A stretch of 64,000 bases of DNA from a virus (Duplodnaviria > Heunggongvirae > Uroviricota > Caudoviricetes). This document shows positions 1 to 64,000 of the stretch, one piece after another; the stretch's first letter is position 1; each line of letters begins with the position of its first letter. The DNA lies in IMG/VR virus record IMGVR_UViG_3300025133_000019; one strand, written 5' to 3'. Made by a program: the position numbers and the translations under genes. The notes under the pieces were generated by a model, which was given only the letters and a program-made list of their open reading frames with translations, was not told where the DNA came from and did not search any database.

Positions 1-376
1 CTACAGCAGAAGCTTCTTTGCTCTCTTTCTTTTCTAGGGCTAATATGTATTCTTCACCCTCTATTAAGGATATATGGAACTTAATGCACTTGTTTAAGCA
101 ATCATGCAACGCTTCTATAGGATCTTTAATAGGAGAACCCCAGATATAGTCTGTGGGAGCTGTGTTGGTGTCTCTATTTACTTGGCACACCCTAGCTCCG
201 TCGAGGATATCAAGGTTAAACATCCAATTACTACCCATTTCTGCGTAATGGTCAGTGACATTCTCGCTATATGAAGAAGGGTTCCTGTGAAGGACGTTCA
301 TCTTGCTAAGAAGCCTAAATTTGTCCTCTAGAGACAAAGTCTTATAATCCTTTAGAAGTATTTTTTTTCTGCTCAT
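1..376 (-). CDS. hypothetical protein, 3' end runs off the window (MSRKKILLKDYKTLSLEDKF...)
   Basis: Manually translated open frame from ATG at 376 to the window edge; GGAAGG SD upstream; absent from the ORF track because it has no stop in the window. Confidence 0.7.
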   Translation of the reverse strand, partial: MSRKKILLKDYKTLSLEDKFRLLSKMNVLHRNPSSYSENVTDHYAEMGSNWMFNLDILDGARVCQVNRDTNTAPTDYIWGSPIKDPIEALHDCLNKCIKFHISLIEGEEYILALEKKESKEASAV

Positions 377-398
377 ATCCCTTCCAATCGCTGGTTAT

Positions 399-427
399 AT
401 ATTACTACAAAAGTCCTCGTTTATCAA
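399..427 (-). promoter_or_regulatory. sigma70-type promoter
   Basis: Minus strand TTGATA-17 bp-TAATAT upstream of the 376 ORF. Confidence 0.5.
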
Positions 428-433
428 GAATTT

Positions 434-919
434 CTAGAGAAAGGACTTTAACTGTTTGTAGTGTGGTATGAATTTCTCTGGGTTCCGAAAAACGAATTGA
501 TACACGCTCTTTCCCTGTCCTGGTAATACCTTTTTTACCATGAATCTCAGGTCAGAGAACGGGATAGCTAGCTTTTTACCTTTTACGGTTATCTTGGTAT
601 CATCGGGCTCTGTTTGATAAGAAATAACCTCTACTTCCTTACTTCCTATCAAAGATATGTATCCAGAAATTAGTCTACCTTTTTTAAAGTCTTCCTCGGA
701 TTTATAGATCTCTATCCTATTAGTGAGGTTAAAAGGGAATTCTTCGTTTTTATCTTGTGTAGGAACAGTTAAATTGAAGTTTGTGGTTTTAGGCTTTCCC
801 CTAGGAACCCCTGGAATAGCTTTAAAAACTTTAGAAAACTGGGTCTTAGGTTTTGATAGGTCTTTTACTTGGGAAACTTGCTCCCCTAGAATCACGTTAT
901 TTTGGCTTTTCAGTTTCAT
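434..919 (-). CDS. hypothetical basic protein
   Basis: 161-aa ORF in a minus-strand operon. Confidence 0.7.
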   Translation of the reverse strand: MKLKSQNNVILGEQVSQVKDLSKPKTQFSKVFKAIPGVPRGKPKTTNFNLTVPTQDKNEEFPFNLTNRIEIYKSEEDFKKGRLISGYISLIGSKEVEVISYQTEPDDTKITVKGKKLAIPFSDLRFMVKKVLPGQGKSVYQFVFRNPEKFIPHYKQLKSFL

Positions 920-1250
920 CTTTTTTTAATAGATGTGATAAGAGTAATTCGTGAAAATTATTCTTCCCGTCCTCAAAATATATGAAGTGACGATTGTTAT
1001 CTATCTCCACTAGAAACCCATTATTAAATGAGAAACTAGCTTTTCCCGAAACAGTCTTTTCGTTTCTGGTGATAGTGAAGGTAACAGTGTCTCCTATTTG
1101 AGTGCTAGAAATGTTATCTTTAATATAGGTTAACCACTCCGGATTAGCCTCTAAAGTTTCTTGATCCACCCAAGCGTGATTTCTACAATCTTCAGCCTTT
1201 TCTGAGATATTGTGACCTACAACGTGGCCCTGAGACCTAAATTTTATCAT
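897..1250 (-). CDS. hypothetical protein
   Basis: Start moved to ATG 1250, which forms an ATGA overlap with the stop of the MerR-like gene. Confidence 0.7.
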   Translation of the reverse strand: MIKFRSQGHVVGHNISEKAEDCRNHAWVDQETLEANPEWLTYIKDNISSTQIGDTVTFTITRNEKTVSGKASFSFNNGFLVEIDNNRHFIYFEDGKNNFHELLLSHLLKKDETEKPK

Positions 1251-1663
1251 TTTTTCATCTTTAGGGCTGACTTTATAAAATCTTGAGTAGTTATACATAC
1301 AAAGTCACTAGAAATATTCTTAGGAGTAAATACCTCTCCTAAAACTACGAAACTATGTTTAGGTAGGAATACAAAACAGCTTTTGTAGATATGATCCTCG
1401 TTAGACTCAAAAAACTCTTTAAACTCTGGAAGGAAAGATCTAATAAATTGTATGGAATATTTTTTATTATTAGTATCTCGTAAAGATTTAACCAAGTATA
1501 AAAATACTAAGTCCACTAAAGAGTAGAGCCTAACTTTTAAGTTAGTGCCTATGGAAGGTTTTATTAGATCGGTTTTATCCCAGTACTCTAGTTGCTTATA
1601 AGTAATGTCAACAAGGTTACGAATATCCTTGGGAGTAAAAACGTAATCAGTAGTTCGTCCCAT
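1247..1663 (-). CDS. MerR-family HTH transcriptional regulator
   Basis: FTPKDIRNLVDITYKQLEYWDKTDLIKPS...RLYSLVDL matches the MerR winged-HTH pattern. Confidence 0.8.
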   Translation of the reverse strand: MGRTTDYVFTPKDIRNLVDITYKQLEYWDKTDLIKPSIGTNLKVRLYSLVDLVFLYLVKSLRDTNNKKYSIQFIRSFLPEFKEFFESNEDHIYKSCFVFLPKHSFVVLGEVFTPKNISSDFVCITTQDFIKSALKMKK

Positions 1664-1677
1664 CTGGAACTTCCCTG

Positions 1678-2085
1678 TTATTTGTTAAAAGGGCTGATAA
1701 CAAATTCTTGAACTACTTCTTTTCCGTCAGAAATATCTTGTTCTCCGGAATCTAGCCTAACTAGTTCATCAATCTCCGCTCCCAATTCATCAGGAGTTTC
1801 GTGTGGACATCCACAATCACCTTGAGAGTCTTTGCCCTCTTCTTCTACAATAGAGGTTGTACCAGGAGCATATCCTTGAGTTTCTTTAGGATCTATTTCA
1901 CTGGGAATAGGTGCGTAACCCTCTCCCCCAGATCCGATTTCCTCTGGATCTTGGAAAATAGCGTTCTCCTCGTATTCAGGATGCTCTTCATAAGAGTCAT
2001 CTCGGGAATCTTCTTCCACATACATATCAATGAGTTCCGCTATTTTTTTGATTGATTTTTCGTTATCAAATTTAGTTTTCGACAT
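1678..2085 (-). CDS. acidic hypothetical protein
   Basis: 135-aa E/D-rich ORF with GGAG SD. Confidence 0.7.
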   Translation of the reverse strand: MSKTKFDNEKSIKKIAELIDMYVEEDSRDDSYEEHPEYEENAIFQDPEEIGSGGEGYAPIPSEIDPKETQGYAPGTTSIVEEEGKDSQGDCGCPHETPDELGAEIDELVRLDSGEQDISDGKEVVQEFVISPFNK

Positions 2086-2089
2086 AGCT

Positions 2090-2395
2090 CTATCTCCCAG
2101 ACACTTTAAGAGTATTGAATCCCTTAGCTGTAAGTTGGTATAAATCGGGGAATTTTCTGTTTAAATTCGGAACTTCTACAAGAAGTCCCTCCACCAAAAG
2201 ATTTTGTAAAGATATAGCCTCTTTTTGTCTGCCTGCTCTAAAAGAGAAGAGTCCTTGAGAGTGTTTAAGCCCTAAGGATAGTATATGCTTAGAGAACCGA
2301 TCTAAATTTTTAGATCCGCAAGTTTTAATAGAATTTACTTCTTCTACCTCTGTGCTGGCCTCAAAGTCAAATGTAACGCCGTCGTTTAAATCCAT
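2090..2395 (-). CDS. hypothetical protein (possible winged-helix C-terminus)
   Basis: GAGG SD; LQNLLVEGLL...YQLTAKG resembles a wHTH wing. Confidence 0.6.
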   Translation of the reverse strand: MDLNDGVTFDFEASTEVEEVNSIKTCGSKNLDRFSKHILSLGLKHSQGLFSFRAGRQKEAISLQNLLVEGLLVEVPNLNRKFPDLYQLTAKGFNTLKVSGR

Positions 2396-2517
2396 GGTAA
2401 TTTCCTCGAAAAATACATTGTGAAATCAACCAAATACTAATTAAATATAAAATACGCTCCGCATAATCATTTTTTATTACTATATAATAAGAAACCCGTT
2501 TAATAGGACAATTTACC

Positions 2518-2901
2518 ATGACTGAACCAAATACCATAGATTTTGACGCTGTAGACAAATTAATTGACGACCAGATTAAGAAAGAAGCAAGCACAGAGAA
2601 ATACTTTAAAAATGTGCAAGATTTCCAAAAGAAATTGGGGGACGCTTTAGAAGCTATACGTATTGTAAAAGACCATAGCTTCGGATTAGTTAATACCGAT
2701 AAATATAGAGGTAAAATCCAAAATATCTTAGATGATATGATTGATCTTCTTAGGGAAACAGAGACAGAAAGAGATGGCTTAAATAAGAAAAGATTTAATC
2801 CCATTGAAGTTGAAGATAATACTCCTAAGGAAAGTGGAGGGGAGAGATCTCCTCAAGAAATTTCTGAATCAGGAAAAGTGGCTCCCTTAGAGAAACTCTA
2901 A
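2518..2901 (+). CDS. hypothetical protein
   Basis: 127-aa ORF with AGGA SD. Confidence 0.7.
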   Translation: MTEPNTIDFDAVDKLIDDQIKKEASTEKYFKNVQDFQKKLGDALEAIRIVKDHSFGLVNTDKYRGKIQNILDDMIDLLRETETERDGLNKKRFNPIEVEDNTPKESGGERSPQEISESGKVAPLEKL

Positions 2902-2916
2902 GAGCCCAACTTATAT

Positions 2917-4767
2917 ATGGTTGTTAAGTCTAATACAAATCAACTTCCTGTACACAAAAAACAGGAAGTCCTGTCTTTTAACCCCATTAAAAAAGTCATA
3001 GAGCGTGGTGTTGATACCGCTGTCGGACTTTCAAGAGGGATGACAGGTATTTTGAGAAATAAAGACGCAAAAAGACGGGTTAGTCAAATAAATACCTTGA
3101 TTACCAAGCTAGAAAAAATGGTAATATTTGCCAGAAAAAGAGGGGAGGACCTTAAAGATAATACAGAACTGGAAGACTCCTTAATAACAGAAATAAACAA
3201 ATTAAGACCGTCTTTACTAGAAAAGAGGTACATTAAAACTAAGTTGGACGGGTTTTTTGAAGAGGTCTCTCTAAACGATTACGACTTAGAGAATTACATC
3301 TCTAAAAAGATAAAAGAGAGTTTCGAAAAGGACATCAACTTGCTAGGAGACACGGGTGCCCAAGAAACTCTAATAAAAGATATTTTATCCAGAGGAAACT
3401 TCGAGAAAGAGTTCGTAAAACGAAACCTACTAGAAATTTTAAATCATTCTGCTGACTATGCGAGTATAGCCATAGACTCCCTGGACATAATCCTCGAAGA
3501 ACTCGAAAAATATAAAACTAATTCTAGGGATTTTGAATACCTAAAAAAGATAAAATTTTATGATGATATTGAAAGAATGATTGAGGCAGGAGAGGAGATT
3601 AAACAAGAAATATTTACTTATATATCTGGTGGAGCTGTAAAAAAGATACTGACTTGGATGGGAGAAATCAAGGGTTCTAGCTGGTCTCAAGAGGGGGAGG
3701 GCTCTGTAACGCACTTCACCGATAAAGCACATTTTATTAGAGACCAAGCAGAAAGTCTCTTGGGTCTTAGGGACGGAAGAGAAGCCTTAGAAAAGTTCAT
3801 CTCTACAGAAAACGGAATCCTTAAAAGAAGACTGGAAGAAGTAGAACTAATGCTTGGAGGAGTAGAGAGGCTCCAAGAAAAACATCACGAGCTTGGAGCC
3901 GACTTGGTTAAGTTCAAGCAGGCCGGAAAAGACTTATACGAGTGGATACAAAAAACCCCCGCTAATGAAATAGATGGTCAAGATATAATGGATGCTGCAA
4001 ACGAGGTAGATGCTATTATGGAAGTCCTAGATGAAGTAGAAGCTACTCTAGAAGAAGACGAAAAGAAAGAGGAGGATGGATTTTTTGACTTAATTAATAA
4101 CTCTAAAAAAGTTGTAGACGGTTCTAAATATTTGGTAAAAATGCGGGAAAGCCTAGAAAATAAAATACAGTTATCTATAGGCATAATTACCGGAATGTTA
4201 AAGGACCTGCATCCTGAAGAGCCTGAAAGCCTTAAGGATAGAAAATACGTAGAAGGTCTAAAAGACCTTCTACGTACTCTAAAAGAAATAGAAATAAACG
4301 AGTACACTCTAAGAATTACTTATTTTGAAGACGAATCTAGCAAAGATATTTATATCTCTAACCTATCTTTTGACAAAAGAATAAAGCGTTTGAGCAAAAA
4401 ACTTAAAGTCCTGGAGAACAAGTTCAACTCCCTAGTCACAAACGACACCTCTGAAGTTTTAGCAAGGCAAATAGGATTTATAGTTCAAAGCTTGAGTGTA
4501 CAAGTTTTTAGCTATTTCCTAGCATCTAAGTTTGAAAAAAGAACTGAAAAATTGTTTATAGATTATAAAAACTTAAACAAAATGGTTAGAGCATCCGGAG
4601 GAAGGTCTCTAGTAGGTATATTGTCTACTCTCAAACGTCAGGGTATACAATTATCTAGAGTAAAAGAACTCTTTTCTGTTGCCGAGGATTCCGAGTTAGA
4701 AGAACGAGAGTTAGTTCTGGTAGAAAAAACCGACAGACTCAGGATAATTAAAAACCTAAAGGGCTAA
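2917..4767 (+). CDS. helical/coiled-coil hypothetical protein
   Basis: 616-aa K/E/L-rich ORF. Confidence 0.75.
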   Translation: MVVKSNTNQLPVHKKQEVLSFNPIKKVIERGVDTAVGLSRGMTGILRNKDAKRRVSQINTLITKLEKMVIFARKRGEDLKDNTELEDSLITEINKLRPSLLEKRYIKTKLDGFFEEVSLNDYDLENYISKKIKESFEKDINLLGDTGAQETLIKDILSRGNFEKEFVKRNLLEILNHSADYASIAIDSLDIILEELEKYKTNSRDFEYLKKIKFYDDIERMIEAGEEIKQEIFTYISGGAVKKILTWMGEIKGSSWSQEGEGSVTHFTDKAHFIRDQAESLLGLRDGREALEKFISTENGILKRRLEEVELMLGGVERLQEKHHELGADLVKFKQAGKDLYEWIQKTPANEIDGQDIMDAANEVDAIMEVLDEVEATLEEDEKKEEDGFFDLINNSKKVVDGSKYLVKMRESLENKIQLSIGIITGMLKDLHPEEPESLKDRKYVEGLKDLLRTLKEIEINEYTLRITYFEDESSKDIYISNLSFDKRIKRLSKKLKVLENKFNSLVTNDTSEVLARQIGFIVQSLSVQVFSYFLASKFEKRTEKLFIDYKNLNKMVRASGGRSLVGILSTLKRQGIQLSRVKELFSVAEDSELEERELVLVEKTDRLRIIKNLKG

Positions 4768-7700
4768 TTTAAGTCTATAGCCATATCACCTAAATAGTGG
4801 TATGGAATATCATCAGTAATACTTTGGTCCTTAATTTCCTCGTCTTCTTTTAAAGCGTTCTCAATTAAGTCTTCTTCCTCATTCTCTATAAAATTCTCTT
4901 TTATAACAGAATCTACACTCTTTTCAATTCGAGAGGAAGTTTTGAAGTGCTCCGGAAACTCCTCTTGTATAGCCAAGAAGGTCTGATTAAATCCTCTTTC
5001 ACTTATAAGCCTACTGAGATAACTAATAACCCTGGATTTAGCCTCGTTAACTTTCTTCTCAAAATTATACTTATTATCGAGATTCATATTCATAACCTCA
5101 AATTCAGCTTTGTACTCTTCCCTTATAAGTTTCTTGATCAAGATTCCCAATTGAATAACTGGATTTATAATTTCGAATCTTGCTAAACTCTCTGCTAAAT
5201 CGTTTTTATTCTCTTCCTCTAAATCTGGAAAAGCCCTTGATAACAAGTCTTGGAAAAAAGGAACGCTCACATAAAGGTTCATGATCTCTCTTGGAGAAAC
5301 TAACGAAGTTTCCGTTATTTCCTTTTTCTTTCGTTTTTGGTTTAACTCTTGGACCAAGGCTCGATTAACCTGAGGCTTGATATTTTTCAGGAGATCAATC
5401 CAAGTTTTATAGATTAAGTCTTTTAATGCAGAAGGAGAAATATCTGCGTTGGATATTCTACTTTTTATTTTCCTATTTAAAATAGTTCGGTAAGAAGGTA
5501 TATTGGCCAAATCTAATCCTAATTGATTGTTCAAATTGGACTTTAGAAACTTAGGCAGTAATTTCTTTTCAATACTGGTTATCCTGTTCTGATAGTCTTC
5601 TTCTGTTTCACTCTCTTCTTGTTGTAGCAGAGAACCCTCTTGCTGAGATTTTATCCAGCCAGCTAGCTCTTCCAGCTTAGTATCTATAAACTTGCCGTTG
5701 TCTAGTTCATCTATATTTAAATACTGGTCACTCAAGGAAGTTAAATCTTGCATCGTCATTTTTAGTTGACCTAGCTGCTGATCTCTTTCTTTTTCATAAT
5801 TAGGGTTTTTAAATAAGAAGACTTCTCTAGATTCTTCTGGAAGACTGCTTAAATCGGGCTTAATAGTTCTCAAGTTATGCTGCATAACAGCTAATTTATC
5901 TTTGGCTGTTTGCTGAGCTTCATCGGCTATGTAATGCTTGTACCACTGATATTCTATAGAAACTTCTCCGTACTTATCCTTAATAGCCTTACTAAAAGGG
6001 CCACTAAGCATGTCGAAAATGTTTTCGAACTCATTTTTAAAGTGTTCTATTTTTTGAATATACGCATAGTTTTCTTTCTGAGGATCATTAATCCTGGTGT
6101 TGGTTTTATCTAAAGAAACGAATAGTAATTTATTTTTAGCTTGGTCTCTTCTATCCATACCAGTATCTGCTATTGACCCCTCGGAATCTTTGTTTATAAG
6201 AACTCCGTTGGGGGTCATTTCGACTCTGGTGAAATTATTAGCTTCATTCTTAAATACGGTAAGAAAAAAGGCTTCGAAATTAGTGTTATTAATTGTTTCC
6301 CCGTTAACGGTTCTTTTTCTAGATATTGCTCCGCTAGATGTTATTAGCTGATCAAAAAACATGTCTACAACACTTTTACTAGATCTATGTAAATTATGAA
6401 GCTCTTCTAGTGTGCTTGAATATTCTTCATCTCCGGTATTAGATGTTCTATACCCGTAAATAAGATAAGGGAACAAATACATCTCAGCCCATCCAGCGAT
6501 ATCTCCATAAGTATCCTGTATAATTCGGCCTTCGCTGTCTTTTGCAGGGCTTTTAAACCTTTGTGTAACATATTTTTTAGCGCTCATAACAGGTTTCTGT
6601 GTATTAAACCAGTTCTCTCTTTCTGCTAAAGCGGTTAGTAGTTTATATGGAGAAGACGTATCTATTTTTGTGTCGTTCAAATAAAACCCCAAGGAACTAT
6701 TCCTCAGTTCCTCAGTCCAACTAGTTTTATCCCTTCCAAGTAAAGAATCAGTAAGCTTGTTTACATACCCGCCTCTTTTGTGAAAAGTCTTATTAATAGA
6801 ATTAATAGATTTCCCCCAATCGAAATTCTTACCCTCTTTCACGTATTTACTCATTAGAGTAAGATTTTTACCGATGGAAGACTTACTTTTTCTTGAAAGG
6901 CTGTCTAATAATTTTAAAGCCTTGTTCCACTTTCTGTACCCTATTTGGTGATGTTCCTCTAATTTCGAGAATAGCTCATAGCCTAAATCTTTTACCATTC
7001 TATTTAAAGCGTACAAGAAAGTTTTCCAGTATTTATCTGTTGCTTTACTATTTATAAACTGGGAGATAAGGTCTTCTGACTCATTTTGCAGAATTCGCAC
7101 TCCTCTCGTAAAAGTTTCTTGAACTCTTTTCTTATCTTCATTGGACTTAAATTTAGAGCTGTCAGATAGCAGGGTTTCCAGGTAGGTTAAACCGAACGCC
7201 TCTTTGCCGGACTTCCCAAAGAATATTGTGTTGTTAATCTTTTTTAGCTGTGCAAGCCTGACTTTCTTTATTTTAAGTTTTAGTTCCCTGCTTTCGGGGT
7301 CTTTAGTTTTTGACCCTAGAGTGTAAGTTGTAGCATAATTTTCTTCTATCAAAGTCTCTATGTCTACTTTATAGTCAGCCAAAAATTTCAACAAAGTCTT
7401 GAGCTGACCACCCCATGTCAACTGATTCTTATGGTAATTAGAAATTCCCAGAGACTTTCTTTTGAGCTTGTCAATAAAAATGGGCCAACTGGAACTAGAT
7501 ATTTTATCTCTGTATTTATCAAGGACGAATCTGAGGCCAGCTTTATAACTTTCCAGAGTAAGATTCAATTCCTGCTTAGTCATTAAGTTATCTAGATCAT
7601 TAATCTTGTCCCAAGAACTCTTCCTCACTTTCTTGAATTCCACTTTTATTTTTTGAATTATATCTGTAATGGAGTCGTCACTTAAAGTCTCTAGTACTTC

Positions 7701-8345
7701 ATCTAGATCTAAAGACTCTGTGAACTCGATTAACTGTTCTCGTTGGGCGAAATTTTTACGGTGTAGCTCATCAAGAAGAAACTTAAGATTAACTTCGACT
7801 TCTTCGTGTATACTGGTTATAATTTTTTTAGCTTTTTGAGCATTACTTTTCTTTTCCTCTTCTACTAGATTTGCTGTAGTTTGGTCAGTTTGGTCCCTTA
7901 TACCAGAATCACTTTGATATAGAGCTTGCCTTATATTATCAATAGCCACAAGCTTTTCTTGGGGAGTACCAGCTCCTAGAGACGTACCAAGCACTTTTCT
8001 CATGTCTTGATAATTATTTTTTTCAATGCCTTTCAGAGATAATATGGAATGCTCCCAATCAGGAACCCTTTCTAAGTCATTCTTATACAGATCTATTCTA
8101 GCTTTTATTTGCTTTCCTAGATCAACGGACATAGAGACTAGGTCGTCGTGGCCTAAGCTACTATGGACTTGGACGGCATTGCCAGATTCCTCATCGTCTA
8201 AAGTATCAACTACCACGGAAGAAATCTCTGTATCTAAGGCATAGTCAGTTTCTGGTATTATGTTTTCTCCGTCCTCAGATTCTTCTCGTAACTTTTGTTC
8301 GAGAGACTTCTTCAGAGTAGAAAGAAGAGTGTGTCGGGAAGCCAT
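4764..8345 (-). CDS. large hypothetical protein (1193 aa), possible internal virion protein
   Basis: Long ORF with GGAG SD and no recognised motif. Confidence 0.75.
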   Translation of the reverse strand: MASRHTLLSTLKKSLEQKLREESEDGENIIPETDYALDTEISSVVVDTLDDEESGNAVQVHSSLGHDDLVSMSVDLGKQIKARIDLYKNDLERVPDWEHSILSLKGIEKNNYQDMRKVLGTSLGAGTPQEKLVAIDNIRQALYQSDSGIRDQTDQTTANLVEEEKKSNAQKAKKIITSIHEEVEVNLKFLLDELHRKNFAQREQLIEFTESLDLDEVLETLSDDSITDIIQKIKVEFKKVRKSSWDKINDLDNLMTKQELNLTLESYKAGLRFVLDKYRDKISSSSWPIFIDKLKRKSLGISNYHKNQLTWGGQLKTLLKFLADYKVDIETLIEENYATTYTLGSKTKDPESRELKLKIKKVRLAQLKKINNTIFFGKSGKEAFGLTYLETLLSDSSKFKSNEDKKRVQETFTRGVRILQNESEDLISQFINSKATDKYWKTFLYALNRMVKDLGYELFSKLEEHHQIGYRKWNKALKLLDSLSRKSKSSIGKNLTLMSKYVKEGKNFDWGKSINSINKTFHKRGGYVNKLTDSLLGRDKTSWTEELRNSSLGFYLNDTKIDTSSPYKLLTALAERENWFNTQKPVMSAKKYVTQRFKSPAKDSEGRIIQDTYGDIAGWAEMYLFPYLIYGYRTSNTGDEEYSSTLEELHNLHRSSKSVVDMFFDQLITSSGAISRKRTVNGETINNTNFEAFFLTVFKNEANNFTRVEMTPNGVLINKDSEGSIADTGMDRRDQAKNKLLFVSLDKTNTRINDPQKENYAYIQKIEHFKNEFENIFDMLSGPFSKAIKDKYGEVSIEYQWYKHYIADEAQQTAKDKLAVMQHNLRTIKPDLSSLPEESREVFLFKNPNYEKERDQQLGQLKMTMQDLTSLSDQYLNIDELDNGKFIDTKLEELAGWIKSQQEGSLLQQEESETEEDYQNRITSIEKKLLPKFLKSNLNNQLGLDLANIPSYRTILNRKIKSRISNADISPSALKDLIYKTWIDLLKNIKPQVNRALVQELNQKRKKKEITETSLVSPREIMNLYVSVPFFQDLLSRAFPDLEEENKNDLAESLARFEIINPVIQLGILIKKLIREEYKAEFEVMNMNLDNKYNFEKKVNEAKSRVISYLSRLISERGFNQTFLAIQEEFPEHFKTSSRIEKSVDSVIKENFIENEEEDLIENALKEDEEIKDQSITDDIPYHYLGDMAIDLN

Positions 8346-8346
8346 T

Positions 8347-8718
8347 TTACTCCACTAAGTCTAAAAATTTTGTTAAAACGTTTTTTAAATCTTTAGTTTC
8401 ATTTAATCTAGCAAACTTAAGACTTGACAAATATTTCTCGGAGCTAAGGTCTTTAGCTTTAGCTATTGCCATAATATTTTCAAATTCTCCGGTACTAAAA
8501 TCCACGCTTACCCTGCTTGTTACTTCCACTCGATCCTCTGTTTTCGAAGCATTCCTAACCTTAGAAAGGTCTAGATGAATGTCTGCATTCAAAGCCAAAG
8601 TTCTAATGAATTCTGAAATACTCATGTTATATTGAGCAGCTCGTCTAGCAATGTCGTCATGCTCAGCTTCAGTAAGCCAAAAGTTAATTCTTTTATCTCG
8701 TAATCTATTATCAGCCAT
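8347..8718 (-). CDS. ribbon-helix-helix (MobC/CopG-like) DNA-binding protein
   Basis: RDKRINFWLTEAEHDDIARRAAQYNMSISEFIR is an RHH pattern; weaker second copy at RVSVDFSTGEFENI. Confidence 0.7.
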   Translation of the reverse strand: MADNRLRDKRINFWLTEAEHDDIARRAAQYNMSISEFIRTLALNADIHLDLSKVRNASKTEDRVEVTSRVSVDFSTGEFENIMAIAKAKDLSSEKYLSSLKFARLNETKDLKNVLTKFLDLVE

Positions 8719-8728
8719 TATGTTATCC

Positions 8729-9223
8729 TCAACTAATTAACAACTTCCCTATACTATCTAGAAGTCGTATAATTTCTTTTCTATTAGAAAAAGAAAATTC
8801 CTCGTTATTTAACTCGTATTTTTCATAAATAACGTTTAATGCTTGCCCAAGTTTCTGGAAAAAGAGTCTAAATCTATCGTCATCAATATGTTTTATCTTA
8901 GCTCCGATTCTGACTGCCTTCCCACCAATAACCATGTCTAAAAAGTAATTCCCATTTGTATCTTCTTTAAGGCCAACCTTCAATTCATGAGGGTTTTGGC
9001 TTCTAAATCTGAATTTTATGTTTACTTTATTCCCAGATTTTCTTATGTCTACAAAATGTAAAGCCCCTTTGTGGGCAATTGACTTTCTTATCAGAGACTC
9101 AATATCTAACCCCAAAAAGTGGGACCTGTCTTTATTTTTTATATCTAATGGAATATTTTCGTTATCTAAAAATAACTCCGAAAATCTTTTTATAGAGGCT
9201 TCTAGTTGGTTATTGTTTATCAT
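8729..9223 (-). CDS. hypothetical protein
   Basis: ORF; ATG 9223 preferred over the track's non-ATG start. Confidence 0.65.
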   Translation of the reverse strand: MINNNQLEASIKRFSELFLDNENIPLDIKNKDRSHFLGLDIESLIRKSIAHKGALHFVDIRKSGNKVNIKFRFRSQNPHELKVGLKEDTNGNYFLDMVIGGKAVRIGAKIKHIDDDRFRLFFQKLGQALNVIYEKYELNNEEFSFSNRKEIIRLLDSIGKLLIS

Positions 9224-9272
9224 ACAAAAATTCCCAAATATTAAAAAACTATCCAGAAATATCACAAACCCC

Positions 9273-9301
9273 TTGATTTACTGGAGTAAGCATGTTATTA
9301 T
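9273..9301 (+). promoter_or_regulatory. sigma70 promoter with extended -10 for HU gene
   Basis: TTGATT-17 bp-TATTAT with TGn before the -10. Confidence 0.6.
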
Positions 9302-9342
9302 ATGGAATATAAGTACTTTATATAACAACTAAGGAAATTACT

Positions 9343-9636
9343 ATGAATAAGAAAGATCTAATTAGAGCAATATCAGACCGAGCTACTGTTTCGGCTGGTC
9401 AGGAAGTCTCTCAAGCTACTGTAGCCAGTGTTATTGATAGCTTTTGGGAAGTAGTTAGCGAAGCAGCTTCTACTAGTGGTCATATCAAAGCTTGGAATAT
9501 GTTGGATATTAAGCGTGTCCAAACTAAAGAGCGACAAGGTTATAACCCTAAAACTAGGGAGCCCATCACTATTCCAGCGGGAGAAACTGTAAAAGTTAAG
9601 CCGATGGCTAGACTGAAGCAAACAGTTTTATCGTAA
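9343..9636 (+). CDS. hup: HU/IHF-family histone-like DNA-binding protein
   Basis: MNKKDLIRAIS...RQGYNPKTREPITIPA...VKVKP signature. Confidence 0.92.
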   Translation: MNKKDLIRAISDRATVSAGQEVSQATVASVIDSFWEVVSEAASTSGHIKAWNMLDIKRVQTKERQGYNPKTREPITIPAGETVKVKPMARLKQTVLS

Positions 9637-9655
9637 CATAAAAGCTTCACGTTTT

Positions 9656-9689
9656 AAAGAGCCTCGGTTTAGCCGAGGCTCTTTTTTTT
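9656..9689 (+). terminator. intrinsic terminator
   Basis: AAAGAGCCTCGG-tttag-CCGAGGCTCTTT followed by a T run. Confidence 0.9.
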
Positions 9690-9720
9690 ATTTGCTATTC
9701 ATTATATTAAAGGTTGAATT

Positions 9721-10965
9721 ATGGTTAAAAAAAGCACTACCAAGTCTCCTGTTATAATAGATACTAACGTACTCTTAACAGATCCCTACATCTTAAATAA
9801 GTTCTCAAACAGAGAAATACTAATGCCTGTGGCGATTCTAAAAGAGCTGGACACCTTCAAGAAAGGGGCCTCTCTTATAAACAAGAACTCCAGAACAGTT
9901 ATAAGATTATTCGAGAAGATAAGAAAGACTCCTGTGGAACAAAGAAATGTTACATTCATGTCTGCCTCAGAGTACGACATAAAAAATCCTGTGGATGACA
10001 TAATTATAGAAATAGCCAAAAACCGGGGAGCTAAAATTATATCTAATGATATAAATGTAAGAGTCAGTGCTACTTGTGAAAATATAGACGCAGAAGATTA
10101 TAAACCACATAAAAATTTGGAAAGACACTCTCCCCAGTTATATAAAGGGCATACCCTACTCAGGAAAAACCCTTTTAGCAGACCTGAAAACTTGAGAAAG
10201 ACTCCTAATCACTATTTTGTATATGACGATGATAAGAACAACAAAAAAATATGTAAGTTTGTTAACGGAACTCTAAATCTTATAAAGTACCAGAGAATCC
10301 AACATATAGAAGGAATTGCCCCTTTAAATATATACCAGCAGATGGCTATGGACGCTCTGATGTCCCCTGAAATAGAAGTTGTTTCTTTAATAGGGAATGC
10401 TGGTACAGGTAAAACTTTGTTAGCTCTTGCTTGTGGTATTCAACAATGTAAATCATCATCCAACCCAAAATATTTAAGTGTATCAGTGGGACGAGCTATT
10501 GTTCCTATCGGAAGGGATATAGGAGCGCTGCCAGGAGACCTTGAAGATAAGATAAAACCTTATTTGTCTCCAGTATATGATAATTTAGAAGTTTTAGCAG
10601 AAGTAAACGGAGACCCTTACGATCAAACTTATTCAAATGATTTGTTTGACTCCCATATACTGTCTATCCAAGCTTTCTCTTTTATGAGAGGTAGAAGTAT
10701 AAGTAAGAAATACCTTATCATAGACGAAGCTCAAAACTTAACTCATCATGAAATTAAGACTATTGTAACTCGTGCTGGAAAAGGTACAAAGATAGTGTTT
10801 GTAGGTGACCCACAACAAATAGACATACCAGAATTAAATTCTGAAAATAACGGTTTAACTTACCTAACAGAAGCTTTCACGGGTCAAAAATGCTTTGCTA
10901 CCGTGACTCTAGAAAAAGTAGAGAGATCTGGATTAGCTGACTTGGCGGTAAAAATTCTAAAATAA
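9721..10965 (+). CDS. phoH: PhoH-family protein with N-terminal PIN domain (PhoH2/YlaK type)
   Basis: IIDTNVLL PIN motif; GNAGTGKT Walker A; GALPGDLEDK, RGRS, IIDEAQN, TRAG, GDPQQID. Confidence 0.92.
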   Translation: MVKKSTTKSPVIIDTNVLLTDPYILNKFSNREILMPVAILKELDTFKKGASLINKNSRTVIRLFEKIRKTPVEQRNVTFMSASEYDIKNPVDDIIIEIAKNRGAKIISNDINVRVSATCENIDAEDYKPHKNLERHSPQLYKGHTLLRKNPFSRPENLRKTPNHYFVYDDDKNNKKICKFVNGTLNLIKYQRIQHIEGIAPLNIYQQMAMDALMSPEIEVVSLIGNAGTGKTLLALACGIQQCKSSSNPKYLSVSVGRAIVPIGRDIGALPGDLEDKIKPYLSPVYDNLEVLAEVNGDPYDQTYSNDLFDSHILSIQAFSFMRGRSISKKYLIIDEAQNLTHHEIKTIVTRAGKGTKIVFVGDPQQIDIPELNSENNGLTYLTEAFTGQKCFATVTLEKVERSGLADLAVKILK

Positions 10966-10969
10966 AGTA

Positions 10970-10999
10970 TTGTGCATAAACACGTTACTGTGCTATATT
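10970..10999 (+). promoter_or_regulatory. sigma70-type promoter, extended -10
   Basis: TTGTGC-18 bp-TATATT with TGn. Confidence 0.4.
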
Positions 11000-11040
11000 T
11001 ATTCTGTTGACGTAAAACATTAAACAGGAGAAAGACGAGC

Positions 11041-11865
11041 ATGGCTTTAACATCTTTATCACAAAACCTTCTTCAAAGGGCTGGAGTACACACCTCCGCA
11101 CCAACAGAAGTAGTGACCCCCGAACCTGAAGTTGCTCCAGAGGTAGAGCAGCCCGTACAAGTGGAAGCCGTAACTCCGGCTTTTCAAGCTGTCTGTAATG
11201 ACAGAGATATTAACACTCAAGAAAATCTTACGACTTACGCTCTGAATTTGGAGAGGTATTCCGATAGTGGTAACTTCTTCACTCTAAGTTACAACGCAGA
11301 CCTAGGTTTTATCAGGATAGCTGTCACAGACGTTCCTGATAACGCAAAACAGATAGGAGCCACTCACAAAGTTAAGCTTAATAGCTTGATTAAAACATTT
11401 CTAGGTGTTACCGCTCCTTTTAACGCTCAGCAATACTGGTACAGCTCAAAACCAGTTGTAGACGTATTCTTTAGTCATGACAACTTCCCTTTGGTGGATG
11501 AAGTGGATTTGACTCTTGCTGATCTATCTACCCCAGGAGCTGTTTTAACAAGAGCTGCTAGAGGTTCTAAAAACACTTCGGTGAATCTGTTCTTAAGCTC
11601 TAAAATCACAGAACAACTCGTCAATCCTAATAGACCTTACGTAAGGGTTTATTACAACACAGCGTTACGATCTATGAAGCTAGAGACTTTGGTAGATGAA
11701 GCTCCGGGTTTGTACAACTTTTACTTGAATGCTTCCGAAGAGCTTGCGATTACAAGTATGCAAGTACCTAACAATATAGCTGAGACATTCTTTGTTAGTG
11801 ATGACTCAGTTACTTCACAGAGAGTGCAAAACCAAACTGCAACCTCTGTGGTCCTCTCCTTTTAA
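11041..11865 (+). CDS. hypothetical protein
   Basis: 274-aa ORF, AGGAG SD, own terminator. Confidence 0.75.
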   Translation: MALTSLSQNLLQRAGVHTSAPTEVVTPEPEVAPEVEQPVQVEAVTPAFQAVCNDRDINTQENLTTYALNLERYSDSGNFFTLSYNADLGFIRIAVTDVPDNAKQIGATHKVKLNSLIKTFLGVTAPFNAQQYWYSSKPVVDVFFSHDNFPLVDEVDLTLADLSTPGAVLTRAARGSKNTSVNLFLSSKITEQLVNPNRPYVRVYYNTALRSMKLETLVDEAPGLYNFYLNASEELAITSMQVPNNIAETFFVSDDSVTSQRVQNQTATSVVLSF

Positions 11866-11883
11866 CACCTACTACTCTCGCAC

Positions 11884-11912
11884 AAAAGCCTCAGATTCGT
11901 CTGGGGCTTTTT
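11884..11912. terminator. bidirectional intrinsic terminator
   Basis: AAAAGCCTCAGA-TTCG-TCTGGGGCTTTTT between convergent genes. Confidence 0.85.
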
Positions 11913-12472
11913 CATTCCTCCCAGAGATGGTCATCGTAATAATCAAAGTCATAGTCTACTAGATATCCTCTAGACCCACTCCAATCACTATACATATACT
12001 CATCTCTAGGATAATCCCAGAAAGTTGCCGGAGACCCAGAACCTTCTCCCTCTGGATAATCAGAACCGCTTTGTTGGTTGTCCCACTCTCTAAGCAGGGA
12101 GCTGTCTGGATCATTTAAATAGGTGTAATTAAGATTCTGCATGAATTTCTTTCTTCCGAAAGACACCATGTTTCCGGAAACCTCTATGCTAACTCGGTAT
12201 ACGCCTCTCCTTATAACACCTTTAAGGTCATTATAAGCAGCCTTTACAAGCATCTCTGATCCATTAAGTTGGTTTGCCAAGCTTTTTATATCAAAGGTTA
12301 GCAGATCTTCAGGGCTTAATACCCCGGATTGTAATAAAAGACGGTGCAAATAAATTTTTATAGTTTTAAATGTTTCTATGTCTTCTAGGGATTGGAGATA
12401 GATTATTTTTCCGAGATACCTTAAAACCTGGAGTTTAACAGTATCTTTATTTTGATCTCCGTAGTCGGCCAT
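11912..12472 (-). CDS. hypothetical protein
   Basis: 186-aa ORF coupled by TAATG overlap. Confidence 0.7.
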   Translation of the reverse strand: MADYGDQNKDTVKLQVLRYLGKIIYLQSLEDIETFKTIKIYLHRLLLQSGVLSPEDLLTFDIKSLANQLNGSEMLVKAAYNDLKGVIRRGVYRVSIEVSGNMVSFGRKKFMQNLNYTYLNDPDSSLLREWDNQQSGSDYPEGEGSGSPATFWDYPRDEYMYSDWSGSRGYLVDYDFDYYDDHLWEE

Positions 12473-13302
12473 TACTTAATTTTTTTGATAATCTGGTCCA
12501 TCTCTTCGCTGAATGGCCCATCGCTCTTGAGCTTCACGTAGTCCTCACGATAATATGATCCTAGTTCAGCTAAAAGATCATCAAACTTATCTTCCAAGTT
12601 TTCTCTACTCTCAACTTCTATATTTAAAGAATTTATAAGGAATCTATGAAATCTGTGATCCCCTTTTTTCATGGAAAAACTGGGGGGAGAATAATTATAA
12701 GCTGAGTCGGATATTCCAGCTTCTTCTAAGGCATGTTGAATATCTGTTTTTATATTAGCGTCCTCAAACATTATTAAAAGTCTTCCTATATTGTAATTTT
12801 GAGTTTCTTTTTCAGGCTCTACTTCTTCCATAGGAGCTGGCTCTTCCGTATCTTCTTCCCCGGAGCTTTCCTCTCCTTCACCAGGAAGCTCTTCGGTATC
12901 CCCAGATTCTTCTGAGGTATCTTTAACAGAATCCTCTCCATAAAATTCCCTCATTTCTTCTTCGGTCAAAGCGTTTTCATGGGTCTCGTACTCTTCTTCT
13001 TTAGGTTGATCGGCCTCTTCTGGAGCAGTTTCTTCGGTCATAGTCTTTTTAACTTCTTTAGCCAACATCACATTAACTGTCTCTAAAAGTTTTGAAGCTT
13101 GCTCCCCGGTTTTGGAAGACACAAACTTGTTTATAACTTCTTCAGGAGTAACGTCTGTTTTAGACAGTTCTTTGTTAAGGGTGTCCATATCTAAAAGAAA
13201 CACGTCTTCTAACCCATCTTGTCTAGGTTCGTAGTTAGCGTAAGGAGCTTGGTTCTGTATTAAAGTGGAATCATCTATTCTAGAAAGTTTAGGATTTTTC
13301 AT
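12472..13302 (-). CDS. acidic hypothetical protein
   Basis: 276-aa E-rich ORF. Confidence 0.7.
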   Translation of the reverse strand: MKNPKLSRIDDSTLIQNQAPYANYEPRQDGLEDVFLLDMDTLNKELSKTDVTPEEVINKFVSSKTGEQASKLLETVNVMLAKEVKKTMTEETAPEEADQPKEEEYETHENALTEEEMREFYGEDSVKDTSEESGDTEELPGEGEESSGEEDTEEPAPMEEVEPEKETQNYNIGRLLIMFEDANIKTDIQHALEEAGISDSAYNYSPPSFSMKKGDHRFHRFLINSLNIEVESRENLEDKFDDLLAELGSYYREDYVKLKSDGPFSEEMDQIIKKIK

Positions 13303-13573
13303 TTTTTATCTTCTTCTTCACAATAGTGGATGGTATAGAGCAATGAGGACAGCATTGTTCATTAATAAATTCTTGCCATAAAGTAGGTTTAGATAGAAAA
13401 GGCTCTAAGCAGAACTCACATTTAAACAGTTTAAATAGCTCTACTTTGGATTCCTTCTGTAAACCAAAGAAATCTTCGTGAAGCTCTATACTAGAAGTTG
13501 AGGTGGTATAGTCGTCTGTATTCTCGAAAGCAGTATCTTTTAGTAGTTCATCTATTTCAGCGTTAGTTAACAT
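13289..13573 (-). CDS. small zinc-ribbon protein
   Basis: CEFC...CPHC; GGAGG SD. Confidence 0.6.
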   Translation of the reverse strand: MLTNAEIDELLKDTAFENTDDYTTSTSSIELHEDFFGLQKESKVELFKLFKCEFCLEPFLSKPTLWQEFINEQCCPHCSIPSTIVKKKIKNEKS

Positions 13574-13575
13574 AA

Positions 13576-13977
13576 TTAGCCCCTCCAGAAATTAGGATCT
13601 CCGGCAGTGAACTTATAAATTTTCCTACCCAGGATAATCACATCCTTTTCAAAATGAATATCCGCTCTAATAATACCATAACTAACAGTAAGCTCTGTGG
13701 GAAACTTCCCTATTGTCTTAACAACTTTACCTTCTAACTCTTTTTTTAAGTCTTCTTCCTTAATATTAAGAAGCTTTATCCCGTTTTCTTTAAGGAATTG
13801 AGATAATAGTTTAGGTTTTATGGCGCTGGCAGGAGGGCGATAAAAGTCCTTTACCTTGTTTCCTGTGAAAGCTGTTCTAGAAAATCCCACATAAATAGCG
13901 GATAGAACATCCTTCATTTCTTTGTCTTTTGAGGAATATATTTTCAAAAAGTTGTTTACAGAATCTTGTAGCGCCAT
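13576..13977 (-). CDS. hypothetical protein
   Basis: 133-aa ORF, first gene of a leftward operon. Confidence 0.7.
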   Translation of the reverse strand: MALQDSVNNFLKIYSSKDKEMKDVLSAIYVGFSRTAFTGNKVKDFYRPPASAIKPKLLSQFLKENGIKLLNIKEEDLKKELEGKVVKTIGKFPTELTVSYGIIRADIHFEKDVIILGRKIYKFTAGDPNFWRG

Positions 13978-14059
13978 AAAATAACCTAGATAATAAAAAA
14001 CTAGTTTTCCTTTAAAACACGGATTTTAAGATTCCTTTATTCATGCGGGTTTGGATTAG

Positions 14060-14400
14060 GTTGGAGTATATATATAATATAAGTAACTATAATTTTAATA
14101 TAAAATTGAGTTTCTTATTATATAGAGATAAATAATATATTCTTTTCTTTCTTTAGAAAAGATAAATCTTTTCAATAAAAGTAATATATATCTATAATAT
14201 ATTATATAGATCAGAGAAGAATTTTAGAAAAAGATAAAACAAAAATTTTATTCGGAAAACTTCTTGTTCAAAAGAAAGAAGATCTAAACTCCTTATTCAG
14301 AAAAGTTTCCCAGTTTCTTATCTAGAAAAAGAAATAAAAGCTGTTTATCTAGGAAATTGTTCTTAAAGCTTATATTAAGCAAAATAGAGGGGGTAAAAAT
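14060..14400. other. AT-rich non-coding region with degenerate short repeats and palindromes; candidate replication origin
   Basis: No ORF; TTTAGAAAA(A)GATAAA x2, TTATTCRGAAAA x2, TTATCTAGRAAA x2; gene orientation diverges here. Confidence 0.45.
14068..14114 (+). repeat. 47-bp exact direct repeat, copy 1
   Basis: ATATATATAATATAAGTAACTATAATTTTAATATAAAATTGAGTTTC, identical to 14712-14758. Confidence 0.95.
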
Positions 14401-14539
14401 TTTTAGACAGCCCAACCTATTAAAAATCAGAGAAAACCTTGAGAATACCCTTTAATTTTGTTTAAACTGGGTTATCCTTGGTATGAATGGGGTTATTATT
14501 CTGGATTAACGCTAAGTAAAAGCAATTTAAATTCTTTTC

Positions 14540-14569
14540 TTGACTTTATTTTGTAAGGTGTGTTAGTAT
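14540..14569 (+). promoter_or_regulatory. sigma70 promoter with extended -10
   Basis: TTGACT-18 bp-TAGTAT with TGn; next start codon is more than 600 nt downstream. Confidence 0.6.
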
Positions 14570-14573
14570 AGTT

Positions 14574-15150
14574 GTGCTGATAACGCCTCCCTCTTGGACC
14601 AGCCAGCACTAAGCTCTGAGCCCTAGCATTATGACTAGGAGTGTACGAGCGGAAACAGGAGTTTGGGACTACCGCAAAGATCAGTCAGAACCACCAAAAA
14701 TAACAAGCAAAATATATATAATATAAGTAACTATAATTTTAATATAAAATTGAGTTTCAAAAATATCAGCTTAAAACAACGACAGGCAACCTAGATGGCC
14801 TCAGGTAAGCTAGTGAAGAATTTGGCCGGAGACCGACTCCAAAAAAACGTTAACATCAAGCGTCCTTGACTAAGACGTGTTTAGTATTAAGTCGCAGTTT
14901 AATAAAATTAAGACAATGTAGTATCCAATAGGGTATTCATGCAGATACACAAGCTGTCATAACAGGTTCGTGTTGACGCTGTATTCTAGAGGATATGTTG
15001 ATTGTTTTATAACAGAATCTTTATTGGTTAGGTTAGTCATACAATTTTTTCGTCAAGAGAATATTGTTTAGCTACGCTTATGTCATAAAGATTTAAAGAC
15101 ATTCAAATATTAACCTAAAGAGTACGAGTTTAGGCATTTTTCAGCGTTAT
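14574..15150 (+). ncRNA. candidate long structured ncRNA or structured leader, family unknown
   Basis: ORF-free, GC-richer than flanks, many stems (GTGCTG/CAGCAC, CCTAG/CTAGG, GGAG/CTCC, CGTC/GACG, TAAAACAA/TTGTTTTA), 5' ATAACGC can pair with 3' GCGTTAT. Confidence 0.5.
14712..14758 (+). repeat. 47-bp exact direct repeat, copy 2 (inside the candidate ncRNA)
   Basis: Identical to 14068-14114. Confidence 0.95.
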
Positions 15151-15210
15151 ACTCATTTATAATTCTTTGTTTTATTGTTTTAAATAGCATTGAAACAGGA
15201 GAGAATTTTT

Positions 15211-15486
15211 ATGGCTATATCAGGAATAGGAGCTAAAACTTTTTTTGAAGGGTTGAGCGACGGCAATTTGTTCTATATTCAACAGAGTGACGGAACAGTT
15301 TTAACTTGCTCCTTTAAAGAACTTAAGCCTAGTAACGCAGGTTTGGGATTTTCGGTTTATGGCGTAAGTATATTCCCCCACTCCGTTGATTACATGGTGA
15401 CCTATCTCAATTTGGACAGTATAGGGTCGAGTAATAGTCTTATAGTAGACATATCTGCCGACAAAAATTCTCTGTCTTTCTCTTAA
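15211..15486 (+). CDS. small protein paralogous to the N-terminus of the next gene
   Basis: AGGAG SD before ATG 15211; DGTV.C.F...G.SI.P.S.D..VTYLNLDS.GS shared with 15499. Confidence 0.75.
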   Translation: MAISGIGAKTFFEGLSDGNLFYIQQSDGTVLTCSFKELKPSNAGLGFSVYGVSIFPHSVDYMVTYLNLDSIGSSNSLIVDISADKNSLSFS

Positions 15487-15498
15487 GGAATTATAAAT

Positions 15499-16758
15499 AT
15501 GGCTATTACTAAATCACAGGCTGTTACATTTTTTACAAGTCGTACCAAAGGGGACGGATTTTGGGCGCAAAAGGCTGACGGAACCGTAGTTAGATGCGGA
15601 TTTTCCGTGTTTGACCCTGATGATGTAAACACTCCTACAACAGGTATTGTTACATTCGGCATAAGCATTTATCCTATATCTGCTGATTTTGAGGTTACGT
15701 ATCTCAATTTGGATAGTTTGGGGTCTGCGGATTCCGTTTTTATAGATTTCCAGTTAGACCTAGCTGACATTACCTTCTCTACTTTGTTTGGAGGGGGAGG
15801 TGCTTTAGCAACTTCCGTCAAAGCTCCCGTATTAGTAGCTACTACAGCTCTCTTAACGGCTACGGCTAGTGGATCTGGGGTTGGTAAAACGTTAACTGGA
15901 GATACTAGTGCTCTAACTATTGATGGAATTTTGTTAACTGTGGATAAGCGTGTTTTGGTAAAAGACCAAACCACTCTCAAAGATAACGGAATTTATACGT
16001 TAACACAACAAGGAAACGGAGTAGTTCCCTGGATACTAACAAGAGCTATTGATTTTGACGAGGAAGGGGAAGTTGTAGGAGGAGTTTCTGTAGCTATTCA
16101 AACAGGAACTGCTTTAGATGACACTTCTTGGGTTCTTTCTAATATAACGGGTACTGCTAGTATAGACACTGATGATTTAGTCTTTACCCTTTATCCAACT
16201 AAGATATTAGAGGATGTTAAATCCCAGGAAATAACTCTTTCGTTGTCTGGGCAAGCTACGTATGATTTTAGTGTTACAATGAATACTAGTTCACCAAAGA
16301 TATTGTCTACTCGATTGTTTTTATCAACAGTTGAATTAGGGTTTGATAAAAATGTGGATTTAACTTTTTATAGCTCAGTAGCTAGGAAGGGTTCCCAAGC
16401 TATCCAAAGATTTGAAGGGACTTTATCACAAGTAGAGACGGACGGAGCTGTGAGTATTAATGATACCTCAGTAACTGTTGATGATGTGCTATCTGTACAT
16501 CCGAATCAATTGTTATATAGTATACAATCCGCAGAGTTTATGCGAGTTTCTGGAGTAGATACTCCTAGTAAAGAATTGAGCCTTGAGGATGCTTTGGCAA
16601 GTGGTATTTCCACGGGAACCGGGCTTTCTAAAGTGATGGAAGTAGCAGGATTCTCTGTTTATGATGAGACCAACAACAATATGGTTTACATGAGAATTAA
16701 GTTTCCGGAAGTAGTTACAGAAGACTTTAAACTAGTAATGGTTTACACGGAGTTTTAA
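15499..16758 (+). CDS. virion fibre/structural protein
   Basis: VATTA...TIDG...RVLVKDQT...NGIY...W.LTR module typical of phage tail-fibre-related proteins. Confidence 0.75.
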   Translation: MAITKSQAVTFFTSRTKGDGFWAQKADGTVVRCGFSVFDPDDVNTPTTGIVTFGISIYPISADFEVTYLNLDSLGSADSVFIDFQLDLADITFSTLFGGGGALATSVKAPVLVATTALLTATASGSGVGKTLTGDTSALTIDGILLTVDKRVLVKDQTTLKDNGIYTLTQQGNGVVPWILTRAIDFDEEGEVVGGVSVAIQTGTALDDTSWVLSNITGTASIDTDDLVFTLYPTKILEDVKSQEITLSLSGQATYDFSVTMNTSSPKILSTRLFLSTVELGFDKNVDLTFYSSVARKGSQAIQRFEGTLSQVETDGAVSINDTSVTVDDVLSVHPNQLLYSIQSAEFMRVSGVDTPSKELSLEDALASGISTGTGLSKVMEVAGFSVYDETNNNMVYMRIKFPEVVTEDFKLVMVYTEF

Positions 16759-17234
16759 TGAAATTTGATTTACCTGAAAAAACATCTGAAAAGGTGGAAC
16801 GGCTTTTAAACAGTATTTCTGAGTCCAGAAATTCTTTGTACGAAAAAACAAAGAGTGTAGTAAAGCTGAAAGATAATATATTTGCTATCAACAAGACTCT
16901 AGAGGAAATGCTAGAAAACAAAAAAGAGACTGATGATTTTATTAAGAACAAGGAAGTTGAGCTTTCTTTGGTGGTGACAGAGTTTGTTAGATCTATTATT
17001 GAAACCGTGGTAGAGCAAGATTTTATAGCACCAGAAATAAAAGAGAAGCTGAAAGCAAAGATATTAGAGGCTGTGACTACAGGAAAATATGACGTTTCTT
17101 TGACAACCGGGAAGATTAGGATAGACGGTTTGGATAAAGAGACTGAGGAATTACTGACCGAACCAGAAGAGGATTTCCCCGAGTTTGAGCTTCACCAAGA
17201 AGATTCTTGGGTTGAGCTAAAAAACACAGAGTAG
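16758..17234 (+). CDS. coiled-coil hypothetical protein
   Basis: TAATG coupling; 158 aa. Confidence 0.7.
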   Translation: MKFDLPEKTSEKVERLLNSISESRNSLYEKTKSVVKLKDNIFAINKTLEEMLENKKETDDFIKNKEVELSLVVTEFVRSIIETVVEQDFIAPEIKEKLKAKILEAVTTGKYDVSLTTGKIRIDGLDKETEELLTEPEEDFPEFELHQEDSWVELKNTE

Positions 17235-17297
17235 ATTTTTAGTTATTTTGTTTGTGTTTGTAAATAGCATTAATATTATAACATAAAATTTATTCCT

Positions 17298-19976
17298 ATG
17301 TCAAAAATAAATCCTGATAATTTTGATTCAAAATCCATTTTCGATGACGATTCGCAAGATAACCTCAAGAGGGGTTGGAGCGGTACAAAACTAAAAGTTC
17401 TTTTTGACGCTCTTCTTAGAGAGGTTTCTGGATCTAGCAGTTTAATAGCTCCCTTTTTCGAGAGTATTTCTTTAACTATAAATTCCACTGACGAGACTCT
17501 CGAATTAGACGTAACTCCTCACGCCGGAATTCTGAACGGTTTTGATAAAACTAAGATAGTCCTTCTTGATGGGGAGACAAACATCCTCACCGAGGACTCT
17601 GTGTTTACTATTGATAACGGTGGGGGCAGGAGTTATGTCACTATAAATTTCCCTGTGATGGCTCCTAATAAAACTTACGTTTTAAAATTTAATATAGGTG
17701 CTTTATACAATGGAGTGACCCCAAACATACTTCATACTTACAACTTGACTACAGAAATAGTTGAGGTAAAGCCTGTTTTCGGTACTCCTGTTTTGACTCC
17801 TAGTGATGGAAACCATAACACTCTTAGTAACATAGCTGTTCCTGTGACTTCTTTTCACGGAGGCCGAAATTTGACTTTCACGGCATCTGCTAATGTAACT
17901 GGAGGAGCCATAACTACTGGTGCTCTTACTTTTGATCAGGAAACTCTTACTTTAAATATACCTGTTACCGCTTCTAACCCTAGTATTACTTATGATGTAA
18001 ATATTTCTCAAGATACTTTGGTAGATATAAGTACAGGAAGTGACCCAGTTGTTAAACAGTTTGTTACTCCTGATGAGGTCAAACCTAGTTTTGTGGATGT
18101 TACAACAGATTCAGGAACTAATAAATCGTTTGATATCACTAAATTGTATATTAACATAACCAGTGCTTCTTATTTAAATTTAGGAAGAGGAGAAGGTACT
18201 TTAAGTATAGGTATTAACGGGGGAGCTACTGTTGATCCAGCTCCTTATACTGAGGATTTTGGTAATGACAGGTTAGTAGTGGATTTGACGGATTCTGAGC
18301 TAAACACTATAACGTCTAATGATAAACTGATAGAGAATACTCAATACGATATTTCTATGACAGCCGATTTATTAAAAGACGGTAGCTTATCTAGTGACCT
18401 GGAGAGTTTAAATTCTATTACTACAGATAATGAGAATATTCCGGGGTTGAGTGGGCTAACTTCCGATACTGGAACACTTGCTTACGGAGTCACTCAGTTT
18501 GAAATAGATGTTACTGGGGGGCCTTTTTTGTATATTGTTAGCGATAACAATTTTACTACAGATTTTTCTGGAGTGGAAATAAATAGTGGAGTGACTAATA
18601 TAAATGGCGGACCAGGAGCTATAACAACTCAAGATAATGCCGGACAATTAACTAAAATAATCATACCAGTTCAAAATATTAGTGAGGGTACCGCCTATAC
18701 AGTTGAAATACCTGCTGATTCGGTAAAAGATGGATCTAGGGGAAACGTGTTATTTAGTAGTATTCATACTACAGATACTGAAGTTAAGCCAACTTTGGAT
18801 TTAGCTAACTGCGTTCCTGTGGACGCTGTTAGTAATGTGGATTTCACTTCTATTAGTGAGATAGATATTAAGCTGTCCGACCTAGCTTATACGGCATTAC
18901 GGGCCGTGGATTTAAGTTTAATTACTGCGGTAGGTAGTGTTCAAGGGAACCTTAGTTTTAGTTCTAGATCGCTTGATATTAATAACAAGAAAATTGATCT
19001 CACTTTATCAACCAGTCTCACTGAATTAGAAACAGTTACTTTTACTATACCGCAAGGAACTATTGCTGACGGGTCTACTTTGAATGACGCTAGTAATGGA
19101 GATTATGCATTTATTACTAGAGCTAAGTCAGATACCAAGCCCACTTTCAATTTTACTGGTTCAGCTCCTGCTAACGATGCTAATGATGTGTCTCAACAGG
19201 TGACACAAATAACTATACCTATAAACTCTTCTCACGAAATAGCTCTGAATACTAATGATAATCTAGATGCCAGTGATATCTTCGTTATAAAAGACGGGGG
19301 ATCTGATATTTCTGGAACTCCTAGTATTTCGGGAACTAATTTAATTATTCCAGTAACCTTAGTTAATGGTAGCTCTTATGAAGTATCTTTATTACAAGGG
19401 TCTTTGTATGATGGAGCACTATTAAGTGATGCTACCACAGCAGGTCAATATGACTTCGTTGTGAATACTCCAGTACCTACAGCCACGAATAGATGGAGTT
19501 TTGTATTACCTGCTAATAATGATGAGGTATCAGGAACTGTATTTATGGATTCTGGAACAAGAGATTTAGCGAATGCAGGTTCAGGAGTTGTTACTGGGAA
19601 TCTCTATGATGATAGCATGTCTGCTTCTCCTATATGGTGGATGAAGAATTTCTCTCCGCAAGCCTCCCGTAGAATATGGATTTTTGAAGTCAAACCAGAC
19701 TCAGCAACTTCTATACCTTTATATGGTGGTGGAGTATCAGCAGACAAGGCCAGAGTTTTAGATAGTGATTTGTTGAGTCTTAGTAACGCCACTTCTTCTA
19801 ACAATAGTTCTATTTTTAGTATTTTTAATTTTGATTCAGGAAACACTTTGAACTGGAGTCAAGCGGGGCCTTCTTCGTTGTACCTAGAGTTTGTGGAGTT
19901 TGATAGCGAAGTAAATATTACAATAGCCCAAGAATGGTCCAATAGCCAAGATTGGTCTGTTCATGCTGGAGTTTAA
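17298..19976 (+). CDS. T/S/D-rich virion protein with tandem Ig-like (SbsA/Big_5-like) domains
   Basis: About five repeats of KP(T/V/S)F...P.D...V...I.I...Y.V.I....(L/V)KDG. Confidence 0.65.
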   Translation: MSKINPDNFDSKSIFDDDSQDNLKRGWSGTKLKVLFDALLREVSGSSSLIAPFFESISLTINSTDETLELDVTPHAGILNGFDKTKIVLLDGETNILTEDSVFTIDNGGGRSYVTINFPVMAPNKTYVLKFNIGALYNGVTPNILHTYNLTTEIVEVKPVFGTPVLTPSDGNHNTLSNIAVPVTSFHGGRNLTFTASANVTGGAITTGALTFDQETLTLNIPVTASNPSITYDVNISQDTLVDISTGSDPVVKQFVTPDEVKPSFVDVTTDSGTNKSFDITKLYINITSASYLNLGRGEGTLSIGINGGATVDPAPYTEDFGNDRLVVDLTDSELNTITSNDKLIENTQYDISMTADLLKDGSLSSDLESLNSITTDNENIPGLSGLTSDTGTLAYGVTQFEIDVTGGPFLYIVSDNNFTTDFSGVEINSGVTNINGGPGAITTQDNAGQLTKIIIPVQNISEGTAYTVEIPADSVKDGSRGNVLFSSIHTTDTEVKPTLDLANCVPVDAVSNVDFTSISEIDIKLSDLAYTALRAVDLSLITAVGSVQGNLSFSSRSLDINNKKIDLTLSTSLTELETVTFTIPQGTIADGSTLNDASNGDYAFITRAKSDTKPTFNFTGSAPANDANDVSQQVTQITIPINSSHEIALNTNDNLDASDIFVIKDGGSDISGTPSISGTNLIIPVTLVNGSSYEVSLLQGSLYDGALLSDATTAGQYDFVVNTPVPTATNRWSFVLPANNDEVSGTVFMDSGTRDLANAGSGVVTGNLYDDSMSASPIWWMKNFSPQASRRIWIFEVKPDSATSIPLYGGGVSADKARVLDSDLLSLSNATSSNNSSIFSIFNFDSGNTLNWSQAGPSSLYLEFVEFDSEVNITIAQEWSNSQDWSVHAGV

Positions 19977-19978
19977 TA

Positions 19979-21199
19979 ATGTCTAATTTAACAGGCCAAG
20001 ATTTAGTTGATAGATTGTCAGATTTGTTGTTAGCTGATGTCAGAGATAATTTAGAACTAGCTTTCGAGATAACCAAGTTTGAGATGCCTTCTGGCGCTAC
20101 CGTAGATGTAGGAGATTACTTTACTTTCGACAGCTCTACTACACAATACTATGTTTATTACGAGAAAGACGGGTCTACTGGAAATGACCCCGCTCCTGGA
20201 GGTAGAACTGGTATAAAGGTTGATATTTTGGAGGCTGATACCAGTGGGGATGTAGCCACTAAAACAGTTAGTGCTGTGGACATTGGTTCATCAGAGCTTA
20301 CTAGTATTACAAATTCTGTTAATATTATTACTTTAATTAGTGATAGTCATACTAACATAACTCAATTAGCGGATAATAATGTAGGCTTAACCGATATTAC
20401 AGTTACAGATCCAAAAGGACAGTTTGATCCTAACCATCTGTCTAATGTTAACATTCCGGATGGATATGATAAGATTCTATCCAAGAGTATAGCTAAAAAA
20501 TCAATAATAGAAGCTATCAACAAAATAATTTTGGACGCTAAGGTTTTAGAAAATACTGTTTCTAATAATTTAACCAAGCAATTTGGTGTTATTGGGGATT
20601 TTGTTTCTGATCCCAGCAAGAAAACTGATTTAGAATTAATAGCTGGTGACTTACTTTTAGCGGTAGCTAAAATATATAAAGAGTTGCACGGGTCGGATCT
20701 AAATGCCCCTGATAGAGTGGGTTCTGTATTCCCTATTACCTCTTCAGATCTAGGGATAGACGCTGGTTTAGACATGAATAGTACTAGTATAACTGAGTTG
20801 GCTAGTGGCGGGGCCGTTGGATCGAGTGCAGCCAATATAGATGACACTAATTCTAGGAAAACCAAAACAAAAAAACATGTTATAACGGAAGCGGAAGAGA
20901 CTCAAGGTTATATAGATGCTGTTACAACTTTGTCCATACCAAGTATTAACAGGGATACCGCCACTATTTATATTGATGGTGGGGTTCTACAACATTCTGA
21001 TGTAATTTTTCCTCTTGACTACGATTACTCAGTAGGAAGCTCTACAAGTAGAATATATATCAACGGCAATGCCACTGTAGATGTAAACGATGTATCCGGG
21101 GGAACTGATGCAAATCTAACTAATCTAGTTCAACCGGCTCCAGATGGAGAGCAACTGGTAGAGAATGATGTGATTGTCTTACTTTATACTGAGAAATAA
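19979..21199 (+). CDS. putative virion structural protein
   Basis: ATG 19979 immediately after the previous stop; YFTF...YYVYY..DG...DPAPGGRTGI.V.I motif. Confidence 0.65.
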   Translation: MSNLTGQDLVDRLSDLLLADVRDNLELAFEITKFEMPSGATVDVGDYFTFDSSTTQYYVYYEKDGSTGNDPAPGGRTGIKVDILEADTSGDVATKTVSAVDIGSSELTSITNSVNIITLISDSHTNITQLADNNVGLTDITVTDPKGQFDPNHLSNVNIPDGYDKILSKSIAKKSIIEAINKIILDAKVLENTVSNNLTKQFGVIGDFVSDPSKKTDLELIAGDLLLAVAKIYKELHGSDLNAPDRVGSVFPITSSDLGIDAGLDMNSTSITELASGGAVGSSAANIDDTNSRKTKTKKHVITEAEETQGYIDAVTTLSIPSINRDTATIYIDGGVLQHSDVIFPLDYDYSVGSSTSRIYINGNATVDVNDVSGGTDANLTNLVQPAPDGEQLVENDVIVLLYTEK

Positions 21200-23256
21200 T
21201 GGGAAGAAAAGTAGACTTAAATCAGGTTTTGGTGCCCTCTACTTTCATTTATGTAGACCCCAATAGAACAGATGATTACATAGAAGAAGGGTCTTATTTA
21301 AGACCTTTTAAAAGTTTGCACGGAGCTGTAAGCGATCCTAATGGTTACACCTCTTTCTTTCTTAACCCAGGAAATTATGTTGGTGATGATGTCACTTTAA
21401 ATAATGGGGATTCAGTGCTACATGGATCAGGCAGGGATTCGGTTATTCTTAACTTTGGTGTAAAGTCTGGGACTGGGTCTTTCTCAGGGACTGGATTTTC
21501 TATGGGTTTCGAATCTACACCGGATCAAAATGCTCCTTCAGCTTTGTCAAAGCAAGGTTTGGATTTACAGTTATCCAACGGAGGAGTTCTGTTAACTGAC
21601 TTGAAAATTTCTTACAGGACAGTACATCTGGCAACCGATTCCATAGTAGATAAGTGTGTTTTCCACCATAACAACGATTTTGATCCTTGTTTGTCTGTAG
21701 GAGTTGGAACAGTAAGGGTAACGTCTTCCACTTTCACAAAGAGCGGAGTTAAAACTTTAGTGTCTCAATATGGCGGGTCCCTTTCTATCAATGGATGCTC
21801 TTTATCAGGGGAATCTAGCGTTGGACAATATATAGTAACCTCCGTTTCAAGTGTTGCTAACACTACTCTTAGCATTAAAGATACCAGCATACTTAGCACC
21901 TATACCACCCCCCTAGGGATAGTTTATACTAATGCAGCCCCCGCTTCTTCCCCCAACGTGCTAGAGACTAGCGTTGTAGTAGGTCAAATAAGAACTAATG
22001 ATGTATCGGCTGTTCCCTCTTATCTAAGAGTTTTTGGTTCTACTTTTGGCTCACCAATTATAGGTACTGATGGAATAAGTCCTTCTACTTCTTTGTTATA
22101 TGAGTCTTCTGATAATATCAAAGATGACTCTGACTTAGATTCCGGTTCTGTATCGGACGCTGTTAACTCCTTAAATACTTCACTCCTCGCTCTTAAATTT
22201 ACGGATTTAACAGATACTCCGAATACTATAGCTCAATCCAATGCGTATAGACCGTTTGTAAGAGGTAATGAGCTGCCCTCTACTGTTATTCAAACTAACT
22301 ACACTTTGCCCCTGGATGGTGGTAATCCCGGAGAAGTCCTAACAACTAATGGGGGATCTATATCTACGTGGGCAGCAGCCCCAGGAGGGGGCTCCACAAC
22401 TTTTGTTGGGTTGACAGATACTCCCGCTACTTTTGGAAATGCGGGAGAATTTTTTAAATATACTGGGACTGCTTCGGTCTGGTCCAAGATAAATCTTAAT
22501 GATATTGTAGAGTTTCCAGAGGGCCTAGGGGGCGTTCAGGGAAAGTTTCTTACCGCAGGAGCTTCTACCACTGCTTGGGAGAGTATAACAATATCTGATA
22601 TCACTAGTTTTCCAAGTAATCTAGGCAATGATAAACAGATTTTAACATCTACTAACGGAACTTCTGTTTCGTGGACTACATTAAGTCCTTCTATCACGTT
22701 ATCAGGAAATGTTTCCGGCTCCGGCACTCTTACCAATTTAGGGGATGCTTTTATCACAACCACAGTAGCCAATGATTCCCACAACCACACTACAGCAACA
22801 TTAACAGGAGTGAGTCCTTCTATCACGTTATCAGGAAATGTTTCCGGCTCCGGCACTCTTACCAATTTAGGGGATGCTTTTATCACAACCACAGTAGCCA
22901 ATGATTCCCACAACCATACTGTTGCCACACTACCAGTTGTGGATGATTTTATATCGGGTTTAATTGAAATTCCCGAAAATGGTACTTACCTTATAACTCC
23001 TTATTCGTGGCACAAGGCTAAATATAGCAAGTTCCACTATAAAACAGAGAGTGGAACTTGCTCTTTGGATGTTAAAGTGAATGGAATCACTGTTTTACCC
23101 TCACCTCCTGTTCCTGCCGATAGTTCTTTACGTTTTAAAGATATATCTATTGTCACGGTTTATGCTGTCGGCCATACCATTGAGTTAGTGGTCTCTAACT
23201 CGTCTTCTCCAGTAAGGCTTTCTTTCACCTTGGCATATAATAGAACTTTCACTTAA
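21199..23256 (+). CDS. fibre/spike-like protein with N-terminal beta-helix-like region
   Basis: YVDPNR...GS..RPFK..L..A beta-helix leader; LTDTP repeats; DSHNH HxH motifs. Confidence 0.7.
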   Translation: MGRKVDLNQVLVPSTFIYVDPNRTDDYIEEGSYLRPFKSLHGAVSDPNGYTSFFLNPGNYVGDDVTLNNGDSVLHGSGRDSVILNFGVKSGTGSFSGTGFSMGFESTPDQNAPSALSKQGLDLQLSNGGVLLTDLKISYRTVHLATDSIVDKCVFHHNNDFDPCLSVGVGTVRVTSSTFTKSGVKTLVSQYGGSLSINGCSLSGESSVGQYIVTSVSSVANTTLSIKDTSILSTYTTPLGIVYTNAAPASSPNVLETSVVVGQIRTNDVSAVPSYLRVFGSTFGSPIIGTDGISPSTSLLYESSDNIKDDSDLDSGSVSDAVNSLNTSLLALKFTDLTDTPNTIAQSNAYRPFVRGNELPSTVIQTNYTLPLDGGNPGEVLTTNGGSISTWAAAPGGGSTTFVGLTDTPATFGNAGEFFKYTGTASVWSKINLNDIVEFPEGLGGVQGKFLTAGASTTAWESITISDITSFPSNLGNDKQILTSTNGTSVSWTTLSPSITLSGNVSGSGTLTNLGDAFITTTVANDSHNHTTATLTGVSPSITLSGNVSGSGTLTNLGDAFITTTVANDSHNHTVATLPVVDDFISGLIEIPENGTYLITPYSWHKAKYSKFHYKTESGTCSLDVKVNGITVLPSPPVPADSSLRFKDISIVTVYAVGHTIELVVSNSSSPVRLSFTLAYNRTFT
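22684..22916 (+). repeat. 104-bp exact repeat, period 129 bp (43 aa)
   Basis: 22684-22787 equals 22813-22916, encoding SPSITLSGNVSGSGTLTNLGDAFITTTVANDSHNH. Confidence 0.95.
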
Positions 23257-23266
23257 AAAATTATAT

Positions 23267-24493
23267 TTAAGGTAACGTATAAGACATTTTAGTGAAGGAG
23301 CTTCTCTGGGAATTGTCTCCCAAACCTAGCTCAAAACTGCTATTCTTTCCGGTTGACCACGCTACAGAACTAGAATCTACTGCTATGGTGAAGTCGTTTC
23401 CGCACCCTACGTCTGAAAAAACATGAGAGGGGTTGCTGATTTGGTAATTATTCAAAGTTGGGGTTGAGAGAGTTGTTATATTAAATCCGGTACTGAGTTG
23501 ACCTGAACCCCCGTTACCGGCTAGGTATATATTACCAGAGCTGCTTAATAAAGCAAGGTGATCGTGCCCCACTCCAATTTTTGAAATAGTTCCAATAGGC
23601 TCATTCCCAGATCCATTGTTTACAGTCGTTATTTGAGTGAACTGGTCTCGGGAGTTCGTGTCTCCTAGACCCAGCCTTCCATATGTGCCTCTACCGCAAG
23701 CCCAAACTTTTCCGTTTTCAGTAAGGACAAAGGTAGTGTCGTCTCCGCATTCTATTTGTTTGGGGTTACTGAATCCGAAGAGAGTAGCGGTTCCTGGCAC
23801 GAGAGCGGGTTCCGCAACAGGAGATGTTGTATGATTTAAACCCAGTTGACCGTAATTATTTTTACCGAAGGTGTAAATTTCGTTAGCTCCTACTATAGCT
23901 ATAGAGTGATTAGATCCTCCAGAGAATTTATGGGACAGTGCTAATTGAGAATCAAATTCTACAGGAGATGTTATTTGTATAAAGCTTTCGGAATTTCCCG
24001 TTCTACCTAAGCTAGAAAAGGAGTTATTACCTGAAGTAAAGAGTCGGAGTCCGTTAGAACCTCCCCCCCAAGCGGAGGAAATCAAGGAATGATTGAATCC
24101 CGCTCCGAATTGTTCTATATTTCCGTTTGAAAATAGGGCCACAGGGTTTTGGTATTGAAGGGTGGTATTATCGAATCCCAGTTGCCCTAAGTGGTTTCTA
24201 CCGAATCCATATATTTTAGAATCCGTGGTTAATGTGTATAAGCAATGAGATTCTCCCATTTTTACCACATCTATGGAAACCGCAGACAAAGCAGTGTGTT
24301 TTGTTGGAGTCTGTCCAGTGCTTGTGCCCCCGTTTCCCAGTTGACCGTAGTTATTTAGGCCCCATACATATATATCCCCCCATTGGTCTTTAGCTAGGCA
24401 GGATGACCCTCCTACTGATAGATAGGAAATTTTAAAATCTTGGGTTCCGGGTAGGGGTCCGGACGCTGGAATGTAAATGAAAGTAGGACTCAT
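23267..24493 (-). CDS. RCC1/BLIP-II-like beta-propeller repeat protein
   Basis: Seven repeats of (W/F)G.N.YGQLG and G..HS/T. Confidence 0.9.
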   Translation of the reverse strand: MSPTFIYIPASGPLPGTQDFKISYLSVGGSSCLAKDQWGDIYVWGLNNYGQLGNGGTSTGQTPTKHTALSAVSIDVVKMGESHCLYTLTTDSKIYGFGRNHLGQLGFDNTTLQYQNPVALFSNGNIEQFGAGFNHSLISSAWGGGSNGLRLFTSGNNSFSSLGRTGNSESFIQITSPVEFDSQLALSHKFSGGSNHSIAIVGANEIYTFGKNNYGQLGLNHTTSPVAEPALVPGTATLFGFSNPKQIECGDDTTFVLTENGKVWACGRGTYGRLGLGDTNSRDQFTQITTVNNGSGNEPIGTISKIGVGHDHLALLSSSGNIYLAGNGGSGQLSTGFNITTLSTPTLNNYQISNPSHVFSDVGCGNDFTIAVDSSSVAWSTGKNSSFELGLGDNSQRSSFTKMSYTLP

Positions 24494-24572
24494 TATTAAC
24501 CTTTTCGTAAAGTAGATATAAAAATACTATTTTAATATTTTTAAGTTTTATAGAGTCTGGAGGCTGTTTAGA

Positions 24573-27500
24573 ATGGGAAGAAAAGTAGATTTAAATCAAG
24601 TAAAAGTTCCGTCTACCTTAGTTTATGTCGATCCTAATAGAGAATTAGAGGATTACATAGAAGATGGGTCTTATATTAGACCTTATTACACTCTCCAGGC
24701 TGCTGTTGAAAAGGGTAGCAGAGCCATTTTTTTAAATCCAGGGGCGTATGTTGGGGGAGATGTGGCTTTTCCTTCAGGAAACGTAGTTTTATACGGGGTG
24801 GGTAGAGATTCAGTTTCCTTAGATTTTTCTTTGAGTACTAGTTCTGGATTTTTCTCTGGTTCTGGCTTCACGCTTATTTCGGGTAATAATTTTGATCTCT
24901 CTAATTCTTTATCTGGTATTTTTTTAGATCATATATCAATAGCTGGGGGCTTATTAACAGTAAATAGCGGAGCAGTGGTAAGAAACTGTCAAGTTTCCAA
25001 TACTAATGTTACTTGTGTCCAAGTAAATTCTGGAGAAGTGGAGCTGTCTTCCTGCTCATTAACCCAACTTGGAAACAGTTCTGCACTAAATCATGTGGCA
25101 GGAAGACTTTCTTTGTACGGATGTAAAATAACGGGATCAGCTCCTTCTGGTTTAGTCAGTTCTATTAGTGATTTAAGTTCCGGAAACGGGAGTGTTCTGA
25201 TAAATGGGGGTATCATAAGTAACCTGGGAGGAGAGTCTTTACAGATGTCGAATCAGACTCCTGTTACGTCTCCTAATACAGTTCAAAATTGTATTATTGT
25301 TGGGAGTGTTACTTTAGGAGCAGCTTTTACTAAATGGTTAGGGGTAACTACAAGTTCTTCGGTAACAGGTTTAAGTATAATAACAGAACCTTCCGATTAT
25401 ATATTAGATAAGTCTTCAGTGACTGGTGGAGGGACCCTAACACAGGCTCTTGAGTCGTTAAAAGCCACGCAGGGTAGTAGTACCTTGTCTAACTTACCAG
25501 ACGTGGCTTTTCCAGAGGGAAAGCCTTACGGAGACCCTAATGATATATTAATATCTGACGGAACAACTGGAGTTACGTTTACCAGTGCTAATCCGTTAAT
25601 AAGTGGAGTAATAGCTGGTACGCCCATAACCTCCTTGGCAGACGTAACAGGTACTCCTAATGATGGTAATATTCTTATTTATAGTACGGAAGGTACTCCT
25701 GGGTCAGCTTGGACAGATCCAACGGCCACGATAGACGGAAGAATAGCTAGTGCTTCACTACAGGATTTGTCTGGAACTCCAAGTGACTTCCTACAGGAGG
25801 ATTCAAGGGATATAGGGTTTTCTCCAGTAGCTCTTATTTCCGTAGGTTTTGTTAACCCAGAAAACGCTGTGGACACCAAAAATGTTGGTACATACACAGA
25901 ATCAAGTACTAATACAGGCAGTATAGATGTTGATTTTGATGAAGAAGTGGCGATAAATTCGATCTCTTTATATGATAGTGCTTTTGATGGAATAAAAGGC
26001 TTTGTCATTACTGGTTCCGACCAATCTAATTTTACAGGCGGAACTACCGCTGTTTTATATGACTCTTCTGTTTCTACGGAGAAGGGACAGAATGGAGAAG
26101 AGTCTTTTGCTTTATCAACTGATACTAAGTATCAATATTATAGAGTAGAGGTTACTTCCACATATGTCGGTAACGCTAGAATTACGGATATTGAATTTAG
26201 GAAAGCCAGTGACCAGTTTTTATTTATTGATGATAACGGTACAGATGTAGCTAACAGATCATTGATAGGGACGGATTTAAGATCCGCCTCTATTTTAGGG
26301 CTATCAGACACTCCTAGTGACTATGGCTCTAGCGGAGAAGTCCTGACTACAAATGGGAGTAATGGATTCTCATTATTACCCTCAGTTACCAGTCTTCTTA
26401 ATTTAACAGATGTTGTTGAGTTTTCAGAAGAAGATCCTTATGGAGAAGCAAATGATATATTAATATCTGATGGATCAACTGGAGTCTCATTTACCAGTTC
26501 TAGTACGTTAATAGACGGGAGAATAGCTAGCGCTTCACTAGAAGATTTAGCTAATACTCCTTCTTCTCTATCTGTAGTCAATTTAATATTAGATGAAAGC
26601 TATGGGTCTGATTCTGGGTCCATTACAGGAGCCCCGGTTTTGATTAACGGCTCTGTATCACATTGGTCGGTGGTAAACCCAGATTTTTCTACAGGAAACG
26701 AGCCTTGGTACGATGTTACATATCCTTCTTTAGCTATTTGCCGAGGTTTAAGTTTCTGGCGAGAAGATCCAGCGTCTGATCCAGATCCAGAAACAATTAA
26801 AGATTTTGAGGTATTCGGAGAAGTTACCCCTGGAGTTAGCGGGTTAGTTTCCTTGGGCACCTTTACCTATATAAATGATGATACTAAGCAATATTTCTTT
26901 TTTGATAACGAGACTTCGTATAAAAAGTACCGAATAAAATTTTTGAGCAATTATGGAAATGGTAGCCTTCTAGGAGTTACTCATTTAGAGATGTACCAGG
27001 AGAGAGGAAAGTTCTTGGCCACAACTTTTGGGTCTAATGTCATTTTTACTAGCGTCTTATCCAAGGACATTTTGGATTTTGATGAAAGTCTTGCAGCTTC
27101 TAGTGTAACTCAATTCTCCGATTTTCCGGTTGGATGGGGAGATGCTGGAGATTTCTTGATTACCAATGGGTCTGGTATGGCCTGGACTGATCCCACCGCA
27201 ACAATAGACGGAAGAATAGCTGCCACTCCTATAACTGGTCTGTCGGATACTGCTACTGAGTTTGGCAATGATTTAAGGGACTTAGGGGTGACTCCTGCTA
27301 TTGAACCAAATGCAACATCTTTTACAACTAATCCGGAGTATGCGATAGAGGTTGACGCATTATCTACAGTATCTATCACAACTTCTGGAAACATAGACGT
27401 GGATTTAGGTTCAGCTCAATTTGTAAACTCTATTATAGTTCATGATGATGCCGGGGATGGAATACAGAATTTTACTTTACAGGGGTCCAGTAATAGTGAT

Positions 27501-36596: not shown

Positions 36597-38096
36597 ATGA
36601 GTGCTCCCATTATAAATAAATTCTTGTATACCTACTCCGGAGGCACTCTAAAGCCTTTATCCACTGATGAAGGTACGGTCATAAGTTTACAGGATATCGA
36701 AATTATTGATGCTGTAAATAGTTCAGACCCAACTGGTTTGGTGACCAAGAGCTATGTAGATACTATTGCTCAGGGTGCTATTAAAATACATGATAATGTA
36801 AAGGTTGCTACTACCGCTAATCTAACAGCAACTGCTTCAGGAGTAGGGTCAGGTAAAACATTAACTGGAGATACTAGTGCCTTAACTATTGATGGAATTT
36901 TGTTAAGCGTTCCAGATAGAGTTTTAGTAAAAGACCAAACCGATCAAATTGATAACGGAATTTATTACCTTTCTCAGCAGGGAAACGGATCAGTCCCTTG
37001 GATACTAACAAGAGGGAGTGATGGTGCAAGCGTAATTTTAGGCTCGTTTACCTTTGTGACAGACGGATCAGAAAACAAGAATTATGGGTTTGCACAATTT
37101 TCAGATAATGTAGACATAGATGTCGAAGTCTTGAAGTTCTCAGTGTTTAGCGCCCTCTTTAGCTTTATTGGCGGAGACGGGGTAGTTATTAATGCTAACA
37201 ATGTGGATTTAGATCTAGACTCCAGCTCTCCTTTAGAGATTGCAGGTGGTAAACTAAATATTACTAAAGCTACTGCAAGTGTTGATGGGTATTTAGACAA
37301 AACAGATTTTTCTACCTTTTTAGGTAAAGAGAACGCCCTCACTCATATTTTACCTTTAGACAGGGTAGGGGATACGATTACTCTCAATATTGTTAATGAT
37401 TTAACTACTGGTGGAGCATCTAAGGTTTTGTCTGCGGAGCAAGGCAAGGTTTTAAAAACTACTAAATCGGATATAAATAGTCCTACTTTTACTGGGACAG
37501 TTACTATTGACAGCGAAATGAATATCTCTGAGCCCACGAAGTTAACTCACCCAGTTTCTTTGGGGTATTTTAATACTAATTCTCCTGGTACAATAACTGA
37601 TCTTTCCGATGTTACAGATGATTTCGGGACCCAGGACCAGATTCTAAGAATAAATGAGAATGAACTCGTATTCACTGACTTACCTGGATTTTTTGATTTG
37701 GATCTTAGTCCTGCCAGTGTAAGCGGTGCAGACGATGGAAAAGTTTTAACTGTTGGCGGAGATGGCTCCGTTTCTTTCCAGACTTTTAATGGCGGTTATA
37801 AGCCAGAAAAAGGTAGAGGATACGAGATTGATTCCTCTCAAGAGACTCAGGGGTTTGTTATTATATCTGAGGAACCTGAGGACGAAACAGGGATAAAGGT
37901 ATTTAGGGATGAGGTTGGGATGCAGGTGGGCAGTTCCTTAATAGGAGTTACCAACAAGACACCAGATTTCAAGTATATCAATGATTCTGGCACTCATAAA
38001 TTATATTTCAAAAATTTGGATGGAGTTACAGGGTTGTCTGATAGCGGTTTGTTTATTGCAGGAAGCTTCTACTCAGTGTTTTACACGGCGAAATAA
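36597..38096 (+). CDS. virion fibre/structural protein, shares a module with 15499
   Basis: TKSYVD, VATTANL...RVLVKDQT...NGIY, LSAEQGKVL, LSDV motifs. Confidence 0.75.
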   Translation: MSAPIINKFLYTYSGGTLKPLSTDEGTVISLQDIEIIDAVNSSDPTGLVTKSYVDTIAQGAIKIHDNVKVATTANLTATASGVGSGKTLTGDTSALTIDGILLSVPDRVLVKDQTDQIDNGIYYLSQQGNGSVPWILTRGSDGASVILGSFTFVTDGSENKNYGFAQFSDNVDIDVEVLKFSVFSALFSFIGGDGVVINANNVDLDLDSSSPLEIAGGKLNITKATASVDGYLDKTDFSTFLGKENALTHILPLDRVGDTITLNIVNDLTTGGASKVLSAEQGKVLKTTKSDINSPTFTGTVTIDSEMNISEPTKLTHPVSLGYFNTNSPGTITDLSDVTDDFGTQDQILRINENELVFTDLPGFFDLDLSPASVSGADDGKVLTVGGDGSVSFQTFNGGYKPEKGRGYEIDSSQETQGFVIISEEPEDETGIKVFRDEVGMQVGSSLIGVTNKTPDFKYINDSGTHKLYFKNLDGVTGLSDSGLFIAGSFYSVFYTAK

Positions 38097-38168
38097 TATT
38101 ATTTTATTATCAAGAGTAATTATAGAACTAAATCATAATTTTTTGTGCTTCTTTTAGGAGAAAATGGT

Positions 38169-39002
38169 ATGGATAAAAACAATTTAAAAGAATTAATTGA
38201 GGGTCTAGATTGGTCTAAGATTCCAGAAGGTGTTGAAGCAAAGGCAACTCAAATATTCGACGAAGGCTTTGCCATGTACGCATCTGCTTCTGACGAAGAA
38301 AAGGAAGTTATTAGAGGAAAAGGTCTCAAAATGATAGAGACTTTGTCCAGGGTAGCCGGAATAGATAAGTCTCCTGCTCCTATTGACGTTTGGGCCTCTT
38401 CGGTGGATACTATATGTGACGATGTTATAAAGCTGTCTGCTATGGAAGATACCTTAAGTGAGCTAGACGGATTAGAGGAAGATATGGAAGAAGATATGGA
38501 ATCTCCAGAAGAGGATCTTGAGCTTATGGATGAAGAAGTCCCAGAAGAGGGTTTACCAGAGGAACTGCCGTCGGAAGAACTCCCCGTAGAGAAGCCTATG
38601 ACTGAAGAACTTCCTATGGAAGAAGCTCCCGAAGAGATATTAACAGAAGAAGCTCCCGAAGAAGCTCCCGAAGAAGCTCCCGAAGAAGCTCCCGAAGAAG
38701 CTCTTTTAGAGAACGACGGAGAAAGTAAAGATCTGACTAGCGAGATTGATGCGTTGTTAGAGAGTATGGAGGATTCCCCAGAGAGAGAAGAAGAGTCTCA
38801 GGAAGACTTAGAACCCCTAGAAATGAAAGACGACTCCACTGAGGAAGCTCCTTTACCAGAAGAGGTTATGGAAGAACCCCTAGAGGAAGTTGTTGACATG
38901 GAAGAGCCCACAGAGGAGATCTCGGTTGAGAGTAGCTTAGAGTTTGATGAAAGTTACTACAACGAAGTGGATCAGGAAATCGACGAGCTTTGCCGAAGTT
39001 AA
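38169..39002 (+). CDS. very acidic protein with EEAP repeats, possible prohead core protein
   Basis: AGGAG SD before ATG 38169; very E/D-rich C-terminal two-thirds. Confidence 0.7.
   Translation: MDKNNLKELIEGLDWSKIPEGVEAKATQIFDEGFAMYASASDEEKEVIRGKGLKMIETLSRVAGIDKSPAPIDVWASSVDTICDDVIKLSAMEDTLSELDGLEEDMEEDMESPEEDLELMDEEVPEEGLPEELPSEELPVEKPMTEELPMEEAPEEILTEEAPEEAPEEAPEEAPEEALLENDGESKDLTSEIDALLESMEDSPEREEESQEDLEPLEMKDDSTEEAPLPEEVMEEPLEEVVDMEEPTEEISVESSLEFDESYYNEVDQEIDELCRS
38646..38702 (+). repeat. 12-bp tandem repeat GAAGAAGCTCCC x4.75
   Basis: Direct reading; an extra copy lies at 38619-38630. Confidence 0.95.
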
Positions 39003-39014
39003 TCATGTTTACAA

Positions 39015-39824
39015 ATGGAAAAAATTGGTTTAGTTTATAATATTTCTACAGAAGATTATATTTTAGAATATCCCCTTGAGATTGAAATCCAAGGGGATTT
39101 TTTATTAGTTTATCCAGAGGATTTTCCTATTCCAATAGGAAAACTGGAGTTGAAATGTGTTCTGAGTTCTAGACCTTCTACAGGCAACCACTGGGACCAT
39201 TCCAGTATTTACTTGAAGAAGAGTTCGGACAGCGATTTAGATTATTGCAGGCAAGCTTTAGTTCAAGGCAAGTATGATGATGAACTAAGAGCCATGATGT
39301 CTTTACCTGACCTTGAAGATTACCGAGTTCTAGCGTCTTTATCTACGGAGAAGCCAGTTGTTTCGGCTTTATTAGTAAATGGTAATCCTCAGGGAATTAA
39401 TGAGGGTAATCCTATTATCCTTGAGTCCCTTTCTATAAGAGATACTATTAGATTTGAAAATGGTGCTAAGGCTAGGTTATCGCTAGTTTTATTTGATGAA
39501 GACTCTACTTTACCTTATGACATAGAACTGGACAATATAGATATTGTTATGATTGTACAATCTCTATCCCCTAATATTGAAGGTGCCAGTTCTTTAGATA
39601 CAAACAAGACTGTCAGAGCTGACTATTATCTGGATATAGGTCCTAGAAAAGAGGACATTATGAGAGAGATAGAGAGTAATATTAGCTTAGATCAAGAACC
39701 AGCATCTGTTCGGGATATTATTGATGGCATACTAGACTTTTCCATGAACGGATTGTTGTATGTAAGCAAAGATATTGTCAGTATTGATAAGTCTTTGGAA
39801 GTCCTGTTACCGAAACCTAATTGA
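39015..39824 (+). CDS. hypothetical protein
   Basis: 269-aa ORF. Confidence 0.7.
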   Translation: MEKIGLVYNISTEDYILEYPLEIEIQGDFLLVYPEDFPIPIGKLELKCVLSSRPSTGNHWDHSSIYLKKSSDSDLDYCRQALVQGKYDDELRAMMSLPDLEDYRVLASLSTEKPVVSALLVNGNPQGINEGNPIILESLSIRDTIRFENGAKARLSLVLFDEDSTLPYDIELDNIDIVMIVQSLSPNIEGASSLDTNKTVRADYYLDIGPRKEDIMREIESNISLDQEPASVRDIIDGILDFSMNGLLYVSKDIVSIDKSLEVLLPKPN

Positions 39825-39849
39825 AAATAAATAGCTGCCATGTTATAAA
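39821..39849 (+). promoter_or_regulatory. sigma70 promoter, probably leaderless transcript
   Basis: TTGAAA-17 bp-TATAAA with TGn; ATG begins 7 nt after the -10. Confidence 0.6.
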
Positions 39850-39855
39850 TGGTTA

Positions 39856-40569
39856 ATGGCTAACTCTATTCCCCAATACCTAAAGCTTTGTAATAAAGAG
39901 ATTAAACACCAGTCCTGTTCCGAAGCATTGGAGTATGTTCAATCAAGATTTGTGACTGACGAGTTGCTGAGTAAATACGGTATCGGGTTCTCCCCCTGCG
40001 AGTGGACTGTTGATAAGGATCTTCCGTTTTGCTCCAGATTGATGGACGAGTTTCCAAGGTCTAAGAAATACCTTACTAAGAAGCTTGTTTTTCCAATCCT
40101 AAATTACTCTGGGGAGTCGTCAGGATTCATCATAAGAAGTATAGGGGAGCACAAGTTTTATAAAAAGTTCTTGTTTTATCCGCACATGCCGTTTTATAAT
40201 ATGTACGGACTGCACGAGAATTTGGAGGCCATAAAGAAAGCAAAGAGTATTTTTTTAGTGGAATCCATCTTTGATTTAGTAGCGGTGTCTCCATGGGTTG
40301 ATACTGGAGTGGCTTTGCTAGGGACAGCTTTCTTAGATAGTCAAATGGCTTTTTTGAAGAGGTACGTTAACAAGGTATATTTAGGATTTAATAACGACAG
40401 CAATACCGAACATCAGACTGGTAATAAGGCAACTGAGTATGCTGCCAGACAACTAAAGAAATTCGGGATCAGGTCTGTGAGTATTAAGTTGCCGGATGGC
40501 ATAAACGATTTCAGCGACATGAGACAGGAAATTGATGATTTAGGTCCTTTTATAGGTAATTATTTTTAA
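39856..40569 (+). CDS. DnaG-like primase catalytic core (TOPRIM), no zinc-binding domain
   Basis: Y..SR...YGIGF, LVFPI.N..G...GF..R, LVESIFD, ALLGT, FNND..G..A, LPDG.ND. Confidence 0.85.
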   Translation: MANSIPQYLKLCNKEIKHQSCSEALEYVQSRFVTDELLSKYGIGFSPCEWTVDKDLPFCSRLMDEFPRSKKYLTKKLVFPILNYSGESSGFIIRSIGEHKFYKKFLFYPHMPFYNMYGLHENLEAIKKAKSIFLVESIFDLVAVSPWVDTGVALLGTAFLDSQMAFLKRYVNKVYLGFNNDSNTEHQTGNKATEYAARQLKKFGIRSVSIKLPDGINDFSDMRQEIDDLGPFIGNYF

Positions 40570-40578
40570 GGAGAAATT

Positions 40579-41592
40579 ATGGACAGGTTAATAGATTTAA
40601 CGCTTATTTCAAAACACTTTAATAATATATATGACAATACAGAATTTCATACCGTAGATTTATCTGAGGCACGGTTTCATTATATAAATACAGACACTCC
40701 TTTTATCTCGTACGGAGGGTACAAGTTTCTTATTACTTCTGATTGGGTTAAAAAACAGTTATGTAAGTTGATAGGGGTATCCGAGAAGTTTTACAATAGA
40801 AGCCCCGAGGATCTATCAGAAGAGAACCTTAACACCCACTCCCAGTTTCTTAAAGAAAATCAGACAAAAGTAGTGTTTGTTACGGTTAAAACTAAAGAAC
40901 CTTTAGAATTTGTTATGAGAGGAATAATATCTGAAGATTATTTACAACTAAGCAACCTTCAGGTGATAAAAGAAGTTGTGAATCATTTAGATGAATACAA
41001 TATTAAAGGCATACGAGATTTATCCGGGGTTGATGCGTTTTCGCAAGATTGGAATGGTATAGTAGTGAGCAATTACTCTATAGACTTACAAGGAAACTCC
41101 TGGAACCGGGGGTATTTTATAACCGGGTCTGAACTAGGAAGTTCTAAACTAGTAATAACTCCGGCTCTTTATAACCACGATAAAGACTTGTTTCTCATTC
41201 TTCAGAGAAGTAGGAATGGTAAGTTTATACTTGAAGTAAAGTATGAAAGCCCAAAGAATGGAACATTGATGCCCCAAATTAGGGATTCATTAGCTGTAAG
41301 TGATACACTGTTTAATGGATGCCTTCAAGAAGTCTCTGAGGCGTTTTCCCAGGAGTTTGAGGATCAGCAGAGCCTTTACGATCTTTTGGCAGACTGGGAA
41401 ACTAGAAAGAATATAAGCAATTCTGTGATAGGTAAAGTTAGAAAGACTTTGGATACTCAGGACTCTGAAGAATACACCTCTAGACTAGGGGAGTTGTGTG
41501 AGCTTTTTGTTGAGGAAGGTTTGAAAGGCAATTTAAACGTAGCGCTTAAGACTAGTGGGTACGTTTCTGATAAATTAGGATTTTCGGGTTAA
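40579..41592 (+). CDS. DUF932-like protein
   Basis: QLCKLIGV...RGIISEDY...SN...GYFITGSE.G.SKL.I.PALY resembles DUF932. Confidence 0.55.
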   Translation: MDRLIDLTLISKHFNNIYDNTEFHTVDLSEARFHYINTDTPFISYGGYKFLITSDWVKKQLCKLIGVSEKFYNRSPEDLSEENLNTHSQFLKENQTKVVFVTVKTKEPLEFVMRGIISEDYLQLSNLQVIKEVVNHLDEYNIKGIRDLSGVDAFSQDWNGIVVSNYSIDLQGNSWNRGYFITGSELGSSKLVITPALYNHDKDLFLILQRSRNGKFILEVKYESPKNGTLMPQIRDSLAVSDTLFNGCLQEVSEAFSQEFEDQQSLYDLLADWETRKNISNSVIGKVRKTLDTQDSEEYTSRLGELCELFVEEGLKGNLNVALKTSGYVSDKLGFSG

Positions 41593-41593
41593 T

Positions 41594-42796
41594 GTGGAAG
41601 TTAGACAGTCTTATATAACCAAGTACAGGCCAAAAAGGTTTGAGAATGTAATTGGTCAAGACCCAAGTACCATCTATTTCCGGAAAGCAATATCCAAGGA
41701 TATGCACCCTAGCGGGTGGTTGATTACTGGACCCTATGGATTAGGTAAAACTACTATAAGTAGAATCTATGCTAAGTCAGTTTTATGTCCTAATGTAGAA
41801 GAAGATGGTAACCCCTGTAATCAATGCGATTCATGTGTTCAAGTAGATCAAGACTGTAATCCGAATTACATCGAGATTGATGCTGGATCAAATTCTGGGG
41901 TTAAAGAGATTCAAGAGATACTTGATCAAAGCAGGAATTTACCGTTGAACGGTAGCAAGTATAAGGTTATTGCTATTGATGAGTGCCATGTGATCTCTAA
42001 ACAGGCTCAGATTAAGCTATTGAAGCCGGTAGAAGATGGCATAAGTCATCTTATCATGGTTTTTCTGACTACTGACCCTGACAAACTGAATGACGCATTC
42101 AGGTCGAGGCTCTTTAGAGTTGATATATCTGTTCCAGACTTAGATAAAGTCGTAGAGGTATTGGAATCTATTTGCACAGAGGAAGGTAGAGAGTACGACA
42201 AGTCTGTCTTAGAAACTATATCCAGACAATCCAGGGGCCACTTTAGGGACGCTGTAAATTCCTTGGAGAAGTATTTAAGTTTAGGGGGAGATCAGATAAC
42301 TGGTCTTGAGGAAAGGATTTTAAAAGTATCTGATCTGCTATTAAAGATCCCCAAGGATGTTGAGGGAGCTATTAAAATTTTCCAGCATTTAACAACGATG
42401 ATGTCTTCCAAGGCGATTTGGGAATCTATGCTAGAAGTTTTAAACAACAGTACTAAAGTTAAGTACATATCTTCTAGTTTCTTTAGTGAGAACGAGATTA
42501 TAAAGTACAAGGAAATAGAAGAAGAGTACACAGAAAAGAATCTTTTCGGGGTTTACGATTTTCTATTAAAACAGCCAGTCTCTTCCCTGAGCTATGGTCC
42601 ATTAGAGCAGCTTGTTATTATGTTGCATGCCTATTTGAAGAATAGGGTGGTGTATTCTGTCGAAGATCACGTAGAAGATAATAATAACGGGTTTAAGTCA
42701 GACCATTTTAAGAAGTCTTATAACAGAAAAGCTCAATCGAGAGCCGAGGAGTCCGTACCACTAGAAGAGTTCACGGATTCCCTCAAAAGCACCTAA
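41594..42796 (+). CDS. dnaX: DNA polymerase III gamma/tau-like clamp loader
   Basis: KYRPKRFENVIGQ, GPYGLGKTT, C..PCNQCDSC, EIDAGSNSGV, IDECH, SR, GHFRDA. Confidence 0.88.
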   Translation: MEVRQSYITKYRPKRFENVIGQDPSTIYFRKAISKDMHPSGWLITGPYGLGKTTISRIYAKSVLCPNVEEDGNPCNQCDSCVQVDQDCNPNYIEIDAGSNSGVKEIQEILDQSRNLPLNGSKYKVIAIDECHVISKQAQIKLLKPVEDGISHLIMVFLTTDPDKLNDAFRSRLFRVDISVPDLDKVVEVLESICTEEGREYDKSVLETISRQSRGHFRDAVNSLEKYLSLGGDQITGLEERILKVSDLLLKIPKDVEGAIKIFQHLTTMMSSKAIWESMLEVLNNSTKVKYISSSFFSENEIIKYKEIEEEYTEKNLFGVYDFLLKQPVSSLSYGPLEQLVIMLHAYLKNRVVYSVEDHVEDNNNGFKSDHFKKSYNRKAQSRAEESVPLEEFTDSLKST

Positions 42797-42820
42797 GATA
42801 TTATGTTATATAAGATGTAG

Positions 42821-42849
42821 TTGATTTATTACAGTAATTTTGTTATAAT
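42821..42849 (+). promoter_or_regulatory. strong sigma70 promoter overlapped by a palindromic operator-like site
   Basis: TTGATT-17 bp-TATAAT with TGn; dyad centred at 42852/42853. Confidence 0.7.
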
Positions 42850-42902
42850 GAATTCATAACTATTTAATTACTGTATAATCTTCTACTCCTATAAAATTCA
42901 TA

Positions 42903-43508
42903 ATGCCAGAAAAACAATTTATCGCTTTCGAATCTAATAATAATTCAAAAAAATACGAAAAATCAGAAATAATAGGGTCTATACAAAGATCTTTAATGGA
43001 TTTAAACAGGTCCCGCAAAAAAAACTACAAGGTACTGTTAAAAGATATTAAAGAAAGTATCCAGAATCTAGAGATATTCCTCCCTTTTAGAGAACTTCAA
43101 AAGGGAGGCTATTTTTTAAAAGAGAAAGAGTTTTATCTTCCTGGGTATGGATTCATTGAGTACGATCCTAATGTAACCTACTTAGGTTTAGATGAAAATA
43201 TCCACGTTAATCAGATTGTTTTGAATGAGGATTCTGAAGAATTAGATTTAGTCTCTGGCGAGGTTATAGAGTCAGAACAAATGAAGATGGATGAGTTCTT
43301 TAAAGGCCAGTTTAAATCAGGACAATTAGTTCAGATTATAGGCGGTACTTACGCTGACTTACCAGCTAGGGTTGTCGAGTTAGATGATTCTGATGGAAAA
43401 TACAAAGTAGTGGTATGTTTCAGGTCTGATATAAGGTATCTAAAAGTGGATTCGGACAAACTACGGATATTCGAGTTTGACAGAATTATTATAGAAGAGG
43501 ATTTTTAA
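42903..43508 (+). CDS. NusG/RfaH-family transcription elongation or antitermination factor
   Basis: NGN-like IFLP...YLPGYGFIE and KOW FKSGQLVQIIGGTYADLPARVVE. Confidence 0.8.
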   Translation: MPEKQFIAFESNNNSKKYEKSEIIGSIQRSLMDLNRSRKKNYKVLLKDIKESIQNLEIFLPFRELQKGGYFLKEKEFYLPGYGFIEYDPNVTYLGLDENIHVNQIVLNEDSEELDLVSGEVIESEQMKMDEFFKGQFKSGQLVQIIGGTYADLPARVVELDDSDGKYKVVVCFRSDIRYLKVDSDKLRIFEFDRIIIEEDF

Positions 43509-43543
43509 GACGTTCCTAATTGGAACTCAAGGCAGGTACTATA

Positions 43544-44209
43544 ATGTCCAGTAAAGGTTATTACGTAATTCCCCTTTCTCCCGACAAGTTCGAGACAATG
43601 GGGAACGACAGATCTCTTTATAATGATACTGTTGAGGAAGAGGTAGAAAAGAAAGAATCCGGAGATATCGAGGAATCACCGGCTGAGCTATTAGAAAAGA
43701 GGTGGAAGAAGTACCAGGAAATCAAAAGTCTCTTGCCCGAACGTGAGATAGATATGCTAGAGATGTCCTTTTTACATGGAAAAGACCAGACTAGTATAGG
43801 GGAGATTTTTAATGTAACTCAGGGAGACGTTTCGTACAGAATAAGAAGAGTTTCTCATAGAATAATGTATTTAATGTCCCTCCCTGAAATTGATATGGAA
43901 GAAATGAGGCTAGACTTGTCTAAAGTATTAGACGAAGAGAAAGTTATAATACTTTTTCTATTGCTAAAATATACTTCTCAGTCCAAAGTTGGAGAAGAAC
44001 TTGGAATGCCTCAAGGAAAAGTTAGACATAGGTACATAAGCGCCATGTCTAGTATACGTAAAAAAGCGTTCAAGGACCTAAAATTTATTATGTATTATGA
44101 TCTTTTTTGTAAACTACAAGGCAACTATAATGCTCTAAGAACTTTAGATGTTCAGGATAGATGGAAGCATAAGTTTACTAAGGAAGAGCCAGAATTTGAG
44201 ATGGATTAA
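43544..44209 (+). CDS. regulator with two tandem sigma70 region-4-like HTH domains
   Basis: LPEREIDMLEMSF.HGKDQTSIGEIFNVTQGDVSYR and SQSKVGEELGMPQGKVRHR. Confidence 0.7.
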   Translation: MSSKGYYVIPLSPDKFETMGNDRSLYNDTVEEEVEKKESGDIEESPAELLEKRWKKYQEIKSLLPEREIDMLEMSFLHGKDQTSIGEIFNVTQGDVSYRIRRVSHRIMYLMSLPEIDMEEMRLDLSKVLDEEKVIILFLLLKYTSQSKVGEELGMPQGKVRHRYISAMSSIRKKAFKDLKFIMYYDLFCKLQGNYNALRTLDVQDRWKHKFTKEEPEFEMD

Positions 44210-44296
44210 TAAAATATCTTCCTGATAGTCTTTTTATTTCAGGTTGTATTTAAACTGTATTCAAAAATTTTTTGAGCTGTCCGAGAGAAAAAGCAT

Positions 44297-46057
44297 ATGT
44301 CAGATTTTATAGATTCTTTTAGCATGGGAAGTCAGTATACCATTACTGACGAGGGATTTAATATTGATGATTCCCCTAGTATAAATACCGACGACGAGTT
44401 GGGGAATAGATTCTCAACGAATTTAGGTTTGGTCCAAAGTAACACTAGGATAGCCAATTCTCTAGAGGACTTATACAAGGATGAAGAAGAATTAAATTTA
44501 AGAGTTTTTATACACAACCTCATACTAAAGAAAGGTATAAGGGGTAAGCATCTGGTTTCTGCTCTTGAGAAAGTCTACGAACCAAATTTTTTAAATTCTT
44601 ACAAAAAGCTTGTTGCCTCTTATGTTAAGAGAGACTATTTAATCGGAAACGTTTATGACGACTTGAGTCCTTATGGATCGTGTGTACCGTTAAAATCGGT
44701 TATTAAAAGAAGCTCTGCTAAGCTTATAGTAAAGTGTGGAGAGTGTAGTGCATGCCCTTTTAATGTTAAGAATAATTGCGGTGCTTACGGAAAAACCCTT
44801 GTAGATTCCCCTTCCCAAGTAGATTACCAAAAAGTAGCGAGTCAAATAGGTATAGACGGCGACCCTACAGCCATAAACATTAATGCCCATTATAAGAAAG
44901 AATCGGAATCTCTAAAGGTTCCAACCATTAAAAAGAGTGGGCACACAGTATTTAATAGTAATCATAAAAAAGAGTCTCAATACAATTTAAAAGCCGAGAC
45001 CAAAAAGAACGATCCTACTAAATTAAATTGGGACCAGATTAAGAAAGCTAGTAAAAGCGGAGACACTAAAAAAATTCTCTCCTTTTTCATTAGGAAAAAC
45101 ATAGATGCCGGAACATTGGATTTTAAAAGGATGTTCCAGGGCTGTGATGTCAGCGATTTGAGAAATCACAAGACTTTATTAAAAAAGGTAGCTTATAAGT
45201 ATTTGGCCGAGGATTCAGTGCTAGGAGAAGTTATAGATTTCTACGAGCTTCCTTTATTAAATAGAAGGTTGCCTGCGAGTATTCAGGATGAATCTCAGTG
45301 GTATAATCTTAGAGCAGAAGAAGAGGCAGAAAAGAGTTTGCTTTTTGTAAGAGATGGAGCTAATAAAAAGAAATCTTCTCTCGATCAGGGTAGCATGACT
45401 TGGAATTCATTTAGAAATAGATATTCAGGGTCTGAAACCAAAGACGTTTTAGATCATTTTATTCTAGCTAGGATTTCGTCTGATAGTGTTAATCTGGATC
45501 AGATGTTTTCTGGATCTAATTTGGAAGAAGTCAACATTAATATTAAAGCAAGCACTAAACGAGCTTTAAAAAAATATAAGGGCTTTAAGAAATATTTTGC
45601 CAAGACTTATTCGGAAGATACCTTTAAAACGCATAAGAAAGAAGCTAACTTAGAACCTGATCTTCCTTATTCTTCGTCCGGACAAGCCGGAGATGTAATG
45701 AAGATGGTTAGCAGCAAAACTAAATTAGATTTGACAAGTCTACAAAGCGAGTTTAATAAGGTCTTAAAGACTAATAATTTGAACTCTACTATGAAATTTG
45801 TAGCTAAATATGAAATAAAACCTGATGATTTAAGTTTTTTAGTTAAGGGGTCTGTTAAGAGTTTCCCTGAAGTAAAAAATCTTTGTTTCAAGCTTTTATC
45901 TAAATTAGGAGTTATTAAAAAAAGTTCCAAAAAAGTTTCTTCAACAAGAAGAGAAAGTAAAGTTGATTTTGACAGCTTAACTATTGATGGATCAGAATTA
46001 GAAAATAACAATGACTCTATAGAAGATATCAAGCTTTCATCGGGAGTAATTTTATAA
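44297..46057 (+). CDS. Cys-cluster protein with internal duplication, probable head/prohead protein
   Basis: C..C..C......C cluster; ESQ(W)YNL(K/R)AE...W...L..FI...MF.G repeated twice. Confidence 0.65.
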   Translation: MSDFIDSFSMGSQYTITDEGFNIDDSPSINTDDELGNRFSTNLGLVQSNTRIANSLEDLYKDEEELNLRVFIHNLILKKGIRGKHLVSALEKVYEPNFLNSYKKLVASYVKRDYLIGNVYDDLSPYGSCVPLKSVIKRSSAKLIVKCGECSACPFNVKNNCGAYGKTLVDSPSQVDYQKVASQIGIDGDPTAININAHYKKESESLKVPTIKKSGHTVFNSNHKKESQYNLKAETKKNDPTKLNWDQIKKASKSGDTKKILSFFIRKNIDAGTLDFKRMFQGCDVSDLRNHKTLLKKVAYKYLAEDSVLGEVIDFYELPLLNRRLPASIQDESQWYNLRAEEEAEKSLLFVRDGANKKKSSLDQGSMTWNSFRNRYSGSETKDVLDHFILARISSDSVNLDQMFSGSNLEEVNINIKASTKRALKKYKGFKKYFAKTYSEDTFKTHKKEANLEPDLPYSSSGQAGDVMKMVSSKTKLDLTSLQSEFNKVLKTNNLNSTMKFVAKYEIKPDDLSFLVKGSVKSFPEVKNLCFKLLSKLGVIKKSSKKVSSTRRESKVDFDSLTIDGSELENNNDSIEDIKLSSGVIL

Positions 46058-46069
46058 AAGGAGCTTTGA

Positions 46070-46537
46070 ATGGCATCGACCAGTAAAGCTTTAATCTCAT
46101 CCAAGAACCCTCAAACATTAATAAGAGAGGTTCGAGAATCCTTAGAGAATAGACTCGTAGGATCTCCTAGCGTAGACCAAGTTAATATTCTTCTTCTTTT
46201 ATTAGATGAAGTTCAAGAGACTAAATATCTTTTTGACAAATTGAGAGAGGGAGACGAGGGTGGGACACGAAACCTTGTTGATTTAACTAAGGAACAAAGT
46301 AGGTGGCTCAAGTTAGTTGAGACTCTGCTAAAGGGTGTTCAGGATTTAGACAAGACAGAATGGAATAATGACGATCTCATAAAGGTTACTAATTTCGTTT
46401 TGTATATTTTTAAGGATATTTTAGCCAAAGACTTCGGGTTTGATGATACTCAAATGAATAGGTTTTTTGCAATTTTAAAGACTAGAAGAGAAGAGATAGA
46501 CGAATTCGTAGCCAATGTTTCGAGTAATAAGAGGTAA
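46070..46537 (+). CDS. putative terminase small subunit
   Basis: Small helical protein directly upstream of TerL; positional inference. Confidence 0.5.
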   Translation: MASTSKALISSKNPQTLIREVRESLENRLVGSPSVDQVNILLLLLDEVQETKYLFDKLREGDEGGTRNLVDLTKEQSRWLKLVETLLKGVQDLDKTEWNNDDLIKVTNFVLYIFKDILAKDFGFDDTQMNRFFAILKTRREEIDEFVANVSSNKR

Positions 46538-46542
46538 TTATA

Positions 46543-48465
46543 ATGTCAGGAGTTCCCTCTTTTTTGGACACTGTTTTAGATTCTCAAGACAACTTTGAGG
46601 ATTTAGTTGAGTACAAAGATGAAGAGCTTTTAGAGGGTCCTGAACTAAACATAATTGAATTCACAGAGTCTCCTAAAGGTCTGCACCTAGAATTAAGACC
46701 CACGCAAAGGGTTATACTTAAACTCCTCTATGGAGTCCCTCTATCTACTGTTATACCAGATGAGCCAGAAAACACTCCTCCTTTGTATTCCCGCAGGATC
46801 TTAGTTAGGCATCCTGTTAGTGGTCAGGTAAACGGGCCTTTCTCCGAAGTACAATACTTAGAGTTTCTGCGAGAAGAGGGAAGAACTAATGGTATAGAAG
46901 GAAAAGAATATACTTCCCTTATTTTGAATATAGGCAGAAGGGGAGGCAAAAGTACTTTGTCTACCGTAATAAGTTCCTATGAGATATACAGGCTACTAAG
47001 AAAAAGGTGTCCACAAAGGCATTATGGTATTAGAGATAACGCTGTGATAAGGGTTATTGTAGTAGGAACTGATAAATCACAATCAGAAGACTTGTTTTCA
47101 GATATATCTAGCTTTTCTTCCTCTTCACCATATCTCCGTAAATACTTGTCAGACGATATCAAAAGTGAGATAACTTTTTTCACTCCCTATGACTTTCAGA
47201 AAGCAAACAGATCTGGAACTAGGATAAAGCCTACTTTACTTATTAAGCCTGTCAGTTGTAATGCTCCTGCGGTACGAGGTCCTAATACTATTGATGGTAT
47301 TATGGACGAGTGTGCTCACATGATGGATAGCACAAGTAAGAAGGCTTCTGCAAACTCAGTTTATGAAGCCCTGGAGCCTTCTGTTAGCACTTTTTATGAC
47401 GGTAAAATGATTTTAATTAGCACCCCAAACGGCCCACAAGGATTTTTTTATGATATTTTTACCATGGCTGCTCAGGAGGGGGACGACAGCGATATATTGG
47501 TAATAAAAGCTCCTACATGGGAAATAAATCCAGGCCGAGTGACTGATGTTAAATACAGGAACAAATGGAAGTTAGATAAAAATTCTTTTAGACAAGAGTA
47601 TGGGGCAGATTTTACTAGTACGGTAAGGGATTATATTGAAGATCCGGACATGTTTTTCAAAAATATTTATCCTATTCCTGGGGTAACTGAAAATGAGGAG
47701 TGTAAGTTACCTGAACAAGAGCCTGCTGAGAAGGGTCAGCAAGGTATAGATTACTATTTTGCTGCTGACCTAGGGTTTAAACAGGATAGCACTTGTTTCG
47801 CTATTGGACATGCCGAGGGGGATGGCGAAGACAAGAAAATTGTAGTTGATTATGTGGCCGAATACCAGCCGGGGGAAGAATTTGAGTGGACGAATGATCA
47901 AGGAGTGATTTCGTTTGAGAAAATGTCTAAGGAAACAGTGGACCTAACAGAGAGCTTTAATATTGTTAAAGGTGCATTTGACCAACACCACGGACCTGCA
48001 TACAGTGAGCATTTATTGAACAATGGAATAACTAATTTTGTAGAATTGCCTCCAAGTGATAAACTGCATAATGATGTTTATCAGGTTTTCCGTAGGTTGT
48101 ATCAAGAAGAGAGACTAGTTCTTCCTGGTTATGACTGGATTATAGATGGGTTTTTAGATCTAATTATGGTTAAAAAAGGCGTGGGAGACAAAGAGAAAAT
48201 AAAAGTTGCTGCTACTAGAGGAAAACATGATGACGTGCCGGATGCTATATCCAGATTAGTGTACTTAATTTTCAAAGAAGTTTATTTGAAAGAGGGGGTC
48301 GGGGCTAAGGTGTCTAAACCCGTGAAAACTAGTGGGTACAGGGTTGTAACTGATTTAAGGCACAACAGAAATTTATTGAATAAGCATAATTCTAATGCAG
48401 TGGATTCTTACATGAGGAAACAGGGACATTCTAATTCACGGGGCCGAATGAAGAGAAGATTTTAG
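46543..48465 (+). CDS. terL: terminase large subunit
   Basis: LRPTQ, GRRGGKS Walker A, MDE Walker B, LISTPNG, RQEYGADF, ADLG, FDQ, GKHDDVPDA. Confidence 0.93.
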   Translation: MSGVPSFLDTVLDSQDNFEDLVEYKDEELLEGPELNIIEFTESPKGLHLELRPTQRVILKLLYGVPLSTVIPDEPENTPPLYSRRILVRHPVSGQVNGPFSEVQYLEFLREEGRTNGIEGKEYTSLILNIGRRGGKSTLSTVISSYEIYRLLRKRCPQRHYGIRDNAVIRVIVVGTDKSQSEDLFSDISSFSSSSPYLRKYLSDDIKSEITFFTPYDFQKANRSGTRIKPTLLIKPVSCNAPAVRGPNTIDGIMDECAHMMDSTSKKASANSVYEALEPSVSTFYDGKMILISTPNGPQGFFYDIFTMAAQEGDDSDILVIKAPTWEINPGRVTDVKYRNKWKLDKNSFRQEYGADFTSTVRDYIEDPDMFFKNIYPIPGVTENEECKLPEQEPAEKGQQGIDYYFAADLGFKQDSTCFAIGHAEGDGEDKKIVVDYVAEYQPGEEFEWTNDQGVISFEKMSKETVDLTESFNIVKGAFDQHHGPAYSEHLLNNGITNFVELPPSDKLHNDVYQVFRRLYQEERLVLPGYDWIIDGFLDLIMVKKGVGDKEKIKVAATRGKHDDVPDAISRLVYLIFKEVYLKEGVGAKVSKPVKTSGYRVVTDLRHNRNLLNKHNSNAVDSYMRKQGHSNSRGRMKRRF

Positions 48466-48467
48466 CA

Positions 48468-48905
48468 ATGGCTGGAAAATTTCCTGGGTTTGATTCCGAC
48501 ACAGCTTCTCATAATAACAGTTCTTTTAGTACTACTAATATACCAGATATTATAGAAGATAGTGACGAGATACAGGATATAAGAGCAGAAGCTAGTAAAA
48601 GTAAGCTAAAATCAGATTCTGGGTATAATAAAGCTATACAAGATAAGATAATGGAAATTAATAGAGCTATTTCTGAAGTTGAGTCCGATTATCAAGCTAG
48701 ATTACAAAATAGGATTAAAGTAGATTCGAAGAAAATCTGGGAAGAGCAGGACTATATAGAACAGGTTATAAGAGAGAAGGGTCAGTACCCAGAAGTTCAT
48801 ATTAATGCCAAGTATCACCACATGAATGACGTTCAAACAAAGATGTTTGTAAAAACTTTGAAAGATATAAGAACTTCTTTGGAATTATTATTTGGTTATC
48901 TGTAA
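48468..48905 (+). CDS. hypothetical protein
   Basis: 145-aa ORF between TerL and portal. Confidence 0.7.
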   Translation: MAGKFPGFDSDTASHNNSSFSTTNIPDIIEDSDEIQDIRAEASKSKLKSDSGYNKAIQDKIMEINRAISEVESDYQARLQNRIKVDSKKIWEEQDYIEQVIREKGQYPEVHINAKYHHMNDVQTKMFVKTLKDIRTSLELLFGYL

Positions 48906-48917
48906 AAGAAGATAGAA

Positions 48918-50702
48918 ATGAAAAATAAGCATATAGGGTCAACTAAATTTAACAGGTCTAGAGATTATTTAGTCAGGGGCTCTGATAGTAAAATGTTTGG
49001 AGGCTCTGGATTAACAGCTAATTTTGAGACCGACTATAATACTTCTGGTGCAGGGGATATAAGTAACTCTAGGTTTGACAATTTTTTTCACCCAAGTTAT
49101 TCCCCGGACCTTTTTTCTTTGCCCTATACTCTTTCAGACGAAAGAGATCTTTTCTTGTGGTTTTACGAGAGAGACCCTTATGTAGGTCATGCTATAGATT
49201 TATTGACTGAGCTTCCTATTTCAAGAGTTCACCATACATTACCTCTTACCGAGGATTCTGACAAAGCTTACGAGATACTTAGGTATACTAAATTACTGTC
49301 AGATAAGTTTGACCTTTTTCAGTTGTTAATGGAAATAACCCATGAATACTGGTTATACGGAAACGTATACATTTACGTGGAAAAAAACGCAGCAAAAGAT
49401 AGTATCGAAAGGATTTTAGTTTTAGATCCTAATCTCATCAGAACTGAGAAGTCTCACTTTTCAACTGATAATATGATATTTCTAGTTCCTGATGAGGAAC
49501 TCAGGCATATGATTAAGAGTAGTTTTATTGATAATGATACCAGAAAATTACTGCAAACGATTCCGGATGAGATTCAGAAAGCTATTTATGATAACAAAAT
49601 GATTGAGCTGAATACAGATCCTTATGATGGAACGTTCGTTCATCATTTATCTAGGAGTAGAAGTCAATATCATACTTTAGGAGTGCCTATACTTAGAAGA
49701 TGTCTTAATGATCTTATGTATAGAGAACGATTAAGACAAGCTCAGATCATGGTTGCTATGAGAAACCTGACTCCTAAGCACCTTATTACTACTGATGCTC
49801 CATTAGATCCTACCGAAGTAGATAACTTGAGAGATCAGGTAGATGCTTCTATGGAAACCCCTGATTATACTATTGTTACTACTTTTCCTGTTAATTGGAC
49901 TCAGGTAGGGGCAGACACTAGAATTTTACAGCTAACCTCTGAGTGGGACGAAGTTAATAGCAGGATAGCTGCTGGACTCGGTCTTAGAAAAGAGATGATC
50001 TTTGGTGACGGAGTTTTCGGAGACACTAAACTTCAGGTTGACATAATGGATAAAAGGTTTTCCCTTCTAAGAGATAAACTTCAAGAATTTATAGAGGGAA
50101 AGTTGTGGGCTCCGTTATGTTACCAGAAAGGATGGACTGAAGGGGACGATGAATCAAAAGTTATTCTAACTCCTGGGTTATCGTTTAGAAGATTAGGTCT
50201 TAGAGACAATGAAACTGCTTTCCAGAATTTGTTCCAGCTTTATAATAAAGGTTCATTGAGTGTCAGAACTATATTAGACCTATTCAACATTGATCCGGAT
50301 CAGGAATTAGAATATTTACAAAGTGATTTGTTTACCTTGAACGATTCCAGGTTTAATGATCTTTTGAATTCTATGTACACGGAAGTTGGTAATCGTCTAG
50401 GACAAGACCCGAGATTCCATAAGTTATTGGCAGAACGTGGCATGGGAATAAAGGAATTCCAGCAACTTCCTGTAGATAGTACTATGGCAAGAAAGATAAC
50501 TTCTGATTACAAGAATAAAGTTGTTAGTGAAACGGTAGATAATATAGAATCTAAAGACACCAAAAAGGTAGCAGAAGGTACTTATCATCTAGGAAAAGAA
50601 GATGCTATTAAAGCTGAAAGTATTCACGGGGTTATGTTAGAAGGTATGAGAAAGAGAGTTCTTAACAAGTACCAGAGTTCTAAAAAAGTGAGGACTAAAT
50701 AA
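48918..50702 (+). CDS. portal protein
   Basis: Position and size; FYERDPYV..AID, EYWLYGNVY, LDP, GVPILRRC pattern. Confidence 0.85.
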   Translation: MKNKHIGSTKFNRSRDYLVRGSDSKMFGGSGLTANFETDYNTSGAGDISNSRFDNFFHPSYSPDLFSLPYTLSDERDLFLWFYERDPYVGHAIDLLTELPISRVHHTLPLTEDSDKAYEILRYTKLLSDKFDLFQLLMEITHEYWLYGNVYIYVEKNAAKDSIERILVLDPNLIRTEKSHFSTDNMIFLVPDEELRHMIKSSFIDNDTRKLLQTIPDEIQKAIYDNKMIELNTDPYDGTFVHHLSRSRSQYHTLGVPILRRCLNDLMYRERLRQAQIMVAMRNLTPKHLITTDAPLDPTEVDNLRDQVDASMETPDYTIVTTFPVNWTQVGADTRILQLTSEWDEVNSRIAAGLGLRKEMIFGDGVFGDTKLQVDIMDKRFSLLRDKLQEFIEGKLWAPLCYQKGWTEGDDESKVILTPGLSFRRLGLRDNETAFQNLFQLYNKGSLSVRTILDLFNIDPDQELEYLQSDLFTLNDSRFNDLLNSMYTEVGNRLGQDPRFHKLLAERGMGIKEFQQLPVDSTMARKITSDYKNKVVSETVDNIESKDTKKVAEGTYHLGKEDAIKAESIHGVMLEGMRKRVLNKYQSSKKVRTK

Positions 50703-50745
50703 TATAGACAACCACTAATCCATTTTAATTCAATTTTATACTTTT

Positions 50746-50784
50746 TTAGTATTGTCTTTCTTTAAAGTCAATACTAATTTTTTT
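50746..50784 (+). terminator. terminator-like hairpin just upstream of the protease gene
   Basis: TTAGTATTG...CAATACTAA followed by T7. Confidence 0.45.
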
Positions 50785-50798
50785 ACCTGGATTTTTGT

Positions 50799-52469
50799 AT
50801 GGAAAGTAAACGACGACCAATTTTCATGACTGATTCTACAGTCATAGCTTTAAAGCAATATTTTTTAAAGAATTCCTCTATCTCATATGAAGAGTTGAAG
50901 TCTGGATTTTTGTTAACTCCAGAGCAAATTAACTCCTTGATACTTGATGATTATTTTAAACAGCAAGGTGCAGGTAGGAATAAAAGATATTCTCCAGGCT
51001 TGAAGTGGGAAACAACAGGTGTCTTTTATAGATATGGAAGCAGGGTTAAACCAGTTGATGTTTCCAAAGCATTCAAAGATATATCCACTCTAGCTGAGAA
51101 GCGTGTCTCCCATAGAACTAAAGAAGACTATCAAAGAGCTTACCTTTTTAGGATAGGAGATATAGTTTCTCTCTCTTGGGGAAACGCTCCTGCTGGTCTA
51201 GGTGTTGTCGTAGATGTTCAACCAGTTAATCGAAAGGTTTCGGTAAGGTGGCCTTATGGTACTTACCAAGAGCATGTAGACAACTTAACATTACTTCCTA
51301 GAGATAGCGGGGATAGACAACTTTCCCAGCCTACTATTGATAAAGATATATTAGGTAAAGTTCCAGAGTATTTTGACCCAGTTTCATATGTAGATGGTCA
51401 ATCTGACAATGATTCCTATTCTAATTTAGGGGAACCTTCTTTTACAGCTTCTTCAAGCAGAAGTTCAGTAATGTCTAAAGATTCTCTTAAGGTTATAGCG
51501 AAGGCTCTAGTTCCTAAGAATAGCACATTAACTGACTCATTAAATCAAGATTACATTCTTAGTCAAGCTGAGATAGTTGTATCTGTTAATACCGAGAAAG
51601 ATAATCCTTTGTATAAAGACACTCCTTGGTACATTACTCCTGAGACAGCCAGCAACGTTAATGACAATGGTGATGCCTGGACTTCAGAGGTATTGACAAA
51701 TGCTTATAAGTCCTTTAGAGGAGCTTATAATTTTTATGAGCATGAGCAAAAAGTATCTGCTAGCAAAGGAAGAGTAGTAGATGCTGTATTAAGAAAAGTT
51801 CCTTTGGGTAACGGGAAGCATCACTACGCAGTAGAGATTTTAGTAGCCACCAATAAAAAACATAAAAAATTAGCAAAAAGAATTGAAGACGGCTCAATAA
51901 AAACTCTTAGCATGGGATGTACTTGCACTTATACACAGTGCTCACAGTGCGGTCACGTTTCCTTTAACCCAGAAAATAAATGTGTTCACTTGAAGTATAA
52001 CAAAGGTGGGTCATTTATTGATCAGTACGGTGTAAGAAGAGTTGTTGCTGAGTTATGTGGTGGAGAAGCTCACCAGGATTCTGTTGAATTCGAAGAAGCT
52101 AGTTGGGTGGAGATTCCGGCATGGAGGCATGCCACTGTTCACAACATTATTAATGCATCTACTAATGTAGCTAATGTAGTCGGATATTTACAGACTAGAT
52201 TATACGGAAAGGATAGTTTTGAGATTATGTTAGAGGACGGAAAATTTCAGGATATAAAGCTTAAGTTTAAAAAGACGGCTGCTGATGATGATTTTTTCGA
52301 GGATTTTTCGGAGGAGGAGACTCCAGAAGAAGGAACTGAAGAAGAGGAAGTTAAAGAAGAGAGTCCTAAAGAACTTGAGTTTAGTGATCCAGATAATATG
52401 GATTTTAAGCCTAGTACGGAGAAAGAATTATTGGAAGAGAACCTTATTACGAGTAAAGTTCTAGTTTGA
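50799..52469 (+). CDS. prohead maturation protease (HK97/assemblin-like fold) with Zn-finger insertion
   Basis: NDNGDAW, FYEH...KG.VVD, LSMGC, CSQCGH...CVH, FEEASWV..PA; between portal and scaffold. Confidence 0.8.
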   Translation: MESKRRPIFMTDSTVIALKQYFLKNSSISYEELKSGFLLTPEQINSLILDDYFKQQGAGRNKRYSPGLKWETTGVFYRYGSRVKPVDVSKAFKDISTLAEKRVSHRTKEDYQRAYLFRIGDIVSLSWGNAPAGLGVVVDVQPVNRKVSVRWPYGTYQEHVDNLTLLPRDSGDRQLSQPTIDKDILGKVPEYFDPVSYVDGQSDNDSYSNLGEPSFTASSSRSSVMSKDSLKVIAKALVPKNSTLTDSLNQDYILSQAEIVVSVNTEKDNPLYKDTPWYITPETASNVNDNGDAWTSEVLTNAYKSFRGAYNFYEHEQKVSASKGRVVDAVLRKVPLGNGKHHYAVEILVATNKKHKKLAKRIEDGSIKTLSMGCTCTYTQCSQCGHVSFNPENKCVHLKYNKGGSFIDQYGVRRVVAELCGGEAHQDSVEFEEASWVEIPAWRHATVHNIINASTNVANVVGYLQTRLYGKDSFEIMLEDGKFQDIKLKFKKTAADDDFFEDFSEEETPEEGTEEEEVKEESPKELEFSDPDNMDFKPSTEKELLEENLITSKVLV

Positions 52470-52550
52470 TAAAAACAGCAGTAAACAGTAATACTTTATT
52501 TATATCATAATAATTATATAACTCATAATATCTTATTTGAGGAGAAAACA

Positions 52551-53624
52551 ATGAAACAAACTGTACAAGAAAGAGCTAAAGTCGCTTATGACATTGCTAG
52601 GGCACTCCTTCCTGAGCTATTCGTAGCTGATAAGGAAACCTTTAAGGCAACTGCCGGTAGGATTGCTAGACTAGAAAGCCCTCTGTTATTTAAATTGCAC
52701 GAAAGAAGCCTGCTATTAAACCACGTAGCTAAATTTGTAGACGCTTCCGCTGCTGATTACAGATGGCTAGTTGATAAGTACAATGCAGAGCACGATAGCC
52801 TTACGGAAAATTATTCAGGGCCAGAAGATGGTTCTAAAGAGGATTATGCTTATACTCCTCAAGAATGGAAAGATAAGTCAGAGGCTGACAAACTAGACAA
52901 GCATATGTCTGAAGGTCCTCTTGAGGAATCAAGAAAGGATTCAGAAGGTAGCTACGGTCCCCCTGAAGGTGGATTGGACTATCCGGATAAAAATATGCCT
53001 AAAGAATGGCCTAGCACTAAGGCTTCCGCAGAGATGGATAGTCTTAAGGCAGAGATTGCTGAACTTAAGGATCTTGTAAAAGCTTCTTATAAGTATGGTC
53101 TTTCTGATAAAGAAGATGGAGACGCAGAGAAAAAAGCGGAAGAAGAAGTTGAAGACGCAAGGGAAGCTCAAACAGATTCCGGAGCTTCTTGGACCAAGGC
53201 TTCCACAGAAGTTGTTGCTGAACCAGTAATCGCTGAAGAAGTAGAAGCTCCTATCGAGCCTATGGCTATGGAAGAAGAGATCGACGAAGAGCCTATCATA
53301 ATGGAAGAGGAAGAAGATATTGGTCTTGATGAAGAAGACGATATATTTGAGGCCGGTTTCAATATGGAAGAGGAAGAAGAGGAAGATCTAGAATTGAACT
53401 TGAACGACGATATGAGTGCTATGTATTCAGCAGCTCTAGTCGATCATGAACTCATGGATCTTTTCGGAGATGAGGGATTTAATTCCCAAGCTTCTCTCGA
53501 TGGGATTGAGGATTCAGTTAAGCTAGGTGGCGACCAAGTTCTGCCACAGGTTTTAACTAAATCAGCTAGTAAAAAAGAAAAAAATAAGGCGAACGAACTA
53601 GATAGTTTGTTTTCCCAGGATTAA
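52551..53624 (+). CDS. scaffold-like acidic protein
   Basis: Acidic, short coiled coil, between protease and capsid genes; GAGGAG SD. Confidence 0.6.
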   Translation: MKQTVQERAKVAYDIARALLPELFVADKETFKATAGRIARLESPLLFKLHERSLLLNHVAKFVDASAADYRWLVDKYNAEHDSLTENYSGPEDGSKEDYAYTPQEWKDKSEADKLDKHMSEGPLEESRKDSEGSYGPPEGGLDYPDKNMPKEWPSTKASAEMDSLKAEIAELKDLVKASYKYGLSDKEDGDAEKKAEEEVEDAREAQTDSGASWTKASTEVVAEPVIAEEVEAPIEPMAMEEEIDEEPIIMEEEEDIGLDEEDDIFEAGFNMEEEEEEDLELNLNDDMSAMYSAALVDHELMDLFGDEGFNSQASLDGIEDSVKLGGDQVLPQVLTKSASKKEKNKANELDSLFSQD

Positions 53625-53646
53625 TTAATATTTAAGGAGAAAGACA

Positions 53647-54153
53647 ATGGCACTTGAACAATTACATAAAGTAACTGCTCGTCCTGTATCTCTAGGTGAT
53701 GACGCTAAAACTCAGGAAAATTTCGATTTTTCTCAGAATGGGTCACCCTACCAAAATAAAACCATGGGTAAAGGTAATGACACAAACAAAGGAGTTCTAG
53801 GAGGATCTATAGGTGCTATGGATACTGACGGAACTCTAAAGAAGTGTACTGAGACCCTTAGAGCTATGGGATTATTTGGACATGACGCAGCAGGGGAAGA
53901 CTTTGAGAGCAACCGCCCAAAGGATTCTGGAGTTATTACTCTAGTATCTCTAGGATTTCATTTTGTTGATATCTATGAGACTAGAAATAAAGCTAATGGG
54001 GGAGATTTAACTTACGTTTCCGGAGAGACTTTGTACTCTTCTGGTAACGGTCTATTAACCAATGAAGATTGGGGATCTGCTCTAGTGGTTGGTGTAGTAG
54101 AAACAGCTCCTTCTGCCCTAGGCGAGAAGATGCTTATTAAGCTGTTGGTATAA
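53647..54153 (+). CDS. capsid decoration/cement-like protein
   Basis: 168-aa Gly-rich beta protein directly before MCP; GETLYSSGNGLLT...VVGVV. Confidence 0.55.
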   Translation: MALEQLHKVTARPVSLGDDAKTQENFDFSQNGSPYQNKTMGKGNDTNKGVLGGSIGAMDTDGTLKKCTETLRAMGLFGHDAAGEDFESNRPKDSGVITLVSLGFHFVDIYETRNKANGGDLTYVSGETLYSSGNGLLTNEDWGSALVVGVVETAPSALGEKMLIKLLV

Positions 54154-54163
54154 GGAGAAAATA

Positions 54164-55048
54164 ATGAGACGATTATTTGACAACGAAAATTTAAGCAGCC
54201 GAAAGAAGCATGAGCTAATTGCTAAGTATATCAGGACTCCTAAGGGACGAATGGTATTAGCAAAGTACCTTCAATCACCAGTAAAAAGACAACTTCTTTA
54301 TGAAGGGGTTTTACGAAAGGCTTTCTATGTAGAAGAACTTCTACCTGGAGCTAGCCCTTACTACGATAAGGACGTTAATGTTCCTGCGTATGTAGTTTCA
54401 GAAGAAGCGGATTCTGTAATGGCTATTCAGAGGAGCACCAGAATTGATGTTCCTATGTTTGAAATTGCAGCTAATCCAATGATTCCTTTCACTACTATTC
54501 AGGAAAAGCGATTTGACATCGTAGAGAGGACGTTAGAGCAAGGTAAGTCGGCTATCATGGAAGAAGAGGATACTCGTGGTTTTAATTTGATTGCAGCTAC
54601 TGCAACTCAGAATACTACTAACGCAGTTAACCCTACCATCGGTGTGGGTACTGGTGTAACACCAGCTCTTTTGGCAGATGCCTTCGGACAGGTAGAAAAG
54701 TGGCGATTAAGAGTTTCTAGAGTATTCTTGAACCCTCTTAACTATGCTGACATCAGGAAGTTTGATAGAGATATCCTTGATATCGAATCCCAAGCTTTCC
54801 TTTTGAAGACTGGTATTCAGAACTCTCTTTGGGGAGCACACTTGATTCAGTCTAGCGTAGTACCTGTTGACACTGTTTACGTGGTTGCAGAGCCTGAGTA
54901 TTTTGGTAGAATGCCAATTAGAACAGACTTGACTATCTTGTCTGCTGACGACAATCGCCAGCGTATGATCGGATTCTCTATGTTTGAGATTATTGGTATT
55001 GCAGTAACCAATCCACTTGGATTACAAGCTCTTAGCATTAACGAATAA
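54164..55048 (+). CDS. major capsid protein (HK97 fold)
   Basis: Position, strong SD, followed by terminator; VPMFEIAANP, RFDIVER, EED, LWGAHLI.S.VVP..TVYV pattern. Confidence 0.85.
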   Translation: MRRLFDNENLSSRKKHELIAKYIRTPKGRMVLAKYLQSPVKRQLLYEGVLRKAFYVEELLPGASPYYDKDVNVPAYVVSEEADSVMAIQRSTRIDVPMFEIAANPMIPFTTIQEKRFDIVERTLEQGKSAIMEEEDTRGFNLIAATATQNTTNAVNPTIGVGTGVTPALLADAFGQVEKWRLRVSRVFLNPLNYADIRKFDRDILDIESQAFLLKTGIQNSLWGAHLIQSSVVPVDTVYVVAEPEYFGRMPIRTDLTILSADDNRQRMIGFSMFEIIGIAVTNPLGLQALSINE

Positions 55049-55069
55049 ACACAAGAGACAACAAAAATT

Positions 55070-55095
55070 GGCCCCTCTAGTAGGGGCCTTTTTTA
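55070..55095 (+). terminator. intrinsic terminator after MCP
   Basis: GGCCCCT-ctagt-AGGGGCC followed by a T run. Confidence 0.9.
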
Positions 55096-55130
55096 TATTC
55101 AATTGTTTTTCGATTGTTAGTAACATAGAT

Positions 55131-55156
55131 AAAAAGCTGTTTTGACAGCTTTTTTG
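55131..55156 (+). terminator. second terminator-like hairpin
   Basis: AAAAAGCTGT-tttg-ACAGCTTTTTT. Confidence 0.65.
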
Positions 55157-55174
55157 TTATTCTAAGGAGAATAA

Positions 55175-56041
55175 ATGAAGAAGAGATATTTTATTTGTAA
55201 TTCCGCTATTCACTTAAGCGATGCTAAGCGCACCCTATACAAGGGCAGGTATTTACTTGTGAGCCGGGGTAAAGTTTTTATCCCTTCCAAGGGAAAGCTA
55301 AAAGAGATTAGCAGTCAAGGAGACTGGGTTATTAGTAAAGCTGAGAAGGGTTTTCTTATTGAAAAGTCTGAAAAGGAATTTAACGAGTTTCTAAAAAGTG
55401 ACGTTAAAAAAGAGGTAAAAGCTGTCAATTCGACTACCGATTATCAAGAAGTCGTAACTCATGTTAAAGTTGATGATAGAATAAAAAGAGTAGATGCTCA
55501 TAAAGCTTTCTCTCAACCTTTAGCTTCTCCTTCTGTATTACGACCTCCTAAGACCGCCAGCGAACCTAGAGTTGAGACTAAGATTCATACTAACGCTGTG
55601 ACCAAGGAGAAGCCAGCTTATTCTGTAGGGTCTGGGAGCAAGGTTTCTGGTGAATTGGCAGAAAAGTTCGTGGTTATAGACACATCTGAACTAAAAAAGG
55701 CTAATCCCTTTGACTCGGAGAGTGCGTATAAGAAGGAAGCTTCGAAAGACCTTATAGTAGCGGACAAAATTGATCCTCCGGTTAAAGAGGATAAAGAAGA
55801 GAAATCACACAGAGAAAAATGGGAGGAATACGTAAAGCTTTCTAAAAAAGCTCAGAGAATTTCTTTTATAGGAGAGTTAACGTATCCAAAACTGCTTATG
55901 TTTTTCATAGATAAAACAGCAGAAATAGTGAGTACCGGGGAGTTAGATGGCCGAAAATTAACAGCTAATCTGAAGAAAATGCACCAAAATTTAATGGAAA
56001 TAATGGAGTCTCAGTTAAAGTTAGCTAGGTTTTCAGCCTAA
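55175..56041 (+). CDS. hypothetical Lys-rich protein
   Basis: 288-aa ORF, AAGGAG SD. Confidence 0.7.
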   Translation: MKKRYFICNSAIHLSDAKRTLYKGRYLLVSRGKVFIPSKGKLKEISSQGDWVISKAEKGFLIEKSEKEFNEFLKSDVKKEVKAVNSTTDYQEVVTHVKVDDRIKRVDAHKAFSQPLASPSVLRPPKTASEPRVETKIHTNAVTKEKPAYSVGSGSKVSGELAEKFVVIDTSELKKANPFDSESAYKKEASKDLIVADKIDPPVKEDKEEKSHREKWEEYVKLSKKAQRISFIGELTYPKLLMFFIDKTAEIVSTGELDGRKLTANLKKMHQNLMEIMESQLKLARFSA

Positions 56042-56080
56042 TTTAGTTTTATTCATTTTTTCTTCAGTTGATAAGAGGCT

Positions 56081-56584
56081 ATGAATAACTTTTTAACTAT
56101 TCCTTTATTTAATTTGAATGATGACGATTGCGGGTGTGACCACTCAGTGGTGTCCTATACCCTGGATGAGCTGAGAAATACTACCGCACCTCTTTCTAAG
56201 AGATTCGTGGGAGGGTGTAGCTCAACTTTGTATAGAGTAGACGCTAGAAATGCTAGGTGGCTATTTAAAGTTGTGTGTAACAAGCCTAAATCAGAGGGTC
56301 CTTATGTTGTAAGAGTGGGGATAGCAGATAAGTCTGATATGGATACTCCGGTTAAAGATAGGGACATGAATGTTTATTGTTCTTGCCCGTTCTTTTGGTA
56401 TTACGGAGCTGCGTATAATGCGTATGTAGAAGGTTATTTGGAAGGTAGAGATAAAAGAGGAATTCCTAGCACTCCACAAGTACCGGGAAAACAGAATATA
56501 AAAATTTGTAAACATATAACTGCGGTGATACCAAAGGTTAGAACTTATTTGTTAACGACATTTAAAAAGAGTAGAGGAAATTAA
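56081..56584 (+). CDS. SWIM-type zinc-finger protein
   Basis: VYCSCPFF...ICKHI (CxC...CxH). Confidence 0.7.
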   Translation: MNNFLTIPLFNLNDDDCGCDHSVVSYTLDELRNTTAPLSKRFVGGCSSTLYRVDARNARWLFKVVCNKPKSEGPYVVRVGIADKSDMDTPVKDRDMNVYCSCPFFWYYGAAYNAYVEGYLEGRDKRGIPSTPQVPGKQNIKICKHITAVIPKVRTYLLTTFKKSRGN

Positions 56585-56585
56585 T

Positions 56586-56855
56586 ATGCCGTTTTATAGT
56601 TATAGATGTGAAAGCTGTTCTCACGAGTTTGAAGAAATGAGAAGTATAAGTTCTATGGATGAAGAAAGCAGTTGTCCCGAGTGCTCCAAAAACGGTAAAA
56701 GGTTTTTTAATGTAGGCAGTGAAGTTAGTGTTATTTACACAGGTTGGGGATGGCATGATAAAAATGTTAAGCTGGCTCAACATAGAATGGAACAGAGTAA
56801 AAAAATGGAGAAGCTTCAGAAGGACAATCACCCTAGCCTGAGAGCTAGAAGATAA
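56586..56855 (+). CDS. FmdB-family zinc-ribbon protein
   Basis: MPFYSYRCESCSHEFE...CPEC...GWGW. Confidence 0.85.
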   Translation: MPFYSYRCESCSHEFEEMRSISSMDEESSCPECSKNGKRFFNVGSEVSVIYTGWGWHDKNVKLAQHRMEQSKKMEKLQKDNHPSLRARR

Positions 56856-56864
56856 GGAGATATT

Positions 56865-57770
56865 ATGCCCGTTCGAGTACAAGTAGAGAGTAGGGATAAT
56901 GAAAAGGTTCTTCTATTTTGGAAACCCTCCGATATAAGTCTTGTTAAAGCTTATAATGTATATACTTCTTTAGAAAGAGAAGGTGTTTATACTAAGCGAG
57001 TAAGCAACCTTTTAAATAAAGCGGGGGAAACAGGGTCTGCCCCAAAGAAAATAAGAAGTTTTTATAGACAGGGTGCTGTAACTCTATCTGTTTCAGTGAA
57101 TTCTTATATAGCTGCTGATAAAGAGTTCTATGTAAAAGTAACTGAGGTTTACAAGGATAATACAGAGGAGCTTATAACAGTAGCTCCGTTTCGTTATGTA
57201 AGACTGCCAGGACGTGCCTCCACTATTATTAGAAATATAGATTTTGATAGAGAAAGAGGAATTCTGGGATGGGACGAAGAGAATAACACATACAAAAGAT
57301 TGGGAACCTCCTTATTATTGGAGGAAATAGATGAGAAACACGCTTTAGATGTAAAACTACAAGAGTCTTTAGTTAAGATAACTAATAATACAGATACAGA
57401 TTCAAACCCCATTCCAATTAGTATATCCAGAACTTCAGATCCAGTGGTTCTAAGGAAGTCAGTTTCTGTTACTGATGGTCCAGACGATGTTTTTGACAGT
57501 TTGAACTTTACCCCGGATTCGGATAAAAAATATGGTATTAGGGATATTAAAATAAGTTCCTCTAATGATATAAAATATTATTTGAAATACAACACAGACA
57601 CATTAGATCAGGGCCACTTAATTGCTCAAGACACTGTTCATACAGTGTTTTCGGGGGACTACTTTTTTGATGGGGCTGTAGCAGGCGGAGACCTAATATT
57701 AGAGATAACTTCTGAAAATGGAACAGCAGATGTGTTTTGTTTAGTTATTTTGGAGAGGCTTACTAAGTAA
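56865..57770 (+). CDS. putative virion protein with FN3-like N-terminus
   Basis: VLLFW.P...YNVY.S...G.Y...FYVKVT. Confidence 0.55.
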   Translation: MPVRVQVESRDNEKVLLFWKPSDISLVKAYNVYTSLEREGVYTKRVSNLLNKAGETGSAPKKIRSFYRQGAVTLSVSVNSYIAADKEFYVKVTEVYKDNTEELITVAPFRYVRLPGRASTIIRNIDFDRERGILGWDEENNTYKRLGTSLLLEEIDEKHALDVKLQESLVKITNNTDTDSNPIPISISRTSDPVVLRKSVSVTDGPDDVFDSLNFTPDSDKKYGIRDIKISSSNDIKYYLKYNTDTLDQGHLIAQDTVHTVFSGDYFFDGAVAGGDLILEITSENGTADVFCLVILERLTK

Positions 57771-57779
57771 GGTGGAATT

Positions 57780-58181
57780 ATGACACAACGAAGATTAGCT
57801 ATAAAATCTAGTGAAGATAGCGTATTAGTATCTCCTAGATCTCTCACTAATACGGTTAGTAGCAGTGTTGACATGTCATCTGCTGAATTAGCTCTATCCA
57901 TTACTTCTGGAAGCTCTTTTTTAATGCATTTTGTCGGAGTAGGTTTTTCTTCTAATAATGCTTTCGAAGGAGAAATAATAGTGTCTATTAAAATCGGGAC
58001 TGATCAGTTGATAATAGACTCTAGGCCCTTAGTAGGACCCTCAGGGAGTATAGATTATTTCTATCAATTCGACACTCCAATAAGTTTAGAGGCTAACAAT
58101 GAGATTATAGTAGAGACAACTACTATGAAGGGCTCTACCGTAACAGCTAAATTATTCTGCTCTAAATCAGAGTTAGTATAG
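57780..58181 (+). CDS. hypothetical (beta-rich) protein
   Basis: 133-aa ORF in the structural operon. Confidence 0.65.
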   Translation: MTQRRLAIKSSEDSVLVSPRSLTNTVSSSVDMSSAELALSITSGSSFLMHFVGVGFSSNNAFEGEIIVSIKIGTDQLIIDSRPLVGPSGSIDYFYQFDTPISLEANNEIIVETTTMKGSTVTAKLFCSKSELV

Positions 58182-58189
58182 GAGTAAAT

Positions 58190-58741
58190 ATGCCTAGCAA
58201 AGTAAACGGCAAAACTATAACAGACGAGACTTTATTAGACATTGCTTCTACTACGTCTAAAACTGATGATTACGGGGAAACGTTTCCTTTTATTCAAGCC
58301 ATAGGGGTTATTGATGCTGATCCAAAAGAATTCAAAATATCTGGCACTCAAATAACTAGCGTTAATGATAGTGTTATTCACGAGTTTCAGATTGATCATC
58401 ATGCCCCCGGACCTGTGAAGCTTCAATCATTAGAAATAGATTTATCCTGGGATGTGCTGGTAACAGGAAGTAATGCAGGGGACTTTGCTTATATTAGATG
58501 GCAATGGGCAGACTCTAGCACAGAAGTTTTTAATTACGAGGATTTTACTGATGATATCAAGGTTTTTAAAAATAATCCTACTGGAGAGGTGTTTCATCGG
58601 TACGCAAGATTTAAGGCAGTTAATGTAACAGTGCTTCCAATAAAGATTAGAGTTTTAGGCAGGGTAAGCGAAGCAGGAGTTACTCTGGACGCTCTATTTA
58701 ATAGTGATAGCCACTTTAAACACACTGTGACAATTGAATAA
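58190..58741 (+). CDS. hypothetical (beta-rich) protein
   Basis: 183-aa ORF, AGGAG SD. Confidence 0.7.
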   Translation: MPSKVNGKTITDETLLDIASTTSKTDDYGETFPFIQAIGVIDADPKEFKISGTQITSVNDSVIHEFQIDHHAPGPVKLQSLEIDLSWDVLVTGSNAGDFAYIRWQWADSSTEVFNYEDFTDDIKVFKNNPTGEVFHRYARFKAVNVTVLPIKIRVLGRVSEAGVTLDALFNSDSHFKHTVTIE

Positions 58742-58787
58742 TTTTTTGATATTCGCTTGGTTTATCAATCTGCTTTTGAGGTAAAAA

Positions 58788-60146
58788 ATGACATTATTAA
58801 GAAGAATAATTGAAAAAGAGCACGGATTAACTCGTGTTGAAATAGCTTCTGTAGAGGGTAAAGTAGATCAGGTATTGACTGACCTTACTACTCAGACTAC
58901 TACTATTACTACAGCTATAACTGACCATGATACTAGTATAGACTCCCAGTTAACAGCGATAACTGCTGCTGTAAACGCTCTTCAAAATGATGTTAGTGCA
59001 GCAATCTCATTTCCGTATGTTATTGAAAGGCCGGATGAAAATTCTAATAGAATCAATAAAATCTATTTTTATAACTACTCAGACGGAATAATTGCAGATT
59101 TATTAGGCAGTAATACCGAGCTTCCTACACTTAGAATTCTAGACGGAGCTGGAAGTGCTTTGACCAATGGTTCCAATGCTTCCACTGGCCCCAGCACTCT
59201 TATAAATAATTTAGATATGACCCGAGAGTCTGAAGGTATTTACTTTTTTGAGTTTGACCATGAGTTTCCTAATGGAGGGAGTCCTAACGCAGATGTAGGA
59301 ACCTACAGATTAGAGATCAAGTCTAAGGAATCGGAAGGGCCAGACACATTTGCTTTGCACCCCAGATCTTTTGAGGTAGTTGAATTAACAGGAATGGCTT
59401 CAGGGTTTGCAGGTTTAACCTCTGACATAGCTGATTTAGACGGGGACGTTGTTGCTTTTAGAGCTGCTGTTGATGGATGGTTAGGCGGGGCTGCTATGGT
59501 TACCGCAGGAACTGATATTTACGCAGAAATACTAGATATTAAAGGAGATATAGCTACTCTTTTAAATGAGACCCAGCAGAATATTCCGAATAAAATTGAT
59601 CTAGTGACCACAGCCGTAAATGACAATCACGGAATTACGGATGGTGTGTTTGAGGTTACCCTACCTATAATAGGGTCTACTTCTACTCTGTTGTCTGGAG
59701 ATCCTACTGATATAGCAGGAACTCCGGTGAATGGTACTTCTAATGTGATGAAAAAGTCTTCTGAGTTTAATATCCAAGTTCCTACTAGCAGTAGGGTAAC
59801 CACTGGGGTATACCAGAATATAGTTACTTACGATTTGTCCTGGAAGAGTATTATGGGAGGCGCTGGCCAAACAGGAGGCTCTGTCTGGGCTATAAGTAAT
59901 ACCGCCTACGGAGTAAATGATGATGTTACTTTGTCAGGCAGAGTATTTACTGCGACTTTAGCAGCATCTGATACAGAGACTAGGCACACTCTATACGGAG
60001 AAATTCAAGACGCTATACAGGATGGGGATTGGTACTTGACTTTAGCAGGGCAATCTACTGTTGATACTAACACTTTGACACTCACTCCTATGTCAGAAAC
60101 ACGAGTTTCTTTTGCATATACTGTAACGAGTGTGAGTCCAGTTTAA
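58788..60146 (+). CDS. putative virion collar/whisker-like protein
   Basis: N-terminal and central coiled-coil heptads with beta-rich domains. Confidence 0.55.
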   Translation: MTLLRRIIEKEHGLTRVEIASVEGKVDQVLTDLTTQTTTITTAITDHDTSIDSQLTAITAAVNALQNDVSAAISFPYVIERPDENSNRINKIYFYNYSDGIIADLLGSNTELPTLRILDGAGSALTNGSNASTGPSTLINNLDMTRESEGIYFFEFDHEFPNGGSPNADVGTYRLEIKSKESEGPDTFALHPRSFEVVELTGMASGFAGLTSDIADLDGDVVAFRAAVDGWLGGAAMVTAGTDIYAEILDIKGDIATLLNETQQNIPNKIDLVTTAVNDNHGITDGVFEVTLPIIGSTSTLLSGDPTDIAGTPVNGTSNVMKKSSEFNIQVPTSSRVTTGVYQNIVTYDLSWKSIMGGAGQTGGSVWAISNTAYGVNDDVTLSGRVFTATLAASDTETRHTLYGEIQDAIQDGDWYLTLAGQSTVDTNTLTLTPMSETRVSFAYTVTSVSPV

Positions 60147-60176
60147 TAAAACCCTTGTATATGATATAATGTGAGG

Positions 60177-61574
60177 ATGACTTTTTCATTCAGATCGTCT
60201 ATACACATATACAAAAAAGATACTAATTTCTCTCTTTCTTTTCTAAGAAGTTTAATAAATACTTTGGAATCAGAAGTCAGTGTTTTTGTATATTCTGAAA
60301 TAGAGCTTCCTAGTGACATAAAGTATACTTTACTAGAGAATCCCTTGGAGGAATCCTTTTATTTACCTATAGATATAAGGTTCTTTTTCTCAAGAATTCC
60401 ACAAAAAAAGCTAAATTCTCTCAGTTCAGATAGTATCTTGTTTGAGGAGGACTCCCAAGAATTTTTGACAAAAGTTTTGAAGAGGGTCCAGAATATCAAA
60501 TGGGACCGGGGACGGCTTTTAAGATCATTAGACCTAGATAAAAGTTTGTCAATATCATTCTTAGCCGAGAAATTATCAACGGGCTTCCATTCCTTAATAA
60601 CCGATACAATCAGAAAAGGGTTCCATTCTAGAGCTTGTATACTAGATAATGTTGATTACCAGTTTAAAGGCAGTCTAGAGAACCTAAAGTATTGTGATGC
60701 AGTGGTTTTTTACAATTTTATAGACGTTTCCATATTTGATCTAGGAAAGCCTGTAGTACTTTGCATAGATGATTTAAGAGTGATGAAAAATATGGACAGA
60801 AATGAGCGTTTCTATCTACTCAAAACCAAGTTAATACAAAAAATATACACGGATAGCACAGAGATAAAAGATTTTTTCAGTGAGTTTGGTTTAGACTGTG
60901 AGCTGCTTACTAACACAAGTTTAAGTCTTACAGGCTTTTCTAAATGTTTGGCTAGCTTATATACGAAGTTTAATCCTGCTGTAGTAGAAAACCTAAAGAT
61001 TGACCACAAGTTTCTGGGGGAGGGCGACACGGAGCTAGTCATTCCCAGTGATTTGTCCAAGTCTTATGCCGGAGTTCTAGAAAGCTATGATACTAGTTAT
61101 GGAAGTCAGGAAGAAAGCTGGAAATATAGTCATCTTGCAGAGTCCTTGAGACTACTTGGAAAAAGAGAAGCCCTTTATATAGGAGAAAATGCTCTATTTG
61201 TAGAGGATCTTAGGGCCAAAGGATACGACGTTTTGTTTGTGTTTGCTTCAGAGAACCTGGAGAGTCCTGACTTAGAGGAAGTATTAGAGATAGAATCTCT
61301 TCCGGAATTAACTAGAGAATCTCATAGGTATGTGATTTGTGATAGCATATTTGATGATGATGATTACCTTAGTTGTTGCAGTTTTTTATGGCTACTTAGG
61401 GATATGGGATTTGGCTTTACAAGCATTTCTTTTTTGAGAAAGAATAATTTATTTTTACAGTCTAATATATGTTCACAGTATTTACAAAATTTAGGGTGGA
61501 AAATCAATTGTAACGGATTCCAATCAGAGGTCCCGGATGATAAACTATCTATTATTAATTTAATTCCAGCTTAA
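60177..61574 (+). CDS. hypothetical protein, remote glycosyltransferase-like and methyltransferase-like segments
   Basis: DAVVFY...KPVVLCIDD...IYTDS; ALYIG...LRAKGYDV...YVIC; extended -10 directly upstream of ATG 60177. Confidence 0.5.
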   Translation: MTFSFRSSIHIYKKDTNFSLSFLRSLINTLESEVSVFVYSEIELPSDIKYTLLENPLEESFYLPIDIRFFFSRIPQKKLNSLSSDSILFEEDSQEFLTKVLKRVQNIKWDRGRLLRSLDLDKSLSISFLAEKLSTGFHSLITDTIRKGFHSRACILDNVDYQFKGSLENLKYCDAVVFYNFIDVSIFDLGKPVVLCIDDLRVMKNMDRNERFYLLKTKLIQKIYTDSTEIKDFFSEFGLDCELLTNTSLSLTGFSKCLASLYTKFNPAVVENLKIDHKFLGEGDTELVIPSDLSKSYAGVLESYDTSYGSQEESWKYSHLAESLRLLGKREALYIGENALFVEDLRAKGYDVLFVFASENLESPDLEEVLEIESLPELTRESHRYVICDSIFDDDDYLSCCSFLWLLRDMGFGFTSISFLRKNNLFLQSNICSQYLQNLGWKINCNGFQSEVPDDKLSIINLIPA

Positions 61575-61588
61575 TATAAAGGGGAATC

Positions 61589-62017
61589 ATGTCCACAAGA
61601 AAATCCACTAGGTCTATTTATAAGAAGGTTTCCGTTAACAGGGCTCATTCGGTTCTGCCCTATGCTGATACTGGGGATTCTACTATATTTACCATACGTA
61701 CAGAAGACACCTATATTTTGTATGGTATTAGCTTCAAACTAACCACTTCCTCAGGGTCGTTTACTGATCCTAAATTCTATATAGGAAGTCAATCAGACAT
61801 AGTAAACGCCTCCGGGTATAAAGTTTTTCCTTTTGATACGCATGAGAATATAGTTTTTAAGGACCTAGGTGACGACACCTCTTTATATGATTCACAGTTT
61901 ATTCATCCCATCACTATTCCTAGGGGATTTTATATTTCTTTAGTTTTTAATGAGAGCGGGGTCACAAGTAACCCGGTTGTGGCTTTTGATCTTAATTATG
62001 TGGTAGAGCAGACTTAA
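61589..62017 (+). CDS. hypothetical protein
   Basis: 142-aa ORF, GGGGA SD. Confidence 0.65.
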   Translation: MSTRKSTRSIYKKVSVNRAHSVLPYADTGDSTIFTIRTEDTYILYGISFKLTTSSGSFTDPKFYIGSQSDIVNASGYKVFPFDTHENIVFKDLGDDTSLYDSQFIHPITIPRGFYISLVFNESGVTSNPVVAFDLNYVVEQT

Positions 62018-62019
62018 TT

Positions 62020-62358
62020 ATGACAACTTTAGTTCAGATAAACACTACCCATACTGTCAGAGCCGTTTTTGAAGACGGTTTTGGAGGCCCTGGAAGTATC
62101 ACCAGTCCTAGCACAGAAGTTGTTAGCTTAGACGGAGCTACCAGAACAGTCATAAACGCAACAGTAACCCTTACTGAAAATAATACCGGAGAATACTCTC
62201 TTTCATTGTCAGTTTCCGATACCTTGTTTTCTATTAACAAAGATTACTTTATAGTGCTATCCGGAATTGAAGCGGGGCAAGGCTCAGTTAACGAGCTTAT
62301 TTCATTTCAGTTTAGACCAGTAGATGTACCTATCACTTACTCCGTAGATTTTTCGTAA
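62020..62358 (+). CDS. small Ig-like virion protein
   Basis: V.F.D..G...TGEY pattern shared with the next genes. Confidence 0.55.
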   Translation: MTTLVQINTTHTVRAVFEDGFGGPGSITSPSTEVVSLDGATRTVINATVTLTENNTGEYSLSLSVSDTLFSINKDYFIVLSGIEAGQGSVNELISFQFRPVDVPITYSVDFS

Positions 62359-62690
62359 TGAAAACTCTATTTGATGTTAGTGATTTGAGTATTTCAACTG
62401 GCCCAGAAGACCTAGATATTACCATAAAAGATATAAATGGAACTCCTATTGCTGTAGACCAGATTTCGGCATCTCTATATAAAAAAGGAGATGTAGGAAT
62501 GTTCAACTACAGTAATCTCATTTACGCCGATTTAGAGCCGGAGAGTGATAGTACAGGTCATTACTACGTAGAAATTATAGTAGGAACTGATTTTATTTTT
62601 ACCGGCGAATACAAGCTAACGTGGTCGGTAAAACGGGATTCCGAACATAACCTTACCGCTTATTCCTCTTTTTTTACTGTTGTGGCTTAA
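62358..62690 (+). CDS. small Ig-like virion protein
   Basis: DLDITIKD.NG...STGHYY...GEYKLTW. Confidence 0.55.
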   Translation: MKTLFDVSDLSISTGPEDLDITIKDINGTPIAVDQISASLYKKGDVGMFNYSNLIYADLEPESDSTGHYYVEIIVGTDFIFTGEYKLTWSVKRDSEHNLTAYSSFFTVVA

Positions 62691-62749
62691 TAGCTTGTAA
62701 TAGTTTATTTTTCGCTCTCTATGAAGCTTAGACTTTGTGAGGTTTTAAT

Positions 62750-63640
62750 ATGGCTAGAGCGTTTTATAGAGGGCAAACCCTAACAGAAAAAGATTTAAAA
62801 GTTACTTTTCGTGACGAAATAGGAGCGTTGTTTGATCCGTTTAGTGTTACTTACGGAATTGTGGATATAACACAAGGATTTGACATACTTGTTGACAATA
62901 ATAACGCAAGAGTCCCAGATAGGATTTCAACTGGTCTTTGGTACGCTCCGTATTCGATTTATCCGGACGCTTCCATTGGAGAGTATAAAATAATTTGGAC
63001 TATACAAGAAATAGATGGTGGTGCTACAAAAACTTTTGATGATAAATTTCATGTAGTAGCAGATAGTACTAAGACTAAATCTCAGTATCCTGATCAAGTT
63101 GCTTCCATGATAGAGAAACTGAGGATAAGACTAGGTGATAATGATCCTGATAGAAATTACAGGTTTGCTCCGCCAAGATCTGCTCAAGAGGTTAATAACT
63201 TTACCACTAATCATGGTTATATATGGCAAGACTACGAACTATTATCAGCCTTACAGGACAGTACAGATGATGTTAATTGGTATCTTAGGGGCACAAACTA
63301 CACGATAGGGTCAATCCCCTCCCCACTGAGGTCCATTGTTCTTAATGGAGCAGTGGTATTTGCTCTTCAGCATATTACCATGATTTGGATTCAAGATGAA
63401 TTTGGTTACTCTTTGAATGGTATTTCTTTGGATTTAAGTAAATCTGAGAAATATAGATCCATGTTAGATTCCTCTATAGAATGGTTCAGAAATGAACTGG
63501 AAAACCTACAAACTAATAGGTCTCATCAAATAGCGGGACTAAGGCAAGCTAGGTTTAGTGTTGGATATGGCTATGGTAAGGGTCAGTACACTTTTAAAGG
63601 AGCTGGAGCTGGGTCCTGGCGACGTAGAAACAGAGCGTAA
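62750..63640 (+). CDS. head-tail connector/neck-like protein with Ig-like N-terminal domain
   Basis: DLKVTFRD...STGLWY...GEYKIIW, then helical LRIRLGD...W.D.EL...YSLNGISL. Confidence 0.55.
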   Translation: MARAFYRGQTLTEKDLKVTFRDEIGALFDPFSVTYGIVDITQGFDILVDNNNARVPDRISTGLWYAPYSIYPDASIGEYKIIWTIQEIDGGATKTFDDKFHVVADSTKTKSQYPDQVASMIEKLRIRLGDNDPDRNYRFAPPRSAQEVNNFTTNHGYIWQDYELLSALQDSTDDVNWYLRGTNYTIGSIPSPLRSIVLNGAVVFALQHITMIWIQDEFGYSLNGISLDLSKSEKYRSMLDSSIEWFRNELENLQTNRSHQIAGLRQARFSVGYGYGKGQYTFKGAGAGSWRRRNRA

Positions 63641-64000
63641 TGGCAGATGAGATTGCACCTAATAGTATTACTGGAGCTGTTGATAATAACAGCTTAGATA
63701 ATACAGATCCCCTTAATATTAAGGGGCTTCCTAGATATAATTACCCTTTTCCGGTATCCCCTAGAAACTTTAGGGTTTATTTTGCCTATGACACAGGAAG
63801 TTTTGATCTTTATTGGGATAGCCCGTTAATTGATCCGAAGAATTCCGTTCACGCTGTTCAAGGAGTTAATATATATAGAAGTATTGATTCGTCTGAAGGC
63901 CCTTGGACATTAGTAAATCAGAGTCCCATACAAGTTAACTTTTTTAGGGATGAATCGAGGAATACGATAGTCACTGATGAAATAGTTACTTCTGGCAGAT
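63640..64000 (+). CDS. putative neck/structural protein with FN3-like segment, truncated by window end
   Basis: TAATG-coupled open frame MADEIAPNS...PRNF...LYWD...GVNIYRS...GPWTLVN. Confidence 0.65.
   Translation, partial: MADEIAPNSITGAVDNNSLDNTDPLNIKGLPRYNYPFPVSPRNFRVYFAYDTGSFDLYWDSPLIDPKNSVHAVQGVNIYRSIDSSEGPWTLVNQSPIQVNFFRDESRNTIVTDEIVTSGR

Follow-up and report, generated by a model that had tools for sequence, protein, structure and literature searches.

A noncoding 45-47-nt repeat identical within and diverging between lineages of uncultured marine phages

Why does a phage keep two letter-perfect copies of a 47-nt sequence in DNA that encodes no protein? The question arises from an uncultured marine phage, whose main divergent control region we analysed within a window of 64,000 nt (the whole stretch of DNA at hand). 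Short noncoding repeats that are letter-perfect within a genome and diverge between relatives are seldom seen; as a rule they point to a homology-dependent process or to a recognition system in tight co-evolution. Here the pair brackets the most AT-rich DNA of the window together with a strong conserved promoter, and it does so at the switch between leftward genes and a rightward, largely structural block of more than 48 kb. The phage group is large, uncultured and marine, with almost no annotated genes. The initial annotation had read the tract as a structured RNA of ~570 nt in which a scaffold on either side displays one copy as a guide matching the other.

Results

The repeat pair and its surroundings

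The 47-nt direct repeat was re-found as an exact match, with its copies 644 nt apart (Table 1). At up to three mismatches the 47-mer had two matches in the 64 kb, with none expected from 100 shuffles, and the core of the element had no further occurrence in the window. Both copies, at the same spacing, were present in five independent JGI/ENA contigs (L011-L015). In the Logan graph of run X1 the unitig of the 47-mer had a depth of 42.5, compared with 23.2, 19.4 and 18.8 for its neighbours, and in that of run X2 a depth of 20.7, compared with 7.6, 9.5 and 8.1. A contig from X3 was unbroken from 14201 across copy 2 to 15700. An assembly artefact or chimera, which had been named as a possible refutation, is therefore itself refuted for practical purposes: short-read graphs do break at the repeat, but five assemblies agree, the repeat node has twice the depth in two runs, copy 2 is bridged, and the same anatomy recurs with another sequence in two further lineages, in several assemblies each. 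Neither deletion or circle joints nor one- or three-copy variants were found among the Logan contigs, where rare forms would be invisible.

Table 1. Features of the control region (window coordinates unless a contig is named)
Feature	Coordinates	Strand	Remarks
Leftward operon, first gene	13576..13977	-	133 aa, no family; anchor for the search for relatives
Conserved motif GCGGGTTTGGATTAGGTT	14045..14062	.	5 nt left of copy 1
AT-rich island	14061..14280	.	14-19% GC in 100-nt windows; most AT-rich of the 64-kb window
Copy 1	14068..14114	+	AT-rich 47-nt element, 11% GC
Spacer	14281..14539	.	poorly conserved, length varies
Promoter P2	14540..14569	+	TTGACT, 18 nt, TGnTAGTAT; sigma70-type; predicted start near 14576
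Leader	14576..14711	+	between P2 and copy 2
Copy 2	14712..14758	+	same 47-nt element, within the P2 transcription unit
Variable 3' tract	14759..15113	+	without conservation in relatives
Hairpin CCTAAA/TTTAGG, then CATTTTTC	15114..15142	+	~70 nt before the rightward gene; read from sequence
Rightward block, first gene	15211..15486	+	91 aa
Homologous perfect copy	L002 5933-5977 (counterpart of copy 1)	reverse strand	45 nt
Homologous perfect copy	L034 5793-5839 (counterpart of copy 1)		47 nt

The rightward block is mostly co-oriented and includes tail-fibre-like genes. No ORF was found in any of the six frames of 13978-15190, in line with the initial annotation, and the search for tRNA and tmRNA found none. 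Two candidates for hidden coding were rejected. In a 31-codon ORF at 14631-14726 the conserved GGAAACAGG is read in another frame than in a related lineage (clade R, below), and the minus strand of a second lineage (clade C) has an open frame of 110 codons that is broken in both other clades. Moreover, the leader held no peptide or frame conserved among the three clades. The tract is GC-richer than its upstream flank, as had been noticed (0.48 at 14550-14699 vs 0.15-0.30 upstream), and the AT-rich island carries short palindromes and TATAAT-like hexamers on both strands.

Two related lineages with repeats of their own

The comparison rests on three distinct lineages, namely the window and two related phage lineages (clades R and C), whose flanking proteins are 60-65% identical to those of the window. 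INPHARED contained no DNA relatives. In IMG/VR, two flank proteins used as queries found no syntenic relative, and DNA patterns of the leader and the left-flank motif gave chance matches only; a 429-kb viral contig that came up with a PhoH profile was set aside as not syntenic. A scan of metagenomes with DNA patterns returned clades R and C again and no new lineage. Two distant homologues of the 133-aa protein (P0006 and P0008) are on contigs that end 138-273 nt upstream of the gene, short of where a second copy would lie.

Each lineage has its own perfect repeat in the same two places and with a shared left border (47 nt with a spacing of 644 nt in the window, and 45 nt with 494 nt and 47 nt with 588 nt in the relatives). 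The embedded segment thus varies between phages but always equals the upstream copy exactly, in three out of three lineages, as the initial annotation had asked. Between lineages the element is 72-79% identical; about a quarter of the positions differ, and whatever differs in one copy differs in the same way in the other. The ungapped identity between the window and clade R was 0.756, whereas 20,000 shuffles gave a mean of 0.39 and a maximum of 0.69. Spacer identity was 52-62% (~50% for shuffles). The element is better conserved than the spacer and the 3' tract, and is therefore constrained in itself. Its conserved blocks are the TATAATAT core and both arms of an A/T dyad with a loop of 3-7 nt, and the energy of the dyad hairpin was no better than that of shuffles. 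Just beyond the identical tract, clade C has a 1-nt slip in one copy at the right edge, which fits the edge erosion that is expected under conversion.

Promoter-like hexamers were found at homologous places in all three clades. One promoter-like site on the minus strand lies wholly within the element, and its predicted start coincides with the element's left border in the three clades; its -35 is weak (TTTATA/TTTAGA). The left-flank motif GCGGGTTTGGATTAGGTT is identical in the window and clade R and matches at 15 of 18 positions in clade C. The gene caller took this motif as an N-terminal extension in clade R, which is probably spurious.

The sigma70 promoter that had been proposed (P2) was borne out and is also present in clade R and in clade C (11/12 positions plus the TG). 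The segment made up of promoter and leader has a GC content of 42-45% and a pairwise identity of 62-67% in the three clades, with conserved patches in the leader that include GCTGATAA, CAGCCAG, GGAAACAGG..TGGGAC and AAGATCAG. The distance from the predicted P2 start to copy 2 is 136, 123 and 122 nt, and in each clade 90-93 nt separate the start of the 133-aa gene from copy 1. Both spacings are conserved. The adjoining tracts, in contrast, differ in length by over 100 nt, with 425, 290 and 383 nt from copy 1 to the promoter and a 3' tract of 455, 278 and 291 nt. In the tract 3' of copy 2, blastn gave no match between the window and clade R.

Search for a structured or guide RNA

Since copy 2 is in its path, a P2 transcript would bear a sense copy of the element, and the conserved promoter would provide such a transcript in all three lineages. 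This part of the initial annotation is supported. None of the public sequencing runs listed for this phage was of RNA. The scaffold that was to display the segment is unsupported, as it has no Rfam match, ordinary fold energies, no consensus structure and an unconserved 3' half. With Rfam 15, the whole window gave no match at gathering scores (ROOL, OLE, GOLLD and HEARO included), which agrees with the earlier reading, in which the tract was not recognised as tmRNA, RNase P, 6S or a group I/II intron. Over 13900-15300, a search at E up to 10 returned chance-level matches only (E 2.4-5.8, with scores far below gathering) and so assigned no family. The tract had been described as full of stems, which was not borne out beyond chance: the fold z of 14575-15150 was -1.69 (+ strand) and -0.68 (- strand). 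The leader (137 nt from the promoter to copy 2) had a z of +0.26, and its counterpart in a second clade +0.79. RNAalifold on the segment from the start site to copy 2 gave -2.0 (+) and -0.2 (-) kcal/mol with no helix shared by the three clades, a comparison of low power with three sequences. The long-range pairings that had been listed fall in sequence that is absent from the relatives. Judged by these comparisons, the leader appears to be conserved in sequence and not as a large folded RNA.

The likeness to ROOL, OLE, GOLLD, HEARO and guide-RNA systems consists of the proposed size range and the idea of an embedded matching segment only. Unlike those systems, the tract has no Rfam match, conserved fold, conserved 3' half or effector gene. 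Proteins encoded nearby were scanned against Pfam, PHROGs, PDB sequences and the ESM Atlas. No conserved scaffold was found of the kind expected of CRISPR, OMEGA or bridge RNAs, and no Cas, TnpB/IscB or IS110 recombinase was found among the scanned neighbours. A neighbouring protein of 1193 aa was considered as an effector and rejected, with no Pfam, PDB-sequence or useful Atlas match. Another neighbour, of 616 aa, is likewise without an assigned family. In contrast to a diversity-generating retroelement, the copies are identical and noncoding, and the scanned ORFs of 2917-23256 contained no reverse transcriptase domain. The repeats are direct and not inverted as in antisense RNAs of the P1/P7 c4 type, and the complementarity is only with the opposite strand.

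Discussion

A proposed cis-acting DNA element used twice

What needs an explanation is a repeat that evolves in concert, next to a conserved P2 at a conserved spacing, with no conserved RNA fold. We tentatively propose that the 45-47-nt element may be a cis-acting DNA element of the promoter or operator type, used twice and kept identical by homology-dependent copying. The TATAATAT core with its A/T dyad would be put to two uses in the same orientation: copy 1 on the margin of the AT-rich island, near where the leftward operon begins, and copy 2 downstream of the start of P2, which points to the rightward structural block. We infer a promoter activity that fires leftward from the left border of the element. 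Copy 1 would then drive the leftward operon, and copy 2, being the same promoter, would stand head-on to P2 across ~125-135 bp. With both copies under the same regulation, expression of the leftward operon would be coupled, through convergent transcription, to interference with transcription that reads from P2 into the structural genes. Gene conversion or exchange between the copies, as in the PeSL motifs of T4-type phages, may let the element evolve in concert within a lineage and drift between lineages.

The perfect identity over 45-47 nt is better explained by homogenisation at the DNA level than by selection for pairing, since a duplex of 47 bp would lose little from one mismatch. If recombination does maintain the identity, the repeat would be a natural gauge of the shortest homology tract for concerted evolution in phage genomes.

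Some observations speak against a promoter. DNA with 85-89% A+T readily yields -10/-35-like hexamers, and the conserved blocks extend over the would-be sigma70 spacer. A general promoter class was ruled out, as there are just two copies in 64 kb. Furthermore, twin promoters would explain the conserved, GC-richer leader only as the overlap of two facing promoters.

Recombination between promoter/stem-loop motifs of ~50 nt is documented in T4-type phages, where homologous exchange between PeSL copies has been demonstrated (PMC2839356, PMC4122927); such exchange would account for the concerted evolution seen here. PeSLs and the present element are both short AT-rich motifs with promoter hexamers and a small stem-loop, and in both cases near-identical direct copies flank a segment (PMC2839356, PMC4122927). 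PeSLs occur in many copies and flank ORF cassettes in hyperplastic regions, in the order terminator-promoter-SD-ATG (PMC2839356, PMC4122927). Unlike them, the two copies in 64 kb flank a noncoding segment with a strong promoter, in an arrangement that is stable across three lineages; there is no ORF between them and no SD-ATG after them, and the dyad is weak.

If the element fires leftward, copy 2, as a putative promoter, and P2 would be convergent and would fully overlap in the leader. Face-to-face promoters form the switches of coliphage 186 (pR/pL) and of pCF10 (prgQ/prgX). To our knowledge, no known face-to-face switch reuses an identical copy of one of its promoters elsewhere.

Under any of the explanations considered here, this 1.2-kb module probably serves these phages as their main region of control or initiation, and its size would permit synthesis and testing in a laboratory host.

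A possible replication origin of the T4 type

An R-loop origin like T4 oriF/oriG is a candidate, if on balance an unlikely one. P2 transcripts would enter the AT-rich copy 2, acting as an unwinding element, and form a persistent RNA-DNA hybrid there, from which the primer of the leading strand would be processed; copy 1, together with the AT-rich island, would give this origin a second site for unwinding or priming. The minimal anatomy of the T4 origins is a promoter followed by an A+T-rich element, and they are located where transcription diverges and nucleotide bias shifts (PMC3016281). A promoter with an A+T-rich element downstream was found in all three clades here, with the strong conserved P2 lying 122-136 nt before an element of 11-16% GC. 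The region is also the main strand switch of the window, where the cumulative GC skew turns, and it contains the most AT-rich island in 64 kb. The skew tracks gene orientation too, and thus it is not independent evidence, and the island is at copy 1, upstream of P2 and not downstream.

The unwinding element of T4 is single, sequence-independent and swappable (PMC3016281). Because it needs no specific sequence, an origin of this type predicts no sequence conservation, and it predicts neither a second identical copy nor concerted evolution. Unlike in oriF/oriG, the element of this candidate origin has a conserved sequence and a second copy upstream of the promoter, with the two copies kept identical. 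Tandem iterons were absent, DnaA boxes were found neither in the window nor in clade R (clade C has one 8/9 match), and no replication genes were recognised among the scanned neighbours.

Possible pairing of a transcript with the upstream copy

Closest to the initial annotation is a reading that we regard as distinctly unlikely: the 47-nt sense segment of the P2 transcript would pair with the bottom strand of copy 1 or with the leader of the leftward mRNA. At copy 1, it would form an R-loop in trans at the easily melted AT island, for opening or priming; in the mRNA leader, it would meet the antisense of copy 1. In either case selection for pairing would keep the identity. The segment that varies across lineages and always equals the upstream copy is as this reading predicts. 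The conservation of P2 and its distance to copy 2, the position of copy 1 beside the DNA of the window that melts most easily, and the strand-specific substitutions in the 3' hairpin (below) are also in its favour. In addition, leftward promoter-like sites occur 104-126 nt right of the start of copy 1 in all three clades, and they would put the antisense of copy 1 in the leftward leader.

Selection for pairing predicts near-identity, however, and not zero mismatches in three out of three lineages, a single mismatch being nearly neutral. It also needs no conservation between lineages, yet the element is conserved. There is no conserved scaffold around the segment, the scans of neighbouring proteins revealed no RNA-guided protein, recombinase or reverse transcriptase, and a co-transcriptional hybrid at copy 2 would be far easier than invasion in trans. 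The chance is similarly slim that an RNA from the conserved promoter, carrying the 45-47-nt copy, anneals in trans ~500-650 bp upstream to open or prime an origin, or to pair with the leader of the divergent operon, with the match itself under selection. If true, this would mean an origin or switch addressed by RNA, a kind without known relatives.

A possible recombination footprint or paired protein sites

The second copy might instead be functionless, which we find just as doubtful as the pairing of a transcript. Homologous recombination would have inserted a noncoding cassette (spacer, P2 and leader) into a 47-nt site that was already present, with direct repeats left on its flanks. The cassette would be retained as useful, and the second copy would stay identical only through conversion. 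Campbell-type or mini-circle insertion yields exactly such an anatomy, as in the PeSL model, and the fixed identity borders and the eroded edge in clade C are consistent with it. Direct repeats are prone to deletion, but this arrangement has survived in three lineages with proteins that are only 60-65% identical, and the conserved distance from P2 to copy 2 suggests that copy 2 matters where it is.

It is improbable that the copies are two identical sites for one phage protein (an initiator, a partition protein or a repressor) bridged by looping or handcuffing over the AT-rich region and P2. Such sites would be identical within a genome and different between genomes, as is the case for iterons or nut/operator sites, which evolve together with their cognate protein. 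In favour of this reading, the dyad is conserved, and all three clades encode small DNA-binding proteins (HU-like and NikA-like RHH) at a distance of 4-6 kb. However, differences are tolerated at positions without contact, so that perfect identity over 45-47 nt would be unexpected, and the change of the dyad spacing from 3 to 7 nt in clade C is not tolerable for a rigid dimer site. Only two copies, 494-644 nt apart, were found, with no tandem array, no recognised initiator gene and no candidate protein linked to the element. Within one genome, lambda nutL/nutR and plasmid iterons have near-identical copies, which co-vary with their protein. They differ between relatives, and the present copies show the same pattern of near-identity within and difference between genomes. 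These sites measure 12-22 nt and are usually not perfectly identical, and the nut sites are inverted on the DNA because their operons diverge; in contrast, the present repeats are direct and 45-47 nt long.

The 3' end of the module

Downstream of copy 2, the 3' tract of the window contains a long hairpin of its own at ~15000-15110. Seven of the nine transitions between strains in its predicted pairs are G-U-compatible on the + strand only, which hints that this strand is transcribed there. The shorter hairpin that follows, with its CATTTTTC tail, may terminate or attenuate P2 transcripts. By eye, clade R has a short hairpin at this place as well, and an analogous hairpin with a T-rich tail was found at 6634-6655 of L034.

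Setting of the repeat and its relatives

The window belongs to a large marine phage that has not been cultured. Proteins encoded in the window turn up on contigs as long as 374 kb, and the public sequencing runs that hold its DNA are marine or aquatic metagenomes. Its recognisable genes encode PhoH, an HU-like protein, a NikA-like RHH protein, tail-fibre-like proteins, and a class II ribonucleotide reductase with an intein. The gap that contains the repeat module is 1,233 nt long, has no ORF, and separates a leftward operon from a rightward block (Table). Searches of phage and IMG/VR sequences gave no syntenic relative. Clade R (contigs L002-L010 and L039) was found through a 65%-identical relative of the 133-aa flank protein, and clade C through a protein 64% identical to the 419-aa protein, which led to a 16.6-kb contig (L034; also L037 and L056). 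A HMMER scan of 1.84 billion representatives with the 133-aa protein added only three further small-protein clusters. Gene order is identical across the window, clade R, and clade C.

Table. Features of the repeat module and its flanks
Feature	Sequence	Position	Strand	Remarks
First gene of leftward operon	window	13576-13977	-	133-aa protein
Repeat pair	window	14068-14114 (copy 1); 14712-14758 (copy 2)		repeat 47 nt, spacing 644
Repeat pair	clade R			repeat 45 nt, spacing 494
Repeat pair	clade C			repeat 47 nt, spacing 588
Promoter P2	window	14540-14569		predicted start ~14576
Leader	window	14576-14711		between P2 and copy 2
Hairpin with T-rich tail	window	15114-15142		60-90 nt upstream of first rightward gene
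Hairpin with T-rich tail	clade C (L034)	6634-6655		60-90 nt upstream of first rightward gene
First gene of rightward block	window	15211-15486	+	91-aa protein; block mostly co-oriented, reaches window end

Concerted evolution of the two copies

The 47-nt repeat reported in the initial annotation is exact (0 expected by chance), with no third copy at three or fewer mismatches in the 64 kb. It is not an assembly artefact, since both copies lie 644 nt apart in all five independent JGI/ENA assemblies. In the Logan graphs of two runs the repeat forms a separate 47-nt node at about twice the depth of its three neighbours, and a contig from run X3 passes unbroken through copy 2. The clade C Logan unitigs stop exactly 30 nt inside copy 1, as a repeat would make them do at k = 31. 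The sigma70-type promoter (TTGACT-18-TAGTAT with an upstream TG) and the GC-richer tract were also confirmed, GC reaching 0.48 directly after the promoter. Copy 1 lies within the island of highest AT content in the window (14061-14280).

In each of the three lineages the same two sites carry a perfect direct repeat peculiar to that lineage. When the lineages are aligned, the left borders share one column and the right borders agree to within two columns; the preceding base is always T at copy 1 and always A at copy 2. Between lineages the element is 72-79% identical, and each difference is found in both copies of a lineage, so the pair evolves in concert. Thus the embedded segment varies between lineages yet matches the upstream copy perfectly in each, as the initial annotation had proposed to check. 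The element is conserved beyond its base composition, judging from the ungapped identity of window and clade R (0.756; mean 0.39 and maximum 0.69 in 20,000 shuffles). Its conserved blocks are TATAATAT, TAA, TAATTTT, and AAAAT. TAATTTT and AAAAT make up a dyad; its loop measures 3 nt in two of the clades and 7 nt in the other, and its folding energy is no better than that of shuffles.

In all three lineages the identity over 45-47 nt is perfect, and about a quarter of the positions differ between lineages. This calls for fast homogenisation, which we prefer because selection for pairing would tolerate single mismatches and selection for protein contact would not fix non-contact positions. Exchange between AT-rich promoter/stem-loop motifs of about 50 nt is documented in T4-type phages (PMC2839356, PMC4122927). 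Homologous exchange between the two copies would keep them identical here, and we infer that it is more frequent than point mutation within the 47 nt. Clade C has a slip of one base directly beyond the identical tract, which resembles edge erosion. Direct repeats also favour deletion, so the persistence of the segment between them implies a need for it.

Conservation around the element

Directly to the left of copy 1 is a conserved 18-nt motif, and the distance from copy 1 to the leftward start codon is 90-93 nt in every clade. P2 is also present in all three (in clade C with 11 of 12 consensus positions and the TG), its predicted start 122-136 nt before copy 2. The GC-richer promoter-plus-leader segment has 62-67% pairwise identity; the spacer between copy 1 and P2 (290-425 nt) has similarity close to random, and the tract after copy 2 (278-455 nt) could not be aligned by blastn between the window and clade R. 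A conserved TTCTTTGTTTT lies 3' of the hairpin position in all three clades, and the hairpin itself, present in the window and in clade C, could act as a terminator or attenuator before the structural block.

Length polymorphism occurs beside copy 1, with a TA insertion in a (TA)n run at 14066 in contigs L012, L014, and L015 and run X2, and a GC insertion within the conserved left-flank motif at 14044 in L013. In clade R the N-terminal extension of a called 157-aa product (L002 6001-6072) covers the conserved noncoding motif beside copy 1. The window's 133-aa protein has nothing equivalent, and the called start is probably 24 codons too early.

Function of the element

A cis-acting promoter/operator element used twice is the best single reading of the sequence. 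It is favoured by the conservation of the element itself, by the constant spacing to the leftward gene and to P2, and by promoter-like hexamers that recur at homologous positions across clades; one of these is a minus-strand site with its predicted start at the left border of the element. As a working model, wholly our own inference, P2 and copy 2 would be transcribed convergently. From the promoter evidence, a P2 transcript carrying a sense copy of the element is likely.

Pairing in trans of such an RNA with the upstream copy, as first suggested, agrees with concerted evolution but is not needed to explain it. An origin like T4 oriF/oriG would fit in part: the promoter-plus-AT-element anatomy and the location match (PMC3016281), but the element's sequence conservation and its second copy do not. 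The data do not support a large structured guide RNA, and the proposed 570-nt scaffold-guide-scaffold RNA fails because its "3' scaffold" is not conserved.

The region had also been called full of stems, which is not above chance: the fold z of 14575-15150 is -1.69 on the plus and -0.68 on the minus strand, and that of the leader alone +0.26. An Rfam search gave no match. RNAalifold, pairwise and three-way on both strands, found no shared structure except a possible short closing helix (GCUGAU/AUCAGU), and summed pair probabilities gave no plus-strand helix common to all three sequences, a number that leaves consensus-structure tests little power. No reading frame is conserved across the three clades. 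A 110-codon stop-free minus-strand frame in clade C (L034 6164-6496), which passes through copy 2, the leader, and P2, lacks an early start codon, is broken in the other two clades, and is probably no gene.

A second strain in run X1 is represented by a unitig with 17 substitutions over 182 nt (14953-15134) and identical flanks. The variant tract is a long hairpin (~15000-15110) that is specific to the window and absent from the other clades. Both variants of 14940-15160 fold well on the plus strand, at -55 and -59 kcal/mol, and poorly on the minus strand, at about -35. Of nine transitions that fall in predicted pairs, seven leave G-U pairing possible on the plus strand but not on the minus, which hints weakly that the plus strand of this tract is transcribed.

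Neighbouring proteins

About 6 kb from the repeat module, a NikA-like RHH gene is directly followed by that of a 1193-aa protein, in adjacent or slightly overlapping frames (4764-8718, minus strand), and the pair is kept in all three clades (L002 11300-12474; L034 1-507). The 1193-aa protein had no match in Pfam or PDB sequences and none useful in Atlas. A 68-nt stretch of the 91-aa protein gene (15361-15428) is 71% identical to 15658-15725 in the N-terminal part of the 419-aa tail-fibre-like protein encoded next, and thus the two share paralogous N-terminal modules. Residues ~18-87 of the 133-aa protein match a domain repeated 24 times in P0005 (6935 aa) and 16 times in P0007 (4684 aa). By this match the small phage protein resembles one isolated unit of the repeats in these giant proteins, which are probably surface proteins.
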